This document shows positions 1 to 64,000 of a stretch of DNA of 64,000 nt, piece by piece. The stretch is from Candidatus Falkowbacteria bacterium (GTDB lineage: Bacteria; Patescibacteriota; Patescibacteriia; XYB2-FULL-38-15): assembly GCA_016214745.1 (NCBI GenBank), contig JACRNW010000006.1, positions 13,367 through 77,366 of the forward strand, written 5' to 3'. Position 1 is the stretch's first letter; the number at the start of each line of letters is the position of its first letter. A model generated the notes under the pieces. That model was not told the origin of the DNA, did no database searches, and saw only the letters and a program-made list of their open reading frames with translations. The position numbers and the translations under genes are program-made.

Positions 1-565
1 GCTCAAGAGCAATTTCCCTATGACGCCGAGGCACATCAAATGTTTTCCCGATTTTATATTGCTTACTGTATTGTTCTTTTACCATGTAAACAAATCCGTC
101 AGTTTTTTCTAAATCTGATATTTCAGAATTATCATCGTAAGTTGTTGGCTTGGTATCTGGTAAAAACTGAAGAATGTCTGAATATTCGCTATTATCAGTT
201 GCATAGTTTCTAACAAGCTCAAGTCGCTTGCTGGCATTGCCGAGGCGAAAAATAGCCTCATAGCTTGGGAAAGATTCATTTATCCTTTTTTCTATTTTCA
301 TGTCAGACTGTGCCGGAAATTGTTTGTTTTTTCGAGTTAATAAAATGATGCTATGAATCATGAACTCATTGCTGTAAGCTTTTTTCATTTCATTTTTTTC
401 GAGACCTGCTTCTTTGATAGCAGAGTTCCAGCTGCGCCAATATTTTCCCAACCAAGCACTATTTGGTATCCCAGTTAATTTACAAAATTTCCGTATGCCT
501 AATGGTTTGCCCCCATTTTCATCGGCGGTACGTTTGATTTCTAAAATTATTTCTTCTTTTGTCAT
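1..565 (-). CDS. T5orf172 (GIY-YIG-like) domain protein, C-terminally truncated by the window edge
   Basis: Minus-strand ORF starts at ATG (565-563) and is still open at position 1. Its C-terminal part reads GFVYMVKEQYSKQYKIGKTFDVPRRHREIALE, which fits the T5orf172 motif (G.VY...YKIG.T...R..E). It is missing from the supplied ORF track. Confidence 0.45.
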   Translation of the reverse strand, partial: MTKEEIILEIKRTADENGGKPLGIRKFCKLTGIPNSAWLGKYWRSWNSAIKEAGLEKNEMKKAYSNEFMIHSIILLTRKNKQFPAQSDMKIEKRINESFPSYEAIFRLGNASKRLELVRNYATDNSEYSDILQFLPDTKPTTYDDNSEISDLEKTDGFVYMVKEQYSKQYKIGKTFDVPRRHREIALE

Positions 566-593
566 ATTTAATCTATTATTTAGATGTTTTTTC

Positions 594-1142
594 TTACACT
601 TGCACTTCTTTGCCGCCGGTCGCGACTCGGCCGCCTTGCCACTGGCCGCGGTATTGGTTGCCTTCGCCCAAAACTTCGTGAAAAGTGATGTGAACAACGC
701 GCGCGCCGAAAGAAATTTTAATATTTGATTTTCCGAGATTGCAGAGTCCAAAAGTCAACTCACCCTGATACCCGGGTTGAACGATGCCATTAAAGAGTCC
801 CAGTCCGGAGCGGAAGAGAGTTGTGCGCGGGAAAATAATGCCGGAAACGGTAACGGGCAAATTTACTTTTTCCATCGTCTTTACCAAATAATATTTTCCC
901 GGTTCAAAAACAAAAGAATTATCGCGTTCGGATTTTCCTTCTTCATTTTTTGCCACCAATTTTATGGCCGGAGTGTTTCGTTCTTCCACTCCCAAAAATC
1001 CATCGCCCTCAAGTTCGTAAATTTCTCCGAGCCGCAAATCAAAACCTGCGCCTTCGGGATTATTTTTTTCCCGGTCGCATAAATTTTCCACCAAATTCAT
1101 TTCTTTAACCAATTCGTGTAATTTTTTTATTCCAAGAATCAT
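594..1142 (-). CDS. dcd: dCTP deaminase (Dcd/dUTPase fold)
   Basis: 182 aa with the Dcd-like motifs GFDLRLG...YEL and VQPGYQGELTFGL. The C-terminal 15 aa are encoded by an unusually GC-rich stretch. Confidence 0.65.
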   Translation of the reverse strand: MILGIKKLHELVKEMNLVENLCDREKNNPEGAGFDLRLGEIYELEGDGFLGVEERNTPAIKLVAKNEEGKSERDNSFVFEPGKYYLVKTMEKVNLPVTVSGIIFPRTTLFRSGLGLFNGIVQPGYQGELTFGLCNLGKSNIKISFGARVVHITFHEVLGEGNQYRGQWQGGRVATGGKEVQV

Positions 1143-1236
1143 ATTTTCTAATTACCGTGGAGTTCAGGCTTTAGCCTGTACGTTGCGGCGTTCGTAAAAT
1201 ACACCCTAAAGGGTGAACTCCTATCGATTATAAAGT

Positions 1237-1767
1237 TTATTTTGTAAAATCAATATTGCAATAAACCGGGCCGTCGTATTTCCTGATTTTAATTCCTCGT
1301 TTGTCGGCCAACTCTTGCGCTTCGTTTTCTTCTTCTTTTCCTTCGCCGCCGGTTTTTATCCGTTCGTATTTTTCAAAATAAACTATTTCTTTCACGCCAA
1401 CGTTGTTAAACGCTTTCATACAGTCGTAACAAGGATAAAGAGCGGTATAAACCGTTGCCCCGTTTAATCTTCTCGTATCCTGCGCGTTGATAATGCTATT
1501 TATTTCGGCATGCGCGCCGCGGCAGCGTTTTAATTTTTTAGTAATGGGATCGCCGTCAACTTTCGCGCAACCGACTTCTAAACAATGGTCATCGCCGGCG
1601 GTCGGACCGTTGTAACCCATAGAAACAATTCTTTTATTTGTATCAACCACGACAACTCCGGCGGTATGAAATTTACAGGCGGTGCGTTGCGCGACAATCA
1701 GCGCTAAATTCATAAAAGTTTCGTCCCAAGACAAGCGGTTTTTTCTAGGATTTTGTAAATTACCCAT
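1237..1767 (-). CDS. comEB: dCMP deaminase (cytidine/deoxycytidylate deaminase, zinc-binding)
   Basis: 176 aa with the HAE zinc-ligand motif (CRGAHAEINSI) and the PCxxC motif (YPCYDCMKAF). Confidence 0.8.
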   Translation of the reverse strand: MGNLQNPRKNRLSWDETFMNLALIVAQRTACKFHTAGVVVVDTNKRIVSMGYNGPTAGDDHCLEVGCAKVDGDPITKKLKRCRGAHAEINSIINAQDTRRLNGATVYTALYPCYDCMKAFNNVGVKEIVYFEKYERIKTGGEGKEEENEAQELADKRGIKIRKYDGPVYCNIDFTK

Positions 1768-1860
1768 ATAATTTTATATGTTAGTTAGTCCCTCTATTTT
1801 AGCAAAACGAAAAAGATTAGGCAATTAAAATCAAGGGGGTTGGATAGTGTTAAAATTAAC

Positions 1861-1895
1861 AAAAAAACACCCCGGTTTAGAGGGTGTTTTTCTAT
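1861..1895 (-). terminator. Rho-independent terminator downstream of rplA; hairpin flanked by A-run and T-run, so it can act in both directions
   Basis: aaaaaaacaccccggtttagagggtgtttttc: stem acaccc/gggtgt with a T-run when read on the minus strand. Confidence 0.5.
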
Positions 1896-1906
1896 AGAAA
1901 TTTTAA

Positions 1907-2584
1907 TTACACACTAAGTTTTATTGCCGGACCCATGGTCGTGCAGAGAACGGCGGTTTGGATGTAGACGCCTTTGGCCGCAGCCGGTTTGGCTTTTTTT
2001 ACCGCTTCAATAAACATCGTCAGGTTTTCCAAAAGTTTTTCTTTATCATAGGAAACCTTGCCGAGTAATTGATGGATATTTCCACCGTCGTCGTTTTTGA
2101 AATTAATTTTTCCCTTTTTCAGTTCACTGATGATTTTTTTGATATTTGGATTAACAGTTTCTGTTTTTGGATTTGGCATCAAACCCTTTGGACCCAAAAT
2201 TTTCGCGATTTGCGCCAATTTTGACATCATAGTCGGCGTCGCCACCGCGATTTCAAAATTAGCTCTTTCTGAAGATTTAATCTCTTTAATCAAATCTTCG
2301 CCGCCGACAATTTCCGCGCCGGCCTCTTTGGCTTCTTTTTCCAAAGCCGGTTCAACAAAAGCGGCGATTTTTTTGGTCTTGCCAATGCCGTGCGGCAAAA
2401 CTAAAGTACCGCGCACTAACTGTTCGCCCTTTTTAGGATCAATGCCGAGTTTGATGTGGACTTCCACGCCGGCATCAAATTTTTCCTTAGGGCCATTTTT
2501 GATTAGATCCAAGGCCTCCGCAAAAGAATAACTCTTTTTTGGATCAATGGATTTTTTTACTTCTTGATAGCGTTTTCCGCGCAT
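1907..2584 (-). CDS. rplA: 50S ribosomal protein L1
   Basis: 225 aa, L1 family throughout (MRGKRYQEVKK...GKTKKIAAF...ATPTMM). Confidence 0.9.
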   Translation of the reverse strand: MRGKRYQEVKKSIDPKKSYSFAEALDLIKNGPKEKFDAGVEVHIKLGIDPKKGEQLVRGTLVLPHGIGKTKKIAAFVEPALEKEAKEAGAEIVGGEDLIKEIKSSERANFEIAVATPTMMSKLAQIAKILGPKGLMPNPKTETVNPNIKKIISELKKGKINFKNDDGGNIHQLLGKVSYDKEKLLENLTMFIEAVKKAKPAAAKGVYIQTAVLCTTMGPAIKLSV

Positions 2585-2636
2585 AAGTTTTTTGGTGTGG
2601 TGTTAACGCCCCGAATGGAGCTCCCACTGTTATTAA

Positions 2637-2747
2637 CTACAAATTACAAATTTTGATACAAATATACAAATTCTTGCTTACATGTTGATCTAATAAAAAT
2701 ATACTTTATCGCTATTTGTATATTTGTAAATGATTTGTAATTTGTAG
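2637..2747. repeat. Palindromic intergenic element family P1, copy 1 (inverted relative to copies 2 and 4)
   Basis: The ends ctacaaattacaaat and atttgtaatttgtag are reverse complements. The internal sequence matches copies at 4763-4867, 34918-35026 and 58649-58772. Confidence 0.8.
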
Positions 2748-2752
2748 AGTTA

Positions 2753-3196
2753 TTAAACTTCTTTGTTGTTATTTTCTTTTGATTCTTTGGTTTCTTTGCT
2801 AATCATTTTCCAGTGCCACAAGAATAGGGGAATGGCGACAAGGAGCATGGAAATGTCGCGAACGGCATTTTTCTGTTTTCTCGCGACTTTCATAATTCCT
2901 TGTTGGTCCTGCCAATTTTTATAATCAACGAGCCAGTTTTGAATTTGTTGTTTTTCGTCGGCTGTTAAATCACATTTATCTGCGCAGCGTTCGGCTGTTT
3001 GGCCAAGTTTTATTTCAGATGTCATGAGGTACGGGACTGGCGGCGCCCAATCGTCGGCTTTATCCGCGGTTTTAAAAACCCAGGTTTTGAGCCCGAGATT
3101 CGCGAGATCAACTGTTCCCCAAACAATCATCATTAAAGCAATCAAGGCAATTAGGTAGAAATAAACCGTTCGGATTGAGCTTAGTTTAAAAGCCAT
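2753..3196 (-). CDS. hypothetical membrane protein (2 TM) inserted between rplA and rplK
   Basis: 147-aa ORF with hydrophobic N- and C-terminal segments. No family recognised. Confidence 0.4.
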   Translation of the reverse strand: MAFKLSSIRTVYFYLIALIALMMIVWGTVDLANLGLKTWVFKTADKADDWAPPVPYLMTSEIKLGQTAERCADKCDLTADEKQQIQNWLVDYKNWQDQQGIMKVARKQKNAVRDISMLLVAIPLFLWHWKMISKETKESKENNNKEV

Positions 3197-3199
3197 AGA

Positions 3200-3285
3200 T
3201 TTAGTTAAATAGTTAATCAGTTAAATGGTTAAGTAGTTTTGTCGAAGGCAGTCACCGATTAACTGAGTAACTGATTAGCCAACTA
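3200..3285. repeat. Palindromic intergenic element family P2 (gttaatcagtt...aactgattaac), copy 1
   Basis: Inverted arms agttaaatagttaatcagttaaatggttaag / cgattaactgagtaactgattagccaactatt. Related copies at 8956-9083 and 61178-61286. Confidence 0.7.
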
Positions 3286-3700
3286 TTTCCAAACCCATTT
3301 GCCGCGCCGTGCCTTCAATAATTCTCATCGCCGCGTCAATATCATGAGCGTTTAAGTCGGGCATTTTTTTCTCGGCGATTTCCCGGACTTGCGCCCTGGT
3401 AACCTTGCCGACTTTTTCCTGAAGCGGTTTTCCGGAACCCTTTTCAATTCCCGCGGCTTTTTTCAAAAGTTCGGCCGCCGGAGGGGTTTTTAAAACAAAG
3501 GTGTAGGTGCGGTCCTCAAAAACAGTGATTTCCGCCGGAATGATGTCGCCAGCCATTTTCGCGGTCGCGGCGTTGAACTTTGAGCAGAATTCAGCGATAT
3601 TCAAACCATGCTGGCCGAGCGCCGGGCCGATTGGCGGCGCGGGATTTGCCTTGCCGGCTGGGATTTGTAATTTTATTACTGTTTTAATTTTTTTAGCCAT
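3275..3700 (-). CDS. rplK: 50S ribosomal protein L11
   Basis: 141 aa: [35 protein letters not shown]. Confidence 0.9.
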
Positions 3701-3707
3701 AGAACTC

Positions 3708-3785
3708 GATGCGAATTTACGAATTAATGCGAATGAAACGAATAATTCGTATTATTCGTATACATTCGTATATTTGTATCGCTAC
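3708..3785. repeat. Cargo-less imperfect palindrome related to the termini of the GxxExxY cassette at 22285-22650
   Basis: gcgaatttacgaattaatgcgaatgaaacgaata + attcgtattattcgtatacattcgtata. The reverse complement of the left arm (tattcgtttcattcgcattaattcgtaaatt) nearly equals 22635-22665 (tattcgtatcattcgcattaattcgtaaatt). Confidence 0.6.
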
Positions 3786-3787
3786 AT

Positions 3788-4333
3788 TTATATTTTTTTA
3801 ACTTGTAAAAAATCTAATTCCACCGGAGTTTCGCGGCCGAACATGCTAACCAACACTTTAACTTTGCCGCGAGCTTCGTCAATGGCTGAAATTTTTCCTT
3901 CAAAACCTTTGAACGGTCCATCGTTAATTTTAACCGGCGCGCCAACCGTGACGTCAATTTTATATTGAGGTTCTTCTTCGCCCATTCTTTTCTGCAAAAC
4001 TTTTATTTCTTCATCGGAAAGGGGGGTCGGAATCGTGCCCGTACCGATAAATCCCGTAACGTTCGGAGTGTTTCTGACCACATACCACGAATCGTCGGTA
4101 ACGAGCATTTCCACCAAAACGTAACCCGGGAAAATTTTTTCAATGACCGTCCGGCGTTTGCCGTTTTTTATTTTTATCTTTTTCTCGGTAGGAATCAAGA
4201 CATTGAAAATCTTGTCCTGCATTGCCATGGATTCAATTCTTTGTTTTAAATTATGGGCGACGTTTTCTTCGTATCCGGAATAAGTGTGAATCGCATACCA
4301 GCGCCGGCCTCTTTGGGCTATTTGTTTAGGCAT
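3788..4333 (-). CDS. nusG: transcription termination/antitermination factor NusG
   Basis: 181 aa with an NGN domain and a C-terminal KOW motif (GPFKGFEGKISAIDEARGKVKVLVSMFGRETPVEL). Confidence 0.85.
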   Translation of the reverse strand: MPKQIAQRGRRWYAIHTYSGYEENVAHNLKQRIESMAMQDKIFNVLIPTEKKIKIKNGKRRTVIEKIFPGYVLVEMLVTDDSWYVVRNTPNVTGFIGTGTIPTPLSDEEIKVLQKRMGEEEPQYKIDVTVGAPVKINDGPFKGFEGKISAIDEARGKVKVLVSMFGRETPVELDFLQVKKI

Positions 4334-4334
4334 A

Positions 4335-4380
4335 AATAAAATTCAAAAGTCAAAATTCAAAATTCAAAAATTTTGGATTA
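4335..4380. repeat. AT-rich simple hairpin repeat (aaattcaaaa units), family P4
   Basis: aaaattcaaaagtcaaaattcaaaattcaaaaattttggatt. Similar low-complexity hairpins at 28741-28885 and 31021-31095. Confidence 0.5.
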
Positions 4381-4381
4381 G

Positions 4382-4576
4382 TTATTTTATGTACTTTTCC
4401 AAAAGCCAGGTGAAAAGAAAGTCCAGTGCTCCCAAAAAAGCGGCCACGCCCAAACTTATGCCAATCACAACCAGGGTGTGGTTTATTGTTTCCCGTCTTG
4501 TCGGCCAGACGACTTTTTTCAATTCCTGATACGACTCCCGAAGGTAATTTGTTAATTTGTTTTCAGCAAGTGTCAT
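4382..4576 (-). CDS. secE: preprotein translocase subunit SecE
   Basis: 64 aa with a single C-terminal TM, immediately upstream of nusG in the conserved secE-nusG-rplK-rplA order. Confidence 0.6.
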   Translation of the reverse strand: MTLAENKLTNYLRESYQELKKVVWPTRRETINHTLVVIGISLGVAAFLGALDFLFTWLLEKYIK

Positions 4577-4762
4577 TTATTTTTTCTGCGTTTTTCGGCG
4601 TTATTATCGGCGTTTTTCTGCGGGAATGATAATTTATAGAAGCAGATTTACGCGGATCAAAACGCGGATTTACGCGGAAGATTTTAAGGTTTTTAAAACA
4701 GCCCTGGGGGCTATTTAGGATTAGTATAGCACAGGTTAAAAATAGCGCAAGATCCACTCTGC

Positions 4763-4867
4763 GAATTACAAATTATTTACAAATTTACAAATAACGGAAA
4801 AATGAGTTTTACCAAATTAACGTGTTAGCAAGAATTTGTATATTTGTACCGAATTTGTAATTTGTAG
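4763..4867. repeat. Palindromic intergenic element family P1, copy 2
   Basis: gaattacaaattatttacaaatttacaaataacgg...aattaacgtgttagcaagaatttgtatatttgtaccgaatttgtaatttgtag, directly after the gyrB stop. Confidence 0.8.
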
Positions 4868-4871
4868 TTGA

Positions 4872-6956
<2,085 letters not shown>

Positions 6957-7043
6957 CTAATATTTATTAAGTTATTATAGCATAGAATATTTTATAAAAC
7001 AAGGGGACAAAAGCCCCTCTAAAAGAAGTTTTATAGATAAACT

Positions 7044-7097
7044 TGCCCAGCTTTCGCTGGGAATCCAGAAAAAACGGAATCCCGACGAAAGTCGGGC
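7044..7097. repeat. GC-rich double-hairpin unit G2 (cccagc-UUUC-gctggg ... cccgac-GAAA-gtcggg)
   Basis: gcccagctttcgctgggaatccagaaaaaacggaatcccgacgaaagtcggg. An almost identical unit and a half lie at 31891-31970. Confidence 0.7.
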
Positions 7098-7173
7098 AAT
7101 CTGCAGCCGTTCGCCCAGATTTTATTTTTTTGCTATAATGAAGATGTAATTTACAAATCTTGTTTTTAAAGAT

Positions 7174-8067
7174 ATGGCTACGGGAATTGAAGGAAGAATG
7201 GCCGCGGAGTTGGATCGCCGGCGGGTTTGGGGCTACACTGACGACGAAAATTTTAATCGGGAAATTGCTCAGCCGTGGAAGAGATCGGCGTTTGATCCGT
7301 ACGAGTTTATCGGCAAACCTTATCCGCGAGGGGAAGTGGAAGGAGATTTGAAAAAAATTGATGATATTAAAAAATCCCCGGATTTTAGGCATGAGCGGGG
7401 GAGCGAGACAGTCGCCCTGGAATATGTTTTGATGGATGGAATAAAAGTTCACGGTTGGTTTGGCGATGAAGTTGAATCAGTCCGGAAAACTTCAGAATAC
7501 GATGACGTAAAAAACGGAGTTGATTTTGTCGTAACTTTTTACGACGAAGAAAGCGGTCAGTTTGTTAATCTGGCCATTGACGCCACTACCGCCGTCGACC
7601 GTTTTGTTTTGGACAGGAAAAAAGAAAGAATTTTCAGAAAATTGGGATTTGGAGAAATGGCCAAAGTGAAATATTTTGAAGACCCGGACGGAAATCGGGG
7701 AAAAGTGGAAATGCCTTGCGTCGTTTTGGCTTTGGGACCCGAAAAAACTTTTGAACTTCAAAAAATGCTTGTTGCCGGATCGCGCGAGGAAAAATTTGCA
7801 CCGGAAATGTTTGATTTTTTGGATTCCGCGAGCGAGCAACTGTTTGGATTTATAAATTACACCTTGCATCGGCGCGGATTTTTGGCCCGCGAGAGAGAAC
7901 TTAAAAATTTGGGAGAGATAGCCGGGTTTATGGACCGGCATAGGGGAGATATTGATGAGCCGACGGAAAAAATTATTGACAGCCATTTTGCCGCGTTAAA
8001 AATTATTGGTATGGCCGCGGCGAGAAAGAGAATCGAGCGACAAATTACGCGGGAATCAATACATTAA
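7174..8067 (+). CDS. hypothetical protein
   Basis: 297-aa ORF with non-repetitive composition. No family recognised. Confidence 0.45.
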   Translation: MATGIEGRMAAELDRRRVWGYTDDENFNREIAQPWKRSAFDPYEFIGKPYPRGEVEGDLKKIDDIKKSPDFRHERGSETVALEYVLMDGIKVHGWFGDEVESVRKTSEYDDVKNGVDFVVTFYDEESGQFVNLAIDATTAVDRFVLDRKKERIFRKLGFGEMAKVKYFEDPDGNRGKVEMPCVVLALGPEKTFELQKMLVAGSREEKFAPEMFDFLDSASEQLFGFINYTLHRRGFLARERELKNLGEIAGFMDRHRGDIDEPTEKIIDSHFAALKIIGMAAARKRIERQITRESIH

Positions 8068-8085
8068 AAAAGTAATCATAAAAAT

Positions 8086-8955
8086 ATGGCCATCCAAGAT
8101 CAGCCGACAGATTTTTCCGAAGGTCAATTAAAATTCGCTTCATGGTACGTTTCCCACAAAATTTTATTGAAGAAAATTTTGATTGGTTTTTTGATATTTT
8201 TAAATGCCATTCTTTTGGGCTACGGACTTTACGGACTTGTAAACTACTATTTTATTGAAGGACCGAAATTCGCGGCGGAAATGAGGGAACTTTCCAGCCC
8301 CATTGATTATTCCGCCATAAATCAGGCCGCGGCGCCAAAGAATTTTGAAATCGGAACGACGACGATTTTTTCTTCAGGAAAAGAGAGATATGATTTTGTC
8401 GCGAAAATTTTTAATCCGAACAGCGGCTGGCGGGCCGAATTCACTTACGACTTTTTGGTGGACGGAACGGCGCGTTTGGAGAAGAATGGTTTTACTTTAC
8501 CGGGTGAAGAAAAATTTATTTTTGATTTGGGCGTTTCGGCAAAAAGCAAACCTCGCCAGGCGGTTTTAGAAATAAAAAATTTACAATGGAAGAGGATAAA
8601 CGTCCATGAAATTCCCGATTACGCCGCCTGGCAAGACGAACGCTTGAATTTCATTGTTGAAAATGTAAAATTTACGCCGGCCGCAGTTCAGGAAAATGCG
8701 CTTTCCATCAGCCGGGCTTCATTTACGGCGAGAAACGCCTCGGCCTTTAGTTTTTGGGACGTGGGTTTTGCCGTTCTTCTTTATCGCGGCAGTTCACTCG
8801 CGGGCGTAAATTACATAACTCTTGAAGAATTCCGTTCTGGACAAAACCGTCCGGTTGAAGTAAGTTGGTTTGAGACATTGCCGTCAATAAGCCAGGTAAA
8901 AGTCATGCCGGAAGTGAATATTTTTGATCCGAAAGTGTTCATGCCAGTGGATTAA
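8086..8955 (+). CDS. hypothetical membrane-anchored protein
   Basis: 289 aa with an N-terminal TM (ILLKKILIGFLIFLNAILLGYGLYGLV) followed by a soluble domain. Confidence 0.45.
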   Translation: MAIQDQPTDFSEGQLKFASWYVSHKILLKKILIGFLIFLNAILLGYGLYGLVNYYFIEGPKFAAEMRELSSPIDYSAINQAAAPKNFEIGTTTIFSSGKERYDFVAKIFNPNSGWRAEFTYDFLVDGTARLEKNGFTLPGEEKFIFDLGVSAKSKPRQAVLEIKNLQWKRINVHEIPDYAAWQDERLNFIVENVKFTPAAVQENALSISRASFTARNASAFSFWDVGFAVLLYRGSSLAGVNYITLEEFRSGQNRPVEVSWFETLPSISQVKVMPEVNIFDPKVFMPVD

Positions 8956-9083
8956 AGTCAGTTAATCTGTTAATCAGTTGATTAGTTAATCAGTTTTTGG
9001 TTTTGTTGGGTAGTTTTTGTTTGTGGCAATTTAGTCGCCATTTTTTTAACTGATTAACTATTTAACCATTTAACTATTTAACC
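8956..9083. repeat. Palindromic intergenic element family P2, copy 2
   Basis: gtcagttaatctgttaatcagttgattagttaatcagtt...ttaactgattaactatttaaccatttaactatttaacc. Confidence 0.7.
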
Positions 9084-9086
9084 AAA

Positions 9087-10181
9087 GTGCTCTCGCGGTA
9101 TTTTTCATTTTTAAAACGTTTTGACTGGGTACTCGCGACTTCAGTATTTTTGCTTATGGTTTTAAGTTTAGTCGCGCTTTACAGCATTTCTTTAAGCAAA
9201 GCCCCGCCGGATTTTTTAAATTTTAATAAGCAGTTGATTTTTATTTTTGTCGGCTTGGCGGGATTTTTTGTTCTTAGTATTTTGGATTATAAGTGGTTGA
9301 AATTTTACAGTTTTCCCATTTACGGTCTGGCGATGATTTTGTTAATCGCTGTTTTGATTTTTGGCCAGGTTATTCGCGGAACTCAGGGTTGGTTTGGTTT
9401 TGGTTGGTTTAATTTTCAGCCGGTGGAAGTGGCGAAACTTGCCATGATTATTTTTTTGGCGAAATATTTTTCCCGCGGGGCGCATGAAATTTTTAATTTT
9501 AAATATATCGCGATAAGCGGAGTTTTTTCAGGAGTTTTGATCGGTTTAGTTTTGCTGCAGCCGGATTTTGGTTCGGCGTTGGTTCTTTTTTTCTTGTGGC
9601 TCGCGATGTTATTTTTAATTGGAATAAAGAGATCGCACTTGATTTTACTTTTAGTTTTGGTTGCGGTGCTTCTCGCCGGTTCGTGGTTTTTTGTTTTTCA
9701 GGATTATCAAAAAGAAAGAGTTTTGAGTTTTTTTGACGCTTCGCGCGATCCGCTCGGCCGCGGCTACAATATTACTCAGGCGCAGATTGCCGTCGGTTCG
9801 GGCCAAATGCTCGGCCGAGGAATTGGTTTTGGACCGCAAAGCCAATTGCGTTTCGTTCCGGAAAGCCAGACGGATTTTATTTTCGCCGTTTTAGCCGAAG
9901 AATTGGGTTTTTTGGGCGCGGCGCTTATTCTTGCTCTTTGGGGCGTTATTTTTTGGCGGGTTGTCCGAATCGCGAGACGCGCCCGCGACGATTTCAGCTT
10001 ATTTTTCGCGGCCGGTACAGCGATTGTCTTTTTGATTCAGATTTTTATTAATATTGGTATGACAGTCGGAGTAGCGCCGGTGACCGGTATTTCTTTGCCG
10101 TTTTTAAGTTATGGCGGCAGCGCGCTGGTCGTAAATTTAGCGATGGTCGGGATTTTAGAGAGTATTGCGGCAAGATCGTAA
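9087..10181 (+). CDS. SEDS-family peptidoglycan glycosyltransferase (RodA/FtsW)
   Basis: 364 aa, polytopic, with conserved SEDS segments (QPVEVAKLAMIIFLAKYF; PESQTDFIFAVLAEELGFLG; LPFLSYGGSALV). Confidence 0.8.
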   Translation: MLSRYFSFLKRFDWVLATSVFLLMVLSLVALYSISLSKAPPDFLNFNKQLIFIFVGLAGFFVLSILDYKWLKFYSFPIYGLAMILLIAVLIFGQVIRGTQGWFGFGWFNFQPVEVAKLAMIIFLAKYFSRGAHEIFNFKYIAISGVFSGVLIGLVLLQPDFGSALVLFFLWLAMLFLIGIKRSHLILLLVLVAVLLAGSWFFVFQDYQKERVLSFFDASRDPLGRGYNITQAQIAVGSGQMLGRGIGFGPQSQLRFVPESQTDFIFAVLAEELGFLGAALILALWGVIFWRVVRIARRARDDFSLFFAAGTAIVFLIQIFINIGMTVGVAPVTGISLPFLSYGGSALVVNLAMVGILESIAARS

Positions 10182-10302
10182 ATTAGAAAATAGAAAGTAG
10201 AAAATAGAATTTAGAATCGGCCACTTGACGATTTCGGTGTTTGCTGCTAACATCTAATTATCGTATTTTTTAAAATAATTAATTCATAAATAGAGAATTC
10301 TT

Positions 10303-11019
10303 ATGACCTTTGGTCTGAATGTCAAAAAACGGGAAGTGACTGGTAAGGGAGTAAAGAATCTCCGTAAACAAAATTTGATTCCGGCCGTTATTTATGGAAA
10401 AGACGTGCCGTCCTTAAATTTGCTTGTGGAGTATCTTCCTTTCAGCAAACTTTACAAAGAAGCCGGAGAAAGCACGCTCATTGATTTAAAAGTTGATGAA
10501 GCGACGCCGGTCAAAGTTCTGGTTCAAGATGTACAACGAGATCCACTGACTGGGAAATTCGCCCACATTGATTTTCACCAAATCAAGATGACGGAAAAAC
10601 TTAAAGTGGACGCTTTGTTGAAATTTATCGGTGAAGCGCCGGCCGTGAAAGAACTCGGCGGTACTTTTGTTCACAGCATGGATAAAGTGGAAATTGAATG
10701 TTTGCCGCAAGATTTGGTTCATGAAATTGAAGTTGATATTTCCTCGCTCAAAACTTTTGAAGAGAGAATTCATGTCAAAGATTTAAAGGTATCTTCTGGC
10801 GTGAAAATTTTGGCTGATATGAACGCGACAATTGCCGCGGTTGAAGCGCCTTTAACCGAGGAAGAATTGAAGGCTGAACTTGAAACGCCGGTCGCGGAAA
10901 AAGTTGAAGAAGTTGAAGTTGTGGAAAAAGCCAAGAAAGAAGGAGAAGAAGAGGCCGCAGCCGCTCCGGAAGCAGCGGGCGAGAAGAAAGAAGAGAAAAA
11001 AGAAGAGAAGAAAAAGTAA
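10303..11019 (+). CDS. rplY: ribosomal protein L25/general stress protein Ctc with a long charged C-terminal tail
   Basis: L25 N-domain (GKGVKNLRKQNLIPAVIYGK) followed by a C-terminal E/K-rich extension. Confidence 0.75.
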   Translation: MTFGLNVKKREVTGKGVKNLRKQNLIPAVIYGKDVPSLNLLVEYLPFSKLYKEAGESTLIDLKVDEATPVKVLVQDVQRDPLTGKFAHIDFHQIKMTEKLKVDALLKFIGEAPAVKELGGTFVHSMDKVEIECLPQDLVHEIEVDISSLKTFEERIHVKDLKVSSGVKILADMNATIAAVEAPLTEEELKAELETPVAEKVEEVEVVEKAKKEGEEEAAAAPEAAGEKKEEKKEEKKK

Positions 11020-11036
11020 TAATAGAAATTATTATA

Positions 11037-12128
11037 ATGAAGGAATTATTCTCAAAAATAATTGCTTTTGTGAAGAAACAACCGCGCATTTGGCTGGTTG
11101 TTTCTTTGCTTTTAATTTCAGTTTTTGTGGTGGCCGGCGGAGGTTATTTGCTCCTTTCCAGAACTTCTTTTTTGGATTTTTTTTCCAGAAACAGTTCGGC
11201 GCAAGAAATTAGTAATGTGAATTCATCTTCGGAGAACGGATTTTACCGTTTGATTGACGGGGTGGCTGTTTCCGACGAGACAAAAATAAATCCGCCGCTC
11301 TTCGCCGTGCAGATTGAAAACATGGTTGACGCCAGGCCGCTTTCCGGAGTCTCCGGCGCCAGTTTGGTTTATGAAACTTTAGCCGAGGCCGGCATTACGA
11401 GATTGCTCGCGGTTTACGCGGCGGACGACGATGTGCCGGAAATCGGACCGGTCCGAAGCGCGAGACCATACTTTCTTGATTGGGCTGAAGAATATGGCGC
11501 GCTTTACGCCCACTCGGGCGGCAGTCCGGAGGCCTTGCGATTAATTCCGCAATACGACATTTTTGACCTGAATGAATTCGCAAACGGCAGATTTTTTTGG
11601 CGGTCAAAATCAAGATACATGCCGCACAATCTTTATACTTCAGTTGAACTTTTAAATGAAGCTTTCGCGGCGAAGAATGGCGAGGTAAAAATTTTCTCAT
11701 CTTGGCAGTTTAAAAATGAAGTTTTGGCGGAAGCGCGGCCGAGCGAAGAAAAACGGGCAAAAATTTATTTTTCCACAAAAACCTACGAAGTCGGCTGGCA
11801 ATATGACCGAGAGGCAAATGACTATTTGCGTTATCAGGCCGGCGTCATTCAGCAAGATAGAGACGGTTCCGAAGTTCGGGCAAAAAATATTATTGTTCAG
11901 CTTACTGACGTGATTGTTTTGGACGATGTCGGACGAAAAGATATTGAAACGCAGGGGAGCGGCGACGCGATTGTTTTTCAGGATGGCGTTAGAATCGACG
12001 GAACTTGGCGGAAAGAAACGCGGGGCGACCGGACGAAATTTTTTGATGCGACTGGCGCGGAAATAAAATTCAACCCGGGAGTGACCTGGGTTGAAGTAGT
12101 GCCGATAGATACTGAGGTCGAGTTTTAA
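11037..12128 (+). CDS. DUF3048-like secreted/membrane-anchored protein
   Basis: N-terminal TM, then RPLSGVSGASLVYETLAEAGITRLLAVYA, which resembles DUF3048 (YerB-like). Confidence 0.5.
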   Translation: MKELFSKIIAFVKKQPRIWLVVSLLLISVFVVAGGGYLLLSRTSFLDFFSRNSSAQEISNVNSSSENGFYRLIDGVAVSDETKINPPLFAVQIENMVDARPLSGVSGASLVYETLAEAGITRLLAVYAADDDVPEIGPVRSARPYFLDWAEEYGALYAHSGGSPEALRLIPQYDIFDLNEFANGRFFWRSKSRYMPHNLYTSVELLNEAFAAKNGEVKIFSSWQFKNEVLAEARPSEEKRAKIYFSTKTYEVGWQYDREANDYLRYQAGVIQQDRDGSEVRAKNIIVQLTDVIVLDDVGRKDIETQGSGDAIVFQDGVRIDGTWRKETRGDRTKFFDATGAEIKFNPGVTWVEVVPIDTEVEF

Positions 12129-12139
12129 TTTTAATTTCC

Positions 12140-12212
12140 GTAATTACCCAGTTACCCAATTACTTAATTACAATCTCGTAATTAAGTAACTAATAGTAAC
12201 TAAGTAATTAAA
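12140..12212. repeat. Palindromic element family P3 (taattaccc...gtaactaagtaattaa), copy 1
   Basis: gtaattacccagttacccaattacttaattacaatctcgtaattaagtaactaatagtaactaagtaattaa. Related copies at 36234-36335 and 54313-54358. Confidence 0.65.
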
Positions 12213-12221
12213 TTATTTTTT

Positions 12222-12290
12222 GGTCTCGATTTGTAATATAATAATTCGATCTCGGCCGGCGAGATCTTTTTTTACCCCCACACCAATGCA
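12222..12290 (+). terminator. Two consecutive hairpin terminators after the DUF3048-like gene
   Basis: gatctcggccggcgagatc + ttttttt, then the perfect hairpin acccccacaccaatgcattggtgtgggggt + ttatttc. Confidence 0.6.
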
Positions 12291-12337
12291 TTGGTGTGGG
12301 GGTTTATTTCTCTTTGACTTATGACAGAGGCGCAGTT

Positions 12338-13234
12338 TTATATTTTAAAAATAACAACTCTATTTCTTCCCGCCAGGTCTTGTTTAATCTTTATTTTCGC
12401 GGCGGGAAAACGGCGCTTGATTAGTTTTGTGATAGATTTTTTTTGCGATGGGTCAATTTCGAAGAAACATGAAATATGAAACTTAAAACTTGAAACTTGA
12501 AAATTTTTGATTTGTTTTAGGAGTTGGCGGTAGTAATTGAGGCCGTCAGAACCGCCGTCCAGAGCTTGCTTCGGTTCATATTTTTTAATTTCCGGTTGAG
12601 TATGTCGCCACTGCGTGGTAGTGAGGTATGGCAAATTGGCAACGATTATTAAGTTGGAGTAGCGCCCGTAAGGGCGCGCTTGTGACGCAGCCTCACGGCT
12701 GCTATTCCGCGATGGAATAGTCATCAATGGCTCAAGCAAATTGCCGTGTAGCAAAGTAACGGCGACTTTATGATGAAGAATATTTTTTCGCGCTACTTTT
12801 AACGCCGCCGCCGAAATTTCTGTGGCGAAGATTTTTGCTTTGGGAAGATGGTGGGCGAGTGTTATGGCGATGGCGCCGCTTCCGGTTCCGACATCAATGA
12901 TTGCAGTTGGATTTTTATCTATTGCGGCTTCAACTAATGTTTCCGTTTCGGGGCGGGGGATTAGAACATTTTTATCAACAAAAAAATCCAGGCCGTAAAA
13001 ATATTTGTGGTCCGTGAGGTAGGCGATTGGTTCATGCCGTACTCGCCGAGCAATAAGTTTTTTAAATTTAGCCAGTTGTCCCGCGGCCAATTTTTTTTTA
13101 GGATGCGCGTACAAAAATTCTTTTGGTTTTTTTGTAACAAAAGCTAAAAGAATCTCTGCATCCAAGGCAGGGGAGGAAATTTTATTTTTTTGTAAAATTT
13201 TTATTGCCTCAATGAGCGATTGCTTGATAGTCAT
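12338..13234 (-). CDS. prmC: release factor glutamine methyltransferase PrmC/HemK, carrying a roughly 20-aa in-frame GC-rich insert
   Basis: DVGTGSGAIAITLA (SAM motif I) and IVANLPYL (NPPY-type motif). I place the start at MTIKQSL because the upstream in-frame codons lie inside the terminator hairpin of the neighbouring islet gene. The insert is MTIPSRNSSREAASQARPYGRYS, encoded by hairpin-forming GC-rich DNA at 12655-12728. Confidence 0.75.
   Translation of the reverse strand: MTIKQSLIEAIKILQKNKISSPALDAEILLAFVTKKPKEFLYAHPKKKLAAGQLAKFKKLIARRVRHEPIAYLTDHKYFYGLDFFVDKNVLIPRPETETLVEAAIDKNPTAIIDVGTGSGAIAITLAHHLPKAKIFATEISAAALKVARKNILHHKVAVTLLHGNLLEPLMTIPSRNSSREAASQARPYGRYSNLIIVANLPYLTTTQWRHTQPEIKKYEPKQALDGGSDGLNYYRQLLKQIKNFQVSSFKFHISCFFEIDPSQKKSITKLIKRRFPAAKIKIKQDLAGRNRVVIFKI
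12655..12728. repeat. In-frame GC-rich palindromic mini-insert inside prmC
   Basis: Hairpins agcgccc-gtaa-gggcgcg and ctattcc-gcgat-ggaatag lie between the conserved HemK motifs, where homologs have about 7 residues. Confidence 0.55.
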
Positions 13235-13316
13235 AGCGTTATTATAACATAAAAAAAGGCCTGAGCACTTGCGCACTCAGGCACCTCCTTGGAATTCGTT
13301 CCGCGGTGGGCTACGT

Positions 13317-13853
13317 TCAGGTGGGCTTGCCGGCGGTGGGCTCGACGACCTCCAGCTCCTCCTCGACGACCTCGGCTTCCGGAGCGTCAGCTTCTTCCGT
13401 GGCGGCTTTCGTGGCCTCCGCTCGGCTCTCGGTGACACAAGCGTCGAGCTCACGGTAGGGGAAAGCGTTGACGAGGTTGCTCCACGTGACGGGGTGACCG
13501 TCGGAGTCTTCCGTGTGGAGGAACTCCTCGAAAGCCGTCACAGTTTCATCGTGAGGGATTCGCTTGAACAGCTCGTCGACGAACAACTTGAAGTCCTTGG
13601 TGGCCGCCTCGAAGAGAGTCAGATTGTCCTCCACGCTTCCATGCCAGCCGGCGTAGAAGGGTCCGACGATCTTCGCGAAGCCGTGCAGTCCGACGAGACG
13701 CTTCAGGCCGGCGACGAAGCTCGGCTTCAGGCCCTCGCCGGGGATGGCCAGGATCTTGGCCACGATGTCCTCGACCCTCAGGAACCCCGTCAGGTAAGCC
13801 TTCTCCAGGCCGTCCGCAAGAAATACCTTCGCCATTTCCCGTCTGTCTTCCAT
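13317..13853 (-). CDS. GC-rich islet protein A (hypothetical, acidic C-terminal tail)
   Basis: MEDRREMAKVF... of about 178 aa. It has its own promoter (TTGACA-17-TAATGT at about 13918-13946, minus strand), an SD (gaaggaaaacc) before the ATG, and a hairpin plus T-run terminator (13259-13285, minus). GC content is far above that of neighbouring genes. Confidence 0.5.
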   Translation of the reverse strand: MEDRREMAKVFLADGLEKAYLTGFLRVEDIVAKILAIPGEGLKPSFVAGLKRLVGLHGFAKIVGPFYAGWHGSVEDNLTLFEAATKDFKLFVDELFKRIPHDETVTAFEEFLHTEDSDGHPVTWSNLVNAFPYRELDACVTESRAEATKAATEEADAPEAEVVEEELEVVEPTAGKPT

Positions 13854-13917
13854 GGTTTTCCTTCGCTTGCCTTTGCCCGCGACACGCGGGGAATTTTGGC
13901 AAGACCTTTCTACCCGC

Positions 13918-13946
13918 ACATTAGTTTAAAAAATTTTGTTTGTCAA
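13918..13946 (-). promoter_or_regulatory. sigma70-type promoter of islet gene A
   Basis: Minus-strand read cTTGACAaacaaaattttttaaacTAATGT: 17-nt spacer, placed about 60 nt upstream of the ATG. Confidence 0.45.
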
Positions 13947-14122
13947 GATAAAAAAAGAGCCCGCGGACTGCCGGGAGGGGGTGGGAGGTCTAAGACCTTT
14001 CCACGCGGCAGTACGCGGGCTTCGCGCCGGGGCTCTCCTGTGGTTTCGGGAGGGGCGCGAATTTGGACGGAGAACGAGCGGGTTAGGAACTCGCAGCTCT
14101 CACGTTGTTCGGGGGTGGACTA

Positions 14123-14335
14123 CTACTGGTCGGTGCCGTGAAGGCGGTATTCGCGCGCCTTCCGCCTGGCTCCTTCGGCTTGGCGGCGTTCCTCCTCGTC
14201 GTCGGGGATGAACCCGTCGGCGCGGCGATGATTCGGCCGACGCCTCTCGATCACGAACGGCCCTCCGTCCGGAATGATGCGAGATCCGTCGCGCGAGAGA
14301 GGCGTGCCATCGTGCATGAAAACTCCCTTTGACAT
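14123..14335 (-). CDS. small basic GC-rich protein (about 70 aa)
   Basis: The SD GAGGAGG lies 6 nt upstream of ATG: MSKGVFMHDGTPLSRDGSRIIPDGGPFVIERRRPNHRRADGFIPDDEEERRQAEGARRKAREYRLHGTDQ. Confidence 0.3.
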   Translation of the reverse strand: MSKGVFMHDGTPLSRDGSRIIPDGGPFVIERRRPNHRRADGFIPDDEEERRQAEGARRKAREYRLHGTDQ

Positions 14336-14500
14336 CCCTGTCCTCCTCAACCTTCCCTACGATCTCTATTGACAACTCGTCCCGTCCATCGGGCCGAGAT
14401 GTAGGGCCACCTTCCTTGCGTTTTGACGCGTGTCAACGGCGCAAAGCCACCCTGTTTGTTGATTTCATAATATTACAAAAAGATTAATTTGTCAACCCCC

Positions 14501-14529
14501 TTGACAAATTTTTTAATTATGATAGAGTA
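14501..14529 (+). promoter_or_regulatory. sigma70-type promoter (TTGACA, 16-nt spacer, TGaTAGAGT extended -10) overlapped by the inverted repeat ttgtcaa-ccccc-ttgacaa
   Basis: Read directly from the sequence. No protein-coding ORF follows it. Confidence 0.4.
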
Positions 14530-14534
14530 TTACG

Positions 14535-14855
14535 GCAAGGGTAATGGGGAGTCCTGTTCGGCTGATGCCAGCAGCGCACTGGCGTCATGGGTAATCTTTT
14601 TTCATCCCAAATCTAGAGCCCCTGGTTGGCGAACAGCGCGTTGATGCGCGGCCGACCTTGAGGCAAAGGACCCACGGGGTGGTCAGCAGGAACCCGGTCC
14701 GCGAGCTGCCCGTGAAGCAGACGTGGACTGAAATCTCCCCCGCGTTTTCGATCCTCCAAATCCGCTTTTAGCGGGTAAGGAGGTCACCCTTCTTTGCACA
14801 CCGCTACGTTTCGCGTTGTGCCTGTCGGTCGAACACCTGTTCGGCCGACTCTTTT
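14535..14855 (+). ncRNA. Candidate structured GC-rich non-coding RNA of about 320 nt (identity unknown)
   Basis: A promoter at 14501-14529, no ORF longer than 10 codons, and a strong terminator at 14818-14855 (gtcggtcgaacacctgttcggccgac + tctttttt). About 60% GC in an AT-rich genome. I could not match tmRNA, RNase P or SRP signatures by eye. Confidence 0.3.
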
Positions 14856-14880
14856 TTATATCAAAATTTATATCAAAAAA

Positions 14881-15083
14881 CCGGCCTTGCGGCCAGTCAA
14901 TTTTCCCCTCTTAAGGTAAGAGGGGCTGGGCCTGCCCGCAACGCCAGCAACCTGCCCGCTAATGCAAGCATAGCGTTGCAGGCGGGGCTGGCTTGCGTGG
15001 CGGGCGGGGGCGTTATGAGCGGCGATTTTAAAATCCACGGTTCATAACGCCACCCAACCCCCCCTTATCTTAAGGGGAGGGGT
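14881..15083. repeat. GC-rich composite element G1, copy X (flanked by ccccttaagg-type mini-hairpins)
   Basis: The roughly 130-bp core (cccctcttaaggtaagaggggctgggcctgcccgcaacgccagcaacctgcccgctaatgcaagcatagcgttgcaggcggggctggcttgcgtggcgggcgggggcgttatga...) is nearly identical to the reverse complement of 33070-33200. The last hairpin encodes the prfA C-terminus and stop. Confidence 0.8.
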
Positions 15084-16122
15084 TCATTGTTTCTTTTTTC
15101 AACACTTCAATGATCGGGTCAAGTTCGCCATCCATCACGTTATTTATACTATGCCAACTTTCTTTAACGCGGTGATCGGAAACGCGGTCTTGAGGAAAAT
15201 TATAAGTTCTGATTTTTTCCGCGCGCATGGCCGAACCGATCTGCGAACGTCGCGCCGCGACTTCCGCCGCCTGGCGTTTTTCCTGCTCCATTACAAAAAG
15301 TCGGGCGCGCAAAACTTGCATGGCTTTTTCCCGATTTTGCTGCTGGGAACGTTCGTCTTGGCAGGCGACAACAAGGCCCGACGGAATATGAGTAATACGC
15401 ACGGCGGAATATGTCGTTTGCACGCTCTGCCCGCCATGGCCGCCGGATAAAAATGTATCAACGCGCAAATCTTTTGGTTCAATTTTAATATCAATTTCTT
15501 CAGCTTCAGGAAGGACGGCGACGGAAGCGGTTGAAGTATGAACCCGGCCGCTTTTTTCCGTTTCCGGAACGCGCTGAACGCGATGCACGCCGCTTTCAAA
15601 TTTTAAATTTCCCCAAGCACCTTTTCCGATAACAGAAAAAATAATTTCTTTAAAACCTCCAAGGTCAGTGCGGTTGGCCGAGATCAATCTTGTCTGCCAG
15701 CCCTTGCGCTCGGCAAAGCGCGAGTACATTCGGAAAAGTTCGGCGGCAAAAATTGCGGCTTCATCGCCGCCGGCGCCAGCCCGGATTTCCACAATAATAT
15801 TTCTTTTGTCCAACGGATCTTTCGGCGTCAGTTCTTCTTTGATTTCCGCTTCAAGCGCCGACTTTTCTTGCCTAATTTTTTCCAATTCTTCTTTGGCAAT
15901 GACAGCCAATTCGGGAATGTCTTGCGCAGCAACGGTTTCCGTGTCAGTTTCTTCCTTTTCCAGTTTATGAAATTTATTTATTTTTTCCATTACTTCTTTT
16001 AAGTCGCTGTATTCCCGCGAAACGGTTTTCAGTTTTTCCGGATTAGAAACCACCTCGGGGCGGGCGAGTTCGGCCTCGAGTTCGGCAAAACGTTTTTCAG
16101 CTTTAGCGATTTCAGGAATCAT
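15070..16122 (-). CDS. prfA: peptide chain release factor 1
   Basis: 350 aa with GGQ ([12 protein letters not shown]) and the RF1-type PxT-like tripeptide ([14 protein letters not shown]). Confidence 0.9.
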
Positions 16123-16221
16123 AAATTATTTAAACATCTAAACATTTAAACATTTTAACATAAATTCTAACATAAAAACATGATAACAAAAACGTTACCA
16201 TGTTTTATGCAAATTGAATAG

Positions 16222-16479
16222 CTACTTTGTTTTTTTGGCGCGCGGCTTCTTTTCTTTTTTCGTCGCGGAAATGGCCGCCTTCTTTTCCATTTTTTCTTTG
16301 AATTTTTCAACGCGTCTCGCCGAGTCAACAAGTTTCTGTTTGCCGGTATAGAACGGATGGCAGGCGGAACACAACTCAACCTTGATTTCTTTCATGGTTG
16401 ATCCAACAGTAAAAGCGTTGCCGCAGGCGCAGGTTACTTTTGCTTTTGGATAATATTCTGGGTGGAGGTCTTTTTTCAT
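16222..16479 (-). CDS. rpmE: 50S ribosomal protein L31 with a lysine-rich C-terminal extension
   Basis: [28 protein letters not shown]...[13 protein letters not shown]. Confidence 0.8.
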
Positions 16480-16488
16480 AATTATTGA

Positions 16489-16923
16489 TTATTGTTTTTG
16501 ATTAATATCTTGTTCTTTTTGATTATGCAGGAATTTGGACCTTTGTGTCAAGGCGAAGATGGAAAGAAGGGCAATGTAGGTCGCCGTGAATTCGGAAGGC
16601 ATTTTGTATTTTCCCCCGGAGACGATAGCAGTAATGATAAAGAAAAAAATTAAAATTGTCCAGAGAATAACAAAAAATTCGCCTTTGCGTTTTGAAAAAT
16701 GAGAATCTTGCCAGCGGTCAAATTCTTTGGTCCCGGCGTAAAGGCCTAGGATAGAGATATAAATAATGGAAATTGCCGCGGCGTATCCGCTGAATTTATC
16801 GTTAGTGAAAAAATCAAACATGAAAAACCCCATGGACGCGAAAGTCCAGAGATTGGTCAATTGCCTCCAGATTTTGTCGTTTGATTTTTCCGTTTGTAGC
16901 GGGTCCATATTTTTGACGAACAA
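16489..16923 (-). CDS. hypothetical membrane protein (4 TM)
   Basis: 144-aa hydrophobic ORF. Confidence 0.4.
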   Translation of the reverse strand: MFVKNMDPLQTEKSNDKIWRQLTNLWTFASMGFFMFDFFTNDKFSGYAAAISIIYISILGLYAGTKEFDRWQDSHFSKRKGEFFVILWTILIFFFIITAIVSGGKYKMPSEFTATYIALLSIFALTQRSKFLHNQKEQDINQKQ

Positions 16924-17117
16924 TCGCGTCTTTAATTTAGCACAGATAGGTTAAAGAATCAAGAGGCCCCCTTGCATTATTTTTAAATTCGTGTAAAATA
17001 AGCATAAAGTCATTAATTAACAGTAATCCCACATGTTTTGCCTTTAAAACTTGCTCCTGATCCGGCGCTCGCCGGACCCGCAAGTTTTGGCGAAACAGAG
17101 GCAAAAAGGAAAAAATT

Positions 17118-17885
17118 ATGCCGGAAATCCCGACAATGTTGGAAATGCTCCAGGCCGGTGTTCACTTTGGACACAAGGCCTCAAAATGGCATCCAAAAAT
17201 GAAGCCGTACATTTTTGGAGAACGGAGCGATGTCCACATCATCAACTTAGAAGAAACGGCGAAAAAATTAAAAGAGGCGTTAGATTTTATTAAAAAAACA
17301 ACAGCCGCGGGCGGAGTTGTTCTTTTTGTTGGTTCAAAAGAACAGGCCAAAGAAATTGTGAAACGCTACGCCAAAGACGCCGGCGCGCCCTACGTTGTAA
17401 CCCGCTGGCTCGGCGGAACTTTTACGAATTTCAAAACCATCAAGAGCGTGACCGACCGGTTTACCGATTTAAAAAACAAAACGGCGACCGGCGGACTTGC
17501 CAAATATACTAAAAAAGAGCAACTGAATTTCCAAAAAGAAATTGTGAAATTGGAAGAATTGGTTGGCGGCATAGAAACTTTGAAGAAATTACCGGAAGCG
17601 ATTTTTGTCATTGACGTCAGGGCGGAAAAAACCGCTGTGGCCGAAGCGAGAAAGAAAAAAGTGCCGGTCGTGGCGCTCTGCGACACAAACATTAATCCGG
17701 ACGACGTTGATTATCCGATTCCTTCAAATGACGATGCGGTTAAAACAATTGAAATGATGGTTGGTCTTGCCGCCGCGGCCGTGAAAGAGGGGAAAGCGGA
17801 GTTTGAAACGAAAAAAGTTTCCGCTCCGGAAAAACCGGCGGCTCCGGCCGTGAAAGCAGAAGAAGTGAAGGAAGAGAAAAAATAA
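17118..17885 (+). CDS. rpsB: 30S ribosomal protein S2
   Basis: MPEIPTMLEMLQAGVHFGHKASKWHPKMKPYIFGERSDVHIINL. Confidence 0.9.
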   Translation: MPEIPTMLEMLQAGVHFGHKASKWHPKMKPYIFGERSDVHIINLEETAKKLKEALDFIKKTTAAGGVVLFVGSKEQAKEIVKRYAKDAGAPYVVTRWLGGTFTNFKTIKSVTDRFTDLKNKTATGGLAKYTKKEQLNFQKEIVKLEELVGGIETLKKLPEAIFVIDVRAEKTAVAEARKKKVPVVALCDTNINPDDVDYPIPSNDDAVKTIEMMVGLAAAAVKEGKAEFETKKVSAPEKPAAPAVKAEEVKEEKK

Positions 17886-17961
17886 TTTTTATAAAAACAT
17901 ATAAACATCTAAACATACAAACAATTGTTTAAATGTTTAAATGTTTGAATATTTAAATATT

Positions 17962-18552
17962 ATGATCGTAAATCCAAAACTTGTTTCCGAGCTCCGCAAT
18001 GAAACCGGCGCCGGCGTTGTTGAATGCAAAAACGCCCTGGACGAAGCGAACGGAGACATCGCAAAAGCGATTGAAATTTTGAGAAAAAAGGGTGAGATTA
18101 AAGCCGCGAAAAAATCGGCCGAACGGACAACCAAAGAAGGTTTGATTCATGCTTATGTCCACGCGAACGGCAAAGTCGGAGCGATGATTGAAATGAGTTG
18201 TGAAACTGATTTTGTGGCGCGGAATGAAGAATTTCAGGCTTTGATTCATGATGTCGCGATGCAAGTCGCGGCGACTAATCCGTTGTACGTAAAACCCGAA
18301 GACGTGCCGGAAGAAGTGGTTGCAAAAGAAAAACAGATGTATCTTGAAGAATTGCAGGGGCAGGAAAAACCGCCGATGGTAGTGGAAAAAATTCTCGCGG
18401 GAAAATTGGAAAAATATTTTGAAGATGTTTGTCTCTTAAACCAGCCGTTCGTTAAAGACGAGGATATTACAATTGGAGAATTAATAAATCAAAAAATCGC
18501 CAAGATCGGCGAGAAGATTGAAGTGAAGAAATTTGTTAGGTTTCAGATTTAA
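17962..18552 (+). CDS. tsf: elongation factor Ts
   Basis: EF-Ts N-terminal UBA-like region (ELRNETGAGVVECKNALDEANGDIAKAIEILRKKG) and core. I place the start at ATG 17962 rather than the track's 17941. Confidence 0.85.
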   Translation: MIVNPKLVSELRNETGAGVVECKNALDEANGDIAKAIEILRKKGEIKAAKKSAERTTKEGLIHAYVHANGKVGAMIEMSCETDFVARNEEFQALIHDVAMQVAATNPLYVKPEDVPEEVVAKEKQMYLEELQGQEKPPMVVEKILAGKLEKYFEDVCLLNQPFVKDEDITIGELINQKIAKIGEKIEVKKFVRFQI

Positions 18553-18555
18553 TTT

Positions 18556-19347
18556 ATGAAGATAGTTGAGGTCCAATTTACGCCGTGGGGAAGGATTTAC
18601 GACTTTGATGCCGGAGAATTCAATTTTCCGATAGGTGATTTTGTGGTTGTGAAAACAGATCTCGGCGTGGAAATGGGCAAAGTGGTTGGCGCGAAAGAAA
18701 TTGGCGCGAAAGAAATTGAAACGGCCAAACTTGAAATCAAACCGATTTTCAGAAAGGCCAGCACGGCCGACATGATAAAATTCAAAGAAAAAGAAGGTCA
18801 GAAGAAAGAAGCGCTTTCGGTCTGCAAGCAGTTGGTTAAAAAATACAATCTGCCGATAAAATTAATCGACGTCCACTTTTCTTTTGATGGTGGGCGTGTT
18901 ACTTTTGCTTTTGTGGCCGACGGACGGGTGGATTTCCGCGATTTAGTCAAAGATTTGACCAGAATTTTTCAGAAATCAATCCGCCTTCAGCAGTTAGGTA
19001 TCCGCGACGAAGCAAAAATTTCCGGCGATGTCGGCGCTTGCGGCCGGAATCTTTGCTGCCAAAAATTTAAAAAAGATTTGGGAAATATTTCTTCGGATTT
19101 GGCCGACCTCCAGCAAATTGCTCATCGCGGTTCGGACCGTCTGACCGGTGTTTGTGGGCGGCTGATGTGTTGTTTGGCGTATGAGCAGAAAACTTACGAA
19201 GAAGCGGTAAAAAAACTTCCGCCGGTTGGCACGAACGTCCGGACGGACCGCGGCCGGGGAAAAGTAATCGGCTGGCATACCCTAAAACAGTCAGTTGATG
19301 TAAGATTAGAAGAGGGGACAATTATTGAAGTTCCCATCAAAAAATAA
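18556..19347 (+). CDS. PSP1 domain protein (YaaT/RicT-like)
   Basis: Conserved Cys-rich PSP1 C-terminal region ([10 protein letters not shown]...[13 protein letters not shown]). Confidence 0.65.
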
Positions 19348-19379
19348 TTTTAAAAAAATTAATTAAATTTGGAGGAAAT

Positions 19380-20390
19380 ATGCCAAAAATCAAAGTCGCG
19401 ATCAACGGTTTTGGCCGAATTGGCAGACAATTTTTTGCCATTGCCCAAGACCATCCGAATCTTGATGTCGTCGCGGTAAACGACCTAACCGATCCGGCGA
19501 CCCTGGCTCATCTTTATAAATATGATTCCGTCTACGGCGTGCATCCGGGAAAAGTGTCGGCCGGCAAAGATTTTATCCAGGTTGACGGACAGAAAATAAA
19601 AATTTTTGCGGAAAAAGATCCGGCCGCATTGCCCTGGAAAAAATTGGGCGTTGATGTGGTAGTTGAATCAACCGGTATTTTCACCGACCTGGAAGGCGCC
19701 TCCGCCCACATAAAAGCCGGTGCCAAGAAAGTGGTGGTTTCCGCGCCATGCAAAGGCGAGGTGCCGACTTTCGTCATCGGTTGTAATGAGGAAAAATATA
19801 ATCCTAAAACTGAACACGTAATTTCCATGGCATCTTGCACAACAAACGCCATGGCGCCGATCGCAAAAGTTCTGAATGATAAGTTCAAAATTTTAAAAGG
19901 CACGATGACAACCTGCCACAGCTATACGAATGATCAGCGATTGCTTGATTTGCCGCATAAAGATCTTCGCCGCGCCAGAGCCGCCGCTCTGTCCATGATT
20001 CCGACGACAACCGGCGCAGCCAAGGCGGTGGAAAAAGTTATTCCGGATTTGAAAGGAAAATTAAACGGTTTGGCCATTCGCGTGCCGACGCCAATAGTTT
20101 CTTTACTTGATTTTTCTTTGGTGGTGGGAAAAAACGTGACGGTAGATGAAGTGAACAACGCTCTTCGCACCGCCGCAGCCAAAGATTTGAAAAATATTTT
20201 AATGGTGAGCGATGAACCGCTCGTTTCAGTTGATTTTAAAAAAACAACTTTTTCTTCCATCGTTGACGCGGAATTAACAATGGTTGTCGGAGAAAATTTG
20301 ATAAAAGTGATTGCCTGGTATGATAATGAATGGGGTTACAGCACGCGGCTCGTGGAATTCGCGGAAATGGTGGGAGAAAAATTGAAGTAG
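19380..20390 (+). CDS. gap: glyceraldehyde-3-phosphate dehydrogenase
   Basis: NGFGRIGR Rossmann motif and active-site SCTTNAMAP. Confidence 0.9.
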
Positions 20391-20424
20391 CAAGTATTAA
20401 GTATAAAGTAGCAAGTATAAAAGT

Positions 20425-20455
20425 CCGCCAGAGGCGGACTTTTTTGTCGTTGTTT
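20425..20455 (+). terminator. Rho-independent terminator of gap
   Basis: aaaagtccgcc-agag-gcggactttttt. Confidence 0.7.
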
Positions 20456-20498
20456 TATGTTATAATAATATAATAGAATTATAATATATAGAATATTT

Positions 20499-21122
20499 AT
20501 GTTTTACCGCGCAATGAGAATTATTTTTTGGTCGGCTTTTTGGTCGGCCTTTGTTATGGCCGCCTTTTTCGGATGGCAAAAAGACGTGTTTGGCGTCGTA
20601 ACTTTTCTTTTGGGGGCCGTGGGTTTATTATTTTTATTTTTATTTCAAAAATCAAAATTATTTTTAAAATATTATAACCCCTCGTTCGGCGACACCCTTC
20701 TCGGGTTTAGCGGCATAATTTTCTTAATTGGCGATCTTGGAAATTTATACCTTTATGATAATTGGGCTTCTTATTGGTTTGGGTTTGACACCGTGGCTCA
20801 TTTTGCCATTCCTGCGCTTTTTATGATTGTGGGTGCTATGCTCTATGAACTTTTGCGGATAAGACGTGGCGTACCAAAAGCAGTTGAGGTAATTTTTGTT
20901 TGCGCTGTAACGGTCGTAGCATTTTCTTTTTTGTGGGAATTTTTTGAAAAACAAAGCGACGTTTGGTGGAGTACAAAAATGTTTTGGAATCCAACTCGAC
21001 CGATTGCCGTTGATACGGCCAGTGATTTAATCGCGGATTTTTACGGCGTGTTTGTGGGCGGCATTTTAATTTTTAAAAATTGGATTGGCTGGAATAAAAA
21101 ATGGCTGAAGAAAAACAGTTAA
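20499..21122 (+). CDS. hypothetical polytopic membrane protein
   Basis: 207-aa hydrophobic ORF. Confidence 0.4.
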   Translation: MFYRAMRIIFWSAFWSAFVMAAFFGWQKDVFGVVTFLLGAVGLLFLFLFQKSKLFLKYYNPSFGDTLLGFSGIIFLIGDLGNLYLYDNWASYWFGFDTVAHFAIPALFMIVGAMLYELLRIRRGVPKAVEVIFVCAVTVVAFSFLWEFFEKQSDVWWSTKMFWNPTRPIAVDTASDLIADFYGVFVGGILIFKNWIGWNKKWLKKNS

Positions 21123-21212
21123 CATTTAACAGTTAACAATTAACAGGCGATGACGGGTGCGGGTTTATGCCCGTTCTTTTTTATGTTATAATGTTTTAAT
21201 GTTAAAAATTTT

Positions 21213-22259
21213 ATGACGCATGCGGAGTTACAAAAATTCATAGCATTTTTGATGAAGCGCGGCTGGACAGTTTTTGCGCCGGAAAAACGGCCGGGAGAGG
21301 TTGTTTATGCCGAAGTGCAAGACGCCGCCAAAGTTAAGTTGATTTCCGAACCGCCGCTGCATTCATTTAAAAGATTTTTGGTTCCGCCCGAGGAAACGCT
21401 TTTTGAGTACGAAAAAGACAAACTGAACGAGGTTCGCGATGCGGGAATAAAAATTCCGAAGCAAGTGATTTTTGGCATTAATCCGGTTGATCTGAAAGCG
21501 ATTGTAATGTTAAATCAAATTTTTGAGCGAGATCCCTGGTATCAGGAACGGATGCGGCGGACGCTTATCATCGGCCAGAGTTTAATCCCGGCCGATGTTG
21601 AACATAATATTTTTCAAATTAAATACGAAGAAGACATTTTGGAACATCTGCAGTTTGATATTTTTTTGGAAGTGCAGCCCCTCACCCCTGCCCGCAACGC
21701 CAGCGCTAGCGTGGCAGGCGGGCCAACCCTCTCCCCAAAGGGGAGAGGGGCAGAGTATTTTGTCTACACCGGTTCGGAAGAAGGGCAAAGCAGTTTGGAA
21801 GATTTCGGTTATGAAGATTATGAGCACATCGCTTTCGCCGGACCGATCAGGGAAGAGGGTTTTGATCCCATGATGGTAAAATACCGCGACGCGCTCCGAA
21901 AAACTTACAAAAAAGAAATTTGGGAAAATGATATCGGCGCGCGTTGTATTGAGTGCGGCAAATGCACGCTTATTTGCCCGACCTGTTTTTGTTTTGATAT
22001 GAAAGATCAGCCGGATTTAGTGGGCGATGGCGGGGTGCGCAAGCGCGCTTGGAGCGCTTGTTTTTATAATGATTTTTCCGAAGTCGCCGGCGGGCATAAA
22101 TTTTTAAAAACTACGGCCGAGCGGATTCATTTTTGGTATTATCATAAATTTGTCCGAATTCCGGACCAGATTCAGATTATGGGTTGCGTCGGCTGTGGCC
22201 GGTGCGCCAAGGTCTGTCCGGTGAACATAAATATTTTTAAAGTTCTGGCGGCATTGTGA
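21213..22259 (+). CDS. hydB: [NiFe]-hydrogenase group 3b beta-like subunit (4Fe-4S; AsrA/HydB-like), carrying an in-frame GC-rich insert
   Basis: Two Cys clusters ([16 protein letters not shown]; [13 protein letters not shown]). The segment [26 protein letters not shown] is encoded by the G1-related GC-rich hairpin DNA at 21676-21752. Confidence 0.65.
21676..21752. repeat. In-frame GC-rich element inside hydB (a shortened G1 derivative plus the mini-hairpin ctccccaaaggggagagg)
   Basis: Shares cctgcccgcaacgccagc with G1 copies at 14925 and 33160. The local GC jump is visible in the sequence. Confidence 0.6.
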
Positions 22260-22272
22260 TTGCGATACGAAT

Positions 22273-22662
22273 ATGCCAATACATACGAATGATACGAATA
22301 AAATCATTTATAAAGAACTTTCTTATAAGATTAATGGTATTTTATTCAGGGCGCATAATGAGTTGGGTCGGTATTGTCGCGAAAGGCAGTACGCCGACAA
22401 ATTGGAAGAACTTTGGAAAGAAAATAAGATTAATTACAAAAGAGAAAAGAAAATGCTTGGCGATTTAGTGACAGGTAACATTCCCGATTTTTGTATAGAA
22501 GACAAGATATTGTTAGAAATTAAGGCAAAAAGTTTTATTGTCAAAGAAGATTATTATCAAATACAGCGGTATTTGCAGACAAATAAAATTAAGTTGGGGC
22601 TATTAGTCAATTTTAGAAATCGTTATCTCAAACCTATTCGTATCATTCGCATTAATTCGTAA
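22273..22662 (+). CDS. GxxExxY family protein (PD-(D/E)xK-like small protein)
   Basis: 129 aa matching the GxxExxY family pattern ([22 protein letters not shown]...[45 protein letters not shown]). Confidence 0.7.
22285..22650 (+). mobile_element. GxxExxY gene cassette bounded by 16-bp inverted repeats that overlap the gene's own first and last codons
   Basis: acgaatgatacgaata at 22285-22300 against tattcgtatcattcgc at 22635-22650 (15 of 16 complementary). It sits between hydB and the gamma subunit. A related cargo-less palindrome lies at 3708-3785. Confidence 0.4.
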
Positions 22663-22707
22663 ATTAGTATCGATTTTGGATTAGTCATCTATGGATAGCA
22701 GTTTTTT

Positions 22708-23520
22708 ATGCATAACCCATATCAAACCACGACTGTTAAAATTCTAAAAATTGAGGACGAGGGTTCGCGGTCTAAACTTTTTACACTTGAAGCGCCACGC
22801 GACTTTACGGTTCGGAGCGGCCAGTTTGTGGAAATTTCTCTGCCGGGATATGGCGAAGCGCCGATTTCTCTTTGTTCTGATCCGTCAGTCAAAAATAAAT
22901 TTGAGTTGTGCGTTCGAAAAGCCGGAATGGTGACGGGCGCCCTGCACGCCTTGAAAGTGGGCGATAAAGTCGGGGTGCGCGGGCCGTACGGCCGGCCGTT
23001 TCCCGCGGAAATTGGTAAACAAAGAAATTTGCTTTTGGTGGCCGGTGGTTTGGGTTTGGAACCGTTGCGTCCCGCGATTTGGGAAATCATGAAAAACCGC
23101 GAGCAGTATAAAAAAGTCCAAATTTTTTACGGTGCTTGCGACGAAAATGATTTGCTTTTTACAAAAGATTATGATGAGTTGAAGAAAAAAATTGATCTTC
23201 ATATAACATTAGACAAACCAAAAGGCCTTCAAACTCCGGTGGCTTGCGGCACGGGCGTGGTGACAACGCTTTTTGATCACGTTAAACTTTACGAAAATCC
23301 CGTAGCATTTTTGTGCGGCCCGCCCGTGATGTATAAATTTGTTATCAAAAAATTAAAAGAATTAGCTTTTTTGGACAGTGATATATATCTATCGCTTGAG
23401 CGGCGGATGCATTGCGGCGTCGGCGTCTGCAATCATTGCGCCGTCGGAAGTTTTTTTGTCTGCCAGGACGGTCCGGTTTTTTCCTGGGCCGAGTTGAAAG
23501 ATATAAAAGGAGCGATTTAA
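22708..23520 (+). CDS. hydG: [NiFe]-hydrogenase group 3b gamma-like subunit (FAD/NAD-binding oxidoreductase with a 2Fe-2S C-terminal region, PyrK-like)
   Basis: LVAGGLGLEPLRP (NAD-binding) and the C-terminal Cys cluster CGVGVCNHCAVG...C. Confidence 0.65.
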   Translation: MHNPYQTTTVKILKIEDEGSRSKLFTLEAPRDFTVRSGQFVEISLPGYGEAPISLCSDPSVKNKFELCVRKAGMVTGALHALKVGDKVGVRGPYGRPFPAEIGKQRNLLLVAGGLGLEPLRPAIWEIMKNREQYKKVQIFYGACDENDLLFTKDYDELKKKIDLHITLDKPKGLQTPVACGTGVVTTLFDHVKLYENPVAFLCGPPVMYKFVIKKLKELAFLDSDIYLSLERRMHCGVGVCNHCAVGSFFVCQDGPVFSWAELKDIKGAI

Positions 23521-23541
23521 TGTTTAAATAAAAAATTTGAT

Positions 23542-24813
23542 GTGTGCTTAACCATTCCCGGTAAAGTTATAGAAATTAAAGATCAAAATGCCTTACTCAA
23601 AACATCAAGTGGAGTAAGGCAAATTAATATTGGGCTCATATCACGCGTAAAAGTAGGTGATTGGCTTCTTGCTTCAATTGATTTAGCGGTCAAAAAAATA
23701 AAAGCGAAAGATGCGGAGGAAATTTTAGAATTACTCAGCGGAAAAAAAATAACAGATACAAATAACGTTAGTTTTAAATTTAGAGAAATTCTAAAAAATG
23801 CTCAAATTGGAGATTTAACAAAAGAAGAAATTATTTATTTACTTAAAACGGAAGGGCAAGAAAAGGAAGTATTATTTTCCGAGGCAGATGCGGTGTGTAA
23901 AGAAAATTTAAAAGATTTTATTTGCTTACATGCGATTGTTGAATTTTCAAATTATTGCGCAAATAATTGTTTTTATTGTGGGCTCCGGAGCGAGAATAAA
24001 ACTGTTGTCCGTTATAGAATGAGTATTTCGGAAATTGTTAAAGTCGCAAATGAAGCGGTCAACAAAATCGGCTATAAGATGATTGTGCTCCAGTCGGGCG
24101 CGGATATGCAATACACAGATGAAATGTTGGTTGAAATTATTAAAAAAATTAAAGCCAAAAGTCGGTGTTTTATTTTTATGAGTGTGGGGGAGCGAAGCGT
24201 TCAATGTTACAAAAAAATGAAAAAAGCGGGGGCGAATGGCGTTTTATTTAGATTTGAAACTTCAAATCCGAAACTTTATAATATTTTACATCCTAAAAAT
24301 ACTTTAAAGGGTGGGCTTCAAAATCGGTTGGCTCTTTTGCGAGAGATAAAAAAAATGGGATATTATATTTCATCAGGTCCGATTATAGGATTGCCCGGCC
24401 AGACTCTAGAAGATTTAGCAGATGATATTTTGATGATGAAAAAATTGAGCGTTGGCATGGCTTCAATGGGCCCGTTTATTCCGTGTGACGGGACACCCTT
24501 AGCGGGCGAGTCGCACGGCGATGTTGAACTTTCTTTAAAGACAATTGCTGCTTCTCGTCTTTTGATACCGAAGGCGCGCATTCCGGTAACAACAGCACTC
24601 GAAACACTTGATCCGCAAAACGCGCGTAAACGAGGATTGCAAAGTGGAGCCAATTCTTTAATGTTTAATTTGACTCCGGCGAAATATCGCAGTAAATACA
24701 AAATTTATCCAAATAAATTTCACGGGCGAGATAAAGATTTGGAAGATTTTGCCCTATACAAGGGAAAGGAGAGTTGGGAAATGCTCACAAGAGAATTTAA
24801 AAAATATATTTGA
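23542..24813 (+). CDS. HypC-like domain fused to a HydE-like radical SAM enzyme
   Basis: GTG start. Residues 1-70 read MCLTIPGKVIEIKDQNALLKTSSGVRQINIGLISRVKVGDWLLASIDLAVKKIKAKDAEEILELL (HypC/HupF signature MC.IP with Cys2). The radical-SAM core HAIVEFSNYCANNCFYCGLRSEN closely resembles HydE/BioB-family CxxxCxxC regions. Confidence 0.7.
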   Translation: MCLTIPGKVIEIKDQNALLKTSSGVRQINIGLISRVKVGDWLLASIDLAVKKIKAKDAEEILELLSGKKITDTNNVSFKFREILKNAQIGDLTKEEIIYLLKTEGQEKEVLFSEADAVCKENLKDFICLHAIVEFSNYCANNCFYCGLRSENKTVVRYRMSISEIVKVANEAVNKIGYKMIVLQSGADMQYTDEMLVEIIKKIKAKSRCFIFMSVGERSVQCYKKMKKAGANGVLFRFETSNPKLYNILHPKNTLKGGLQNRLALLREIKKMGYYISSGPIIGLPGQTLEDLADDILMMKKLSVGMASMGPFIPCDGTPLAGESHGDVELSLKTIAASRLLIPKARIPVTTALETLDPQNARKRGLQSGANSLMFNLTPAKYRSKYKIYPNKFHGRDKDLEDFALYKGKESWEMLTREFKKYI

Positions 24814-24815
24814 TT

Positions 24816-26189
24816 ATGGAAATAATTAATCAAGAAAAAATTTTTGATATTTTGGAAAAAACAAAAGACGCGAGCCAGAGCCGTTTTGAAGAAATAATTA
24901 ATAAAGCGAAAAAGATAAAAAGTTTAGATTTAGAAGAGGTGGGCATTTTGATAAATATTAGCGATGAAAAATTGATACAGAAAATGCAACAGGCGGCGCG
25001 CGAGATAAAAATGGCAATTTACGGGCCACGCCTGGTTTTGTTTGCCCCACTTTATGTTTCAAGTTTTTGTATCAACGACTGTGAGTATTGCGGTTTTCAT
25101 TGCCGGAATGCGACGCCGCGGAAAAAATTATCTTTGGATGAAGTGCGGCAGCAGGTGGAAATTTTGGAAGACATGGGGCACAAGAGATTGCTTTTGGAAT
25201 TTGGTGAAGATCCAAAAGAAAATCCGATTGATTATGTAACAGGTGTAATTAAAACAATTTATGCTACTAAAAAGGATCGCGGTTCAATTCGTAGAGTTAA
25301 TGTTAATATCGCCGCAACGAGCGTGGAAAATTATAAAAAATTAAAAGAAGCGGGGATCGGTACTTATCAACTTTTCCAAGAAACTTATCATCGGCCGACT
25401 TACGAAAAACTTCATTGCGGTCCAAAGGCGGATTACGATCGACAGATTACGGCCATGGATCACGCTTTTGCGGGAGGAATTGATGATTTGGGAATCGGTG
25501 TGCTGTTTGGTCTTTATGATTGGCGTTTTGAGGTTTTAAGTTTAGCGGCACACGCAGATTATATGGAGAAAACTTTTGGCGTCGGGCCGCACACTATTTC
25601 CGTCCCGCGCTTCCGTCCCGCGCCGACAGTTGATTTTAAATCAGAACACGAAGTCAGCGACAATGATTTTTTGAAACTTATCGCCATTTTACGTTTAGCA
25701 GTGCCATATACCGGAATGATTATGTCTACTCGCGAATCGCCGGAAATAAGGCGCCAGGCGTTTGAAATAGGAATTTCGCAAACGAGCGCGGGATCGCGTA
25801 CAACTCCCGGGGGATATAATGAAAAAAATAAAAAAGAAGAATTAGCTCAGTTCAATTTAAGTGATCACCGCACTTTAGATGAAATCGTCCGTGATATTTG
25901 TAAATTGGGATATTTACCGAGTTTTTGTACAGCCTGTTATCGAAGCGGCCGGACTGGCGATGACTTTATGAAGTATGCCAAAGCGGGAACGATACAAAAT
26001 TTTTGTCAACCAAACGCCATTTCAACTTTCAAGGAGTATCTTCTGGATTACGCAACGCCCGAAACGCGCGAGGTGGGGGAAGAAGTGATTAAAAGAGAAA
26101 TTAAAAAAATAAAAGACGCGCGGGTGCGTCAAAAGTTAGAAGAAAAACTCTCTCTGATAGAAAAAGGAAAACGCGATTTGTATTTTTAG
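24816..26189 (+). CDS. HydG/ThiH-family radical SAM tyrosine-lyase-like protein with a HydG-type C-terminal CX2CX22C motif
   Basis: N-terminal cluster FAPLYVSSFCINDCEYCGF. The C-terminal FCTACYRSGRTGDDFMKYAKAGTIQNFC has exactly 22 residues between the second and third Cys. Start placed at ATG 24816 (MEIINQ). Confidence 0.7.
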   Translation: MEIINQEKIFDILEKTKDASQSRFEEIINKAKKIKSLDLEEVGILINISDEKLIQKMQQAAREIKMAIYGPRLVLFAPLYVSSFCINDCEYCGFHCRNATPRKKLSLDEVRQQVEILEDMGHKRLLLEFGEDPKENPIDYVTGVIKTIYATKKDRGSIRRVNVNIAATSVENYKKLKEAGIGTYQLFQETYHRPTYEKLHCGPKADYDRQITAMDHAFAGGIDDLGIGVLFGLYDWRFEVLSLAAHADYMEKTFGVGPHTISVPRFRPAPTVDFKSEHEVSDNDFLKLIAILRLAVPYTGMIMSTRESPEIRRQAFEIGISQTSAGSRTTPGGYNEKNKKEELAQFNLSDHRTLDEIVRDICKLGYLPSFCTACYRSGRTGDDFMKYAKAGTIQNFCQPNAISTFKEYLLDYATPETREVGEEVIKREIKKIKDARVRQKLEEKLSLIEKGKRDLYF

Positions 26190-26265
26190 TAGGACTACAG
26201 AATCTAAATAGAGTGAGTTATTGGAAAATAAACGGAGGAAGCGGTACGACTTCCTCCGTAGTGGA

Positions 26266-26904
26266 TTAGCGAAAGATTTTGAGAATTTCGCCAAAATCTT
26301 TCGCTTCGTTGCCAAAATTCCGCCGAGCGTAACACTCAGCGATTTCGGGGCGTTCGATGAGTGTTGAGAGGGAATTTATTGGCACTTTGTGTTCTTCTGT
26401 TCCAACTGTTTTGGCGGCAAAAACAGCGGAATAACCTTTTGTGGAAGATGCCCGTTGTTTTACCCAAGTGAGAGCCCACCACTCGGCAACGGGAATGAAA
26501 CTTTTGTTTTCCTTCCGCAGTTTTCCGACTGTCTCGCCGGAAGAAATTACGTCGTCTATCACTACGACGGTTTTTATTCCGACCAAGACTCCAGGGTTAA
26601 TCCTGCCGACATAAGATCGGGGATTTTCTCCAGGAATCCAAACCCTTTTGGCGTGGGGAAATGCTTTCCATGGCCACTGCCAGAGCCAAAACGGGTCCAC
26701 TTTTTCAATGTACTTTTTGACAATCGACGCTCCGTTACCAGGCAGCACGATTAGTGTTGACCATGGATCAAGGTGTTCCCAGCCCTGCCACGCCAACAAA
26801 TTGCTTGTCATTTCTTGTGCGTCAAGAATTGTCAACCCGAATTTCCCGGCCAAAACTTCCTTGACACCGGCTTCTACACCAACATCAACGATCAAGTACC
26901 CCAT
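26266..26904 (-). CDS. phosphoribosyltransferase (type I PRTase)
   Basis: PRPP-binding motif VVVIDDVISSGETV. Start placed at MGYLIVD. Confidence 0.55.
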   Translation of the reverse strand: MGYLIVDVGVEAGVKEVLAGKFGLTILDAQEMTSNLLAWQGWEHLDPWSTLIVLPGNGASIVKKYIEKVDPFWLWQWPWKAFPHAKRVWIPGENPRSYVGRINPGVLVGIKTVVVIDDVISSGETVGKLRKENKSFIPVAEWWALTWVKQRASSTKGYSAVFAAKTVGTEEHKVPINSLSTLIERPEIAECYARRNFGNEAKDFGEILKIFR

Positions 26905-27075
26905 TTTCTTCCTCCTTTGTGCCTCTAGTTGGCAAAAGAAAAACCCCTTCTCTTTCAAGAAGGGGTTTATGGTCTTTGAGATCTTAGTAAATATATCAAA
27001 CACAACCAACCTCTTCTTGGAAGAGTCGATCGTGATGATGATTGGAAGTCGGAATTATGTCAGAGAATATTTTAT

Positions 27076-27612
27076 TCATACGGGGTTATTCAAAAGTTGC
27101 AAGGTTTTTTTAACTGCTTCTTCGGCGGTCTTAACGACATAGCAGGGAAAACTTTTGCGTCCTTTTAATTTTAAGCTACTCAAAATGTTTTCTCCGAAAC
27201 CTTTAATGAAAATTAATGGCTTTTTGTATCTATAAGCAATAGCCAGTTCAGCTAAAGTTCCTGCATCCCCGGGTAAAACAATAATTGCATCGCAACTTAA
27301 AATACCGGCAAAAAGAAAATCGCCAACATCAATTGGGGTACAGATTTCTATACTTACCCATGGATTTGACGAACCTCTTTCTCTCCCCGGAGTGCCTACA
27401 GTGATGCCACCAGCCTTATAAGCGGCTCGGCAAGCTGCTTCAACTACTCCGCTACAACCGCCGGTAATTAAAACAACATTATTTTTAGCCGCTGCCTTGC
27501 CTACTTTTCTGGCCACGTCTAACATCTTAATTCTCTCTTGCTTATTTTTTGGTAAATTAATTTCTTCGGGACCGATAATGCCAATTTGATATTTTTTTTG
27601 TGGTTTGTTCAT
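27076..27612 (-). CDS. Rossmann-fold nucleotide-binding protein, TIGR00725/LOG-like
   Basis: IGIIGPEE...VVLITGGCSGVVEAACRAA...PGDAGTLAELA pattern. Confidence 0.55.
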   Translation of the reverse strand: MNKPQKKYQIGIIGPEEINLPKNKQERIKMLDVARKVGKAAAKNNVVLITGGCSGVVEAACRAAYKAGGITVGTPGRERGSSNPWVSIEICTPIDVGDFLFAGILSCDAIIVLPGDAGTLAELAIAYRYKKPLIFIKGFGENILSSLKLKGRKSFPCYVVKTAEEAVKKTLQLLNNPV

Positions 27613-27825
27613 ATGTTTATTTTAAAATTAAAAATAAAAAACCTCTTGGAAAGAGGTGCAATTTCGTTGATTTAAATAAAATTTATTACCACGACAAGAC
27701 CTCTTTCCTAAGAAATGAAAGAGACGTGATGATGATAAATTTTATTTATATCTTTTTTCATGATTTTAATATACATGATATTAAATATTTTGTCAAATTT
27801 TTAGAGTAAATAGTTTTTGACAATC

Positions 27826-28728
27826 TCAGACAATACTCTTTTTTAGGACCGGCGCAGCGGAGATGATTTTTATTTTGGGAATTTGTTTTGCTTTTAGCAT
27901 GGGATAAGTGTCGGTTATCAAGACTTCCTTAATGGGTGATTTTTTTATTCTCGCGATGGCCGGGCCGGAGAGAACGCCGTGAGCGGCGGCGGCATAGATG
28001 GCGCGGGCGCCGGCACGGTGAAGTGCTTCGGCCGCGCCCGCGAGCGTCCCGGCCGTATCGATCAGGTCGTCAACCAAAACAATGTTTTTATTTTTAACGT
28101 CCGCGCCTTTTGGCAGTGAAATGCGAGCCACATTCGGCCGCGGTCTGTATTTTTTGCAATAGCCGACCGGACCAGCCAAGTTTTTCTTGCCATAAATTTT
28201 CGCGAATTGTTCGGCCCGATGAATCCCGCCTTGGTCTGGAGAAAAAATTAATAAATTATTAAGACACATTTTTTTAAAGTACTCTGCTAACGCCGGATAG
28301 GCACTTAAATGGACAAGCGGCTTGGTAAAAAATTTTTCGTTTTGTCCGCTGTGAAGATTAAAAGTTAAAATTTTGTCCGCACCGGCTGCGGCCAGCAAAT
28401 CAGCCATTAATTTTGCCGTAAGCGGCGCGTTCGGTTGGTCAATCCAATCCTGTCTGGCGTAGCCAAAATAGGGGATAATGACATTTATTTTTTTGGCGGC
28501 GGCGGTTTTTAAAGCATTAATTAAAATGAGTAACTTCAAAAGATTATCCGACGGCGGCATGGTGGAACCAATAACCCACGTCGCCTTGCTGCGAACTTTT
28601 TCTTTTGGCCGGACATAAAGTTCGCCATCGGAGAAATTTTTTATTTCTAAATGGCCGAGTTTGAGGCGGGCGTGGCGTACAAGTGCCTTAGTCAAATCGG
28701 GGTTAGTGTTTGTGGAGAAGAGAAGCAT
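27826..28728 (-). CDS. prs: ribose-phosphate pyrophosphokinase
   Basis: Prs N-terminus (MLLFSTNTNPDLTKALVRHARLKLGHLEIKNFSDGELYV) and the PRPP loop VLVDDLIDTAGTL. Start placed at ATG 28728. Confidence 0.8.
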   Translation of the reverse strand: MLLFSTNTNPDLTKALVRHARLKLGHLEIKNFSDGELYVRPKEKVRSKATWVIGSTMPPSDNLLKLLILINALKTAAAKKINVIIPYFGYARQDWIDQPNAPLTAKLMADLLAAAGADKILTFNLHSGQNEKFFTKPLVHLSAYPALAEYFKKMCLNNLLIFSPDQGGIHRAEQFAKIYGKKNLAGPVGYCKKYRPRPNVARISLPKGADVKNKNIVLVDDLIDTAGTLAGAAEALHRAGARAIYAAAAHGVLSGPAIARIKKSPIKEVLITDTYPMLKAKQIPKIKIISAAPVLKKSIV

Positions 28729-28740
28729 AAAAATTACAAA

Positions 28741-28885
28741 TCTAAAATTACAAATCCTAAATAAATTCAAAACTCAAATATCCAAATTCAAAACTTTTTG
28801 GATTTAGATATTTGATATTATTTGGAATTTGGTGCTTTGAATTTGGAATTTTAAAATTTTGCATTTTGATTTTTGATGTTTGATT
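28741..28885. repeat. AT-rich simple hairpin repeat cluster (family P4)
   Basis: caaatatccaaattcaaaac / tttgaatttggaattt inverted low-complexity units. Confidence 0.5.
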
Positions 28886-29544
28886 TATTCTTTGCCGAAT
28901 TTTTCCGATTGTTGAAGTAGGGAGACGACTTCCTCATCCATCGTCTGTCCAAACTCTTCATAAAATGCGCCGACGGCGCCGAAAAAGGCGGGGGCATCCA
29001 AATAGATCAATTCGTCGACTTCTTTTTTAATCAACTTCGCCGTGTCGGGCGGCGTGACGGGAATTGCCACAATAATTTTCGCCGCGCCGTAAAGTTTTAC
29101 CGTTTTAATCGCCGCGCGCATGGTGAGGCCGGTGGCTAAACCGTCGTCAACAATGACGACATTTTTATTTTTCAAATCGAGCGGCGGGCGCGTGCCGCGA
29201 TAGAGTTTTCGCCGCCGCTCCGCCTCAATTTTTTCTTTGGCAATTTCGTTGTCTAAATAACTCTGATTAATTCCGTAGGCGGCAATAGTTTGTTCATCAA
29301 AAATTCCCTCGCCGGTCTCGGTGATGGCTCCGATCGCAAACTCGGGATTTCCCGGTGCGCCGATTTTTCGAGGAACCACAATGTCCAGCGGCAGGTTTAG
29401 CGCCTCCGCCACTTTAAAACCGATGACCACTCCGCCGCGCGGCAGGGCCAGAATTATTGTGTTTGGGGCATTTTTGTATTTTTGCAGGACTTGGGCCAGT
29501 TTTTGTCCGGCGTCGAGACGGTCTTTGAATGTCATATTAATCAA
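28885..29544 (-). CDS. phosphoribosyltransferase (type I PRTase)
   Basis: 219 aa with VVIVDDGLATGLTM. Confidence 0.6.
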   Translation of the reverse strand: MINMTFKDRLDAGQKLAQVLQKYKNAPNTIILALPRGGVVIGFKVAEALNLPLDIVVPRKIGAPGNPEFAIGAITETGEGIFDEQTIAAYGINQSYLDNEIAKEKIEAERRRKLYRGTRPPLDLKNKNVVIVDDGLATGLTMRAAIKTVKLYGAAKIIVAIPVTPPDTAKLIKKEVDELIYLDAPAFFGAVGAFYEEFGQTMDEEVVSLLQQSEKFGKE

Positions 29545-29665
29545 TTATACCGTTTTTCATGGTTTTTAAAAAGTGGTATAATGTGATAAGGAATCGGGAA
29601 TCGGGAATTAAGGTTATTGCATTATTAAATTTTCCGTAATTCCTAATTCATAATTTATTTACAAT

Positions 29666-30499
29666 ATGCCAGCCAAACCATCCTTTAACGTAAAATTATT
29701 TTTAGAGGAGTTTGTGATTTTTGGTCTTGTTCAGGCCTTAAGCATTTGGGCCGGCCTTTACTTTTTCTCTCACGCCGACTTGGCCGAGATAAAAATTACC
29801 ACTTCTCTCTGGCAGTTTGTCATTGCTTTTGCCATTGCCACGGTTTTGATGATTATCGCCTTGCGGCTCGTGAAGGGAAGTTTATTTTTTAAGACGCTGT
29901 TTTTTTTGGTGAATTTTTTGGGAGCGGGAATAATTTTCGGCATTTTTTTGCCGATGCCCGTGGCCGCCGTTTTGGCGTTTGTTTGGGTTGCCCTCCGGTT
30001 TTTTGTGCCGCGCATTTGGTTGCATAATTTGACAATTATTTTGGGATTGGGAGGCGTTGCCGCGGTTTTCGGCTTGTCGCTGTCCATTGCCGCGGTTTTG
30101 GTTATTTTGTTTGTTCTCTCAATTTATGATTACATCGCCGTTTATAAAACAGAACACATGGTGGAAATGTTTCGGGAGTTGGTGCATCGGGGAGTGATTT
30201 TCGCGGCAATCTTGCCGCTTAAATTTAAAGGTTGGACGGCCGATCTGGCCGAGATTCGGCCGGGCGGTGATTTTATCTTTTTCGGAACGGGCGACTTGAT
30301 CTTACCCTCGATTCTTGCCGTTTCGGCTATTTCGTACGGTCTGGAGAGCGTGGCTTTTTCGGTGGGCGGATCATTTGTCGGGCTCGTAGTTTTGCACATT
30401 TTGTTTACCAGTCAGCGAAAGCGAGCTCCCATGCCGGCTCTGCCGCCGCTCGTATTGTTTTCCGCATTGGGTTTTGTCATTTCATTGTTGATAAAATAA
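29666..30499 (+). CDS. presenilin/signal-peptide-peptidase-like intramembrane aspartyl protease homolog (A22 family)
   Basis: Polytopic. YD motif (LSIYDYIAVY), GxGD motif (FFGTGDLILP) and a PAL motif (MPALPP) occur in the expected order. Confidence 0.55.
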   Translation: MPAKPSFNVKLFLEEFVIFGLVQALSIWAGLYFFSHADLAEIKITTSLWQFVIAFAIATVLMIIALRLVKGSLFFKTLFFLVNFLGAGIIFGIFLPMPVAAVLAFVWVALRFFVPRIWLHNLTIILGLGGVAAVFGLSLSIAAVLVILFVLSIYDYIAVYKTEHMVEMFRELVHRGVIFAAILPLKFKGWTADLAEIRPGGDFIFFGTGDLILPSILAVSAISYGLESVAFSVGGSFVGLVVLHILFTSQRKRAPMPALPPLVLFSALGFVISLLIK

Positions 30500-30513
30500 T
30501 CCGCAAATACGGT

Positions 30514-31020
30514 ATGAAGGTTTTAATGGTTATTGCGCAAAAAGATTTTCGCGACGAGGAGTTTTTTGAGCCGCGTGAAGTTTTTATTAAAAATGGTACG
30601 GAAGTGAAAGTCGCGAGCCAAAAGTTAACGGAAGCCCGCGGCCGATTGGGAGGCACAACCATACCTGACGTGACGATTGGCGAGGCGGAAGCTCAAGATT
30701 TTGCCGCCGTAATTTTTGTCGGTGGGCCGGGCGCGGCGGTTTATCTTAATGATTCGGCGGCGCATAAGTTAGCCAGAGATTTTTATGCCGCCGGTAAAAT
30801 TGTGGCCGCGATTTGTCTTGGTCCGTCCATTTTGGCCAATGCGGGATTGCTTCGCGGAGTGAGAGCGACTTGCACTCCGAGCGAGCAAGAAAATTTGAAG
30901 ATGAGGGGAGCGGAGTATACCGGAGCGCCGGTCGAAGTGGACGGGAAAATAGTGACGGCCTGCGGGCCCGAAGCGTCGAGGGAGTTTGGGAAGAAAATAG
31001 TCGAACTGCTAAAACAATAA
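30514..31020 (+). CDS. DJ-1/PfpI family protein
   Basis: 168 aa with the nucleophile-elbow Cys (AAICLGPSILANAG). Confidence 0.8.
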   Translation: MKVLMVIAQKDFRDEEFFEPREVFIKNGTEVKVASQKLTEARGRLGGTTIPDVTIGEAEAQDFAAVIFVGGPGAAVYLNDSAAHKLARDFYAAGKIVAAICLGPSILANAGLLRGVRATCTPSEQENLKMRGAEYTGAPVEVDGKIVTACGPEASREFGKKIVELLKQ

Positions 31021-31095
31021 ATCAAAACCAATATCCAATATCAAATATCAAATATCTTTTGGCGGATATTGGCTATTCGCTATTAGATATTAGAA
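31021..31095. repeat. AT-rich simple hairpin repeat (atatcaaatatc units)
   Basis: ccaatatccaatatcaaatatcaaatatc...gatattggctattcgctattagatatt inverted. Confidence 0.45.
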
Positions 31096-31108
31096 TAATT
31101 GTAAACGA

Positions 31109-31867
31109 ATGAATAAACCCACACTCGCTATTGCCAGTATGACTTGTTGCGAGGGTTGTCAGGTGGAGATTTTAAATTTAGGAAAACGACTTCTGGATCT
31201 TTTCCAAGTTTTTGATTTGGGAAATTTTTCCTGGGCCGAGGAAAAAAAGGAGAGGCCGAAATACGACGTGGCGGTGATCGAGGGAACTCCGCTCACGCAT
31301 GAGGATGTAAGATATTTGAAAGAATTGCGGAGAAAATCAAAAATTTTGGTTGCCATCGGAAGCTGTGCGCATTTGGGCGGAGTTCAGGAAATAAAAAATT
31401 ACGCCGAGAAAAATAAAAATGAAAAAGTAAAATACGTTTACCCAAAATATCAGCGGATACAAAATCCAACGGTCGTGCCGCTTTGGAAAGTGGTAAAAGT
31501 TGATTATACCGTGCCGTGCTGTCCGATTGATAAAGATGAATTTTTCCGGGTGATTTCCGATATTGCTTTTGGCCGCGCGCCAAAAATTCCTTTACGTCCA
31601 GTTTGCTTTGAATGCCAGACGAGCGGATACGAGTGTCTTTTGCAAAAAGGTCAGCCGTGTATGGGGCCAATTACGATCGGCGGCTGTAAAGCGATTTGTC
31701 TTCGGAGTAAAAGATTTTGTTATGGCTGCCGCGGGCCGCTTCCCGGAGCCGGGCCGCAGATTAAAAAACACTTGCGAAATATTGAAAAATTAGTTGGGAA
31801 AAAATATCTTCGCGAAATTATGGAAACCTACGGCGCGGAAGATGATTTTTTGCGAATTGAGAAATAA
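31109..31867 (+). CDS. hydD: [NiFe]-hydrogenase small (delta-like) subunit
   Basis: TCCEGC (proximal cluster), GSCAHLGG and the distal Cys motifs. Confidence 0.7.
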   Translation: MNKPTLAIASMTCCEGCQVEILNLGKRLLDLFQVFDLGNFSWAEEKKERPKYDVAVIEGTPLTHEDVRYLKELRRKSKILVAIGSCAHLGGVQEIKNYAEKNKNEKVKYVYPKYQRIQNPTVVPLWKVVKVDYTVPCCPIDKDEFFRVISDIAFGRAPKIPLRPVCFECQTSGYECLLQKGQPCMGPITIGGCKAICLRSKRFCYGCRGPLPGAGPQIKKHLRNIEKLVGKKYLREIMETYGAEDDFLRIEK

Positions 31868-31890
31868 GATATTTTGTTTGATATTTCAAC

Positions 31891-31970
31891 CGGAATCCCG
31901 ACGAAAGTCGGAAAATTGCCCAGCTTTCGCTGGGAGTCCAGAAAAAACGGAATCCCGACGAAAGTCGGGT
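31891..31970. repeat. GC-rich double-hairpin unit G2, 1.5 copies
   Basis: ggaatcccgacgaaagtcgg...gcccagctttcgctgggagtccagaaaaaacggaatcccgacgaaagtcggg. Compare 7044-7097. Confidence 0.7.
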
Positions 31971-32027
31971 TTTTGATTTCTCCCCTTAAGGTAAGGGGAG
32001 ATTAAGAGGGGTGAAATGGGGTTGACA

Positions 32028-32056
32028 AACTTGCTAAAATGTGTTATTCTAAATTG
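32028..32056 (+). promoter_or_regulatory. sigma70-type promoter (gTTGACAaac-17-TATTCT) preceding a hairpin-dense roughly 300-nt leader of islet gene D
   Basis: Read from the sequence. The leader at 32060-32360 contains at least 6 GC-rich hairpins (ctccccgaaggggagag, ctccctttaaaaaagggagag, cccccctttatcaagggggga and others). Confidence 0.35.
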
Positions 32057-32365
32057 TTAGTAAATAGTTCTTTTAAAGGTAAAACCCCCTCACTCCAACT
32101 CTCTCCCCGAAGGGGAGAGAGAGTTTCCTCGCCCCACTGGGGAGAGGACTAAGGTGAGGGGGCAACAAGTTCCCAGTTTTCTTTTGGCGGTTTTAAATCC
32201 CTCTCTAACTCTCCCTTTAAAAAAGGGAGAGAAATTCCCCCCTTTATCAAGGGGGGATTAAGGGGGATTTGCGAAGACCCCCAAAAGAAGGCTGGGAATT
32301 TCTCTCGGCCAGAGACAGCAACGTAGTCGCCGCGGGCGACCAGTTGCGAAGAAGGAGAACGAGTC

Positions 32366-32869
32366 ATGAGCGACGAGTTCAGGATGACGACGGGACAGGC
32401 GCATGAGTTGGCGATGGCCTTCGGTCGCAACGGCTGGACCAACGCCGACGTGAAGAAGATGTCTGAGGGCGATCTGCTCGCCCGACTGCTACCGGTCATC
32501 CGGGGGCAGGCCGACGTGAAGAAGCCGGAAATCCCGACCGAGATGACCGTCGGCGGCCGCGTCTACGAGATCCTCTCCTTCCTCCGGGAGGAGGACAACG
32601 GATTCGTCCGCGGCGACGTGATGGTCTCCCGGGCGAAGGAGCTCGGCGCCAACCTCGGCAAGGAGGACTGCGAGTTCCTCCTCACCCACCAGGACGAGAT
32701 TCCGCCCGCGTTGCGGGGCAAAGTCGTCTTCGTCTTCCCGGACTTGCGGCGCCCGGGCGACCGCGAGCACGTCGCGTACCTCCACTGGGACGACGGCGGC
32801 TGGTACCGGCACTGGTACTGGCTCTCGGACGACTGGGACGGCTACGATCGTCTCCTTCGCCGCAAGTAG
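32366..32869 (+). CDS. GC-rich islet protein D (hypothetical, W/D-rich C-terminus)
   Basis: SD gaaggag before the ATG. 167 aa with high GC3. Shares a weak DCEF/FEEF-L-x-T motif with islet proteins A and C. Confidence 0.45.
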   Translation: MSDEFRMTTGQAHELAMAFGRNGWTNADVKKMSEGDLLARLLPVIRGQADVKKPEIPTEMTVGGRVYEILSFLREEDNGFVRGDVMVSRAKELGANLGKEDCEFLLTHQDEIPPALRGKVVFVFPDLRRPGDREHVAYLHWDDGGWYRHWYWLSDDWDGYDRLLRRK

Positions 32870-33018
32870 TGTCCTTGGACCCTGGGTAACTCGGCCCTTC
32901 AAACCGGCCTGGTCGCTCGGACCCTCGGACACTTTGTCCCTTGGCCCCACTTCAAATCCAATGCTTCACAAAGCAAAGGAAATGAAGCGGGGCCGTTTTT
33001 TTATTTAAGATTTTAGAT

Positions 33019-33207
33019 TTTCTCCCCTTAAGGTAAGGGGAGACTAAGAGGAGTTATGAACGGTGGATTTTAGTGCTACGGTTCATAACGCCCCCGCCCG
33101 CCACGCAAGCCAGCCCCGCCTGCAACGCTATGCTTGCATTAGCGGGCAGGTTGCTGGCGTTGCGGGCAGGCCCAGCCCCTCTTATCTTAAGAGGGGAGCG
33201 TTATACT
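33019..33207. repeat. GC-rich composite element G1, copy Y (inverted relative to copy X)
   Basis: The reverse complement of 33070-33200 matches 14908-15040 almost base for base. Confidence 0.8.
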
Positions 33208-33265
33208 GATTTTTTTATTTATCTTTTTATGATATAATGAATAAAATTAGTGAAGAGAATAAATT

Positions 33266-34558
33266 ATGAAAATAAAAATAAGCCACCTCGCCAAAATTGA
33301 AGGGCATGCCAGTTTTTTTGCCGATATGCTCGCCGGCGATATCAAAAACGCCAAATTGAAAATTACGATTGGCGCGCGTTTGATTGAATCAATAATTTTA
33401 AACCGCAATTATATTGAAACGCCGATTGTGACCTCGCGCATTTGTGGCATATGTTCGGTGGCGCACAATATCACAAGCATTAAAGCGATTGAAAACGCAT
33501 TAAAAATAAAAATAAATCCTCAAATTGAACGGCTCCGAAAAGTTTTGGTTTTGGCCGAGCCGATCCAAAGCCACGCGGCGCATCTTTTCTTTTTATCTTT
33601 ATCCGATTTTTTCAAATATGAAAGCGACATTGATTTGATGAAAAAATATCCCGACCTCGCCAAAAAAATTATTTTGATTCGCGATTTTGGAAATAAAATT
33701 AAAGATGTGGTCGGCGGAAGAGATATGCACATGATCGTGACGGAAATCGGCGGGTTTAGAAGAGTGCTTGATGATAAAATAATTCAAAAATTAATTGATG
33801 AAACTGAAGGCGTGCTAGAAGCCGCGATTGGCGTGGCGAAATTTTTTCGGGCGCTTGATTATCCGAAATATGAACGGAAAGTGGAATTTGCGGGACTCAC
33901 CGCGCCGCGCGAGTATGCTTTTTATGACGGCGTAATTGGATCAACTATGGAGTCGGCACGTCCCGTGAAAAAATTCTATAAAGAACTTGTGGAAAAGCAA
34001 ACTGCGGACGATCCGACCAAGCGCGCGCGGCACGAGGGCAAAAGTTTTATGGTCGGCGCGATTGCGCGGTTAAATTTGAGCCACAAATTTTTAAATCCCG
34101 AAGCGAAAAAGTTTTTGACTTTTTTTGACAAATCCCTCTCCAACTCTCCCTTTGGAAAAGGGAGAGGGTCTGTTCTCACGTTTAACACTTTTCACAATAT
34201 TTACGCCCAGTCTGTGGAGCTCGTTCATTGCGTTGAAGAGGCGCAAAAACTGCTCAAAGAATATTTGCGCGATAAATCAAGAAATTTGATGGTAAAATAT
34301 ACTTTAAAAAACGGCGAAGGACTTGGAGCGACCGAGGCGCCGCGCGGCACGCTTTATCATTATTATAAAATTGATAAATATGGTGTGATTCGCGCTTGTA
34401 ATATTATTACTCCGACGGCGCAATTTTTGGATAATTTGGAAAATGATTTGGAAAAATATTTGAATGAGGCAAAAATCAAAGATGAGAAGGATAGAAAATG
34501 GAAAATAAATATGATGGTGCGCGCGTACGATCCTTGTATGACATGTGCTACACACTAA
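33266..34558 (+). CDS. hydA: [NiFe]-hydrogenase large subunit (group 3-like, about 430 aa), ending exactly at the C-terminal His
   Basis: N-terminal RICGICSVAH (L1 motif) and C-terminal DPCMTCATH followed by stop, so there is no cleavable extension. An in-frame hairpin insert lies at 34133-34170. Confidence 0.8.
   Translation: MKIKISHLAKIEGHASFFADMLAGDIKNAKLKITIGARLIESIILNRNYIETPIVTSRICGICSVAHNITSIKAIENALKIKINPQIERLRKVLVLAEPIQSHAAHLFFLSLSDFFKYESDIDLMKKYPDLAKKIILIRDFGNKIKDVVGGRDMHMIVTEIGGFRRVLDDKIIQKLIDETEGVLEAAIGVAKFFRALDYPKYERKVEFAGLTAPREYAFYDGVIGSTMESARPVKKFYKELVEKQTADDPTKRARHEGKSFMVGAIARLNLSHKFLNPEAKKFLTFFDKSLSNSPFGKGRGSVLTFNTFHNIYAQSVELVHCVEEAQKLLKEYLRDKSRNLMVKYTLKNGEGLGATEAPRGTLYHYYKIDKYGVIRACNIITPTAQFLDNLENDLEKYLNEAKIKDEKDRKWKINMMVRAYDPCMTCATH
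34133..34170. repeat. In-frame GC mini-hairpin element inside the hydrogenase large subunit
   Basis: tccctctccaactctccctttggaaaagggagagggtc encodes SLSNSPFGKGRGS. It is near-identical to the intergenic copy at 32208-32231 (tccctctctaactctccctttaaaaaagggagag). Confidence 0.6.
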
Positions 34559-34655
34559 AGTTAAAAGTTAAAAATTAAAAGTGCAAAGTTACAGTTTAAA
34601 GTTTAAAGGTTTTTTCAATAACTTTTAACTTTTCACTTTACACTTCTAACTTGTT

Positions 34656-34913
34656 ATGCATGACCTTCACGAAGCAGACAGAATTTTAAAATTAGTTTTG
34701 GATCACGCCGAGCGCCATAAGTTGAAGTCGGTGACAAAAGTCGTTATCGGACTTGGCAGCGTGATTGAGCATGGTTCGGAAATAAATCCGGAAAATTTAA
34801 AATTTAATATTGGCGTGCTGGCGCGTCAAACTATGGCGGAAAACGCGGAAGTGGTGGTTAAAAAAATAAAAGCCGATACTTGGGAACTTGAAGAAATAGA
34901 GGGGGATAAATAA
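34656..34913 (+). CDS. hypA: HypA-like N-terminal domain protein (nickel-insertion factor) lacking the C-terminal zinc finger
   Basis: MHDLHEADRILKLVLDHAERHKLKSVTKVVIGLGSVIEHGSEINPENLKFNIG matches the HypA N-domain pattern (MHE-type N-terminus). 85 aa with no Cys; the ORF stops immediately before P1 copy 3. Confidence 0.5.
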   Translation: MHDLHEADRILKLVLDHAERHKLKSVTKVVIGLGSVIEHGSEINPENLKFNIGVLARQTMAENAEVVVKKIKADTWELEEIEGDK

Positions 34914-34917
34914 ATAT

Positions 34918-35026
34918 CTACAAATTACGAATTCGGTACAAATGTACAAATTTTTTCTAACACGTTAATTTAAAAAAACGTAATTTGTCGTTATTTGTAT
35001 ATTTGTAAATAATTTGTAATTTGTAG
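34918..35026. repeat. Palindromic intergenic element family P1, copy 3 (inverted relative to copies 2 and 4)
   Basis: ctacaaattacgaattcggtacaaatgtacaaattttttctaacacgttaatt...ttatttgtatatttgtaaataatttgtaatttgtag. Confidence 0.8.
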
Positions 35027-35032
35027 TAGCAT

Positions 35033-36253
35033 ATGAAATTAAAAACCATAGATGAAATTAAAAATTTAAAAGGCAAGAAAGTTTTAGTCAGAGTTGATTT
35101 TAATGTTCCGCTAAAAAAATCCGGAGCGAAAATTGTCGTGGCCGAGGATACGAGAATTAGAGCAGCTCTGCCCACGATTAAATATCTCCTAGAACACGGC
35201 GCGAAAGTTATTTTGATGAGCCATCTGGGCGATCCGGGCGGAAAAGTTAAAGCGTCGCTCGGTTTAAAACCGGTTGGCGCGACTCTCGCGAAAATTTTAG
35301 CCATGAAAGGCGCGGCGCCGACAGATTGGGTCGGCAAAAAGGGCTTGGGAAAAATTGACGCAATGCGAAACGGCGAGATAATGCTTTTGGAAAATTTGCG
35401 TTTTCATCCGGGTGAAGAAAAAAATGACGTAAAATTTGCCGCGGGACTTGCAAGTTTGGCGGATATTTATGTGAATGATGCTTTTGCCGCCGCTCATCGG
35501 GCGCACGCTTCAATTACCGGCGTGCCAAAATTTTTGCCAAGTTTCGCCGGGCTATTAATGGAAAAAGAAATCAATGTTTTAGGCGGACTGCTCTCAAAAC
35601 CAAAAAGGCCATTTGTGGCTTTAATCGGCGGGGCAAAAATTTCCACGAAAATAAGAGTGGTAGAAAATTTGCTTAAAAAAGTTAATTTTCTTTTACTCGG
35701 CGGAGCCTTGGTAAATAATTTTTTCGCCGCGGCCGGTTATGGCATCGGCGCTTCAGTTTTTGAAAAAAAAGAATTAAAGACAGCAAAGAAATTTTTAAAA
35801 AATAAAAAAATAGTTTTGCCGGTTGATTTTGTGGTCGGCGATTTTAAAGGTAAAAAGGCCTGGGTCGCGCCAGTGGCGCCAAGGCGCAGTGTGCTTTGTA
35901 AGAAGCCATATGCACTTCTAGATATCGGGCCCGAGACAATAAAAAAATATTCCGGAATTGTCAGAAAATCACAAACTATTGTTTGGAACGGTCCGATGGG
36001 ATATTTTGAAATTAAAAAATACAGCCACGGAACAGTCGCGCTGGGCCAGTTAATCGCCGCCAGGTCAAAAGGAAAAGTTTTTGGCGTGGCCGGCGGGGGA
36101 GAGACAATTGAAGCGCTCGGGAAAACGGGCATGGCGGAATACATTGATCATATTTCTACCGGCGGCGGAGCGATGCTTGAATTTTTGGAAGGGAAAATGC
36201 TGCCGGGGATTAAACCATTATTAAAAAATAGTAATAATTACCTAATTACCTAA
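35033..36253 (+). CDS. pgk: phosphoglycerate kinase
   Basis: 406 aa with RVDFNVP and the C-terminal GGGA motif region. The last six codons (NNYLIT) lie inside P3 copy 2. Confidence 0.9.
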   Translation: MKLKTIDEIKNLKGKKVLVRVDFNVPLKKSGAKIVVAEDTRIRAALPTIKYLLEHGAKVILMSHLGDPGGKVKASLGLKPVGATLAKILAMKGAAPTDWVGKKGLGKIDAMRNGEIMLLENLRFHPGEEKNDVKFAAGLASLADIYVNDAFAAAHRAHASITGVPKFLPSFAGLLMEKEINVLGGLLSKPKRPFVALIGGAKISTKIRVVENLLKKVNFLLLGGALVNNFFAAAGYGIGASVFEKKELKTAKKFLKNKKIVLPVDFVVGDFKGKKAWVAPVAPRRSVLCKKPYALLDIGPETIKKYSGIVRKSQTIVWNGPMGYFEIKKYSHGTVALGQLIAARSKGKVFGVAGGGETIEALGKTGMAEYIDHISTGGGAMLEFLEGKMLPGIKPLLKNSNNYLIT

Positions 36254-36335
36254 TTACCTAATTACCAAACCATCAAAATATAAATTTAGATTGAAGAATG
36301 GGGTAACTAAGTAATTGATAGTAATTAAGTAATAA
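36234..36335. repeat. Palindromic element family P3, copy 2
   Basis: aattacctaattacctaattaccaaacc...ggggtaactaagtaattgatagtaattaagtaat. Confidence 0.65.
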
Positions 36336-36341
36336 AAATCT

Positions 36342-37118
36342 ATGGAAAACTGTTGTTGGCCATCGTGGAAAAATAATAAACTTTTTACCATCCTCATTGT
36401 GTTGGTAATGATTGGACTTTTTGGACTTTTAGCCACAATCGTTACAAACAATTTGAAGAGTTATAGATATATCGGAAAGCCGACGGCCGAGCGGGATACG
36501 ATTGCGATCTCCGGCGAAGGTAAAGTGACGGCCATCCCCGACATTGCTACGATTGATGTGGGTTTAATGACGGAAAAATCAGACGTGAAAAGCGCTCAGC
36601 TTGAAAATACGACAAAGATGAACAGGCTCATTGCGAATTTAAAAAATTTAGGCGTTGAAAGTAAAGATATTCAGACAAGTTATTATAATATTTATCCGCA
36701 GTACGATTGGCCGAATGGCAAGCAGGTTTTGCGCGGTTATCAAGTTAGCCAGGGCGTGACCGTTAAAATCAGAAATCTTGATAAAATCGGCGATATTTTG
36801 GCGGCGGCCGGAGAAGGCGGAGCAAACCAGGTGAGCGGATTATCTTTTAACATTGACGATCCTGAAGCTTTAAGACAAGAAGCAAGGGTTAAGGCGTTAG
36901 AGAATGCCAAGACAAAAGCTGAGGCGTTGGCAAAAGTGGCCGGCGTTGGGCTCGGCAAGATAGTTTCTTTCAGTGAATACGCGAGTACGCCGTACTCCGC
37001 ATATAAATCCATGGAAGCATTGGGTTTGGGCGGCGGCGGAGCAGCTCCTTCGCCCACAGTTGAAGCCGGGAGTATGGACATTGTGATAGACGTGACTGTT
37101 AGTTACGAAATAAAATAA
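36342..37118 (+). CDS. SIMPL/DUF541 (BP26/OMP28-like) periplasmic protein
   Basis: N-terminal TM, then a SIMPL-domain pattern (QVLRGYQVSQGVTVKIRNLDKIGDIL...EALRQEARVKALENAKTKAEALAK). Confidence 0.65.
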   Translation: MENCCWPSWKNNKLFTILIVLVMIGLFGLLATIVTNNLKSYRYIGKPTAERDTIAISGEGKVTAIPDIATIDVGLMTEKSDVKSAQLENTTKMNRLIANLKNLGVESKDIQTSYYNIYPQYDWPNGKQVLRGYQVSQGVTVKIRNLDKIGDILAAAGEGGANQVSGLSFNIDDPEALRQEARVKALENAKTKAEALAKVAGVGLGKIVSFSEYASTPYSAYKSMEALGLGGGGAAPSPTVEAGSMDIVIDVTVSYEIK

Positions 37119-37193
37119 GTTAGTTAGTTGTTGATAATAAATACAAAAAGTATAAAGTAGCAATATCTTTAGTTACTTTATGCTTTTAGTTTT

Positions 37194-38756
37194 ATGGCTA
37201 AAAATCATAAAAAACCGACAGTTCTCATCATCTTGGACGGTTGGGGCGTTGCGCCGCCGGGGCCGGGTAATGCCATTACTTTAGCTAAAACGCCAACTAT
37301 GTCCGCGCTTTGGAATGAATTTCCTCATACTTTGCTTTCCGCGCACGGCCGAGCCGTTGGTTTGCCGGGAGATCAGGAAGGAAATTCCGAGGCGGGCCAC
37401 ATGAATTTGTCAGCCGGATGGATTGTTAAGCAAGATGCCGTTTATATAAATGAGGGCATTAAAGATGGAACGTTTTTTAAAAACACGGCTTTTCTTGAAG
37501 CCCTGGAGCACTTAAAAAAATATAATTCAAAAGTTCACCTGATGGGTCTGCTTTCAAACGGCGAGAGCGCTCATTCCTTTCCCGACCATCTTTACGCCGT
37601 GCTGGATCTCCTGCATAAACACGAAGTAAATAAAATTTTTTTGCATTTATTTACTGATGGCAGAGACTCTTCCCGTTTTGCCGCGATTAAATTATTGCCG
37701 AAATTAAAAACCCATTTTCATAATGATGAAAAAATAGCGACTATTATGGGGCGGTTCTACGCCATGGATCGCATAAAAAAATGGTCAAGAATTGAAGCGG
37801 CTTACAACGCGATGACCATGGGCCATGGAGCGGCGGCCGAATCCGCCGAAGCAGCAATTTCTTCCGCTTACAATCGCGGTGAAACAGATGAATTTATTAT
37901 GCCGACCGTGATTGTTAATGACCACAAGCCATTAGCGACGATTGATGATAATGATGTGATAATTTTTTTCAATTTGCGATCTGACCGGGCTAGAGAAATT
38001 ACCAAGACATTTGTGCAAGAAGATTTCACGGAAAAAAATCCAGGTTCGTTTAAAAGAAAAAAAATTGCTAAAAATATCAGGTTCGTGGCCTTGACTGATT
38101 TCGGCCCGGATTTGCCGCACATTTTAACCGCTTATCCTTCCCGTGAAATTTTCTCCGCTCTGCCGGCGGTTTTTCGCGATAAAAAACAAATTTATATCGC
38201 CGAGGCGGAAAAATACGCCCACGTTACGTATTTTTTTAACGGAGGCAACGCTGACCCGCTTTACGGAGAAGAAAGAGTGAGAATTCCATCGCCGTCGGTG
38301 GCGCACTACGAAGAAAAGCCGGAAATGAGTGCGGAAAAAGTTACCGCAGAAGTTAGGCGCTGCATTGACGGCGGGCAATATGATTTTATTGCCGTCAATT
38401 TTTGTAATCCCGATATGATTGGTCATACGGGAGATTTGTCGGCTGGAATTAAAGCAGTAGAAGCGGTTGACGCATGTATCGGGAAAATTGTTAGAGGAGT
38501 ATTTAGGATGGATGGAACGGCGATCGTGACGGCTGATCATGGAAATATTGAGGAAATGATAAATGAAAAAAGCGGAGAAATTGACACTGAACATTCAATA
38601 AATCCGGTGCCGCTCATTATTATCGGACCGCGGTTTAAAAATTTAAAACGGAAAAAATTGCGAGGGGGAGTGCTCGCCGATGTGGCTCCGACCATTCTTG
38701 ATGTGATGGGAATCACGACACCGAGGGAAATGACGAGAAAAAGCCTACTTTCATAA
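37194..38756 (+). CDS. gpmI: 2,3-bisphosphoglycerate-independent phosphoglycerate mutase (paralog 1)
   Basis: ILDGWGVAP and the catalytic-Ser region NSEAGHMNL, with C-terminal metal-binding motifs. Confidence 0.85.
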   Translation: MAKNHKKPTVLIILDGWGVAPPGPGNAITLAKTPTMSALWNEFPHTLLSAHGRAVGLPGDQEGNSEAGHMNLSAGWIVKQDAVYINEGIKDGTFFKNTAFLEALEHLKKYNSKVHLMGLLSNGESAHSFPDHLYAVLDLLHKHEVNKIFLHLFTDGRDSSRFAAIKLLPKLKTHFHNDEKIATIMGRFYAMDRIKKWSRIEAAYNAMTMGHGAAAESAEAAISSAYNRGETDEFIMPTVIVNDHKPLATIDDNDVIIFFNLRSDRAREITKTFVQEDFTEKNPGSFKRKKIAKNIRFVALTDFGPDLPHILTAYPSREIFSALPAVFRDKKQIYIAEAEKYAHVTYFFNGGNADPLYGEERVRIPSPSVAHYEEKPEMSAEKVTAEVRRCIDGGQYDFIAVNFCNPDMIGHTGDLSAGIKAVEAVDACIGKIVRGVFRMDGTAIVTADHGNIEEMINEKSGEIDTEHSINPVPLIIIGPRFKNLKRKKLRGGVLADVAPTILDVMGITTPREMTRKSLLS

Positions 38757-38775
38757 ATTAATTTAATATTGTATT

Positions 38776-40350
38776 ATGCGTCCAAAACCAGTGGCTCTTG
38801 TTATCTTAGACGGATGGGGGATTGCTCCAAAGGGGAAGGGGAATGCTATTGCTGGCGCCAATACGCCGAATTTTAATAAATTGGTCGCCGCATATCCGGC
38901 GATGACCCTCAGAGCTTCCGGAGACGAGGTTGGACTTTCTTGGGGTGAAATGGGAACCTCGGAAGTTGGTCATTTAAACCTCGGTACGGGGCGAATTTTT
39001 TATCAGACACTTCCCAGAATTAACAAAGCCATTGGAGATGGTTCATTTTTTCGCAACAAAATTTTGCGGGAAGCGGCGGAGCGCGTCAAAAAACATAAAT
39101 CAAATCTTCATTTGATGGGCCTTACAAGCGTCGGGCGCGTGCATACCACGATTGAACACCTCTACGCTCTTCTAAAATTTGCCAAGGAACAAAAAATAAA
39201 AAATGTTTTTATTCACGTTTTTTTAGATGGCCGAGATACGATTTATAATAGCGGCATTGATTTTGTAAAAAAACTTCAGGAAAAAATTAAAGAGTACGGC
39301 GTCGGGCATATCGCCACGCTCTCCGGGCGTTTTTACGCCATGGATCGCGACAACCGTTGGGACAGAACGGAAAAAGCTTACAGGGCTATCGCTGAAGGAA
39401 AAAGTGATGAATATTTTTCCGATCCGGTGAAGGCGATAGAATCTTCATATAAAAATAAAGTTTATGATGAAGAGTTTGTCCCGGTTGTAATTTTGGAAAA
39501 GAAAAAGCCTGTTGCCACATTCGGAGAAAATGACGCCGTGATTTTTTTCAACTATCGCGCCGATCGGGCAAGACAGATGACTAAAGCCTTTATCACGGAA
39601 AATTTTTATAAATTTGAAAGAACACAATTTTTTCCGAAATTATTTTTTGCCACGATGACAGAGTATGAAAAAGATTTACCGGTTAAAATTATTTTTCCGC
39701 CGGAAGAAATAAAAATTTGTTTGGCGAAAGTTTTAAGCGAAGCCGGATTAAAACAGCTCCATATCGCGGAAACGGAAAAGTACGCTCATGTTACGTTCTT
39801 TTTTAACGGTATGAAAGAAGAAGAATTTCCCGGAGAGGACCGGATTATTGTTCCTTCGCCGCACGTTGCTTCCTACGACCAGAAACCGGAGATGTCCGCC
39901 AAAATTATCACCGAAAAGATAATTAAAGAAATTATGTCGCAAAAATATGATTTTATGGTGGTCAATTTCGCGAATGCCGATATGGTTGGGCACACGGGAA
40001 AATACGAGCCGACCGTCCGGGCCGCTGAAATGGTTGATAAATGCCTGGGCCAGATAGCTGATGTAATTTTGCCCATGGGCGGAGTTTTGGCGATTACCGC
40101 CGATCACGGTAATGCCGAAGAAGTTTTTAATCTGCAAACGGGCGAAATTGATAAAGAACACAGCACAAATCCCGTGCCGCTTATTTTAGCCGGCAAAGAT
40201 TTGAAAAATAATATGGCAGAATCCCAGGCGGCTGGAACTGACCTTAGTTTAATGCCGCCGGTTGGAGTTTTGGCTGATGTCGCGCCAACAATTTTAAAAA
40301 TTATGGAAATAAAACAACCGGGAGAGATGACGGGCACGGCATTGATTTGA
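38776..40350 (+). CDS. gpmI: 2,3-bisphosphoglycerate-independent phosphoglycerate mutase (paralog 2, about 45% identical to paralog 1 over the N-terminus)
   Basis: ILDGWGIAP and TSEVGHLNL. A tandem paralog. Confidence 0.85.
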   Translation: MRPKPVALVILDGWGIAPKGKGNAIAGANTPNFNKLVAAYPAMTLRASGDEVGLSWGEMGTSEVGHLNLGTGRIFYQTLPRINKAIGDGSFFRNKILREAAERVKKHKSNLHLMGLTSVGRVHTTIEHLYALLKFAKEQKIKNVFIHVFLDGRDTIYNSGIDFVKKLQEKIKEYGVGHIATLSGRFYAMDRDNRWDRTEKAYRAIAEGKSDEYFSDPVKAIESSYKNKVYDEEFVPVVILEKKKPVATFGENDAVIFFNYRADRARQMTKAFITENFYKFERTQFFPKLFFATMTEYEKDLPVKIIFPPEEIKICLAKVLSEAGLKQLHIAETEKYAHVTFFFNGMKEEEFPGEDRIIVPSPHVASYDQKPEMSAKIITEKIIKEIMSQKYDFMVVNFANADMVGHTGKYEPTVRAAEMVDKCLGQIADVILPMGGVLAITADHGNAEEVFNLQTGEIDKEHSTNPVPLILAGKDLKNNMAESQAAGTDLSLMPPVGVLADVAPTILKIMEIKQPGEMTGTALI

Positions 40351-40367
40351 ATCAAAAATTAAAAAAT

Positions 40368-42995
40368 ATGGATTGGCACGCGGAAGAAATTCATAAAATT
40401 TTTTTAGAACTTAAAACCACTGAAAGTGGTTTAAGTTTTGATGAGGCAAAAAAAAGACTTTTAAAATACGGTGAAAATAAATTGCCCGAAGAAAAGAGAC
40501 TGGCAAAATTAAAAATTTTCTTAAACCAATTTAAAAGTCCGTTGATTTATATTTTGCTTATAGCCGCCGCGATTACCTTTTTTTCCAAAAATTTTGTTGA
40601 TACGGGGGTGATTCTTGCGACGGTTTTTTTAAATACGATTGTTGGTTTTTTTGAAGAGAATAAAGCGGAACGCGCGATTGAGCAACTGAGGAAAGTTTTG
40701 GAATATAGAGCTACGGTTTTAAGGGGCGGGCAAGAGCATAAAATTAAAGCCGAAGAATTGGTTCCCGGGGATATAATTTTGGTTGAAGCCGGGGATAAGA
40801 TTATGGCTGACGCGCGCCTCCTGGACGCAAAAAATTTACAGGTTGTTGAAGCTGCGCTGACGGGAGAATCCAGCCCTTCCCGCAAAAATACTGACCTCTT
40901 GGATAAAGGCATTCCCTTGGCTGATCGAGAAAATATGTTGTATATGGGTACGACCATTGCCCGTGGTCGCGGCTTGGCAGTAGTGGTAGAAACGGGTCTT
41001 AATACGGAATTAGGTAAAATAGCGAAAGCATTAAGTGAAATTTCCGAGGAAAAAACTCCGCTGCAAAAACAGATGATTAATTTCGGCAAATGGTTGGCGA
41101 TTGTTTTTTTAATTGTTTCGCTGGTTCTTTTTTTGATTGGAATTTTTCAGGGCAGGCCCATTTTTGAAATGTTTTTAATAGTTGTTGCCGTAGCTGTTGC
41201 TTCGGTTCCCGAGGGGTTGGTTATTTCTCTGACAGTGATTTTAGCTGTTGGAATGCAGAGAATTTTAAAAGAGCAGGCATTGGTAAGAAAATTAATTGCC
41301 GCGGAAACCTTGGGGAGCGTATCAATTATTTGTTCGGATAAAACCGGAACGCTTACTCTCGGGAAAATGTTGGTAGATCATATTTTTACCGAAACCGGCA
41401 GTGAAAAAACAAAAGTCAAAGTTTTAGAAATCGGATTGCTCTGCAACAACGCAATTATTGAAAATCCGGAAAACGATCTTAAGGATTGGGTAATTTCGGG
41501 TGACCCGGTAGATCAGGCGTTATTTTTAGCCGCTGTCCAAATAGATTTGAGTAAAGCTGATTTAGAAAAAACCAAACCTCGGATAGATGAAATTCCTTTT
41601 GATGAAGAACGAAAGTACATGGCGACATTGCATAAAATCAGAAGTCAAAAATTTGAAACGAAAAATTTAATTTATGTCAAAGGAGCGCCAGAAAAAATTT
41701 TGGAAATATCGGGTAGTTTAGAATCGGATGGAAAAGTGGAAAAATTTACCCCCGCATTAAAGAAAAAATTCTATAAAGAAATAGATGATTTGGCGAAGAG
41801 AGGTTTGAAATTGTTGGCGGTTGGCTGGAAAGAGGCTCCGGGGGTAGAAAAATTAAACGATAATGGTTTGGAAAATTTGGTTTTGACTGGTTTGGTTGCT
41901 TTTAAGGATCCTCTCCGACCGGAAGCCCCGAGAGCCATACAGTTATGCCGGGAGGCGGGGATTAGGCCGATTTTAGTGACTGGCGATCATAAACTAACGG
42001 CCCAAACAATCGCCCGAGAAGTTGGTCTTATGGCAGAAGAAAAAAATATTTTGGAAGGAGCAGAGCTGGATAAAATCGGCGATGAAGAATTCGCAAAAAT
42101 TTTAAAAAATATTGACATTTACGCGAGAGTTGAACCGCGCCATAAATTAAGGATTATTGAGGCATGGCAAAAAAAAGGAGAAGTTGTGGCCATGACCGGC
42201 GACGGAGTTAATGATGCGCCAGCTCTGAAAAAGGCGGATGTCGGCGTTGCTCTCGGTTCGGGAACGGATGTGGCAAAGGAAGTTTCCGATATAGTTCTTT
42301 TGGACAATAATTTTAATGGTATTGTGAAGGCCGTAGAGCAAGGAAGGTCTATTTTTGAAAGTGTCAGAAAGATGCTTGTTTATTTTCTTTCAGATGGGTT
42401 TTGCGAAGTGATTCTTGTCGGAGGAAGTTTACTTTTAGGTTTTCCTTTGCCGGTTTTGGCCGCCCAGATTCTTTGGGTTAATTTAATTGAACATAGTATG
42501 CCGGCCATGACACTTGCTTTTGAGCCGGCAGAAAAAGAATTGATGCTTGAAAAACCGAGGAAAAAGCATGGACCGATTTTGGATCCGGAAATGCAAGTAA
42601 TTATTTTGTGTGCGGGAATTTTGACCGATCTTTTGCTTTTTGGCTTGTTCTATTTTCTCTGGAAAACAACAAATGATTTAGCTTATGCGAGGACCATGAC
42701 TTTTGCCGGCCTGGCGGTTGATTCACTTTTTTATATCTGGAGCTGCAAGAGTTTGCGATTTTCCATTTGGCAGAAAAATCCTTTTAAAAATAAATTTTTT
42801 AACATAAGCATAGTTTTAAGTTTTGCGATGTTACTTGTAGCCCTGTATCTGCCGTTTTTACAGAAGATTTTAAGAGTGACTAAGCTGGGATTGGGCGACT
42901 GGACGATATTGCTCGGGCTTGGTATTTTAAATATAATATTAATAGAGACGGTTAAATACTTTTTTATTTCCAGGAGAAGAATAATAACTGATTAA
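40368..42995 (+). CDS. P-type cation-transporting ATPase (type II-like)
   Basis: DKTGTLT phosphorylation motif and TGDGVNDAPALKKADVG hinge. Start placed at ATG 40368 (the track uses TTG at 40347). Confidence 0.85.
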   Translation: MDWHAEEIHKIFLELKTTESGLSFDEAKKRLLKYGENKLPEEKRLAKLKIFLNQFKSPLIYILLIAAAITFFSKNFVDTGVILATVFLNTIVGFFEENKAERAIEQLRKVLEYRATVLRGGQEHKIKAEELVPGDIILVEAGDKIMADARLLDAKNLQVVEAALTGESSPSRKNTDLLDKGIPLADRENMLYMGTTIARGRGLAVVVETGLNTELGKIAKALSEISEEKTPLQKQMINFGKWLAIVFLIVSLVLFLIGIFQGRPIFEMFLIVVAVAVASVPEGLVISLTVILAVGMQRILKEQALVRKLIAAETLGSVSIICSDKTGTLTLGKMLVDHIFTETGSEKTKVKVLEIGLLCNNAIIENPENDLKDWVISGDPVDQALFLAAVQIDLSKADLEKTKPRIDEIPFDEERKYMATLHKIRSQKFETKNLIYVKGAPEKILEISGSLESDGKVEKFTPALKKKFYKEIDDLAKRGLKLLAVGWKEAPGVEKLNDNGLENLVLTGLVAFKDPLRPEAPRAIQLCREAGIRPILVTGDHKLTAQTIAREVGLMAEEKNILEGAELDKIGDEEFAKILKNIDIYARVEPRHKLRIIEAWQKKGEVVAMTGDGVNDAPALKKADVGVALGSGTDVAKEVSDIVLLDNNFNGIVKAVEQGRSIFESVRKMLVYFLSDGFCEVILVGGSLLLGFPLPVLAAQILWVNLIEHSMPAMTLAFEPAEKELMLEKPRKKHGPILDPEMQVIILCAGILTDLLLFGLFYFLWKTTNDLAYARTMTFAGLAVDSLFYIWSCKSLRFSIWQKNPFKNKFFNISIVLSFAMLLVALYLPFLQKILRVTKLGLGDWTILLGLGILNIILIETVKYFFISRRRIITD

Positions 42996-43001
42996 TTTTA
43001 T

Positions 43002-43820
43002 ATGCCGGAATTACCAGAAGTGGAAACAATCAGACGGCAATTACTCGCGAGGATAAGGGGGAGAAAGATTAAATCAGTTGAAGTTAAACTGGCGAGAATG
43101 GTTAACGTTCCGGCCGCGGAATTTGAAAAAACGGTGGCCAACGCGAGCGTAAAAAATATCCGCCGGCGGGCGAAGATTTTAATTTTTGATCTTTCAAACG
43201 GCTGGAGTATCGCCGTTCATCTAAAAATGACCGGGCAGTTGATTTATGACGGTAAGGAAGGAATCGGCAAGTCGCACATTATTTATACTTTTTCCGACGG
43301 TCACAAGTTAAAGCATTATGATTTTCGCCTTTTTGGATATGCAAAGTTAATAAAAACCGATGAGATGGAAAAACTTTTGGCTAAAGAAAATTTTGGCCCC
43401 GAGATTTTGGACGGAAATTTTTCCTTGGTGATATTTAAAAATTTGTTGGCAAAGAAACCAAGGGCAAAAATTAAGCCGCTTTTAATGGATCAGAAGTTTA
43501 TTGCCGGTGTGGGAAATATTTACGCGCAAGAGGCATGTTTCTGCGCCAGAATTTCGCCGAAAAGAATTGTCGGCACCCTGGCCGCAGAGGAAATTAAAAA
43601 TCTTTATCAGTGTCTTCAAAAAATTCTCGCCGCCGCCCTCGCGCGAGGCGGTTCATCGGTTGACGCTTACGTCAACGCGCTGGGAGAAAAGGGCGGCTAT
43701 GTACCATTTTTAAAAGTTTATGGGCGGGAAGGCAAGCCGTGTATTGGCTGCCGCGGAAAAGTTAAAACAATTAAATTAGCCGGGCGAGGAACAAGTTTTT
43801 GCCCCAGCTGCCAGCGATAG
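43002..43820 (+). CDS. mutM: formamidopyrimidine-DNA glycosylase
   Basis: MPELPEVE N-terminus and the C-terminal zinc finger CxxC...CPSCQR. Confidence 0.8.
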   Translation: MPELPEVETIRRQLLARIRGRKIKSVEVKLARMVNVPAAEFEKTVANASVKNIRRRAKILIFDLSNGWSIAVHLKMTGQLIYDGKEGIGKSHIIYTFSDGHKLKHYDFRLFGYAKLIKTDEMEKLLAKENFGPEILDGNFSLVIFKNLLAKKPRAKIKPLLMDQKFIAGVGNIYAQEACFCARISPKRIVGTLAAEEIKNLYQCLQKILAAALARGGSSVDAYVNALGEKGGYVPFLKVYGREGKPCIGCRGKVKTIKLAGRGTSFCPSCQR

Positions 43821-43860
43821 TTATTAAGTTCATAAGTTTTTAAGTTTATAAATTTTTAAA

Positions 43861-44382
43861 ATGGATTTTTATTTTTTCCAACTCATTAATAATTTAGCTG
43901 GCCGATGGCAGCCGCTTGATTGGTTCGGTGTTTTTTGCGCGGAATACTTAATTTTCATTATGGCCTTTGCGATTATTGTTTGGACGATTTTTAATAAAAA
44001 TAATCAGCGCGCGGACGCGGTCATAATTTTAGAAATTATTTTAGCGTCTTTCTTGAGTTATCTTGTAAAAATTTTGGTTAATTTAATTTATTTCAGGTTG
44101 CGACCGTTTGTCGCTCACGACGTAAATTTGTTGATAGGAAAAATATCCGACGGTTCTTTTCCGTCGGCGCACACGTTTTTATCTTTTGTTATGGCTTTTG
44201 GAATTTATTATTACAATAAAAAATTAGGAATCGTTTTATTAATTTTGGCGGCGTTTGTCGGTATTTCCAGAATTTATGTCGGAGTGCATTATCCGTCAGA
44301 TGTTTTGGGCGGAATAATTTTAGCATGGCTTTCAGTATACTTAGTAAATAAGGTTAATTGGAAAAAATTATTAAAAATATAA
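43861..44382 (+). CDS. PAP2-family phosphatase
   Basis: SFPSAHT and GVHYPSDVLGG motifs. Confidence 0.65.
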   Translation: MDFYFFQLINNLAGRWQPLDWFGVFCAEYLIFIMAFAIIVWTIFNKNNQRADAVIILEIILASFLSYLVKILVNLIYFRLRPFVAHDVNLLIGKISDGSFPSAHTFLSFVMAFGIYYYNKKLGIVLLILAAFVGISRIYVGVHYPSDVLGGIILAWLSVYLVNKVNWKKLLKI

Positions 44383-44397
44383 CTTGAATAGTTATTT

Positions 44398-45459
44398 ATG
44401 AAAATTGTAATTCGCGCCGGCGGGTCAGGAACCAGGCTTTGGCCGGCCAGCCGCGAAAACAATCCAAAACAATTTCAGGCGTTGATTGGTAAAAAGACTT
44501 TTGTTCGCGACACCGTCGATCGCGTGAAGCCGCTTCTTAAAAATAACGGCGATCTTTTTATTTCAGTGAATCAAAAAATGGCCGGAAGATTAAAAAAAGA
44601 AATTTCGGAATTGCCGGTTAAAAATATAATTTTGGAGCCGACGGGGCGAAACACCGGGCCGGCGATGTGTCTTGAAAGTTGTTTTTTGGCTCGCCGTTTT
44701 GGAGAAGACGCGATTGTCGCGAGTTTGCCTTCCGATGATTATATTTCCGATGCAGTTTCTTTTCGCGCCATGCTCCGGGAGGCGGAAAAATTTTTGGAAA
44801 AAAATTCCGGCTACATTGTCACGCCGGGCGCGAGGCCGACTTACCCGGACGCGGGATACAGTTACATAAAAATTGGAGAGAAATTAGCCGGGGACAAAGA
44901 AACAAAAATTTTTAAAGTCGCGGACTGGGTGGAAAAGCCGGATGTTCATCACTGCAAAAAATTAATCCAGTCGAGAAAATATTTTTATCATACAGGAATG
45001 TATATTTGGGAACTGAAGACTGTTTTGGATTTATTTAGAAAATTTCAGCCGGAGATGTATGAAGTTTGCTCACTCGTTGCCGAAGGCCGTCGGGTCGGCG
45101 ATTACGAAAAATTACCAAAAATTTCGGTTGAGACGGCCATCACGAATAGAGCGCCAAAAATTGCCGTTGCTATTTCGGAAAAATTTGTCTGGAGCGATTT
45201 GGGTAAATGGCAGATCATAGCCGAGATGCTTTCTAAAGATGCGAAAGGCAACGTGACAAAAGGAAAAAATATTTTGATTGATACAAAAAATTCTTTGGTT
45301 TACGGCCCGGAAAATAAGTTGGTCGCCACGATTGGTTTGGACGGGATTGTTATTGTTTTAACGGAAGACGCGCTGTTAGTTTGTCCAAAAGATAGGGCTG
45401 GGGAAGTAAAAAAGATTGTGGAGGAGCTGGGCGAGAGAGGATTAAAAAAATATTTATAA
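44398..45459 (+). CDS. mannose-1-phosphate guanylyltransferase-like nucleotidyltransferase
   Basis: N-terminal IRAGGSGTRLWP motif. Confidence 0.65.
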   Translation: MKIVIRAGGSGTRLWPASRENNPKQFQALIGKKTFVRDTVDRVKPLLKNNGDLFISVNQKMAGRLKKEISELPVKNIILEPTGRNTGPAMCLESCFLARRFGEDAIVASLPSDDYISDAVSFRAMLREAEKFLEKNSGYIVTPGARPTYPDAGYSYIKIGEKLAGDKETKIFKVADWVEKPDVHHCKKLIQSRKYFYHTGMYIWELKTVLDLFRKFQPEMYEVCSLVAEGRRVGDYEKLPKISVETAITNRAPKIAVAISEKFVWSDLGKWQIIAEMLSKDAKGNVTKGKNILIDTKNSLVYGPENKLVATIGLDGIVIVLTEDALLVCPKDRAGEVKKIVEELGERGLKKYL

Positions 45460-45472
45460 TTTTTCAATTTTT

Positions 45473-46498
45473 ATGAAAAAAATTATTTTTTTGGGAATAC
45501 TTGTTATTTTAGTCATTACCGGCTGGACTATTTTTGTGCCGCCGTCGGAAGATCCCACGGAGAAAAATTTTGTTATTGGGAAGGGTGAGGGCGTTCATGA
45601 AATAAGCCAGCACTTGAAAGAACAAAATTTTATTAAAAATGAATTTGTTTTTGAAACTTACGTTTGGCTAAAAAAAGTCCAGAGTAAATTTATGGCTGGC
45701 GAACACGCGTTAAGACAGAACATGAGAGTTTGGGAAATTATTTCGGTTCTAACTTCGCCCGGCGAAACAAACGAGCGTGATATAAAAATTCTTGAAGGAT
45801 GGAATAACCGCGAGATCGCGAATTATTTAGACGGCGAGGGAGTGGTTAATAAAGATGTTTTTTTGGAAGCAGTTTTGAGTTATAAATTAGGAAATACAGA
45901 TTATGAATTTTTAGAGGATAAACCCGAAGGAGCTACGCTTGAAGGTTATCTTTTCCCCGACACTTACAAAATTTACAAAAAATTTCCGGCGGAACTTTTA
46001 GACGGCAAAGATGAAGCATCAGCCATGGCCAATCACATTATTAAAAAGATGCTGGAAAATTTCAATCAGAAACTATCAGCCGAAATGAGAGCAGAAATCG
46101 CCAAAAATAAAAAAACAATTTTTGAAATTATCACCATGGCGTCAATCATTGAAAAGGAAGCGCGCGGAGAAGATATGGCCATGGTGGCAGATATTTTTTG
46201 GCGAAGAATTGATGAAGGCATTGCCCTGCAGTCTGACGCCACGGTAAATTACGCGACCGGGAAATACGAAACTCAGCCGAGCTTAGACGATTTAAAAATT
46301 AATTCGCCTTACAATACTTATAAATATCGGGGCCTGCCCGCGGGACCGATCGGGAATCCGGGACTTGAGGCCATCCGGGCGGCGGTTTATCCCAAAGCCA
46401 ACAATTATTGGTATTTTTTACACACCAAAGACGGCCAGACAATTTATAGCCGGACATTTGACGAACACAAGGCAAATAAATTGAAATATTTACAATAA
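45473..46498 (+). CDS. mltG: endolytic murein transglycosylase MltG/YceG family
   Basis: N-terminal TM plus YceG-like conserved C-terminal region (LQSDATVNYA...YNTYKYRGLPAGPIGNPG). Confidence 0.7.
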   Translation: MKKIIFLGILVILVITGWTIFVPPSEDPTEKNFVIGKGEGVHEISQHLKEQNFIKNEFVFETYVWLKKVQSKFMAGEHALRQNMRVWEIISVLTSPGETNERDIKILEGWNNREIANYLDGEGVVNKDVFLEAVLSYKLGNTDYEFLEDKPEGATLEGYLFPDTYKIYKKFPAELLDGKDEASAMANHIIKKMLENFNQKLSAEMRAEIAKNKKTIFEIITMASIIEKEARGEDMAMVADIFWRRIDEGIALQSDATVNYATGKYETQPSLDDLKINSPYNTYKYRGLPAGPIGNPGLEAIRAAVYPKANNYWYFLHTKDGQTIYSRTFDEHKANKLKYLQ

Positions 46499-46619
46499 AA
46501 AAGATAAGCGGCGGTGAAGAGAACAATTTTCATCGGTAATGGGGCGGCCTTGCTAAGTGCCGCCTTTTCTGTTAATTTTCTTCGAAGGGGGCGCCGGGGT
46601 CAATGAAAGGAGGTAAGAA

Positions 46620-46946
46620 ATGGGTGGTCTTTCTCCAAAACAGGTTGGGAAGATTCTGAAGCGGAGATTCCCCGAGATGAATCGTCACACTCGTCAGGCG
46701 ATGGAAATTATCTTCAGCCATCTCGTTAACCGGCTGCCGCTTGTTCATCTTCCGTCAGATCTTGATTATCTGGCGCTTGTGGATCCGTCGCTTACCACAA
46801 GATGCCTCATTTGCCTCGTCTGCGGGGATCTGCGGGCCGGCGGCAATGCCCCGATTTACATTAAGGTGGAACCGATTATGGGGCAGGTAGGAGGAGACGG
46901 GGGCTGGCTTCAGATTGTTTCCCGGGAATGGCGGAGAGGGGGGTAG
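46620..46946 (+). CDS. GC-rich islet protein F (hypothetical)
   Basis: SD aaaggagg before the ATG. GC-rich 108-aa ORF bracketed by terminators at 46538-46568 and 46949-46981. Confidence 0.35.
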   Translation: MGGLSPKQVGKILKRRFPEMNRHTRQAMEIIFSHLVNRLPLVHLPSDLDYLALVDPSLTTRCLICLVCGDLRAGGNAPIYIKVEPIMGQVGGDGGWLQIVSREWRRGG

Positions 46947-46948
46947 TC

Positions 46949-46981
46949 CGGCGAACACATGTTTGCCGGCTTTTTTTACTC
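46949..46981 (+). terminator. Rho-independent terminator
   Basis: ccggcgaacacatgtttgccgg + cttttttt. Confidence 0.6.
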
Positions 46982-47030
46982 ATTTTTAAAAATATGATAA
47001 AATAAATAAACAAAATACCTATCCACAATT

Positions 47031-47213
47031 ATGGCAGAAGAAAAAAAATTATCTACGAGAGAAAAAATTTTGAAGGCAGAAGATGCTTATCAGAAGTTTT
47101 CCGATATTATGGCCAAATTATCGCGTCGCCAGAGAACAGTTTTGGAAAAGGCGATAAAGAAGATAGAAGCGCAACAGATAGAGAAGGTACGCAAAAATTT
47201 AAAACTTATTTAA
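47031..47213 (+). CDS. small lysine-rich hypothetical protein
   Basis: 60-aa ORF with helical, coiled-coil-like composition. Confidence 0.3.
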   Translation: MAEEKKLSTREKILKAEDAYQKFSDIMAKLSRRQRTVLEKAIKKIEAQQIEKVRKNLKLI

Positions 47214-47237
47214 ATTTATTATTTTAAAGTTAAAATT

Positions 47238-48680
47238 ATGGCACTTAGAGATTTTGGGGCGGACGAAGCTTTAGAAAAATATGGGAAAGAAAAAGGGACG
47301 GCCGAAAAGTCCGGCGAAGGCTGGACGGCGGATAGAAAGGAATTTGAAGCGGTCCGCAAAGAAAAAAAATTAAGAAAACCGGGGTCTGTTTCTAGATTTT
47401 TTAATCAATTTGGCATTGGAAAATATTGGGAGCGCCTGAATGATTATTTTGAGCAGGAAGAAAGAATGGAAAAGGAAGAGGCCGAAAGGGCGGCGGCCAA
47501 GGAAACAGCGGGGGATGTGAAAGCCGCGGCTGAGGAGAAAGTCGGCGCCATAAAAGCGGAAGGAACGGAAATGCCGAAAAAAATTGAAGCAAGCGCGGCG
47601 CGTGCCGGAGCCGAAGCGGCAGAAGCGGCGCCAATTGTTGCTGAAGCAAAAGCTGAAGAGACGCAAATTGAGCAAGAAGCAGAGGCGGCAAGGGCTGATT
47701 TGGGTGAAGAAGTAGAGATTCTTGAGCAAAGACCCCTAATGGATGAAGTCAAAGAAAAATATGAGAAAAAATATAAAGACACTCCGTTGCGGGAAATTGA
47801 CGTAAGGATTAAATATATTGAGCATCAGATGAAGGCGCAGGATAATCGCCATGATGAGATAGAGGAAGGTTTAAAAAGCGGTAAGCTTTTTAAATCGGAT
47901 GAGTTACGGGCCGAGCAGAAACAAATGGAAGAAAAGCGCGAGTGGTTTGAAACTGAACGGAAGATATTGCTCGAAATTAAAAAAGAAAAAACGCCAGCTA
48001 AGGCTGAAGTGAAAAAAATAAAAGCGGAAGAATCGCTCGCGTGGGAAGAGGCGGAAGAACCAGCCGTTGCCAAAGAAGCTAAAGAAGGGGCAGTGCCTTC
48101 GCCCGCGGAAGTAAAATCAGCTGAAGTTTTGTCTGAAGAAATAATTGAGCCGGCGGAAGAAGAAATGGAAAAAGCTAAGGTTAAACCAGTATCTTTGAAA
48201 AAGAAAAAAATCCAAGCCGGTCCGCCGTCAATTAAGGAGATAAAGCCAGTTGAAGTTTTAGGTGAGGAAGTTATTGGAGCTGAATCACTGACTCTATGGG
48301 ACGAAGTAGAACCGGCAACAATTTCCGTGACAGAAAGAAAAAAAATTGAAACTGGGCGATGGGAACCGAAAATTTCTGCCGAATTTAAGGCTCATGAACC
48401 TAAACTTTTTAGCGAAATGGAAAAGGCATTTTTTGCTAAAGGAGAAAAGGGAAGTAAGGCGCGGCTGGAGCGCATGTTGAGTTCTTTAGAAAAAGTTGGC
48501 GAGGCTTATGCAAAACAAAAGACAGAAAAAGAAATTTCCGCGGCCGACCTGAAGGCGTTAAAGAAATGGATCGCCGAGACGAAGGCGGCAATAAATGTAT
48601 TGCAACGGGCTCCAGAAGAAATGAAGCCGGTAAAAGTTGTGGAGTTGAAGAAAAAGAAGAAAGCGGGAAGAGCGGCCTAG
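47238..48680 (+). CDS. E/K/A-rich low-complexity coiled-coil protein
   Basis: 480 aa with strongly biased composition. Several antisense ORFs in the track are artefacts of this bias. Confidence 0.45.
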   Translation: MALRDFGADEALEKYGKEKGTAEKSGEGWTADRKEFEAVRKEKKLRKPGSVSRFFNQFGIGKYWERLNDYFEQEERMEKEEAERAAAKETAGDVKAAAEEKVGAIKAEGTEMPKKIEASAARAGAEAAEAAPIVAEAKAEETQIEQEAEAARADLGEEVEILEQRPLMDEVKEKYEKKYKDTPLREIDVRIKYIEHQMKAQDNRHDEIEEGLKSGKLFKSDELRAEQKQMEEKREWFETERKILLEIKKEKTPAKAEVKKIKAEESLAWEEAEEPAVAKEAKEGAVPSPAEVKSAEVLSEEIIEPAEEEMEKAKVKPVSLKKKKIQAGPPSIKEIKPVEVLGEEVIGAESLTLWDEVEPATISVTERKKIETGRWEPKISAEFKAHEPKLFSEMEKAFFAKGEKGSKARLERMLSSLEKVGEAYAKQKTEKEISAADLKALKKWIAETKAAINVLQRAPEEMKPVKVVELKKKKKAGRAA

Positions 48681-48740
48681 GGTCTTGCCAAAATTTTAAA
48701 TTTGTGCTATTATTGAATATTAATAAATTAACTTTTTAAT

Positions 48741-49145
48741 ATGTTTAGAGAAGGTGAAGTTCCGCCGGAAGTCGCGGCGGAATATGAAAAAATGGAAGGA
48801 AAAAATATGGAACCAAAACATGAAGCAGCTGCTGCAGTGGAAAGAGAAACTGATGTTGGCAGTTTACAAGCCGGAGTATTAAGCCCAGAAGATTTTGTGA
48901 AGTCGGTTTTAGCCCGCGAAGGCGGAGATCCGAGGAGAGCGGTAATGGCCACCCACAGCATAAAAGAATTTTGGATTAAACAACTTGATGAAGGAAATAT
49001 CACGCCCCAAGAATTTAGTGATGGCGTTTATAACGCCGCGGTCAAAATGCTGAAAGAGAGAAAGGGTCCGACAGAGAAAGAGAAAGCCAGAGAAGAGGCG
49101 CAGAAGGCAAGGCTTGAAAATATTCGGGGAAGACGAGCGGCTTAA
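48741..49145 (+). CDS. hypothetical protein
   Basis: 134-aa ORF followed by a bidirectional terminator at 49160-49200 (agcatcctcggaaagcggggatgct + tttgttttt). Confidence 0.4.
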   Translation: MFREGEVPPEVAAEYEKMEGKNMEPKHEAAAAVERETDVGSLQAGVLSPEDFVKSVLAREGGDPRRAVMATHSIKEFWIKQLDEGNITPQEFSDGVYNAAVKMLKERKGPTEKEKAREEAQKARLENIRGRRAA

Positions 49146-49223
49146 ATTTAAAAGAAAAAAAGAAGCATCCTCGGAAAGCGGGGATGCTTTTGTTTTTGCC
49201 TCCTTTCTTTGCTGGTCTCGACC

Positions 49224-49691
49224 TCATCGAGACAGCCTGACCATGCGAAGCAGCTTGGTGAAGGCGCCGCGGCAGTAAGCCTCTGCGCCGCCGTTTTCGA
49301 CAGGCGTGCCCTCGAGCAGTGTTTCGAACCCTTCGTACAGATCGTGCCGGAAGGTGTTCAGGGCGTGCGTGATTTCCCGCATTACTCGGGCACGGGCGTC
49401 GCGATTGCTCCATTCGCGAGTGGCCCGTTCGTAGGTTTCGCGGCTGATTACGGGCAGCGAATTTCCGGCCCGCATTCGTTCGACCGTCTCCAGAATCACC
49501 CAGAGGTAGTAGAGGAAGGCGAGATTTTCCCAAGTCTCGCCGGGATTCGCTCCGAAGATCTCGGCCAGACCATCCCGCACTTCTTCGAGCCAGTCGGCCG
49601 TAGCCGATTCGTCCGCTCGCAGGTCAACGATCAAACCGTTGAATTGGTCCCGGACAGAATTCCGACGCTTTTTGGCGTGTGTATCTTCCAT
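49224..49691 (-). CDS. GC-rich islet protein B (hypothetical; possible paralog of A and C)
   Basis: Promoter TTGACA-17-TAAGGT (49719-49747, minus) and SD aaaggagg. C-terminal LLRMVRL parallels ILRMIQL of protein C. Confidence 0.45.
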   Translation of the reverse strand: MEDTHAKKRRNSVRDQFNGLIVDLRADESATADWLEEVRDGLAEIFGANPGETWENLAFLYYLWVILETVERMRAGNSLPVISRETYERATREWSNRDARARVMREITHALNTFRHDLYEGFETLLEGTPVENGGAEAYCRGAFTKLLRMVRLSR

Positions 49692-49718
49692 CGTGTCCTC
49701 CTTTCCGAATGGACTCTA

Positions 49719-49747
49719 AACCTTAAATCATTTTTTCTTTTTTGTCA
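49719..49747 (-). promoter_or_regulatory. sigma70-type promoter of islet gene B
   Basis: Minus-strand read cTTGACAaaaaagaaaaaatgattTAAGGT. Confidence 0.45.
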
Positions 49748-49843
49748 AGGGTAAATATTTCTCGTTATCTACGCTCATTCGTTAATAAAATAAAAAAAGA
49801 GGCTAACCTTACCGGCGCCTCTTATTTCTTCCCCCCATCTTCT

Positions 49844-50305
49844 TCAGTCGGCTGCTCGCAGCTCCTTGCTTCGTGCGCGTTCAAGCTGGATCATTCTCAG
49901 GATTACGGCGAAGATGTGTTCAACCAGCCTTCTGACGTGAAGCGACGCGATTGACTCGTTGAGTGTCGGTCTGAACTCACAATCGATGGTCTCGCGAAAC
50001 TGGTCGAAACTTTCATCATCAAGTGCGTTGTTCGGAACTTCACCGAGTCCACGCCATGCCTCGCCGGACGAATTAGAGGAGATTCGCGGCAGTTGATGGT
50101 CCAGCAATTTCTCGACGCTTTGCAGGCCTTTGAACATCACCGACATCGCCTTCAGGAAGTCGGAAGAAGCCAACTCAGAACCCCGAGCTCTTGCCCTGTT
50201 GAAGGCTTTCGCGATTTCGGGGTTGCTTTCCTGGAAGTCCTGGAATTTCTGGAAGGCAAAATTGTGCGGTTCTGCCCTTTCGGACGATTCCTCCTTGTTT
50301 CCCAT
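49844..50305 (-). CDS. GC-rich islet protein C (hypothetical; possible paralog of A and B)
   Basis: Promoter TTGACA-17-TAAAGT (50330-50358, minus) and SD aaaggagg, with the same architecture as gene B. Confidence 0.45.
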   Translation of the reverse strand: MGNKEESSERAEPHNFAFQKFQDFQESNPEIAKAFNRARARGSELASSDFLKAMSVMFKGLQSVEKLLDHQLPRISSNSSGEAWRGLGEVPNNALDDESFDQFRETIDCEFRPTLNESIASLHVRRLVEHIFAVILRMIQLERARSKELRAAD

Positions 50306-50329
50306 ACTGCCCCTCCTTTTCGACTTTTA

Positions 50330-50358
50330 ACTTTAAGATACCATTTCGTTTTTGTCAA
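50330..50358 (-). promoter_or_regulatory. sigma70-type promoter of islet gene C
   Basis: Minus-strand read tTTGACAaaaacgaaatggtatctTAAAGT. The layout is conserved with the gene B promoter. Confidence 0.45.
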
Positions 50359-50414
50359 ACACGATTTTGTGATATGATTGCTAAATAGTTTGTTAAAAAA
50401 TTAACTAAAAGATT

Positions 50415-51065
50415 ATGAAACTTTGGAAAAAAATAGATTGGTTAATGCTCTTTTTTCTTCTTTTGATTTTTGCAGTTGGAATTTATATGGCACCGAATAT
50501 GCCGGACCGGGTTCCGACGCACTGGAATATCCGAGGGGAAGTTGACGGCTGGGGTTCAAAATACATCAATTTATTTTTGACGCCGAGTATTGCTTTAGCA
50601 ACATATCTTTTGATGTCTTTTTTGCCGGCGATTGATCCTTTCCGCAAAAATTATGAAAAATTCGCCAAACCGTATTTGTACTTTAAAATTTTCTTGGCGT
50701 TTTTCTTTGTTTATCTGGAAATATTTTTACTTTATTCCTCAGTCCGTTTTAGCCCGCCGCAGGGGAGTTTGATGTTCGCGATACCCTTTTCTTTACTTTT
50801 ATGTTTTATCGGATGGATTCTGCCGCAACTTAAAAGAAATTTTTTTATTGGCATCAAAACACCGTGGAGTCTTGTTTCCGACGATAATTGGAAAAAGACA
50901 CACGACTTCGGCGGTAAGGTGTTTATTCTGGCCGGCGTGGCGAGTTTAATCGCCGCCTTTTTTGGCAGCGTCGCGAGTTTCGTAGTTTTAATCGCCAGCG
51001 TTTTTGTTGCCGCGTTTGCCACCTTCATTTACAGTTATTTGATATATAGAAAGGAGAAAAAATAA
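50415..51065 (+). CDS. membrane protein, DUF1648/SdpI-like
   Basis: 216 aa, polytopic. The N-terminal region (PNMPDRVPTHWNIRGEVDGWGSKY) resembles DUF1648. Confidence 0.45.
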   Translation: MKLWKKIDWLMLFFLLLIFAVGIYMAPNMPDRVPTHWNIRGEVDGWGSKYINLFLTPSIALATYLLMSFLPAIDPFRKNYEKFAKPYLYFKIFLAFFFVYLEIFLLYSSVRFSPPQGSLMFAIPFSLLLCFIGWILPQLKRNFFIGIKTPWSLVSDDNWKKTHDFGGKVFILAGVASLIAAFFGSVASFVVLIASVFVAAFATFIYSYLIYRKEKK

Positions 51066-51066
51066 T

Positions 51067-51339
51067 ATGGCCAAAGAAAATTTTACCGCCGATGAGGCGA
51101 AAAAAATCGGCGAGGAGTTGGGTATTGATTGGAGTAAGTTTGACGTAGAGCAATTCAGAAAGGGGATGGATGTTGAATTGGAGCATGGCGCGCGCGATCC
51201 ACACACCAACGTCACAAATGATGATCCGCTGACGACCGGGAAAATCGCCCTGGCCCACCTGAATGAATTTCCCGACTACTACACGAGATTGGATAAGTTG
51301 GAAAAAGAAGCAGATGCGTTTTTTCAGAAACAAGTATAA
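51067..51339 (+). CDS. small conserved hypothetical protein
   Basis: 90-aa ORF. Its ATG overlaps the stop of the upstream gene. Confidence 0.4.
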   Translation: MAKENFTADEAKKIGEELGIDWSKFDVEQFRKGMDVELEHGARDPHTNVTNDDPLTTGKIALAHLNEFPDYYTRLDKLEKEADAFFQKQV

Positions 51340-51396
51340 AATTTTTAATCAAAAACACGGCTCCGGGTACGCGGGCCGTGTTTTATTTTGTTTTTG

Positions 51397-53256
51397 TTAT
51401 TGAACCGTTACTGAATAATCATTGCTGTAGAAAACACATCCACCTCCGCCGTTATAGGCGCAAACGCGGAAGTGGTAAGTGCCGGGATCCACGACGTCCC
51501 AGGTATAACTGCCTTTCATGTCAGGCGAGGAAAGATAAACATATTCATTGCCCGGATAAACGGGGTTTGGTTCAAGAGATTTCACCAATTTGTATCCGTA
51601 AGGCGAATTTCCGGAAAGTGCCCAGGAGAGGGTAATCATTCTTCCTGTTTTTATCCAACCGGTCAAGGCTAGAGTTCCATAAACTTCGCCTGAGGCCGCG
51701 CCGTTTGATTTAGCGGTGAGTTTTAAATCATTGCTGTAAGTGCCGCAAGCGCCGCCTTCATAGATGCAAATTCTAAAGTGCCAAACCTTTCCGTCGTTCA
51801 CCTGCCAGAGATAACTTTTGGTATCGGGATTTAAGTAAATCGCCGAATCTCCCGGGTAAGTCGGATAGGCTGTAAGCGATTTTACGAGTTTAAATCCTTT
51901 CGGCGCGGTAATGCCCGAAAGAGACCAGGAAAGATTAATACCGTCAGCGCCGACCCAACCTTTGAGATAAAGTGGCAATGCTTGAACCGCCTCGCCCTTT
52001 CTTGTTACGGTGATTTCTTTTGTCGTGGCATTACCAGAATCATCTTTGGCTTTAATCGCAATTTTATTGCCGCCGACTTTCAAATCAATAATTTTTTCAA
52101 ATGATCCGTCTTTGTTTTCCGCCAAAGCACCATTCACAAAGACTTTGGCTCCGGCCTCGGTCGTGCCGCGCACGGCCACGCGGAGTAATTCGGTTTCAAT
52201 TCCATCTAACGGTTCTCTGATATTTATTTCCGGCGCTGTCACATCAGACAAAACTCCGAGGGGATAAGATTTTTCACTGTCTTCTGTGCGGTTCCAGGCG
52301 TAAAATCCGTCTTGCGCAGTTTCTTCTTTGGGCAGAGGAATTTTTTTTGCCGTATCTTCAATCGGTTTTGTCATATCAACAATTAATTCTTCACCTTCGC
52401 TTACTTCTTTTTCCAAAGTTTCATCATTTTTTACAATTTTTACTTTGACTTTGCTTTCCACAACCTTGACGATAACTTTTTTCTCGCCCTTTTTAACCCA
52501 GTTTGAATTTTCTGTGGCTACGCCAAAAGCCGTGCCGAGCGCCGTTGTTTCTGTGTCGCTGGATTTAACTTTGTAGGTTAAACCAGAAGTTTTATTGACG
52601 CGGCTGTAGGTTTCACCAACCACTTGCGTGACAGAAATATTTTTGTTATTAATTTCTTCTAAAATTACATGAGTATTTTCATCAAGCCGAAGAGCGCTGC
52701 CTTCGTCAAATTCTAAAACTGCCTTGCTTGATTCTCCGGTTCTAAGTTGTGATTGGCCGGCGAGAGTTACGCCTACTGCCACAGGTTTCCATTCGCTGCC
52801 GTTCCAAATTTCAACTTGTCCGTCAGCCACGGAAAGATGCGCCGCCAGCGCGCCGTTAAAATTTCCGGCCGGACCACGGGTAAAATAAATTCCGAGAGCC
52901 AAGGCTATAACGACCACGGCCGCGCCGGCGAGCGCGAGAGTGACTCGACTTAAATTGAAAGGCAGGGTCATAGGAATTTCCTTTCTTGATTCTTGGGTTC
53001 TGGTCTGCTCGTTTATTAAATTTTTAGCAGTTGCTTTAGAACCGACAAGATTAAAATATTTATGATAAAAATTTTCTCTGATGCGGTTTTTTTCTTCCGG
53101 AGAAATAGAAACTTCGCCGGGTCTCGCGAGTCTGGCCGCTTGAATTTTTCCGGCCAGAGTATAGAGAATTTTTTCTTTTACTTCAAGTTCAGCCGGTTTT
53201 TTTTCTTCCCAGGCCTTGATAAATTTTTTTGATTTTTTATTTAAAAATTGAAACAT
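51397..53256 (-). CDS. putative anti-sigma factor with a single TM and two tandem C-terminal repeat domains of about 90 aa
   Basis: Located immediately downstream of the ECF sigma gene. TM LALAGAAVVVIALALGIYF. Repeats read ...GFKLVKSLTAYPTYPGDSAIYL...WHFRICIYEGGACGTYSND and ...GYKLVKSLEPNPVYPGNEYVYL...YHFRVCAYNGGGGCVFYSND. Confidence 0.5.
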   Translation of the reverse strand: MFQFLNKKSKKFIKAWEEKKPAELEVKEKILYTLAGKIQAARLARPGEVSISPEEKNRIRENFYHKYFNLVGSKATAKNLINEQTRTQESRKEIPMTLPFNLSRVTLALAGAAVVVIALALGIYFTRGPAGNFNGALAAHLSVADGQVEIWNGSEWKPVAVGVTLAGQSQLRTGESSKAVLEFDEGSALRLDENTHVILEEINNKNISVTQVVGETYSRVNKTSGLTYKVKSSDTETTALGTAFGVATENSNWVKKGEKKVIVKVVESKVKVKIVKNDETLEKEVSEGEELIVDMTKPIEDTAKKIPLPKEETAQDGFYAWNRTEDSEKSYPLGVLSDVTAPEINIREPLDGIETELLRVAVRGTTEAGAKVFVNGALAENKDGSFEKIIDLKVGGNKIAIKAKDDSGNATTKEITVTRKGEAVQALPLYLKGWVGADGINLSWSLSGITAPKGFKLVKSLTAYPTYPGDSAIYLNPDTKSYLWQVNDGKVWHFRICIYEGGACGTYSNDLKLTAKSNGAASGEVYGTLALTGWIKTGRMITLSWALSGNSPYGYKLVKSLEPNPVYPGNEYVYLSSPDMKGSYTWDVVDPGTYHFRVCAYNGGGGCVFYSNDYSVTVQ

Positions 53257-53266
53257 GTTTGTGAAA

Positions 53267-53836
53267 TTAGAAATTGATTTCCAAAAATTCCGGGTTGCCG
53301 ATCAGATGTTTTCTCATTAAACGCAAAGCTCGGTGAACTCTTACAGCCACGGCGCCTTTGCCGCATCCGACGATTTCCGCGATTTCATCGTTTGATAGTT
53401 CTTCAAAAAATTTTAAAGACAAAACGGTTTGATATTTTTCGGGAAGATTATTTATTGTTTTTCTAATGAATACTTTTCGTTCGTCGTCTTCAAGACTGGA
53501 AACTGCCTTTTTGCCGGTTTCAATTTGCGCCGGTTCGTAGGCCTCGACCGCGTCGGTTAGAATTTCTTTTTTCTTGCGGGTGTAATCAATCAAAGTATTC
53601 CTCGCGATTTTAAAAAGCCAGGCGGCAAAAGAAACGCCGCGGTCGTCATATTTTCCGAGATTCGCCAGGGCCTTAGCAAAAACTTCCGACGTTAAATCTT
53701 CGGCCAATTCTTTTTGCCCGGCGCGGTTTAGAAGAAAACCGTAGATTTTGGGGAGATAATGGTTGTATAATTCCTCAAAAGCGGCTACGTTTTCCTGAGC
53801 TTTTTTGATTAATTGTCGCTCAAGTTCGCGATCCAT
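53267..53836 (-). CDS. ECF-type RNA polymerase sigma factor
   Basis: Sigma-70 regions 2 and 4 (FAAWLFKIARNTLIDYTR; LSNDEIAEIVGCGKGAVAVRVHRAL). Confidence 0.8.
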   Translation of the reverse strand: MDRELERQLIKKAQENVAAFEELYNHYLPKIYGFLLNRAGQKELAEDLTSEVFAKALANLGKYDDRGVSFAAWLFKIARNTLIDYTRKKKEILTDAVEAYEPAQIETGKKAVSSLEDDERKVFIRKTINNLPEKYQTVLSLKFFEELSNDEIAEIVGCGKGAVAVRVHRALRLMRKHLIGNPEFLEINF

Positions 53837-53980
53837 ATTTGACTCCTTGTTTTAAGATAACGCAAGGTTTGATGAAAAATTACAGCTAAAAAGAGGTTTT
53901 TTAAATATTTATTTTATGTTATACTAATAAAGTAATAAAATCAATTTAAAATGCCGCACGGGCGGCTTAATGCAAAAAAT

Positions 53981-54316
53981 ATGGCACTTCTATTTCGTTG
54001 GTTAATTTACGCGGTGGCGATTATGCTTTTAACTTACATTGTGCCGGGCATTTCCGTAAAGAATTTCTATTCAGCGCTTTTAGCCGCGCTTGTTTTGGGT
54101 CTTGTGAACGCCGTAATTCGGCCGCTTATAATTTTACTGACTCTGCCGGTAAATATTCTGACTCTCGGTCTTTTTACGCTCGTGATTAACGCTCTGATGT
54201 TATGGTTTGTCGCTTCAATCGTTAAAGGTTTTGATGTTAAGAATTTTGTAGCTGCCTTTTTGGGCGCCTTGGTTTTATGGGCAGTCGGTTGGCTGACGAA
54301 CGCGTTGACGAAGTAA
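53981..54316 (+). CDS. DUF360-like small membrane protein
   Basis: About 111 aa with 3-4 TM. Start placed at MALLFRW. Confidence 0.5.
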   Translation: MALLFRWLIYAVAIMLLTYIVPGISVKNFYSALLAALVLGLVNAVIRPLIILLTLPVNILTLGLFTLVINALMLWFVASIVKGFDVKNFVAAFLGALVLWAVGWLTNALTK

Positions 54317-54358
54317 TTTGTAATTTGTAATTGGGTAACTAAGTAATTAAGTAATTAA
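54313..54358. repeat. Palindromic element family P3, copy 3 (short)
   Basis: gtaatttgtaatttgtaattgggtaactaagtaattaagtaattaa. Confidence 0.55.
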
Positions 54359-54362
54359 AAAT

Positions 54363-54845
54363 ATGAAAAAAATTATTTTTCTTACGGCGCTAATTTTAGC
54401 GGTTTTAGTTTTATCCGGAGCGGGATGCGCTTGGTTTCCATCCGAGAGGGAAGAGGCGACAAACGTGCCGCGAGAGACGGAAACAAACGTTAACGCGCCG
54501 GCCGATCCAACTGCCGGCTGGGAAGTTTATGAGAGCGTTCCATGGGCAATTGAAATGAAATATCCGTCAACATATAAAACTGTTATTGATACTTATGGCT
54601 GGCCGCATGCCCTGGTTCATTTTATTGAAGTGGCGCCGGGCGCGCAATCTTATCGGGCGCAGATTGAAACTTGGGATAACGAAGGAGATTTTCGTACAAC
54701 TTATGGCCGAGATCCGGCGTATATTGTTGAACACCTAAACGGTAAAAATTGGGTGACAGTTGATTACAACCCCAATCCGACAAATCCGGCCGTGGCCGAA
54801 GAATGGGAATTGATTATTTCCACTTTCCGTTTTACCGCGCCGTAA
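54363..54845 (+). CDS. putative lipoprotein
   Basis: Signal peptide with lipobox (LSGAGCAW). Confidence 0.45.
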   Translation: MKKIIFLTALILAVLVLSGAGCAWFPSEREEATNVPRETETNVNAPADPTAGWEVYESVPWAIEMKYPSTYKTVIDTYGWPHALVHFIEVAPGAQSYRAQIETWDNEGDFRTTYGRDPAYIVEHLNGKNWVTVDYNPNPTNPAVAEEWELIISTFRFTAP

Positions 54846-54867
54846 TCTAAAATCTAAAATATAAATT

Positions 54868-55077
54868 ATGCCAGACATTGATTCAATTTGGGAAGAACTG
54901 CTCGCGCGCTTTGATTATGTCGTGCCCGAAAGCCACGAAGCTTTTATTGAAGAGGCCGAGGCCGCGATCGGCGAACTCACCGAGCTTGGTAAAATTTCGC
55001 CCGAAGAAGACGTCAAAGCGATTATGGAAGCGCTTGAGGTAAGGTGGGATGATTATCTGAAAGAGAAAAAGGTTTAA
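54868..55077 (+). CDS. small acidic hypothetical protein
   Basis: 69-aa ORF. Confidence 0.3.
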   Translation: MPDIDSIWEELLARFDYVVPESHEAFIEEAEAAIGELTELGKISPEEDVKAIMEALEVRWDDYLKEKKV

Positions 55078-55079
55078 GT

Positions 55080-55415
55080 ATGGATGAGGCCAAGTTCAAA
55101 GAGTCCAGGGAATTTTTTTGGACCAAACACGCGATTGCCAAAATGTTTTTTTACGGCCTCGCGCCGAGTCGGGTAAAAAAGATTTTCCGCGCGCCAGATC
55201 GGACCGAAGAGGGAATCGCTCCTCGGACAGTGGCAATGATGCAAAAAGTCGGCAAGGGCAAAAGACAAACAGAGATTTGGGTAATGTGGCAAAAAGGAAA
55301 AAACGGACAGAAAAAAATCATCGCCGCCTGGCGGTATCCAGGGACCAGTCCCGTGAAAGAAATTCCCATCCCGCCAGAAATTTTGGCAGAGCTAAGCTCA
55401 GTTTTGAAGAATTAA
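55080..55415 (+). CDS. hypothetical protein
   Basis: 111-aa ORF followed by the terminator ccggacgcatcgtagtccgg + ttttttg (55433-55460). Confidence 0.4.
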   Translation: MDEAKFKESREFFWTKHAIAKMFFYGLAPSRVKKIFRAPDRTEEGIAPRTVAMMQKVGKGKRQTEIWVMWQKGKNGQKKIIAAWRYPGTSPVKEIPIPPEILAELSSVLKN

Positions 55416-55541
55416 ATAATAAAAAATAAAAACCGGACGCATCGTAGTCCGGTTTTTTGAAAATTTAAAATTTTATAAAAAAAGCCCGAACCGGAAGTGA
55501 GTCAGTCGTGACTCAACTTGTCGGTTCGGGCGCATGGCGCA

Positions 55542-55916
55542 CTACTCGGTCGCGATCATCTGGAACGAGAGTGGTTCTCCGCACTCGCTGCAGTGGAAGC
55601 GCTTGGTCGTTGGCTTGCCAAAGTTCTTGCAGGTAGCCCGTGAACAGGTGCCGATGAGGGCTGGAGTGCCCCGCGTGACCGTGAAGGGCACTTCGGTGAT
55701 CTTGAGTTCCCAGCCCTGCGGCAGAACTTCCCGAAGTTTTTCGGCATTCTTCCTGGCCGTGGCGTCGGAAGAAACTTGGCCGTCCGGCAGATCAGTGAAG
55801 AGAAATCGTCCAGAGCCGACCGGCACCTTGAGATCCGGCGCCTTCGGGTCGTCGCTTGGCCGATAGATTGTAATGTGGTACAGCTTGGGCGTTCCCGGCT
55901 GTGTTGATTCTCCCAT
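55542..55916 (-). CDS. GC-rich islet protein E with a C-terminal zinc-ribbon-like motif
   Basis: TCSRATCKNF...FHCSECGEPL (two Cys pairs). SD ggaaagggagg. Long hairpin terminator at 55470-55530. Confidence 0.45.
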   Translation of the reverse strand: MGESTQPGTPKLYHITIYRPSDDPKAPDLKVPVGSGRFLFTDLPDGQVSSDATARKNAEKLREVLPQGWELKITEVPFTVTRGTPALIGTCSRATCKNFGKPTTKRFHCSECGEPLSFQMIATE

Positions 55917-56039
55917 GATTTACCTCCCTTTCCCTCGCTTCATCTTGGCATTTTGGTTTGATTTTGTCAAGAGATATGGCGCGATAAAGAAAATTTTAGT
56001 ATAATTGATATTAGGGGAAGTAATTTTTAACCTAAATTT

Positions 56040-57959
56040 ATGTTTAAAAAGATTTTTTTCATTTTCGCAGCTTTGGCGATTTTTTTATTTTCCGGCAGTC
56101 AAGTTTTGGCGCAAGAAGAAAAATGGTGGGATTTTGGAAAATGGGCCGTGGATATAAACATCAATAAAGACAGCACTTTTGTCGTCCGCGAAACGCAGAC
56201 TTTTAATTTTCACGGCAATTTCCATTGGACACAGAGGGATATTTCAAAAAATAAATTGCGGGCGATTAGCGACGTGAAAGTTTTTGATGAAAATGGAAAA
56301 GAACTTTTGCCGCCAGAGATAGAAATATCGGAAGACGCAGCCCAGGTCAGTGTAAAAATTAATTTTGATTTAGTTGATACCCAGGCGACTTGGACTTTTG
56401 AATACAAAGTTATCGGCGGCCTTGGATATTTTGATGATCACGACGAACTTTATTGGAACGCGATTTCTGAAGATCGGGATGTGCCGATTAAAGAAGTGGA
56501 AGTTAGAGTTCATTTGCCTGAAGAAGCGTCGGTCGGAGACTTAGAACAGACTCTTTACACCGGGCCGGCCGGCAGTACGGATTCTTCGGGAAATTACAAA
56601 ATCATCGACGGAAAGACATTTAGATTTTGGGGCAGCGATATTGGGGCATACGAAAATTTTACGATTGTCGCCGGCTGGCCAAAGGAAATTGTTTTTGAAC
56701 CGGGCATTTTAAAAATTAATTCCGAGCCTATCGGTGCGGCTGTAATTTTGGATGGGCAAAAAATAAATCTTCGCACGCCAGCCGTTCTTGAAGAAAAGTA
56801 CGAGATTTCTTCCGGTGAGCATAAAATTTCCGTGGCCAAATTCGGCTGGGACGTGAAAGGAGAAGAAGAAAAAACCGTAAAAGTTGAAATGGGTAAAATT
56901 GATACTTTGGATTTTGAACTTAAAGAGACAACGTGGTTTTTTGCGCTGGAGAAACTAAGTTATCTTATTCCAATTTTAATCGGGATTTTTCTTTTTAGAA
57001 GATATAAAAATATTCCCAAAATAAAAAAGACGATTATCGCCCAATATGATCCGCCAAAAGATTTATTGCCCGCAGAAATGGGCGGGCTGGTTTATAACAA
57101 GGTTCGTCCCAAAGATTTTACAGCCACGCTAATCGATCTGGCCTATCGCGGTTATTTGAAAATAATAGAGAGAGAAGAAAAAGTTTTGTGGATGCAGACG
57201 AAAAAATACACTCTCGTGAAAAGGAAAGAATTCGCGAGCGATCCCGGTCTTTCAGATTATGAAAAAGAATTTTTAGAAGCAATTTTCGGAGCAGGTGAGA
57301 CAGTTGAGTTAAGCGATCTGCGAGATATGGCGAGCAAAACTTCTTTTCAAAAAATGATTACCAAGTTACCGAAAGAAGTTTTGGAAAAATTAGTCAAGGA
57401 AAAAGAATATTTTAGATCTATGCCCCTGGCTCGTGAAATGAGTTTTTTGTTGGCATTATTTGCGGCCGGTATTTTTATTTCAATGGTCGTAGTAATGTTT
57501 CCTAATTTTTCTTTTTCAATGTTAGTAGCGATTTTAATATCACTAGGTTTATGGTTTATTTATTTAGTTATTAAGCCCCCGCCGCTTACAGAAAAAGGAG
57601 TTGAGGTAAAATGGCACGCTTTGGGTTTTAAAGAATATTTGCAAGTGGCGGAAAGATTTCGCCTCGGCGCCTTGACGCCGGAAACTTTTGAAAAATATCT
57701 TTCTTACGCCATGGTTTTTGGAGTGGAGAGAAAGTGGGCCGAGAGATTTGCCGATATTTACAAAACGCAGCCGGATTGGTACGAAAGCGGAACGCCGATT
57801 AGCGGATTTAACAGCGTGATTTTTGCAAATTCTCTTTTAGGAATGAAGACAAGCGTGGATTCGGCCATAAGTTACAGTAATCCTTCCGGTTCGTCCGGAT
57901 TTGGCGGAGGAGGCGGAGCCGGCGGCGGAGGAGGCGGAGGAGGTTCAAGCGCCGGGTAA
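56040..57959 (+). CDS. DUF2207-like membrane protein with a C-terminal Gly-rich tail
   Basis: Signal peptide, internal TM pair, and the tail GFGGGGGAGGGGGGGGSSAG. Confidence 0.55.
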   Translation: MFKKIFFIFAALAIFLFSGSQVLAQEEKWWDFGKWAVDININKDSTFVVRETQTFNFHGNFHWTQRDISKNKLRAISDVKVFDENGKELLPPEIEISEDAAQVSVKINFDLVDTQATWTFEYKVIGGLGYFDDHDELYWNAISEDRDVPIKEVEVRVHLPEEASVGDLEQTLYTGPAGSTDSSGNYKIIDGKTFRFWGSDIGAYENFTIVAGWPKEIVFEPGILKINSEPIGAAVILDGQKINLRTPAVLEEKYEISSGEHKISVAKFGWDVKGEEEKTVKVEMGKIDTLDFELKETTWFFALEKLSYLIPILIGIFLFRRYKNIPKIKKTIIAQYDPPKDLLPAEMGGLVYNKVRPKDFTATLIDLAYRGYLKIIEREEKVLWMQTKKYTLVKRKEFASDPGLSDYEKEFLEAIFGAGETVELSDLRDMASKTSFQKMITKLPKEVLEKLVKEKEYFRSMPLAREMSFLLALFAAGIFISMVVVMFPNFSFSMLVAILISLGLWFIYLVIKPPPLTEKGVEVKWHALGFKEYLQVAERFRLGALTPETFEKYLSYAMVFGVERKWAERFADIYKTQPDWYESGTPISGFNSVIFANSLLGMKTSVDSAISYSNPSGSSGFGGGGGAGGGGGGGGSSAG

Positions 57960-58052
57960 AAAGTTTGCGGCAGAAAGGCCGCGCGGTTATTGCTCAAAGT
58001 TTGATTTGAGATTAGAATAAAAGAGAAAGCCGAACCAATCGCATTAAATTTT

Positions 58053-58646
58053 ATGAAAAAGAAGCTCGCAATATTTTTCGTTATAATTTTTTTGGCCAGC
58101 GCCGCCGCGATGTTTTATTGGTATATTGGCGGGATGAAAGAGGCATCGGCCGATTTAGAAGAGGCGAAGCAAGAAGCAAAAAAAGTTGAAGCGAAAGAAA
58201 CGACTGTAAAAGTATTTTTTGGCAATAAAAAAATGAATCAAAAGCAGGCTGATTGTAAGGTTGTTTTTCCGGTTGAGAGAATAGTTGATAATGATTTAAT
58301 TGTAAAAAGGCGGGCGTTTGAAGAAGTGCTTATCGGCCCAACCGCCTCGGAAGCGGCAGAAGGTTATTATTCGGCTTTTCCCAATAAAGACGAAGTGATA
58401 AAATATCGCGAAAGAATAAAACAAGAAACAGGCCAGGCTCCGTACGACGGCGATGAAATAAAAATAAGGAGCGTTAAAATTATGATTGGGATGGCTTACG
58501 TGGATCTTTCTCCGGAAATATTTTCTTACGATAAAGATAACTGCCGGGCCGAGATGATCCGAGAGCAACTTTCCCAAACCGCGAAACAATTTTCAAAAGT
58601 CGGCGGCGCGATTATCACCGTCGGTGGCGTGGAGAACGCGCTTTAA
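58053..58646 (+). CDS. hypothetical secreted/membrane-anchored protein
   Basis: 197-aa ORF with an N-terminal TM. Confidence 0.45.
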   Translation: MKKKLAIFFVIIFLASAAAMFYWYIGGMKEASADLEEAKQEAKKVEAKETTVKVFFGNKKMNQKQADCKVVFPVERIVDNDLIVKRRAFEEVLIGPTASEAAEGYYSAFPNKDEVIKYRERIKQETGQAPYDGDEIKIRSVKIMIGMAYVDLSPEIFSYDKDNCRAEMIREQLSQTAKQFSKVGGAIITVGGVENAL

Positions 58647-58648
58647 AT

Positions 58649-58772
58649 CTACAAATTACAACTCTACAAATTACAAATCATTTACAAATATACAAATAAC
58701 AGTGAAGTGTATTTTACAAAATTAACGTGTTAGTAAAAATTTGTATATTTGTACCGAATTTGTAATTTGTAG
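58649..58772. repeat. Palindromic intergenic element family P1, copy 4
   Basis: ctacaaattacaactctacaaattacaaatcatttacaaatatacaaataacag...aattaacgtgttagtaaaaatttgtatatttgtaccgaatttgtaatttgtag. Confidence 0.8.
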
Positions 58773-58785
58773 AATAGTAGAATGT

Positions 58786-58983
58786 ATGAAGAAATATTCA
58801 TGTGCACGTTGCGGAAAGGGGAGAACGCGCTACCGCACTCCGTCGCCTTTTAAAGTAATGGCGGCCGAACGGGCTAAAAGAGATAAAATATATGCCCCGT
58901 TAGAAGTTCAGCAACGTGCTTCTCAAGGCAACGCACAAAAGGCGAAGCCGACTTACGTCTCTCGTTACGTGGATAAAAGATAA
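58786..58983 (+). CDS. small basic protein with a single CxxC
   Basis: MKKYSCARCGKGRTRY... of 65 aa. Start placed after the P1 repeat. Confidence 0.3.
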   Translation: MKKYSCARCGKGRTRYRTPSPFKVMAAERAKRDKIYAPLEVQQRASQGNAQKAKPTYVSRYVDKR

Positions 58984-59010
58984 AACAATCTATAAACTTC
59001 TAACGGGGTA

Positions 59011-59148
59011 TGGGAAAAAGAAAATTTAGCCGCGGTGTGAAAAAATTTATTCGCGGGGAGAAAGCGCGTTTTCGCCGGGAAACCGCGGATTTGGGCGAGC
59101 AAAAAAGATTAATTGATGAACTCTACAAAAAATTTTCAAAAATATGAA
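59011..59148 (+). CDS. 45-aa basic peptide, translationally coupled (ATGA overlap) to the downstream radical SAM gene
   Basis: MGKRKFSRGVKKFIRGEKARFRRETADLGEQKRLIDELYKKFSKI. Its TGA stop overlaps the ATG at 59144. Below the ORF-track length cut-off. Confidence 0.25.
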
Positions 59149-60277
59149 AAAGATATTTGGTAAAATAAAAAAATTTTCTTTGGGGATTTTTAAATATCTG
59201 GGATTTATAATTAGCTATCGTTTTGGAAAATTAAAATACAACCATTTATTTCTAAATATCACCAGTCTTTGCAACTCTAACTGTGTTTTTTGCGAAGTGA
59301 AGGGTCTAAGTCACAAAGATGATTTAGAATTTGAAAGAATCAAAAAATTAATAAAAGAGGCCAAAGATTTGGGCGTAAGGGGAGTAACTTTTTCTGGCGG
59401 TGAACCATTTGTTTATTATAAAATTTGGGATTTAATAGATTATACTTTGGGTTTGGGCCTTGATTTAAATATAACTTCTAACGGTCTCTTGATTTATAAT
59501 TTTTCCGAAGAGCAGTTTAATGTTCTTAAAAAAATAAAAAATATTTTTATTTCTCTGGAATCGGCGGACGCCGAAACGCATAATCAATTGCGCGGCGGCT
59601 CTGATTTTTTTCAAAAAACAGTTTCCGGCATCAAAAAGTTAGTGGAAAAAAATATTAACGTCATCATCGCTTCGGTTATAAGCAATAAAAATTATTTAAA
59701 GATTGATGATTTGATAAAATTTACGGGTGAACTTGGGGTCCGGGAAATAGTTTTCCAGCCGCTGCACATTTGGACTAACTATGACAGCGTGGAATATTTA
59801 AAAAGCAAAGATCAGATGGTGCTGTCCCCGAAAGAGTCGGCTGATTTAAAAAAGAAAATGAAGGCGTCAATTAAATTGGCCGAAAAAATCGGAGTTAAAA
59901 ATAATTTGGCCAACATTGTCCCATGGATAGATAAATATTTTGAATTTCAAAAGCCGAATCCGGAAAAGGGGCGATGGATAAAAAATATTTTGCCCGGCTA
60001 TAAATGTTTGGAAATATTTACTAAAATTTTTGTCGGAAGCGATGGTGGACTCTTGCCTTGCGCGATGCTTTCGCCGCGCGATAACGTTAAAGACAAGAGC
60101 CTTGAACAATCGTTAAAAAGTCTTAATGAAATGAAGAGGGAAATAAGAAAAGGGCGGTTTCCCGCGGAGTGCGATAAATGTTCCTGCCAAGTCGCTTCAA
60201 ATTTTACATTCAGTCTGATTTTATCGCCGATTAAAAATTTTCGTTATCTGTTAGAATTTATTAAATATAAATTTTAA
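59144..60277 (+). CDS. radical SAM protein with a C-terminal Cys-rich (SPASM/twitch-like) region
   Basis: CNSNCVFC (Cx3Cx2C), GVRGVTFSGGEPF, and C-terminal C...C...CDKCSC. Confidence 0.65.
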   Translation: MKKIFGKIKKFSLGIFKYLGFIISYRFGKLKYNHLFLNITSLCNSNCVFCEVKGLSHKDDLEFERIKKLIKEAKDLGVRGVTFSGGEPFVYYKIWDLIDYTLGLGLDLNITSNGLLIYNFSEEQFNVLKKIKNIFISLESADAETHNQLRGGSDFFQKTVSGIKKLVEKNINVIIASVISNKNYLKIDDLIKFTGELGVREIVFQPLHIWTNYDSVEYLKSKDQMVLSPKESADLKKKMKASIKLAEKIGVKNNLANIVPWIDKYFEFQKPNPEKGRWIKNILPGYKCLEIFTKIFVGSDGGLLPCAMLSPRDNVKDKSLEQSLKSLNEMKREIRKGRFPAECDKCSCQVASNFTFSLILSPIKNFRYLLEFIKYKF

Positions 60278-60287
60278 AACATAAAAA

Positions 60288-60983
60288 ATGAATAATAATT
60301 CTAAAGGTGAAGTTTTGGTAATTTCTCTCGGCGGATCGGCAATCGTGCCAGATGAAGTGGACACGATTTTTTTGAAAAAATTTCGTGAATTTATTTTTAA
60401 TTTTATAAAAAACGGCGGGCGGGCGGTAATCGTGGCCGGCGGCGGCGGGACGAATAAAAAATATAATCAGGCGGCGCAAAAAGTGGCGAAAATTAAAAAT
60501 ATTGATTTAGACTGGCTGGGCATTGCCGCGACAAAGTTAAACGCGGAATTGCTCAGAGTTATTTTAGGAGAAAAGGCGTACGAAAAAGTGGTCGTAAACC
60601 CAACCGTTAAAATTAAAACCAATAAAAAAATAATTGTTGCCGCGGGTTGGCAGCCGGGATGTTCATCCGACAAAGACGCCGTTCTTTGGGCAAAAAGTTT
60701 TGGCGCGAAAAGAGTAGTTAATCTGACAAACATTGATTACGTGTACGACAAAGATCCGCACAAGTTCAGCGACGCCCGGCCGTTGAAAAATTTAAAATGG
60801 GCGGAGTACAGAAAAATGGTTGGGAATAAATGGATTCCGCGAATGCACGCGCCTTTTGATCCGATTGCTTCGCAGTTGGCGGAAAAGTGGGGGATGGAGG
60901 TTGTAATAATGAGAGGTAGCAATTTGGTTAATTTTAGGAGTTTTCTACAAGGAAAAGAGTTTAGGGGGAGTATTTTGGGTTAA
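60288..60983 (+). CDS. pyrH: amino-acid-kinase-family protein, archaeal-type UMP kinase-like
   Basis: VLVISLGGSAIVP and VIVAGGGG motifs; about 230 aa. Confidence 0.55.
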   Translation: MNNNSKGEVLVISLGGSAIVPDEVDTIFLKKFREFIFNFIKNGGRAVIVAGGGGTNKKYNQAAQKVAKIKNIDLDWLGIAATKLNAELLRVILGEKAYEKVVVNPTVKIKTNKKIIVAAGWQPGCSSDKDAVLWAKSFGAKRVVNLTNIDYVYDKDPHKFSDARPLKNLKWAEYRKMVGNKWIPRMHAPFDPIASQLAEKWGMEVVIMRGSNLVNFRSFLQGKEFRGSILG

Positions 60984-61177
60984 GGAATTTGTTTTGTGGA
61001 TAAAATTAGCTTGACAGGTTTTTCTGGGTATTGTAGTATAAATTAATTGACAAGCGAATGAGAGAAATGAATTTATTCATTTCCGAGTGAGCGCAGTCAA
61101 TATAGGGTAAAACCCTCTATTACCAAAGACAGCAGGCGTTTGCCCTAAAAGGCGACTCAATTTCCTGCCGAGGTAAA

Positions 61178-61286
61178 CTAGTTGATCAGTTAAATAGTTA
61201 ATTGGTTAAATAGTTATTGTCTCGTGGTAATTGCCACGATTTTTTGTATCCCGATTAACTAATCAACTGATTAACCAATTAACTGA
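61178..61286. repeat. Palindromic intergenic element family P2, copy 3
   Basis: agttgatcagttaaatagttaattggttaaatagtta...ttaactaatcaactgattaaccaattaactga. Confidence 0.7.
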
Positions 61287-61291
61287 CATAT

Positions 61292-61811
61292 ATGCCTAAA
61301 ACTAAAGAACAAAAGAAACAAACTCTCGCGGAACTTGAAGATAATTTCAAGAAAAGCAAAACGGCGGTTTTTGTTAATTTCCAGGGTTTGAATGTTAAAG
61401 ACACGACTGCCCTTCGTAATCTCTTGCGTAAAGAAAAAATTGAATATGAGGTGGCGAAAAAAACACTTTTGAAACTTGCCGTGGAGAAAATCGGCCAAGC
61501 TGGCGTTGATCCAAAAAGTTTTAATGGTAATATTGCCGTGGCCTTTGGCTTTGAGGATGAAGTGACGCCGGCTAAAGTGTTGAATCACGACCCACGATGC
61601 TTTAAAAATTATCGGCGGAACGCTTGAAAAGAAATTTATTGACGCCGCTAAAGTTATTGAGCTGGCGCAGATTCCTGGCAGACAGGAACTCTTGGCGAAA
61701 TTAGTTGGCAGTATCAATTCGCCGGTTTCCGGTTTTGTAAACGTCTTGGCCGGAAACTTGCGTGGTTTGGTTCAGGTGTTAAAAGCGATTTCAGAAAAAA
61801 AACCAGTTTAA
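61292..61811 (+). pseudogene. rplJ: 50S ribosomal protein L10 with an apparent +1 frameshift near 61586
   Basis: Frame 1 gives residues 1-98 (...EDEVTPAKVLN) and then reads HDPRCFKNYRRNA*. Skipping c61586 continues as TTHDALKIIGGTLEKKFIDAAKVIELAQIPGRQELLAKLVGSINSPVSGFVNVLAGNLRGLVQVLKAISEKKPV to the stop at 61809-61811, which is the expected L10 C-terminal half. Confidence 0.6.
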
Positions 61812-61844
61812 ATATAATTTAATAATTAATAATTTTAAAATTAT

Positions 61845-62252
61845 ATGGCAGACGAAAAAAAAGAAGTGCAAGTGCCGGAAAAATTTAAGGAGCTTGTCGA
61901 GCAAATTGAGAAATTATCAGTTTTGGATTTAGCCGAACTGGTAAAAGTCTTGGAAGAAAAGTTTGGTGTTTCCGCCGCTGCGCCAGTAATGGCCGTGGCC
62001 GCAGGAGCCCCAGCCGCGGGAGCAGCTCCGGCTGAAGAGCAAACCACCTTCAACGTTGAGTTGACTGACTCTGGCGCCAACAAGATCGGCGTCATTAAAG
62101 TGGTTCGCGAATTGACTCAGATTGGTTTGAAAGACGCGAAAGATTTGGTTGATGGCGCGCCGAAGATGGTAAAAGAAGGCGTTGGTAAAGCGGAAGCTGA
62201 AGAGATGAAGAAAAAATTAGAAACTGCTGGCGCCAAAGTTACCTTAAAGTAA
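61845..62252 (+). CDS. rplL: 50S ribosomal protein L7/L12
   Basis: 135 aa with an Ala-rich hinge and C-terminal domain. Terminator at 62262-62292 (acaccccgcaatgatgcggggtgt + ttttaat). Confidence 0.9.
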
Positions 62253-62299
62253 CAAAAATTAAAAACACCCCGCAATGATGCGGGGTGTTTTTAATACTT

Positions 62300-63943
62300 T
62301 TACTGCAGATGAGTCGCGGCAACTTCGTAAACGAAATCGCCGGAAAGCAAATAAATTTTCTTTTCTTTTTCCACCACAACGAAATCTTTCAGCTTATCAA
62401 ATTTTTCGGAAAAATATTGAGTATTGAGTTTGCCTTCTTTATCCAAAACAATCAGCCTTTTGGAAGACGGTTCAAAAACATAGATGAAAGAAGAATCGGC
62501 TGAAGTCCAAATTTTTATTTCCGACGAAAGCGCGGGATCAATTTCGGGCGTAAAATCAACCTGTCGGCCATTTGAAAATTTTAAAATTTTTCCATCCGTT
62601 TTGCCGACATAAATTGAACCGTCAATCGCGATGCTTTTAGCGTTCTGAAGATCAACATTGTCGCGGAGCCAGGCGGCGCCTCCCGCGAAGCCCGTGGCGG
62701 TTGCCAAGTGTTTAAAAATTTGATTATTTTTGGCGTCTAATACGTACAACTTTCCGTTGTAGACGGCAAAATCCGTAATGTCAGTTTCTTTTTCATTTAA
62801 GATTACCTCTAGTTCTCCCAAGACATCGGTCGTGAGATCAAGTTTAAAGAATTTTTTATCCGGCTGGTAAAGAAAGGCCGAGCTCTCGCTCTCCATAAAT
62901 ACTAATCCAAAATTAAGTCCGGAGATGCTTTGGCTCGCGGTTTCATTATTTGCTAAATTGATTTTATAAATAACCGAGGCGGCGCGGTCAAAGGCGTAAA
63001 TATTGTTGTTAGCGACAATAAATTTTAAAACTGAAGCATCGGGGCTGTAGCCGGGAAAATTAGCTACGGCAACCGGATTTTGAACATTTACGACGTGTCT
63101 TAATTTTTCGCGGATTGTCTCAATTTCCGCGGAAATATTTTGGTAAGCCTCTTTTTCTTTTTTAGTTTTTTGCGGGAATTCCGCCAAGAGCACGTCGGCT
63201 TCGGCGAGGGCCGTTTTTGCGCTCGCTTCGTCGTTATAAATCAGACTCGCTTCAATGGCGCTTTTTTTATTTTGAATAACTTCCACTTTTTGCTGCAGGG
63301 CTTTTGCCGCGAGACCATTTTGGTATCTGTAATAAAGCAAGCCAGTACTTCCCGCGAAAAGAGCGACAAAAATTACGGCGAAAATCAGGAGCGTTCTTGA
63401 AAGATTAGGCATTTTTTCCGTTTTCGGCAAGAGGCCGCTCCAGCTTTTTCCAAAATTTTCTGCGGCGCTCTTTAGAGCTCCGCTTCTTTGTCCTTTCCAG
63501 TTTGTTATCAAATAAAAAATAGTTTTTAAAAGATTAAAGAGAAACGAGAGGATGATTTTTATCAAAAAATATGGAATTCTAAGGATGGCCAAAAAGAAGA
63601 GGGAAAGAAATCTAAAGAATTTTTTTGTTCCTCTCGGCGGATGGAATTGCGAAGAGTAATACTCAAGGCGAGCATTATCTTTTATTTCATTTTTTCGAAA
63701 GAGACTTTTGAATCCGCCAAGGAAAGAAAAAATCCCTCCGCCGATATTAAGACCAAGCGACGGAGTGAGCATCTTTTCCGTGTCAGAGGCGGTTTTCAGC
63801 AATCCTTCCATGGAGTGTTGGGGTACGGAAATATGGTCGGTTTTGAGAGGCGCCGGAGCAGGGGATGAAACAGCTTTGATTACCGGAATTTCTTGACGCG
63901 ATTTTATAATCATGAAAGCGAAAGACGTTTCCGGATTAGCCAC
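62300..63943 (-). CDS. hypothetical membrane-anchored protein, possibly a beta-propeller domain
   Basis: 547-aa ORF. The N-terminal 180 aa are low complexity and the true start may lie at an internal Met (MPNLSRTLLIFAVIFVALFAG). Confidence 0.35.
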   Translation of the reverse strand: MANPETSFAFMIIKSRQEIPVIKAVSSPAPAPLKTDHISVPQHSMEGLLKTASDTEKMLTPSLGLNIGGGIFSFLGGFKSLFRKNEIKDNARLEYYSSQFHPPRGTKKFFRFLSLFFLAILRIPYFLIKIILSFLFNLLKTIFYLITNWKGQRSGALKSAAENFGKSWSGLLPKTEKMPNLSRTLLIFAVIFVALFAGSTGLLYYRYQNGLAAKALQQKVEVIQNKKSAIEASLIYNDEASAKTALAEADVLLAEFPQKTKKEKEAYQNISAEIETIREKLRHVVNVQNPVAVANFPGYSPDASVLKFIVANNNIYAFDRAASVIYKINLANNETASQSISGLNFGLVFMESESSAFLYQPDKKFFKLDLTTDVLGELEVILNEKETDITDFAVYNGKLYVLDAKNNQIFKHLATATGFAGGAAWLRDNVDLQNAKSIAIDGSIYVGKTDGKILKFSNGRQVDFTPEIDPALSSEIKIWTSADSSFIYVFEPSSKRLIVLDKEGKLNTQYFSEKFDKLKDFVVVEKEKKIYLLSGDFVYEVAATHLQ

Positions 63944-64000
63944 TTCGCCGAGAAGATTTTTAAGCGTTTCGGCCGCCTCTTCCGGATTTGTCGCGGAAAC

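Follow-up and report, generated by a model that had tools for sequence, protein, structure and literature searches.

Location of the P1 copies and their gene neighbours

The window, meaning the whole 64-kb stretch of DNA analysed here, belongs to a Candidatus Falkowbacteria (Patescibacteria) genome and has a G+C content of 42.8%, no tRNA genes and one Rfam match, which is an L10 leader; its GerMN protein is 100% identical to an NCBI entry assigned to Candidatus Falkowbacteria bacterium. Four of its intergenic spacers hold copies of an imperfectly palindromic element, P1, and the gene neighbours of each copy were assigned by Pfam scans combined with direct reading of the sequence. The features are as follows.

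2629–2636: 8-bp direct repeat GTTATTAA to the left of copy 1, a possible target-site duplication
2637–2747, plus strand: P1 copy 1, type-A centre (left arm 2637–2671, centre 2672–2713, right arm 2714–2747)
2749–2756: 8-bp direct repeat GTTATTAA to the right of copy 1, overlapping the stop codon of the DUF5671 gene (2753–2755)
4759–4867, minus strand: P1 copy 2, type-B centre
34918–35026, plus strand: P1 copy 3, type-B centre (34952–34992; arms 34918–34951 and 34993–35026)
58649–58663, minus strand: tandem duplicate of the outer 15 nt of the copy 4 arm (CTACAAATTACAACT; TRF period 15, 1.9 copies, 100% matches)
58664–58772, minus strand: P1 copy 4 core, type-B centre, 109 nt

An initial annotation of this DNA had proposed four intergenic copies, and all four were confirmed where it had placed them, with small corrections to the coordinates. 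Copy 2 starts at 4759 instead of 4763, its outer terminus being degenerate (CTGCGAATTAC), and copy 4, which had been drawn as one unit from 58649 to 58772, is really the 109-nt core preceded by the 15-nt tandem duplicate. Alignment also confirmed that copies 1 and 3 are the reverse complements of copies 2 and 4.

All four copies lie between co-directional genes, and each begins 2–6 nt past the stop codon of the gene upstream. Copy 1 sits among minus-strand genes, with the DUF5671 gene upstream (stop at 2753) and the L1 leader/rplA start (2584) downstream. Copy 2, also among minus-strand genes, lies 4 nt from the gyrB stop codon (4872) and is followed by the secE promoter (minus strand; TTGCGC at 4745–4750, N16, TATACT at 4723–4728), ending 8 nt before the −35 hexamer. 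On the plus strand, copy 3 fills the gap between the hypA stop codon, 4 nt upstream, and the pgk ATG, 6 nt downstream, and copy 4 has a GerMN-domain gene upstream (stop at 58646) and, downstream, a small ORF whose ATG (58786) is 13 nt away, with a radical-SAM gene beyond it. In three copies the distance from the end of P1 to the start or leader of the following gene is 6–52 nt. Relative to the upstream gene, two copies are oriented one way and two the other.

Sequence anatomy and folding

The P1 unit is 109–124 nt long and non-coding, with no ORF conserved across copies, and is composed of two 34-nt inverted arms around an asymmetric centre of 41–43 nt that occurs in two subtypes. Each arm contains four direct TACAAAT words at a spacing of 8-11-8, with GTAG at the end, arranged as an outer half-arm (CTACAAATTACAAAT), a 4–5-nt asymmetric spacer and an inner half-arm (TACAAATATACAAAT); the spacer differs by side, being TCGG on one and AATR on the other. 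A MAFFT alignment of the four window copies gave a mean column identity of 79%, non-palindromic centre included, above the 60% below which the initial annotation would have regarded the copies as unrelated AT-rich sequence, and the value is 86% once three orthologous or related copies from relatives join the alignment. Two arm motifs are enriched relative to dinucleotide-preserving shuffles, none of which equalled the observed counts: TTTGTAATTTGTAG occurs 11 times where 1.1 are expected, and ATTTGTATATTTGTA 10 times where 0.27 are expected.

Within the centre, the motif aattaacgtgttag, described initially as a property of every copy, is present in copies 2, 3 and 4, and copy 1 carries the diverged form cttacatgttgatc. 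A part of the centre (about 20 nt) varies between loci and is conserved at the orthologous locus. A mini-ORF in the centre of copies 2 and 4 (MSFTKLTC) was dropped as it is not conserved in copies 1 and 3. Readings of the centre as an integron attC site, a parS site or an FNR/CRP box were rejected by inspection, because the orientation is not fixed, the neighbours are core genes and the centre is not palindromic.

The expectation that each RNA copy would form a long hairpin held for both strands of every copy, which fold into an AU-rich, interrupted hairpin of ~30 bp (−22.5 to −40.6 kcal/mol, z −3.0 to −7.5). The fold of the transcribed strand is not consistently the more stable, since at copies 2 and 4 the weaker fold is that of the sense strand, and a comparison of G-U with A-C mismatches gave no strand preference, with a 2:2 split relative to the direction of transcription. 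Across seven copies, 97% of the 210 pair cells in the inverted arms are complementary; 24 of the 30 arm pairs are invariant and compensatory changes number 0, so that covariation neither supports nor refutes an RNA structure for P1. In the aligned copies it is the sequence of the arms that is conserved. One strand of the arm (CTACAAATTACAAATnnnnTACAAATATACAAAT) lacks any G and the arm is therefore unable to pair with itself.

Filled and empty sites in related genomes

Through homologues of GyrB, PGK and GerMN (86–91% identity), contigs were located from about seven related Patescibacteria genomes in which the gene order is conserved. At the gyrB site, P1 is present in L060, at 95% identity to copy 2 and with no difference in the centre, and in L063/L064, where it is 81% identical to copy 2. 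The same site is empty in L074, which has a 17-nt spacer from the stop codon to the secE −35 hexamer, holds a 106-aa ORF instead of P1 in L061, and in L072 and L073 contains a G+C-rich hairpin (CCCCTCGCC...GGCGAGGGG) that abuts the secE −35 hexamer. In a neighbour-joining tree of GyrB the genomes with P1 at gyrB form one clade, which fits one old insertion. The rplA site is without P1 in L072, L073 and L074, where 11–15 nt separate the DUF5671 stop codon from the conserved GTGGGAG of the L1 leader, and the pgk site is without P1 in L075, L076 and L077, which have spacers of 12–14 nt. L075 shares a contig with L063, which has P1 at gyrB, and both L075 and L076 are probably from the clade that carries P1 at that site.

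The search for empty sites at the same loci, suggested with the initial annotation, was thus successful for three of the four copies (1, 2 and 3), and these comparisons show P1 copies added to short AT-rich spacers directly behind stop codons. They also dispose of the earlier suggestion that hypA may have been shortened by copy 3: the protein has 85 aa in L075, L076 and L077 too, all of which lack P1 at this site, and hypA was therefore not truncated by the element.

The GerMN site provides a different kind of comparison. In L092, the closest relative, which shares an assembly with L060, a P1 copy occupies precisely the position of copy 4, in the opposite orientation and within identical boundaries. 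This copy is 93.7% identical to the non-orthologous copy 1 and 85% identical to the orthologous copy 4. Besides their orientation, the two GerMN-site copies differ in the subtype of the centre, which fits a replacement better than a simple flip. The occurrence of a near-identical type-A copy at non-orthologous sites in two genomes requires copying between loci.

Only copy 1 has a flanking direct repeat that may be a target-site duplication, the 8-bp GTTATTAA (P about 5e-4 per copy), and the flanking direct repeats of the other copies are at most 3 nt, so that such a repeat borders one of seven or eight copies. The flanks of copy 1 total 14 nt, equal to the spacer length at the empty sites (11–15 nt), and a true target duplication is for this reason not certain even there. 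The flanks of copy 3 together likewise equal the length of the empty spacer.

Rate of change was assessed against the closest relative genome. Four-fold degenerate sites in ten genes are 61–84% identical (median about 66%), and the P1 copies are 85–95% identical, centres included; the secE promoter and leader region beside copy 2 has a conservation similar to that of P1. On these alignments P1 changes much more slowly than neutral sites and persists across species-level divergence, which would not be expected of an element that is only a parasite. Since a selfish sequence ought to degenerate once inserted, the strong conservation of P1 fits a host function better than mobility alone.

Arms beyond the window and the wider spacer hairpins

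The arm was traced further by an exact-pattern scan (ATTTGTAAATNATTTGTAAT) of 185,579 species genomes, one genome per species, a collection that does not include the source genome. The scan returned 59 loci, mostly chance 20-mers. The whole 34-nt arm, with its 8-11-8 spacing and GTAG end, was recovered in about a dozen Patescibacteria-type bins, among them Falkowbacteria, Moraniibacteriota, Saccharibacteria and several that carry other labels, and the P1 centre was found at none of the scanned species-genome loci carrying the arm. Outside the window the arm is mostly solitary and lies 3–7 nt before a start codon, oriented ATTTGTA...GTAG toward the ATG; the genes behind such solitary arms include serS (twice), a release-factor gene, a thioredoxin gene and others. 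One exception is a single arm in L006: considered at first as lying upstream of an RNA gene, it turned out to be flanked by a weak T-box match and trpB and to point the other way. Full palindromes were found in L040 and L014, where the centre is either unrelated or missing, and they too fill stop-to-start gaps among housekeeping genes. The two P1-like palindromes in L040 were also considered as the ends of a composite transposon, and this was discarded as only housekeeping genes lie between them. Over the genomes scanned, the arm is a module common to several lineages, with the P1 centre seen only in this clade. Two scans for P1 in metagenomes, a collection that also lacks the source genome, returned nothing or chance matches only, a viral scan returned chance matches only, and BLAST against plasmid and phage collections gave no match.

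P1 also belongs to a broader pattern in this genome. Many spacers hold arrays of 7–8-nt words, often mirrored into hairpins (AGTTAAAT, GTAATTAA, TAAACATN, TACGAAT, AAGTATNN and TAATTACC are among the words), and the autocorrelation of the intergenic sequence peaks at lags of 7–8, also with P1 removed. Spacers that fold at z < −3 are commoner between tandem (18/31) and convergent (4/6) genes than between divergent genes (1/6), which indicates that the hairpins go with the 3′ ends of genes. The next gene often begins within a few bases of these spacers and has no obvious Shine-Dalgarno sequence. In orthologous spacers the hairpin is often kept with different words, as in the pgk-to-SIMPL spacer of four genomes, and in other orthologous spacers it is longer, shorter or missing. 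P1 represents a single sequence-conserved family in this wider spacer-hairpin habit of the lineage, where hairpins made of 7–8-nt words are found in most of the spacers that separate co-directional genes, and is set apart from the other spacer hairpins by being dispersed and by its conserved centre.

Proposed origin and retention of P1

That P1 is a palindromic repeat which has been copied and is polymorphic in its insertions follows from the dispersed homologues, the filled and empty sites, the possible target duplication, the flip or replacement at the GerMN site and the near-identical type-A copies at non-orthologous sites, taken together. The explanation that we favour, with a probability of roughly 55%, is that P1 is a non-autonomous dispersed palindromic repeat that inserts into the short spacers behind stop codons and persists there afterwards, probably in the role of an intercistronic 3′ hairpin. 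A trans-acting, sequence-specific enzyme would recognise the TACAAAT arms and move or invert the element, usually with no target duplication, as in single-strand HUH/RAYT-type or recombinase-type elements. Once inserted, P1 would be transcribed within a polycistronic mRNA and would be retained through the service of its ~30-bp interrupted hairpin as an intercistronic 3′ structure, for which the candidate roles are an exonuclease barrier, an RNase III-type processing site or an insulator before the next promoter. The strong conservation of P1, combined with the G+C-rich hairpins at the same gyrB position in relatives, suggests that inserted copies are kept because the upstream cistron benefits from a hairpin at its end.

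Two interpretations had been offered initially, a MITE, which is supported in its essentials, and a terminator or attenuator, which is unproven. P1 resembles a classical DDE-derived MITE in being short and non-coding, in its terminal inverted repeats (the 34-nt arms), in the dispersal of copies in both orientations, in the filled and empty sites (the latter at copies 1–3) and in the one 8-bp flanking repeat. It differs in that six or seven copies have no target duplication, copy 1 being the exception in the window, and in a conservation after insertion far above the expectation for decaying MITEs. No cognate transposase was found: neither a transposase nor a recombinase was detected among the 36 window ORFs scanned (of about 70) or beside the P1-like elements of L040, and the same scanned ORFs included no RAYT (Y1 HUH transposase) gene. 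We know of no parent IS with the ends of P1.

As a terminator or attenuator, P1 lacks both a G+C-rich stem and a T-run. A consensus scan identified no intrinsic terminator with P1 as its stem-loop, the stems have 4 G-C pairs in 30, and no copy is followed by a T-run; one terminator-like site touches copy 2 (4763–4746) and runs out into the flank of the secE promoter. A 3′-hairpin role is plausible, however, given the G+C-rich hairpin found at the gyrB site in relatives.

Alternative explanations

One alternative is a host cis-regulatory module in place of a mobile element. Under this explanation P1 would be a conserved bidirectional stop, an insulator, a processing hairpin or a protein-binding array, its few copies generated by recombination and selected at operon junctions. 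Its conservation far above neutral would be expected of such a module, as would the precise placement, 2–6 nt past stop codons and, for copies 3 and 4, 6–13 nt ahead of the following start, and the fact that in L072 and L073 a G+C-rich hairpin takes the place of P1 at gyrB. The arms are kept as sequence with no covariation, and the single arms found elsewhere 3–7 nt before start codons are mostly in one orientation, both of which point the same way. Set against this, the same junctions in close relatives work with spacers of 11–17 nt and no P1, terminator features are lacking, the near-identical type-A copy occurs at non-orthologous sites in two genomes, and copy 1 has an 8-bp flanking duplication. 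We consider such a host module rather unlikely.

An improbable but more far-reaching proposal is that P1 is the tip of an undescribed Patescibacteria system, a programmable or invertible intercistronic control element and not a plain MITE. It draws on the spacer hairpins, whose positions are conserved between genomes as their words are swapped, expanded and replaced. The TACAAAT array, which with its 8-11-8 spacing recurs across distant Patescibacteria-type bins, might be bound by a conserved protein able to copy, flip or read the elements.

The presence of both orientations in the window, and the opposite orientations of the GerMN-site copies in two related genomes within identical boundaries, raise the prospect of an inverton, in which the arms are recombination sites and the centre with the inner arm forms a one-way promoter (TTAACG-N16-TATATT) that is flipped relative to the downstream gene. 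In a consensus scan copies 2 and 4 did show this weak motif, TTAACG-16-TATATT, and copy 1 showed TCAACA-16-TATATT, but promoter-like sites are no more frequent than in shuffled sequence. The putative promoter of copies 2 and 3 would point antisense, into gyrB or hypA, and the antisense transcription that half of the copies would drive disfavours this explanation. Further, no invertase gene is present among the scanned window ORFs, and the GerMN-site copies have centres of different subtypes (identity to copy 1 of 85% for one and 94% for the other), a better fit to replacement. An inverton is accordingly judged very unlikely.

A small structured RNA with a guide-like loop, for example a dispersed stem-loop tigRNA of the TIGR-Tas type common among Patescibacteria, has a long stem and a partly locus-variable centre, conserved at the orthologous locus, to recommend it. 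Stem-loop TIGR units with variable palindromic stems and a loop between them occur in Patescibacteria, the same phylum as P1 (PMC12045711; bioRxiv 10.64898/2026.09.09.750476). TIGR units, however, form tandem arrays around tas, a gene for a Nop-domain protein, and contain two 8–12-nt spacers bordered by box C/D motifs, and P1 shows none of these features: a Nop domain match was found in 0 of the 36 window ORFs scanned (of about 70), the copies are solitary over 56 kb among housekeeping genes instead of in tandem arrays around a tas gene, box C/D motifs were not seen by eye, and no Rfam family matched, a search of Rfam 15 giving only sub-threshold chance matches to miRNA-precursor models. A guide or antisense role of the centre was likewise rejected, as its matches in the window are not above chance (12-mers occur in 27% of shuffles). 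A tigRNA-like identity for P1 therefore seems extremely unlikely.

Chance likeness among unrelated AT-rich low-complexity sequences, which the repeated 7–8-nt word in the arms and the common word arrays of the spacers might bring to mind, has next to no probability and is refuted by the alignments, given 79–86% identity over about 110 nt with the non-repetitive centre included, a conserved 8-11-8 word spacing, orthologous copies 81–95% identical in relatives and motif counts above every shuffle.

Relation to known repeats and significance

The known kinds of element that appear closest to P1, by analogy, are REPINs, Correia elements and ERIC; P1 belongs to none of the three. GTAG is the tetranucleotide conserved in classical REPs, and the P1 arm ends in GTAG as well. 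REPINs are REP doublets that form hairpins and are mobilised by RAYT transposases (Bertels & Rainey 2011, PMC3116915; PMC3337134), and the inverted doublets, 71 or 110 bp in length, are usually without target duplication and long-lived (PMC3116915). P1 has a similar construction, with two inverted units and a spacer, and a similar length (109–111 nt, compared with REPINs of 71 and 110 bp). Both are extragenic with the potential for a long hairpin, both also occur as single units, and both combine long vertical persistence with the absence of regular target duplication. The differences lie in the units themselves, the classical REP unit being a short G+C-rich palindrome and the P1 arms being AT-rich, not self-complementary and made of four direct TACAAAT words, and in abundance, with 4 copies of P1 in 64 kb versus hundreds of REPINs per genome.

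Correia elements offer the closest functional analogy to P1. These elements of Neisseria (CREE/NEMIS) are about 100–155 bp long, have long terminal inverted repeats and occur in both orientations; they are inserted beside genes, co-transcribed with them and insertion-polymorphic between strains. RNase III targets their hairpins, and promoter elements can be present at their ends. They also duplicate a TA target and contain an IHF site. P1 differs in having no TA duplication, in arms that are word arrays and in a host from another phylum, and the sequences are not known to be related. The ERIC/IRU elements of enterobacteria are imperfect palindromes of about 127 bp found in transcribed intergenic regions in either orientation, with a highly conserved sequence and a presence at orthologous sites that varies between species. 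In sequence and host they are unrelated to P1, and ERIC has no word-array arms.

The genomes of the Patescibacteria are very small and tightly packed, and no description of dispersed palindromic repeats in them was found in the literature. The ~110-nt P1 can be traced through insertion, constrained retention and orientation change at core-gene junctions (gyrB/secE, rplA and pgk). Should the hairpin act on mRNA, P1 would be part of the organisation of operon expression in these organisms, and should a dedicated enzyme recognise the TACAAAT arrays, it would represent a new mobilisation or inversion system in an uncultured phylum. Finally, contig breaks adjoin P1 in the related assemblies L063 and L064, and P1-like repeats may help to explain these breaks.

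Word arrays and hairpins in intergenic spacers

Most spacers that separate co-directional genes in the window carry arrays of 7-8-nt AT-rich words, and autocorrelation of the intergenic sequence peaks at lags of 7-8. The arrays begin directly 3' of stop codons and are frequently mirrored, so as to form hairpins. In the orthologous spacers of related genomes, the hairpin is often retained with other words, or is longer, shorter or missing.

Examples of spacers with word arrays in the window
3197-3274
3701-3787 (nusG-rplK)
4334-4385
8956-9086
10182-10216
12129-12211
16123-16221
17886-17960
20391-20421
21114-21146
28771-28884
31021-31108
34559-34655
36235-36341
43821-43860
54311-54362
61172-61286

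The gyrB-region loci of four related genomes (L061, L072, L073 and L074) have in common a conserved 66-69 nt upstream of rplK in the nusG-rplK spacer. The window has a hairpin of TACGAAT words in its place, and an ATGTAGC motif is the only part of the relatives' spacer that is retained.

At 61105-61255 on the plus strand, the window has an L10 leader (47.7 bits to Rfam RF00557) that overlaps word arrays. Because the longest ORF directly downstream (61271-61717) is read from the minus strand and matches no family, rplJ on the plus strand seems to be disrupted or mis-called in the window, unlike in L092, a locus of the closest relative that carries an L10 gene of 175 aa.

Dispersed repeats and the secE region

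A second palindromic repeat family, distinct from the ~110-nt palindromic repeat P1, has the ends TATGCCCCGTTAGAAGT...ACTTCTAACGGGGTATGCC.

Copies of the second palindromic family
58891-59013, window
~12640-12790, L060 (gyrB-region locus of the closest relative)
~12390-12526, L072

The copies in L060 and L072 are insertions at the secE/nusG junction, with TATGCC duplicated at the start of nusG, and the window, L061 and L074 each have an empty site there. Since the window copy overlaps the 3' half of a predicted small ORF (58786-58983), this ORF may not be a genuine gene.

The region upstream of secE may act as a regulatory leader of secE-nusG. It is 90-93% conserved between genomes, the four-fold degenerate sites of which are ~65% identical, and is ordered as an extended -10 promoter (TTGCGC...TGCTATACT), a small hairpin with a T-run (GCCCCCAGGGCTGTTTT) and CCGCGTAAAT-type repeats.

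Region upstream of secE
4582-4758, minus strand, window
12259-12450, L060
12030-12215, L074

In the closest relative (L060, 12044-12149), the final ~57 nt of gyrB are present a second time, as an orphan copy after the gyrB stop codon and before P1; this suggests that the junction has undergone gene replacement or an imprecise recombination event. Two other gyrB-region contigs end at P1, one inside the repeat (L064, at 3250) and one 20 nt past it (L063, at 12195), consistent with assembly breaks at a repeat that is multi-copy in that genome.

G+C-rich repeats and the pgk 3' end

A pair of G+C-rich inverted repeats of 176 nt, 90% complementary and 18 kb apart, occurs in the window.

G+C-rich features in the window
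14904-15079 and 33022-33197, inverted repeat pair
14142-15069 and 32870-33265, unusually long G+C-rich non-coding stretches containing the pair
31977 and 33019, TTTCTCCCCTTAAGGTAAGGGGAGA, an example of shorter repeats that the two stretches also have in common
7039-7100 and 31888-31973, distant intergenic sites, both with small G+C hairpins GGAATCCCGACGAAAGTCGGG and TTGCCCAGCTTTCGCTGGGA (97% identity over 58 nt)

Within a long non-coding region, ~70 nt of G+C-rich sequence and then a T-run come after a strong promoter-like site (TTGACAAATTTTTTAATTATGATAGAGT); this segment (14480-14600) has no Rfam match at the gathering score and may represent an unannotated small RNA or riboswitch. The pgk ORF of the window encodes 406 aa, compared to 398 aa in homologues: its usual stop codon is missing, and the ORF continues through eight extra codons (36230-36253) into a TAATTACC word array.

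Follow-up and report, generated by a model that had tools for sequence, protein, structure and literature searches.

The window analysed here, a 64-kb stretch of a Falkowbacteria (CPR) genome, has a GC content of 43% and contains GC-rich patches and islands that reach 60-68% GC. Perfect GC hairpins with a stem of at least 6 bp number 53 in the window vs. 12.3 +/- 3.0 in block shuffles, an excess of about 4-fold. GC-rich hairpin DNA lies within four genes whose identity was confirmed by Pfam: in prmC, hydB and the [NiFe]-hydrogenase large subunit gene it takes the form of whole-codon inserts that the closest orthologs lack, and in prfA it forms the end of the reading frame. These genes and the elements inside them are as follows:

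12338-13276 (-): prmC
12655-12728 (-): in-frame insert in prmC, three consecutive mini-hairpins, encoding MTIPSRNSSREAASQARPYGRYS
12662-12677: prmC mini-hairpin 1, GCGCCC-GTAA-GGGCGC
12687-12702: prmC mini-hairpin 2, GCAGCC-TCAC-GGCTGC
12704-12724: prmC mini-hairpin 3, 7-bp stem CTATTCC/GGAATAG
15070-16122 (-): prfA
15058-15082 (-): terminal hairpin of the G1a array, supplying the last prfA codons (..N-P-S-P) and the TAA stop
21213-22259 (+): hydB-like Fer4_22 protein (hydrogenase beta subunit)
21678-21746 (+): in-frame insert in hydB, 69 nt or 23 codons, boundary ambiguous by +/-3 nt
21687-21722 (- as written): 36-nt palindrome CCCGCCTGCCACGCTAGCGCTGGCGTTGCGGGCAGG, nested inside an older hydB hairpin element
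21727-21749 (+): polypyrimidine/polypurine hairpin CCCTCTCCCC-AAA-GGGGAGAGGG in hydB, read LSPKGRG
33266-34558 (+): [NiFe]-hydrogenase large subunit gene
34130-34168 (+): hairpin element in the large subunit gene (hairpin at 34144-34166), read as SLSNSPFGKGRGS

In-frame inserts in prmC, hydB and the large subunit gene

The initial annotation of this DNA had proposed in-frame GC-rich palindromic DNA in prmC, hydB and the large subunit gene and at the end of prfA, with ortholog alignment as one means of checking it. Both the alignments and the folding scores agree with this proposal. As single-stranded DNA, the inserts folded better than shuffled sequences (z=-4.2 for prmC, -3.9 for hydB and -2.3 for the large subunit), and the extra residues, absent from the closest orthologs and from all outgroups, are by these alignments derived, lineage-specific insertions. 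The idea of a single proliferating element had to be given up: the hairpins fall into at least three unrelated families.

In PrmC, MTIPSRNSSREAASQARPYGRYS occupies the loop directly before the NLPY (NPPY) motif, as seen in an alignment that included 2B3T and 1T43. The loop measures 25 aa in this protein; most close relatives have about 12-14 aa at this place, and distant homologs and the solved HemK structures about 5-7 aa. A gain of some 20 aa between motifs about 7 aa apart, as originally described, is thus an insertion, but the spacing of about 7 aa is true of distant homologs only. The folding score of the insert DNA (z=-4.24) was equalled by 0 of 200 shuffles, and only one of its six frames is open, the one that is used. 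The triple hairpin is common only to P0243/L003 (L003 is an ENA assembly), and most relatives lack it. The hairpins are 49/51 identical to those of L003, vs. about 75-80% for the flanks, a comparison that is unbiased because L003 was retrieved through its protein. In the first hairpin of L003 two CC-to-TT changes have occurred, and pairing is kept only as G-U on the sense strand. Other prmC sites in relatives carry several unrelated palindromic inserts. No second copy of the prmC hairpins was found within the 64-kb window; hence the statement that the coding hairpins match intergenic copies, which holds for hydB, the large subunit gene and prfA, is untrue for prmC.

DNA alignment of hydB with a 91%-identical ortholog gave an insertion of exactly 69 nt, and orthologs at up to 91% identity have 325 aa and lack the segment. 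The insert combines an imperfect palindrome with the polypyrimidine/polypurine hairpin. Read on the opposite strand, its 36-mer matches copies in a Saccharibacteria genome (L104) and in another Patescibacteria genome (L050) at all 36 nt. One relative, L179, carries CCCCTCACCCCAACCCTCTCCCGCAAAGGGAGAGGG, which is the hydB element of the window minus its central 36 nt; the window insert was thus built up in two stages, the later one being a precise 36-nt insertion at 21687-21722. The proposal that hydB had gained its extra residues from a G1-derived segment is borne out insofar as G1 and hydB have an exact 18-mer in common, but the insert is a composite, with a 36-nt palindrome nested in an older element. 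At one exact nucleotide position of hydB, between CAG and GGC, three different hairpins are found in L178, L179 and L180. A set of differing hairpins at one hydB site might also have evolved locally.

In the large subunit gene the net gain is 27 nt, or 9 codons, relative to 94%-identical orthologs; orthologs that are 93-94% identical have 421 aa and no insert. The insert consists of CTCTCCCTTT-GGA-AAAGGGAGAG plus 14 nt of conserved 5' context, and all of its 6 frames are open. An identical hairpin is present in L004/P0133 (a Logan assembly), and the same loop holds six unrelated inserts across six relatives. A split large subunit gene in P0166/L181 was considered as a case of a frame-breaking insertion and rejected, as the gene is split elsewhere than in the insertion loop, apparently by an ordinary frameshift.

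Two of the inserts were modelled with AlphaFold (AF2) from the alignments of orthologs, in line with an earlier suggestion to map them onto predicted structures, and both fall in low-pLDDT loops. In hydB, residues 159-178 have a pLDDT below 50 and lie at a beta-hairpin turn between the better-predicted strands 150-156 and 180-186. In the large subunit, residues 290-301 are likewise below 50, and the flanking helices (285-293 and 310-335) are much better predicted. The polypyrimidine/polypurine hairpins of these two proteins both read ..SP.(G)KGRG. The shared frame, first noted as SP(F/K)GKGRG, is thus real, but with n=2 it carries no significance.

At the end of prfA, the TAA stop (15070-15072) sits in the loop of a hairpin at 15061-15077, and the protein tail is ...KKETMNPSP before the stop, vs. 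...EVLKKT in the L003 ortholog. That the last codons and the stop of prfA come from a G1 hairpin was therefore correctly recognised at the outset.

Intergenic copies and the 36/42-nt palindrome family

Outside the genes, the window contains the following hairpin elements:

1159-1221 (+): intergenic Y-shaped element, outer stem GGAGTTC/GAACTCC plus two mini-hairpins
7039-7096 (+): intergenic second copy, 97% identical, of the hairpin doublet CCCAGC-TTTC-GCTGGG / CCCGAC-GAAA-GTCGGG
14895-15085 (-): G1a, four hairpins in a composite array that separates the prfA stop from the prfA terminator
31109-31867 (+): hydrogenase small subunit gene, for orientation
31880-32260 (+): intergenic hairpin array, part of a 1.4-kb insertion
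31912-31969: GNRA-loop doublet of this array
31979-32001: hairpin of this array
32085-32162: Y-shaped element of this array, fold z=-6.4
32195-32231 (+): intergenic twin of the large subunit element, 34/37 nt identical
32236-32257: hairpin of this array
33015-33200 (+): G1b, inverted copy of G1a, with 42-nt palindrome arms at 33093-33114 and 33153-33170

The 1.4-kb insertion has driven apart the genes for the small and large hydrogenase subunits, which in the relative L002 are separated by a gap of 2 nt. The 37-nt twin within it substantiates the intergenic counterpart that had been assigned to the large subunit hairpin. In L003, an element of the same design as that at 1159-1221 follows prfA. 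There are no tRNA genes in the 64-kb window. A search of the whole window with Rfam at gathering thresholds returned the L10 leader alone, and no intron or ribozyme match; a permissive Rfam scan of 13900-15100 gave chance-level matches alone. High-GC orphan ORFs adjoining the hairpin arrays had no Pfam, PHROG or phage tblastn match.

The G1 composites link the window to other genomes. G1a and G1b differ at one position in a core of about 110 nt. G1a contains a 42-nt palindrome found in CPR genomes, canonically CCCGCCCGCCACGCAAGCCAGCTTGCTGGCGTTGCGGGCAGG (CCCGCC...GGCAGG), with a member of the 36-nt family nested at its apex; in G1b the nested 36-mer (33115-33150) lies exactly at the 42-mer apex. 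G1a, G1b and hydB have an exact 18-mer in common, for which 0.09 matches would be expected by chance. On this evidence the core of the hydB insert and G1 belong to one 36/42-nt palindrome family.

We scanned reference genomes, one per species, with the 18-mer common to G1 and hydB and obtained at least 112 loci. Among the matches listed, the complete palindrome was present at 24 of 112 loci, as 22 42-mers and 2 36-nt variants, and the 22 42-mers had at most 3 differences in the arm that had not been selected for. The other 88 of these 112 listed loci contained the 18-mer alone, and they lie nearly all in high-GC genomes, so that we regard them as chance matches; all 24 complete copies listed are in low-GC DNA. 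The genomes with complete copies were labelled, among the matches listed, as Saccharibacteria, Doudna-, Davies-, Levyi- and Falkowbacteria, Parcubacteria and 'Patescibacteria group', the only non-CPR labels being three contigs of one Gammaproteobacteria-labelled MAG and one unclassified 'bacterium' MAG. One of the 'Patescibacteria group' copies comes from a single-cell genome. A scan of metagenomes with a 30-mer gave 61 further loci, and a scan of viral contigs for the palindrome gave 0 matches, and thus no sign of a phage vector. By these matches the phenomenon extends far beyond this genome, the 36/42-nt palindrome being spread across CPR lineages. The polypyrimidine hairpins of the window and the prmC hairpins were absent from 553 kb of low-GC, mostly CPR loci, which indicates that those families are lineage-specific.

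The 42-mer amounts to 14 codons and has no stop in any of its six frames; any insertion of it within a gene consequently keeps the frame. Among 61 distinct 42-mer copies, 27 were inside long ORFs, where all six frames were used and the orientation relative to the host gene was the same in 17 and opposite in 10 (p=0.25). Among the hosts are TsaD, entered at the same loop in two lineages, MnmA in four lineages, Dus at two sites, and RpoD, CysS and DprA. Between filled and empty Dus sites the difference was exactly 42 nt; target duplication was absent and any microhomology was limited to CC, and the 36-mers nested in hydB and in G1 likewise had no target duplication. The MnmA copies were 98-100% identical vs. 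58-80% for their flanks, a comparison that is biased, since an exact element match had been the criterion for choosing these loci.

Five independent 42-mer copies in other CPR genomes lie in the D-loop of tRNA 5' pseudo-halves, which are situated upstream of ORFs for small GIY-YIG nucleases that are followed by intact tRNA genes (Val, Asp, Lys, Asn). In other CPR loci, eight intact GIY-YIG ORFs adjoin the 42-mer, out of 9 such ORFs in 523 kb; seven of them lie 15-48 nt downstream of the 42-mer and one, in L124, just upstream. Three representative ORFs matched Pfam PF01541 (E down to 5e-17), and ORF remnants were found at five further loci. There is no GIY-YIG ORF in the window, and most copies of the palindrome have none nearby. 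The nuclease may be the mobiliser of the element, which we offer only as a lead; alternatively, the element may prefer D-arm hairpins, and the pseudo-tRNAs may simply be places where it can insert without harm. That the 42-mer might be a mini-intron of tRNAs was considered and discarded: its removal in silico restored no tRNA, the hosts being 5' pseudo-halves upstream of intact tRNAs.

Origin and spread of the inserts

The reading that we favour, and hold to be probable, is that the inserts are selfish, non-autonomous palindromic DNA belonging to several unrelated families of 23-78 nt, and that the copies in genes are translated through. Hairpin families would accumulate where a compact Falkowbacteria genome leaves its few gaps between genes, and from time to time a copy would land, or survive, within a gene. 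There it would persist only if it consisted of whole codons, had no stop in the frame of the host and fell in a loop that tolerates extra residues; polypyrimidine/polypurine stems, in which stops are impossible, would be suited to this. Such a copy would then be transcribed and translated as a short loop rich in Pro, Ser, Gly, Arg and Ala, probably disordered. We infer that the inserts are translated, that they are nearly neutral and that they move through a hairpin or single-stranded DNA intermediate.

As to the mode of insertion, the precise events without target duplication, the nesting at apices and the five copies in D-loops point to a hairpin or ssDNA target rather than to a classical transposase. 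The nesting is visible in L179, which has the hydB element without the 36-mer, and in G1, which has the 36-mer exactly at the apex of the 42-mer. The elements are wholly palindromic, and no transposase was found among the scanned part of the ORFs in the 64-kb window. Comparisons of presence and absence, made between diverged relatives, revealed no active movement. Two observations count against a selfish nature: the prmC hairpins have no second copy in the window, and the elements are more conserved than the coding flanks, which is unexpected of decaying junk. Repeated insertion at specific sites, gene conversion between copies or structural selection could each explain this conservation.

Structural selection leads to a different account, which we consider improbable: the hairpins would be functional DNA or RNA structures under selection, for instance binding sites, mRNA stabilisers, pause sites or terminator-like insulators, and the coding inserts would be maintained for such a role. 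Besides their conservation relative to the flanks, the elements have loops of the GNRA, CUUG and GAA classes, which we take to be stable, and the L003 version of the first prmC hairpin, with its two CC-to-TT changes, still pairs, though only as G-U on the sense strand. Part of the conservation signal stems from the selection of loci, however, and the closest relatives do well without the hydB and large subunit inserts. Moreover, the same loops are occupied by unrelated sequences, and copies occur in all six frames, lie in many unrelated host genes and show no significant bias in orientation (17:10).

Still less probable, in our judgement, is that the hairpins arose in place at fragile sites, as products of template switching, slippage or palindrome amplification whose sequences later diverged, and were never mobile. 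Such an origin would suit the distinct hairpins that four lineages carry at exactly the same nucleotide position of hydB, the lack of a second prmC copy in the window and the fact that neither target duplications nor a transposase were found. It is at odds with the near-identical copies of 37-110 nt at unlinked loci of the window. Nor can a local origin explain a 36-mer that is identical in Falkowbacteria, Saccharibacteria and another Patescibacteria genome, or a 42-mer that is common to CPR lineages in unrelated genes.

It is very unlikely that the inserts escape translation through RNA excision or ribosome bypass, in the manner of the byp elements of Magnusiomyces mitochondria or of T4 gene 60. 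The hairpins are stable and 42-mer copies do occur inside tRNA-like sequences of other CPR genomes, but those hosts are 5' pseudo-halves upstream of an intact tRNA copy. Introns, inteins and byp elements interrupt the frame or bring in stops; every in-gene copy examined here consists of whole codons, stop-free in the frame of the host, and the prmC insert uses its sole open frame. We know of no signal for splicing or bypass in sequences of this kind.

Lastly, an assembly or binning artefact, in which chimeric GC-rich reads were joined into an AT-rich contig and which the initial annotation had named as grounds for abandoning its claim, would account for islands of 60-68% GC in a contig of 43% GC, but it is scarcely credible, and indeed excluded for prmC and the large subunit, since the same inserts are carried by independent assemblies from other samples (L003, L004), a homologous GC-rich island recurs in independent assemblies from other samples and pipelines (NCBI, ENA, Logan, JGI and one single-cell genome), and all inserts are in frame.

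Returning to selfish palindromic DNA, the findings can be joined into a bolder proposal, speculative as a whole and rather unlikely to hold in every part. Here the 36/42-nt palindrome would still be active and horizontally exchanged across CPR. It would colonise genomes with nearly no non-coding space by hiding in essential genes, its length of 14 or 12 codons and, in the 42-mer, six stop-free frames being adaptations to this end. Insertion would be precise, into hairpin loops or ssDNA, the targets being its own apex, tRNA D-loops and sites that encode protein loops. The small, structure-specific GIY-YIG nucleases that lie beside the palindrome near tRNA genes in several lineages would mobilise it in trans.

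Related elements and implications

The closest likeness is to the Rickettsia palindromic elements (RPE), which reportedly go back to work by Ogata et al. in 2000. Both consist of repeated palindromes, reside in host-dependent bacteria with small, AT-rich genomes, occur between genes as well as in frame inside unrelated housekeeping genes, add short peptides at tolerant protein sites and have no known transposase. The behaviour seen here is that of RPE, as reviewed in PMC10969869. A palindrome both intergenic and within ORFs was found in the window, and permissive protein sites are represented by the modelled loops of hydB and the large subunit and, by alignment, by the prmC loop. The comparison with Rickettsia drawn at the outset thus stands: the inserts are derived, recurrent at unlinked sites, in frame and free of stops, and the two that were modelled lie in low-pLDDT loops. 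RPE are longer, however, at about 100-150 bp, and comprise ten Rickettsia-specific families with one preferred coding frame, whereas the elements here measure 23-78 nt and the 36/42-nt family is used in six frames and is nearly unchanged across CPR lineages. Their size and their Falkowbacteria (CPR) host set them apart and place them outside the RPE, to which they are probably not homologous.

Yeast mitochondrial GC clusters are GC-rich palindromic mobile elements, some of them in frame (var1), that nest in one another. They resemble the present elements in inhabiting an AT-rich, compact genome, in their in-frame copies and in their mutual nesting. Palindromic or hairpin elements are further described in the organelle genomes of Volvox (PMC2670323), placozoans (PMC7813641) and Nematomorpha (PMC6649704). 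These are organellar and unrelated in sequence to the elements here, and the coding palindromes of Nematomorpha are long perfect inverted repeats of up to 284 bp (PMC6649704).

REP, BIME and REPIN sequences, which are mobilised by RAYT proteins (IS200/IS605-like Y1 transposases), share with the present elements a GC-rich, imperfectly palindromic unit of 20-40 nt, the mosaic intergenic arrays, the lack of target-site duplication, the dependence on a hairpin and a frequent location at gene 3' ends (PMC3733652). REP are by definition extragenic, however, with a GTAG/CGTC head, hundreds of copies and a RAYT gene (PMC3733652), whereas here copies lie inside genes, the copy number per genome looks low and no RAYT gene was noticed in the window. 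The 42-mer reads CCCGCC...GGCAGG and the hairpins begin with CTCTCC, GCGCCC or CCCGAC; without a GTAG/CGTC head and with intragenic copies, the elements do not belong to the REP. MITEs, such as QMITE1 of Coxiella (PMC5896051) and ERIC and BOX (PMC10969869), are also short non-autonomous repeats that can form in-frame fusions with ORFs, but they have the terminal inverted repeats of a parent IS and target-site duplications; here no duplication was found at the sites compared, and no transposase among the window ORFs scanned. The lack of target duplication keeps our elements out of this class.

CPR bacteria, or Patescibacteria, make up a large share of bacterial diversity and have tiny, densely coding genomes. 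They are known for odd insertions, namely rRNA insertion sequences and tRNA introns. In the literature searched, including searches with the element sequence and peptide and the papers on CPR tRNA introns and rRNA insertions, we found no description of the present elements in CPR, in agreement with the initial annotation, which knew of none for this kind of genome; an earlier description is possible.

Palindromes that are read through in core genes, among them those for the release-factor methyltransferase, hydrogenase, TsaD, MnmA and sigma-70, may explain many of the length differences and low-complexity loops of CPR proteins, and they would affect gene calling, pseudogene flags and the alignments used for phylogeny. 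They would constitute a second system, independent of Rickettsia, in which mobile DNA makes new protein loops. The 42-nt sequence conserved across CPR may serve as a marker of horizontal exchange among episymbionts and could help to track down the enzyme responsible for its movement.

Insertions and other content of the hydrogenase cluster

In the relative L002, the genes for the small and large subunits of the [NiFe]-hydrogenase are adjacent; in the window, they are separated by 1.4 kb (31868-33265) consisting of hairpin arrays and an orphan ORF. The features of the cluster considered here are as follows.

Features of the hydrogenase cluster
22273-22662, plus strand: small PD-(D/E)XK nuclease ORF (PF13366, E=1e-18)
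23542-24813, plus strand: fusion joining a HypC (HupF/HypC) domain to a radical-SAM/BATS protein, within the [NiFe]-hydrogenase cluster
24810-26189, plus strand: second radical-SAM/BATS protein, directly after the fusion
32366-32869, plus strand: orphan ORF of 68% GC, between the subunit genes

The C-terminal domain of the orphan ORF (about 110 aa) has no model in Pfam; it is found in more than 1000 representative clusters of a 1.8-billion-protein library, in some of whose proteins it occurs in tandem. Other relatives carry different genes at the same subunit junction, a PDDEXK_3 gene in L004 (a Logan assembly) and an Ldh_2 gene in L181. In the relatives L001, L179 and L180, hydB overlaps the gene for the FAD/NAD subunit; here the PD-(D/E)XK ORF separates the two and resembles one more selfish insertion into the operon. 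At the L002 hydrogenase cluster HypC stands alone and the radical-SAM genes are absent. Unlike the hydB and prmC proteins of the same contig, which have 100% database matches, the exact 430-aa large-subunit protein (33266-34558) was absent from the database matches, the best being 93% identical. A different start may have been used, or the gene may have been flagged in the source annotation.

A GC-rich island between prfA and prmC

The gap between prfA and prmC (13277-15069) is filled by an island of 55-60% GC, with local peaks of about 70% and terminators of its own, for which we found no match in Pfam, in PHROG or to phage.

Features of the prfA-prmC gap
13317-13919, minus strand: orphan 200-aa ORF, inside the island
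14467-14528: divergent sigma-70-like promoters, inside the island
14530-14862, plus strand: GC-rich candidate for a structured RNA, about 330 nt

At the corresponding position, the relative L003 (an ENA assembly) carries an island to which parts of this one are homologous, at 76-78% identity. This divergence is about that of the flanking genes, so the island is old; it has nonetheless retained its high GC content. The candidate RNA lies between a promoter (TTGACA-16-TAGAGT) and an intrinsic terminator (14824-14849), and none of 100 shuffles folded as well (MFE z=-4.3). It belongs to no Rfam family and could not be aligned with L003.

Orphan cassettes, repeats and a leader elsewhere in the window

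Three GC-rich (about 58-59%) single-gene orphan cassettes, each with a strong AGGAGG site, gave no match in Pfam or PHROG; TTGACA-like sequences lie upstream of the first two.

Cassettes, repeats and leader
49224-49691, minus strand: orphan cassette
49844-50305, minus strand: orphan cassette
55474-55941: orphan cassette
3196-3282, 8953-9087, 12130-12215, 16115-16163, 17886-17962, 28763-28859, 34556-34645, 58650-58786, 61165-61283: AT-rich repeats of 8-nt period
61105-61255, plus strand: ribosomal protein L10 leader (RF00557, 47.7 bits)

The AT-rich repeats (TAAACATN, GTTAATCA, TAACTAAG and others) make up many intergenic regions, often as inverted arrays around gene starts. Apart from the L10 leader, no Rfam family exceeds its gathering score anywhere in the window.

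The 42-nt palindrome in other CPR genomes

Elsewhere among CPR genomes, certain intact tRNA genes (Val, Asp, Lys, Asn) have a GIY-YIG ORF of about 75-87 aa immediately on their 5' side. The ORF is intact at eight loci (L012, L080, L122, L124, L133, L135, L156, L175) and a remnant at five (L128, L132, L155, L163, L165). At most of these, a duplicated stretch of 14-40 nt from the 5' end of that tRNA precedes the ORF and is split, usually in the D-loop, by the 42-nt palindrome; at L124 the palindrome instead separates the ORF from the tRNA. At four further loci (L017, L075, L076, L142), a larger element surrounds the 42-mer; it measures about 130 nt and has terminal inverted repeats (GTAAAATTTTC...GAAAATTTTAC), an arrangement which suggests composite MITE-like carriers.

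Follow-up and report, generated by a model that had tools for sequence, protein, structure and literature searches.

A GC-rich block lies between prfA (peptide chain release factor 1) and prmC (release-factor glutamine methyltransferase) in a Candidatus Falkowbacteria bacterium. How did this block come to be there, and how long has it been resident? A preliminary description of the window, i.e., the whole 64-kb stretch of DNA analysed here, regarded the block as horizontally acquired or mobile cargo that splits an almost universally adjacent gene pair. The reading preferred here, with a probability of about 0.6, sees the islet as an old array of autonomous GC-rich accessory cassettes, modular in make-up and shared clade-wide, at the prfA-prmC site of a Falkowbacteria-like (CPR) subclade.

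Composition and architecture of the block

The block at 13269-14870 is 58.2% GC, and the full gap between prfA and prmC (13235-15069) is 57.9%, compared with 42.8% for the 64-kb window. Sliding 200-nt windows have a mean GC of 0.428 (sd 0.073), and the gap is the longest GC-rich block of the window. The islet first noticed by eye is thus real at 58% versus 43% GC, and its contrast with the flanking genes extends to codon third positions. GC3 is 0.81 in protein A and 0.75 in the 70-aa protein s70, whereas 65 ORFs of the window have a median of 0.45. Across relatives, the islet genes have a GC3 of 0.63-0.86 versus ~0.45 for host genes, and the GC3 boundaries of the islet are sharp. The block looks compositionally foreign and shares atypical base composition with classical genomic islands.

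The islet is composed of three transcription units, each running from promoter to terminator, and the G1 repeat element (Table 1). The three units that had been described were all located in the gap, with host-type promoters and terminators. Only two ORFs were counted there, each without a family match. The prfA terminator block, GGCCGCAAGGCCGGTTTTTTGAT, is near-invariant across relatives, and L006 alone has GGCCGTAGGGCC.

Table 1. Features of the prfA-prmC locus, with positions in the window.
Feature	Position	Strand	Remarks
prmC (release-factor glutamine methyltransferase)	12338-13234	minus	Pfam PrmC_N 3.9e-20, MTS
Protein A intrinsic terminator	13259-13282	minus	directly upstream of prmC
Protein A CDS, 178 aa	13317-13853	minus	all-helical orphan; disordered acidic C-terminal tail (APEAEVVEE...)
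Protein A promoter TTGACA-17-TAATGT	13918-13946 (-35 13941-13946; -10 13918-13923)	minus	read from sequence; region aligns with L003
s70 3' UTR	13950-14122	minus	ends in a long GC hairpin and T-run terminator, ~13950-14020
s70 CDS, 70 aa	14123-14335	minus	GAGGAGG SD; ORF kept in >10 loci
Candidate structured 5' leader, ~125 nt	14336-14462	minus	13 sequences, 26 pairs, 6 compensatory
Leader/small-ORF promoter TTGACA-17-TATTAT, 11/12	14467-14495	minus	kept in 9 loci
sRNA promoter TTGACA-16-TAGAGT	14501-14528	plus	-35 and -10 kept in 7 loci
Candidate structured sRNA, ~325 nt	14535-14856	plus	RNAalifold, 98 pairs
sRNA intrinsic terminator	14824-14849	plus	ends the sRNA
prfA intrinsic terminator	14879-14898	minus	kept in all relatives
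G1, GC-rich MITE/REP-like repeat with hairpin ends	14904-15079		176 nt, non-coding
prfA (peptide chain release factor 1)	15070-16122	minus	Pfam PCRF 3.6e-71, RF-1 4.8e-40

Protein A

Protein A is a fast-evolving helical orphan with a pI of 4.6, and both its promoter and its terminator are present as first described. About 10 clusters of the family were found among 1.84 billion representatives. The protein has no fold match, and a peptide-pattern search of the GTDB species representatives returned no family member. A confident AF2 model was obtained from four sequences. Identity among relatives is 31-67%, where 31% is the lowest global pairwise value, and the L006 protein has 28% identity in its best tblastn segment. 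The dS values are 0.5-1.4 and dN/dS is 0.36-1.0. GC3 of the orthologs is mostly 0.79-0.86, with 0.72 in L009 and 0.69 in L087. A long spurious ORF, 13269-14141 on the plus strand, covers protein A in antisense, and its counterpart in L105 is called by gene finders.

The small protein s70 and its leader

s70 possesses an N-terminal motif, GVFxxDGTPLSRDG, and a C-terminal Arg-rich helix. The SD noted earlier is present. The label "basic" suits the protein less well: its pI is 9.7, but the mixed charge (15 K+R versus 13 D+E) makes it no more than mildly basic. Its dN/dS is 0.2-0.7, and the AF2 pLDDT is only 60.6. Because an identical protein is absent from the collection, s70 is taken to be uncalled in the NCBI annotation. 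The 3' UTR is partly conserved in L005, L006, and L008.

Originally read as a plain 5' UTR of the 70-aa gene, the sequence upstream of s70 is a conserved structured leader and a candidate new structured RNA without an Rfam match. The consensus is 97.6% paired, and its 6 compensatory pairs are reached by 1/500 shuffles, in an alignment of 13 related sequences that is shallow enough for relatedness alone to beat shuffle controls. Slid controls give 1-3 compensatory pairs. Such covariation-supported structure in a 5' UTR is a feature expected of a cis-regulatory leader. The single-sequence fold is unexceptional (z = -1.7). Invariant GGAAGGUGGCCCUA and UAGGGAAGG adjoin the SD GAGGAGG, which is itself unpaired in the MFE and consensus folds. 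An alternative pairing, CCCUA/UAGGG versus AGGG/CCCU, involves invariant bases, so covariation cannot show there.

With a covariance model of the leader, each islet locus gives a single match, always upstream of a small ORF, and no copy is detected outside these loci. The leader is better conserved than the ORF that follows and is kept when that ORF is swapped. In L007, L009, and L106, a Zn-ribbon-like ORF replaces s70 behind the same leader.

The plus-strand sRNA

The promoter-to-terminator non-coding unit reported on the opposite strand was recovered with both of its signals. The sRNA and leader promoters stand back to back, and their two -35 boxes form the palindrome TTGTCAAcccccTTGACAA. 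RNAalifold on 5 related sequences, again a shallow set in which relatedness alone can beat shuffles, gives 98 pairs with 96.9% of cells paired and 11 compensatory pairs versus 5.4 in shuffles (1/500); slid controls give 0-3. Of the two strands, the forward one gives the better fold. The ~325-nt transcript is therefore a candidate new structured RNA, also without an Rfam match. It has been found so far in ~7 genomes of one clade, and in L001 and L009 another sequence takes the place of its middle domain.

The sRNA contains a sequestered, perfect SD-like UAAGGAGGU that is paired against GAUCCUCC. A small ORF behind this SD (14794-14919) was rejected because its frame is not kept among the loci. 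RNase P, considered for the motifs GGGGAGUCC and GAACCCGG, was likewise rejected; those bases pair in covarying helices of another topology.

The G1 element

G1 is a true insertion and the only demonstrably more recent one at the prfA-prmC site. A second, inverted copy of 176 nt lies at 33022-33197 with 90% identity, and partial copies are present in L003 and L006. In L001, L005, and L006, the aligned prfA-prmC gap does not contain the element. PrfA ends in ...KKETMNPSP here and in ...KKT in relatives that lack G1. The 3' end of prfA, ~5-7 codons plus the stop, is thus provided by G1, in agreement with the preliminary description.

Multiple non-coding copies, hairpin or inverted ends, and presence polymorphism are all features of MITE/REP-like elements, and G1 has each of them. 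Like REP/BIME elements and MITEs, it is short (~176 nt) and GC-rich, has several copies that sit at gene ends in either orientation, and can extend over the 3' end of a gene and alter it. It differs from them in that no cognate transposase (e.g., RAYT) is seen; a survey of the window ORFs noticed no transposase.

Distribution and modularity among relatives

Besides the window, at least 14 independent assemblies, all from one Falkowbacteria-like clade, have the GC-rich block between prfA and prmC (L001, L003, L005-L010, L088-L090, and L105-L107), i.e., the position holds across at least 15 assemblies. The same architecture recurs in assemblies from ENA, Logan, JGI, and NCBI that derive from different samples. 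All genomes found with a PrfA at least 85% identical have the whole block, and patchiness is observed only at the level of single cassettes. Among relatives, PrfA is 85-91% and PrmC 64-74% identical. The flanking genes prfA, prmC, and DUF3048 have a dS of 0.55-1.27 and a dN/dS of 0.06-0.25.

Presence or absence varies module by module for the sRNA, protein A, and prs, and the small ORF is exchanged for another. L003, L010, and L107 have no sRNA. L008 is without protein A and retains the s70 terminator and prmC. In L087, an A-family gene with its own promoter and terminator lies between clpP and rny. Identities are mosaic, e.g., between the window and L005, s70 is 89% identical and protein A only 65%.

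The housekeeping gene prs lies between prfA and prmC in L011 (Falkowbacteria), and in L009, L088, L089, L105, and L106 it precedes the small ORF and protein A in the gap. The nearest outgroup of the islet prs is the L011 prs at the same position (68%); the next match is 55%. The L108 prs has AT-rich flanks and its own TTGACA-17-TATAAT promoter. Other high-GC3 orphan cassettes are present in the same 64-kb window. One of them, the ORF167 cassette, is common to the window and L107, running from promoter to terminator, but it stands at a different locus in L107.

Database searches

At the gathering threshold, a search of the whole window with 4227 Rfam families gave no match in the islet, and at E<=10 the region 13200-15150 gave only five spurious low-score matches. 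ARAGORN detected no tRNA or tmRNA in the 64-kb window. Pfam, PHROGs, NCBIfam, and PADLOC returned nothing for protein A, s70, the Zn-ribbon-like proteins, or ORF167, and a PDB sequence-profile search likewise gave no match. A phage or plasmid origin was rejected when blastn and tblastn against phages and plasmids had no match. Searching IMG/VR with a protein pattern and with two RNA motifs yielded only chance 16-17-mers. A literature search on the prfA-prmC locus and on GC-rich cassettes in CPR found nothing.

Origin and age of the block

The composition of the block, with its sharp boundaries, would fit the view that a foreign or mobile GC-rich island was recently inserted by horizontal transfer into an abutting prfA-prmC pair, as would the distant Patescibacteria in which the two genes are 15-140 nt apart. 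This reading is already largely refuted and has become very improbable. The comparison with related prfA-prmC loci that had been proposed as a check went against it: at least 14 other assemblies have the same GC-rich segment in this position, and dS of protein A is comparable with that of the flanks, so the block is ancestral to the clade and long-resident rather than a recent acquisition. The gap already holds prs in L011 and sister genomes, and the pair was thus already split in this lineage; its adjacency holds for the distant Patescibacteria. The gap has no integrase, tRNA target, bracketing direct repeats, or phage, plasmid, or viral relatives, and the block is not absent from close relatives, in all of which it departs from a classical genomic island. 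What survives of the idea of horizontally acquired or mobile cargo is the foreign-looking composition, the modular units, and the G1 insertion. An artefact can be practically dismissed, whether as a chimeric assembly or as a GC-rich non-coding spacer with spurious ORFs. The uncalled s70 and the antisense ORF over protein A, with its called counterpart in L105, might suggest one, but recurrence of the block in independent assemblies excludes a chimera. GC3 lies far above GC2 in every ortholog of the islet proteins, and for protein A this signal and the ORF length are kept down to ~28-31% identity; its confident AF2 model also speaks against a spurious frame.

An origin in situ is harder to set aside, although it still appears rather unlikely. 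Under it, the gap genes are native and vertically inherited, and their GC, especially GC3, was driven up and held locally. The rise could stem from GC-biased gene conversion in a recombination hot spot, from selection acting on mRNA structure or stability, or, for very strongly promoted units, from a transcription-linked bias. By position and phylogeny, the islet prs (GC3 0.66-0.73) is the ortholog of the AT-rich L011 prs (0.40), with intermediates in L109 (0.44) and L108 (0.61), a relation that would fit GC enrichment in situ at least as well as a foreign pool. GC3 has also stayed at ~0.8 in most protein A orthologs despite their synonymous divergence. Substitution patterns weigh on neither side. 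Naive parsimony counts 69 S->W versus 16 W->S changes in the islet genes and 50 versus 54 in the flanks. A stationary two-state model predicts the same S->W skew, and singleton substitutions fit it (for prs, expected share 0.80, observed 0.84, p=0.42), but decay from an ancestor with GC3 near 1 fits as well, so the test does not discriminate, and the 69:16 excess comes either from the parsimony method or from true decay. Against an origin in situ, ordinary genes with high expression attain a GC3 of only ~0.5-0.55 in these genomes, and the ORF167 cassette, which stands at one locus in the window and at another in L107, speaks for movement and not for a process tied to one site.

Proposed organization and function

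Every cassette of the array forms a transcription unit of its own, running from a consensus sigma-70-type promoter to an intrinsic terminator. The first is the ~325-nt sRNA, transcribed divergently from the back-to-back promoter pair. The second is the ~125-nt leader followed by a small protein, s70 or the Zn-ribbon-like protein of L007, L009, and L106. The third is protein A with its acidic tail. The leader is probably a cis-regulatory RNA, a riboswitch or a protein-binding autoregulatory leader, gating translation of whichever small ORF follows. Its switch may consist of the invariant CCCUA pairing with either the upstream AGGG or the downstream UAGGG beside the SD. The sRNA may act in trans, with its perfect UAAGGAGGU hidden against GAUCCUCC. 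Protein A and the small proteins would be accessory or conflict-type genes.

Cassettes may be swapped between genomes by recombination in a hot spot, and such exchange would explain both the mosaic identities and the lasting atypical composition. The islet itself yielded no recombinase, integrase, attachment site, or flanking direct repeat, which leaves the exchange an inference. A broader and decidedly tentative proposal is that the array belongs to a class of cassettes not described before, GC-rich units of genes and RNAs that are self-contained from promoter to terminator and have no transposase. These would relocate or be exchanged between intergenic sites, and their GC3 of 0.7-0.9, in a genome of 0.45, would be kept up actively instead of being a relic that has yet to ameliorate. 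The prfA-prmC array would be the oldest and best conserved example, with two new structured RNA classes, the sRNA and the riboswitch-like leader.

s70 and protein A could instead form a two-gene toxin-antitoxin or anti-phage defence module, basic s70 with acidic-tailed A, in which the RNAs serve as antitoxin or regulator. Both proteins are small, lineage-restricted, and fast-evolving, they have opposite charges (pI 9.7 versus 4.6), and they are variable cargo at a core-gene-flanked site. Against this, s70 and A have separate promoters and terminators and are not an operon, A is absent in L008 while s70 stays, an unrelated ORF replaces s70 in three genomes, and A is paired with a different small ORF in L087. 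The two are thus not the co-transcribed, co-inherited pair of type II systems. PADLOC identifies neither as a defence system, and no Pfam, PHROG, or fold match supports one, which makes such a module improbable.

Relation to known systems

Like core-gene-flanked hot spots and islets, the prfA-prmC islet occupies a fixed site between housekeeping genes and holds variable, lineage-restricted, atypical cargo. It differs from them in lacking an integrase, a tRNA, and att repeats. Its cargo is long conserved (dS ~1), all units run from promoter to terminator, two of them are or contain structured RNAs, and a GC3 of ~0.8 persists in a genome of ~0.45. Integron cassettes are promoterless, end in attC, and adjoin an intI gene. 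The islet cargo resembles them in being modular, single-gene, and present or absent among relatives at one site, but every unit has its own promoter and terminator, and the gap contains no integrase-like ORF.

The leader resembles riboswitches and ribosomal-protein-type leaders in its multi-stem 5' UTR, its compensatory changes, and its invariant single-stranded stretches beside the SD. Unlike known riboswitches and autoregulatory leaders, it matches none of the 4227 Rfam families. The genes downstream are orphans, so genomic context gives no clue to a ligand or partner. The sRNA shares an independent transcript, GC richness relative to the genome, and many covarying helices with trans-acting sRNAs of 200-400 nt (6S-sized or larger orphan ncRNA motifs). 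It differs from these in having no Rfam family, in its occurrence so far in one clade, and in its replaceable middle domain.

Significance

To our knowledge, hardly any structured non-coding RNA or regulatory leader of CPR/Patescibacteria has been charted. The locus offers two RNA candidates with covariation support, and their defined promoters and terminators make them directly testable. Automated annotation leaves s70 out, and at times it reports the shadow ORF antisense to protein A.

The locus is also a natural case for asking whether atypical GC in a bacterial gene always means a recent foreign origin. A GC3 of ~0.8 lasts at a fixed site through a synonymous divergence of ~1, and high GC3 is seen there even in the housekeeping gene prs. 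This leaves two explanations, active maintenance of the composition or repeated overwriting of the site from a hidden GC-rich gene pool. In these genomes, composition-based calls of horizontal gene transfer would misdate the block.

Organization of the islet

Three separately transcribed units make up the islet between prfA and prmC, an accessory site of long standing. The host is Candidatus Falkowbacteria bacterium (CPR/Patescibacteria), and the 178-aa orphan protein A is identical to the NCBI hypothetical protein HZB93_01745. The prfA-prmC gap is 1,835 nt long and 57.9% GC (58.2% for 13269-14870), compared with 42.8% for the window. Across the window, 200-nt windows have a mean GC of 0.428 (sd 0.073). 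The islet is the longest GC-rich block there, and its GC excess is real, far beyond chance. The preliminary description of a block of roughly 60% GC with three units is borne out, and each unit is a complete promoter-to-terminator cassette.

Features of the islet and of high-GC3 orphan ORFs in the window
Feature	Position	Strand	Details
prmC	12338-13234	minus	Pfam
Protein A terminator	13282-13259	minus	
Protein A CDS	13853-13317	minus	high-GC3 outlier (GC3 0.81)
Protein A promoter	13946-13918	minus	TTGACA-17-TAATGT
s70 3' UTR	ends ~14020-13950	minus	~170 nt; long hairpin terminator at its end
s70 ORF	14335-14123	minus	70 aa; SD GAGGAGG
Leader	14336-14462	minus	~125 nt
Leader/s70 promoter	14495-14467	minus	TTGACA-17-TATTAT
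Plus-strand unit promoter	14501-14528	plus	TTGACA-16-TAGAGT
Candidate new structured sRNA	~14535-14856	plus	RNAalifold, five alignable sequences
Plus-strand unit terminator	14824-14849	plus	
prfA terminator	14898-14879	minus	
G1 element	14904-15079		prfA 3' end falls within
prfA	15070-16122	minus	Pfam
ORF167	32366-32869	plus	GC3 0.92
orf155	49224-49691	minus	GC3 0.69
orf153	49844-50305	minus	GC3 0.63
orf124	55542-55916	minus	GC3 0.70

The divergent -35 boxes of the plus-strand unit and the leader promoter lie 5 nt apart and together form the palindrome TTGTCAAcccccTTGACAA. Directly after the A terminator, ATGTTATAATAACGCTATG (13235-13258, minus) sits just upstream of the prmC ATG (13234). This extended -10 (TGnTATAAT) has its end 6 nt ahead of the start codon, and the same sequence is found in the related locus L005. 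With such a placement, the prmC mRNA may be leaderless or nearly so.

G1 has the descriptive features of a REP/MITE-like repeat, with an inverted copy at 33022-33197 (90% identity). It is missing at the islet position in L001, L005, and L006. PrfA ends in ...KKETMNPSP in the window and in ...KKT in relatives without G1; because of this difference, G1 is confirmed as the source of the last prfA codons and stop.

The s70 protein, described as basic, has a pI of 9.7, but its charge is mixed. Its N terminus carries a conserved motif and its C terminus an Arg-rich helix; the predicted structure is a poor model. It is unannotated in the NCBI record for the host genome. Owing to the high GC, a long stop-free antisense "shadow" ORF of 290 aa overlies protein A (13269-14141, plus). 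In L105 (9611-10237, minus), gene callers annotated shadow ORFs in place of A and the small ORF.

Conservation and age

Islet loci in relatives were recovered by following up homologues of A and s70, which are few; the loci come from independent assemblies in ENA, Logan, JGI, and NCBI. The shared gene order is L31, prfA, GC-rich gap, prmC, DUF3048, L25, FtsW. It is present in L001 (=L002), L003 (=L004), L005, L006, L007-L010, L088, L089, L090 (=L091), L105, L106, and L107. GC is 54-58% in the eight complete gaps versus 41-46% in the flanks; in the ninth gap measured, that of L010, which is incomplete, it is 48% versus 43%. Identities among compared loci are 85-91% for PrfA, 64-74% for PrmC, 74-82% for DUF3048, 31-67% for A, and 31-89% for s70. 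PrfA of L007-L010 is 88-91% identical to that of the window.

The NG86 dS of A (0.5-1.4) is comparable with that of prfA (0.55-1.19), prmC (0.88-1.27), and DUF3048 (0.80-1.01). Since the synteny also recurs, the block is about as old as the clade and was not recently acquired. An assembly chimera is excluded because the islet recurs in independent assemblies. The islet had been read as horizontally acquired or mobile cargo, and this reading finds partial support. Its composition is foreign-looking and its content modular, but the same GC-rich segment is ancestral in related genomes, being old, syntenic, and clade-wide with flank-like dS, which contradicts recent acquisition.

The islet was also said to split an almost universally adjacent gene pair. 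The genes do abut in distant Patescibacteria (PrfA 50-58% identical), where the spacing is 15-140 nt, but the pair was already split in this lineage, as prs occupies the gap in Falkowbacteria L011 (PrfA 77%). L013 and L014 have a nucleotidyltransferase gene there. The gaps of L009, L088, L089, L105, and L106 contain prs, then the leader, small ORF, and A. In L009 (5466-6488), islet prs is broken into ORFs of 172 and 164 aa, which is an assembly error or else a frameshift or pseudogene heading for loss. The window has a prs-like gene at 27832-28728 (minus), only 34% identical to L011 prs, that may account for loss of the prfA-linked prs from this lineage's islet.

Cassette modularity

Whole islet cassettes are gained and lost between relatives. 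The sRNA unit is missing in L003, L010, and L107; in L003, ~37 nt stand in place of the window's 373 nt, and the exchanged stretch lies precisely between the terminator of prfA and the -35 box of the leader. L001 and L009 have a different sequence in the middle part of the sRNA. L008 lacks A but keeps the s70 terminator, followed by ~170 nt of hairpin repeat before prmC. In L007, L009, and L106, an unrelated Zn-ribbon-like protein (CGTILR...CSxHT) follows the leader instead of s70. In L087, a gene of the A family, equipped with a promoter and terminator of its own, lies between clpP and rny and adjoins a different small ORF. Comparison of the window with L005 gives mosaic identities (s70 89%, A 65%, PrmC 67%). 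The palindromic repeat type GCGAGCGAGAGAAATGAA...TTCATTTCCGAGCGAGCG is seen at islet boundaries (L001 ~4790-4840, L008 6040-6170); L008, the locus without the A cassette, has it as a tandem duplication.

A second GC-rich islet (31977-33197, 59% GC) lies between two hydrogenase subunit genes and holds ORF167. This ORF is served by a TTGACA promoter and a terminator of its own, with 36-nt direct repeats on both sides (31977-32012, 33019-33054) and the second G1 copy adjoining on the right. In L107 (17558-18609), the cassette is 83-88% identical from promoter to terminator but adjoins gyrB; thus, at least some cassettes occupy different loci in related genomes.

Two AT-rich repeat types also occur in the window. 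Intergenic 8-nt-periodic arrays (TAAACATnT / AGTTAAnn) are found at 9047-9087, 16115-16163, 17886-17962, 3203-3239, 8960-9004, and 61172-61216, including sites directly upstream of prfA and beside the L10 leader (Rfam match 61105-61255). Repeats of ~50-120 nt, ATTTGTATATTTGTA...AATTTGTAATTTGTAG, occur in both orientations at 2649-2751, 4756-4881, 34904-35026, and 58650-58786.

Candidate structured RNAs

The sRNA and the leader are two candidate new structured RNAs, as judged from their alignments. Neither matches an Rfam family, even at E<=10. The sRNA consensus (RNAalifold, n=5) has 98 pairs with 96.9% of cells paired; that of the leader (n=13) has 26 pairs in three stems with 97.6%. In these shallow alignments of related sequences, 11 sRNA pairs are changed on both sides versus 5.4 in column shuffles (1/500) and 0-3 with slid partners, and 6 leader pairs are compensatory (1/500 shuffles).

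The sRNA promoter keeps its -35 and -10 boxes in seven loci, and G-U pairs and energies favor the plus strand. A short ORF in the sRNA lacks conservation. Its 3' domain has a perfect SD-like UAAGGAGGU sequestered by GAUCCUCC.

Conservation of the leader far exceeds that of the ORF it precedes, and GGAAGGUGGCCCUA and UAGGGAAGG, both invariant and unpaired, lie just ahead of the SD. Its single-sequence fold is not exceptional (z = -1.7). With the covariance model, each islet locus, L105 included, yields a single copy, and nothing is detected outside islet loci across 288 kb. The ORF167 5' UTR (AAAGAAGGCTGGGAATTTCTCTCGGCC, 32284-32311) loosely resembles the invariant leader core (AAGGAAGGTGGCCCTACATCTCGGCC, 14385-14412, minus). 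The model does not detect it at E<=1, and the resemblance may be chance.

GC3 anomaly

Window ORFs of at least 100 aa (n=65) have a median GC3 of 0.45 (sd 0.09), and every true gene among the outliers is a small orphan. The s70 ORF (GC3 0.75) is below this length, yet in the same class. The orphan-looking orf155, orf153, and orf124 lie in locally GC-rich patches and could be further members of this cassette class; orf124 has a Zn-ribbon-like CxxxxxxxxxxxHCxxC motif.

GC3 of A is 0.72-0.86 in prfA-prmC islets and 0.69 in the L087 homologue (clpP-rny locus). It is 0.63-0.75 for s70, 0.74-0.79 for the Zn-ribbon-like ORFs, 0.66-0.73 for islet prs, and 0.36-0.55 for flanking genes. The edges are sharp: prfA and prmC keep a GC3 close to 0.4 as far as the gap. 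The AT-rich prs at the same position in L011 (GC3 0.40) shares 64-69% identity with islet prs, compared with 55% for the next-nearest relatives. Intermediates are seen in L109 (0.44) and in L108 (0.61), the latter with a consensus promoter of its own and flanks that are AT-rich. A housekeeping gene, seemingly vertically inherited, is therefore also GC-enriched. To compare maintained with decaying GC, raw lineage-specific synonymous changes were counted, giving 69 S->W versus 16 W->S in the islet and 50 versus 54 in the flanks. A skew of this size is expected under a stationary two-state star-tree model (for prs, 0.80 expected and 0.84 observed), and decay from a GC3-near-1 ancestor is compatible as well.

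Proposed working and significance

Protein A has a dN/dS of 0.36-1.0 and s70 one of 0.2-0.7, versus 0.06-0.25 for the flanks; this sequence comparison indicates relaxed or diversifying selection on both proteins. Because of these values, their patchiness, and their restriction, A and the small proteins would be accessory or conflict-type genes. The islet genes do not qualify as a type II TA pair, nor the units as integron cassettes. Unlike a classical island, the islet is without integrase, tRNA, or att site and is present in relatives; its behavior is that of an accessory hot spot flanked by core genes. That cassettes are exchanged by recombination at hot spots is suggested by the mosaic identities, the presence or absence of cassettes, and the relocation of the ORF167 cassette. 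Such exchange would give a route to lasting GC-richness, by gBGC or by repeated overwriting from a GC-rich pool.

The leader would be a cis-regulatory RNA governing translation of whichever small ORF comes next. Its invariant CCCUA may pair alternatively with the 5' AGGG or the 3' UAGGG beside the SD, and the effector could be a metabolite or else the basic protein that the ORF encodes. The divergent sRNA is likely trans-acting and co-regulated with the leader, the palindromic -35 region being common to both promoters. The most interesting content of the islet is the two undescribed candidate structured RNAs, together with a persistent GC3 anomaly common to a class of orphan cassettes.
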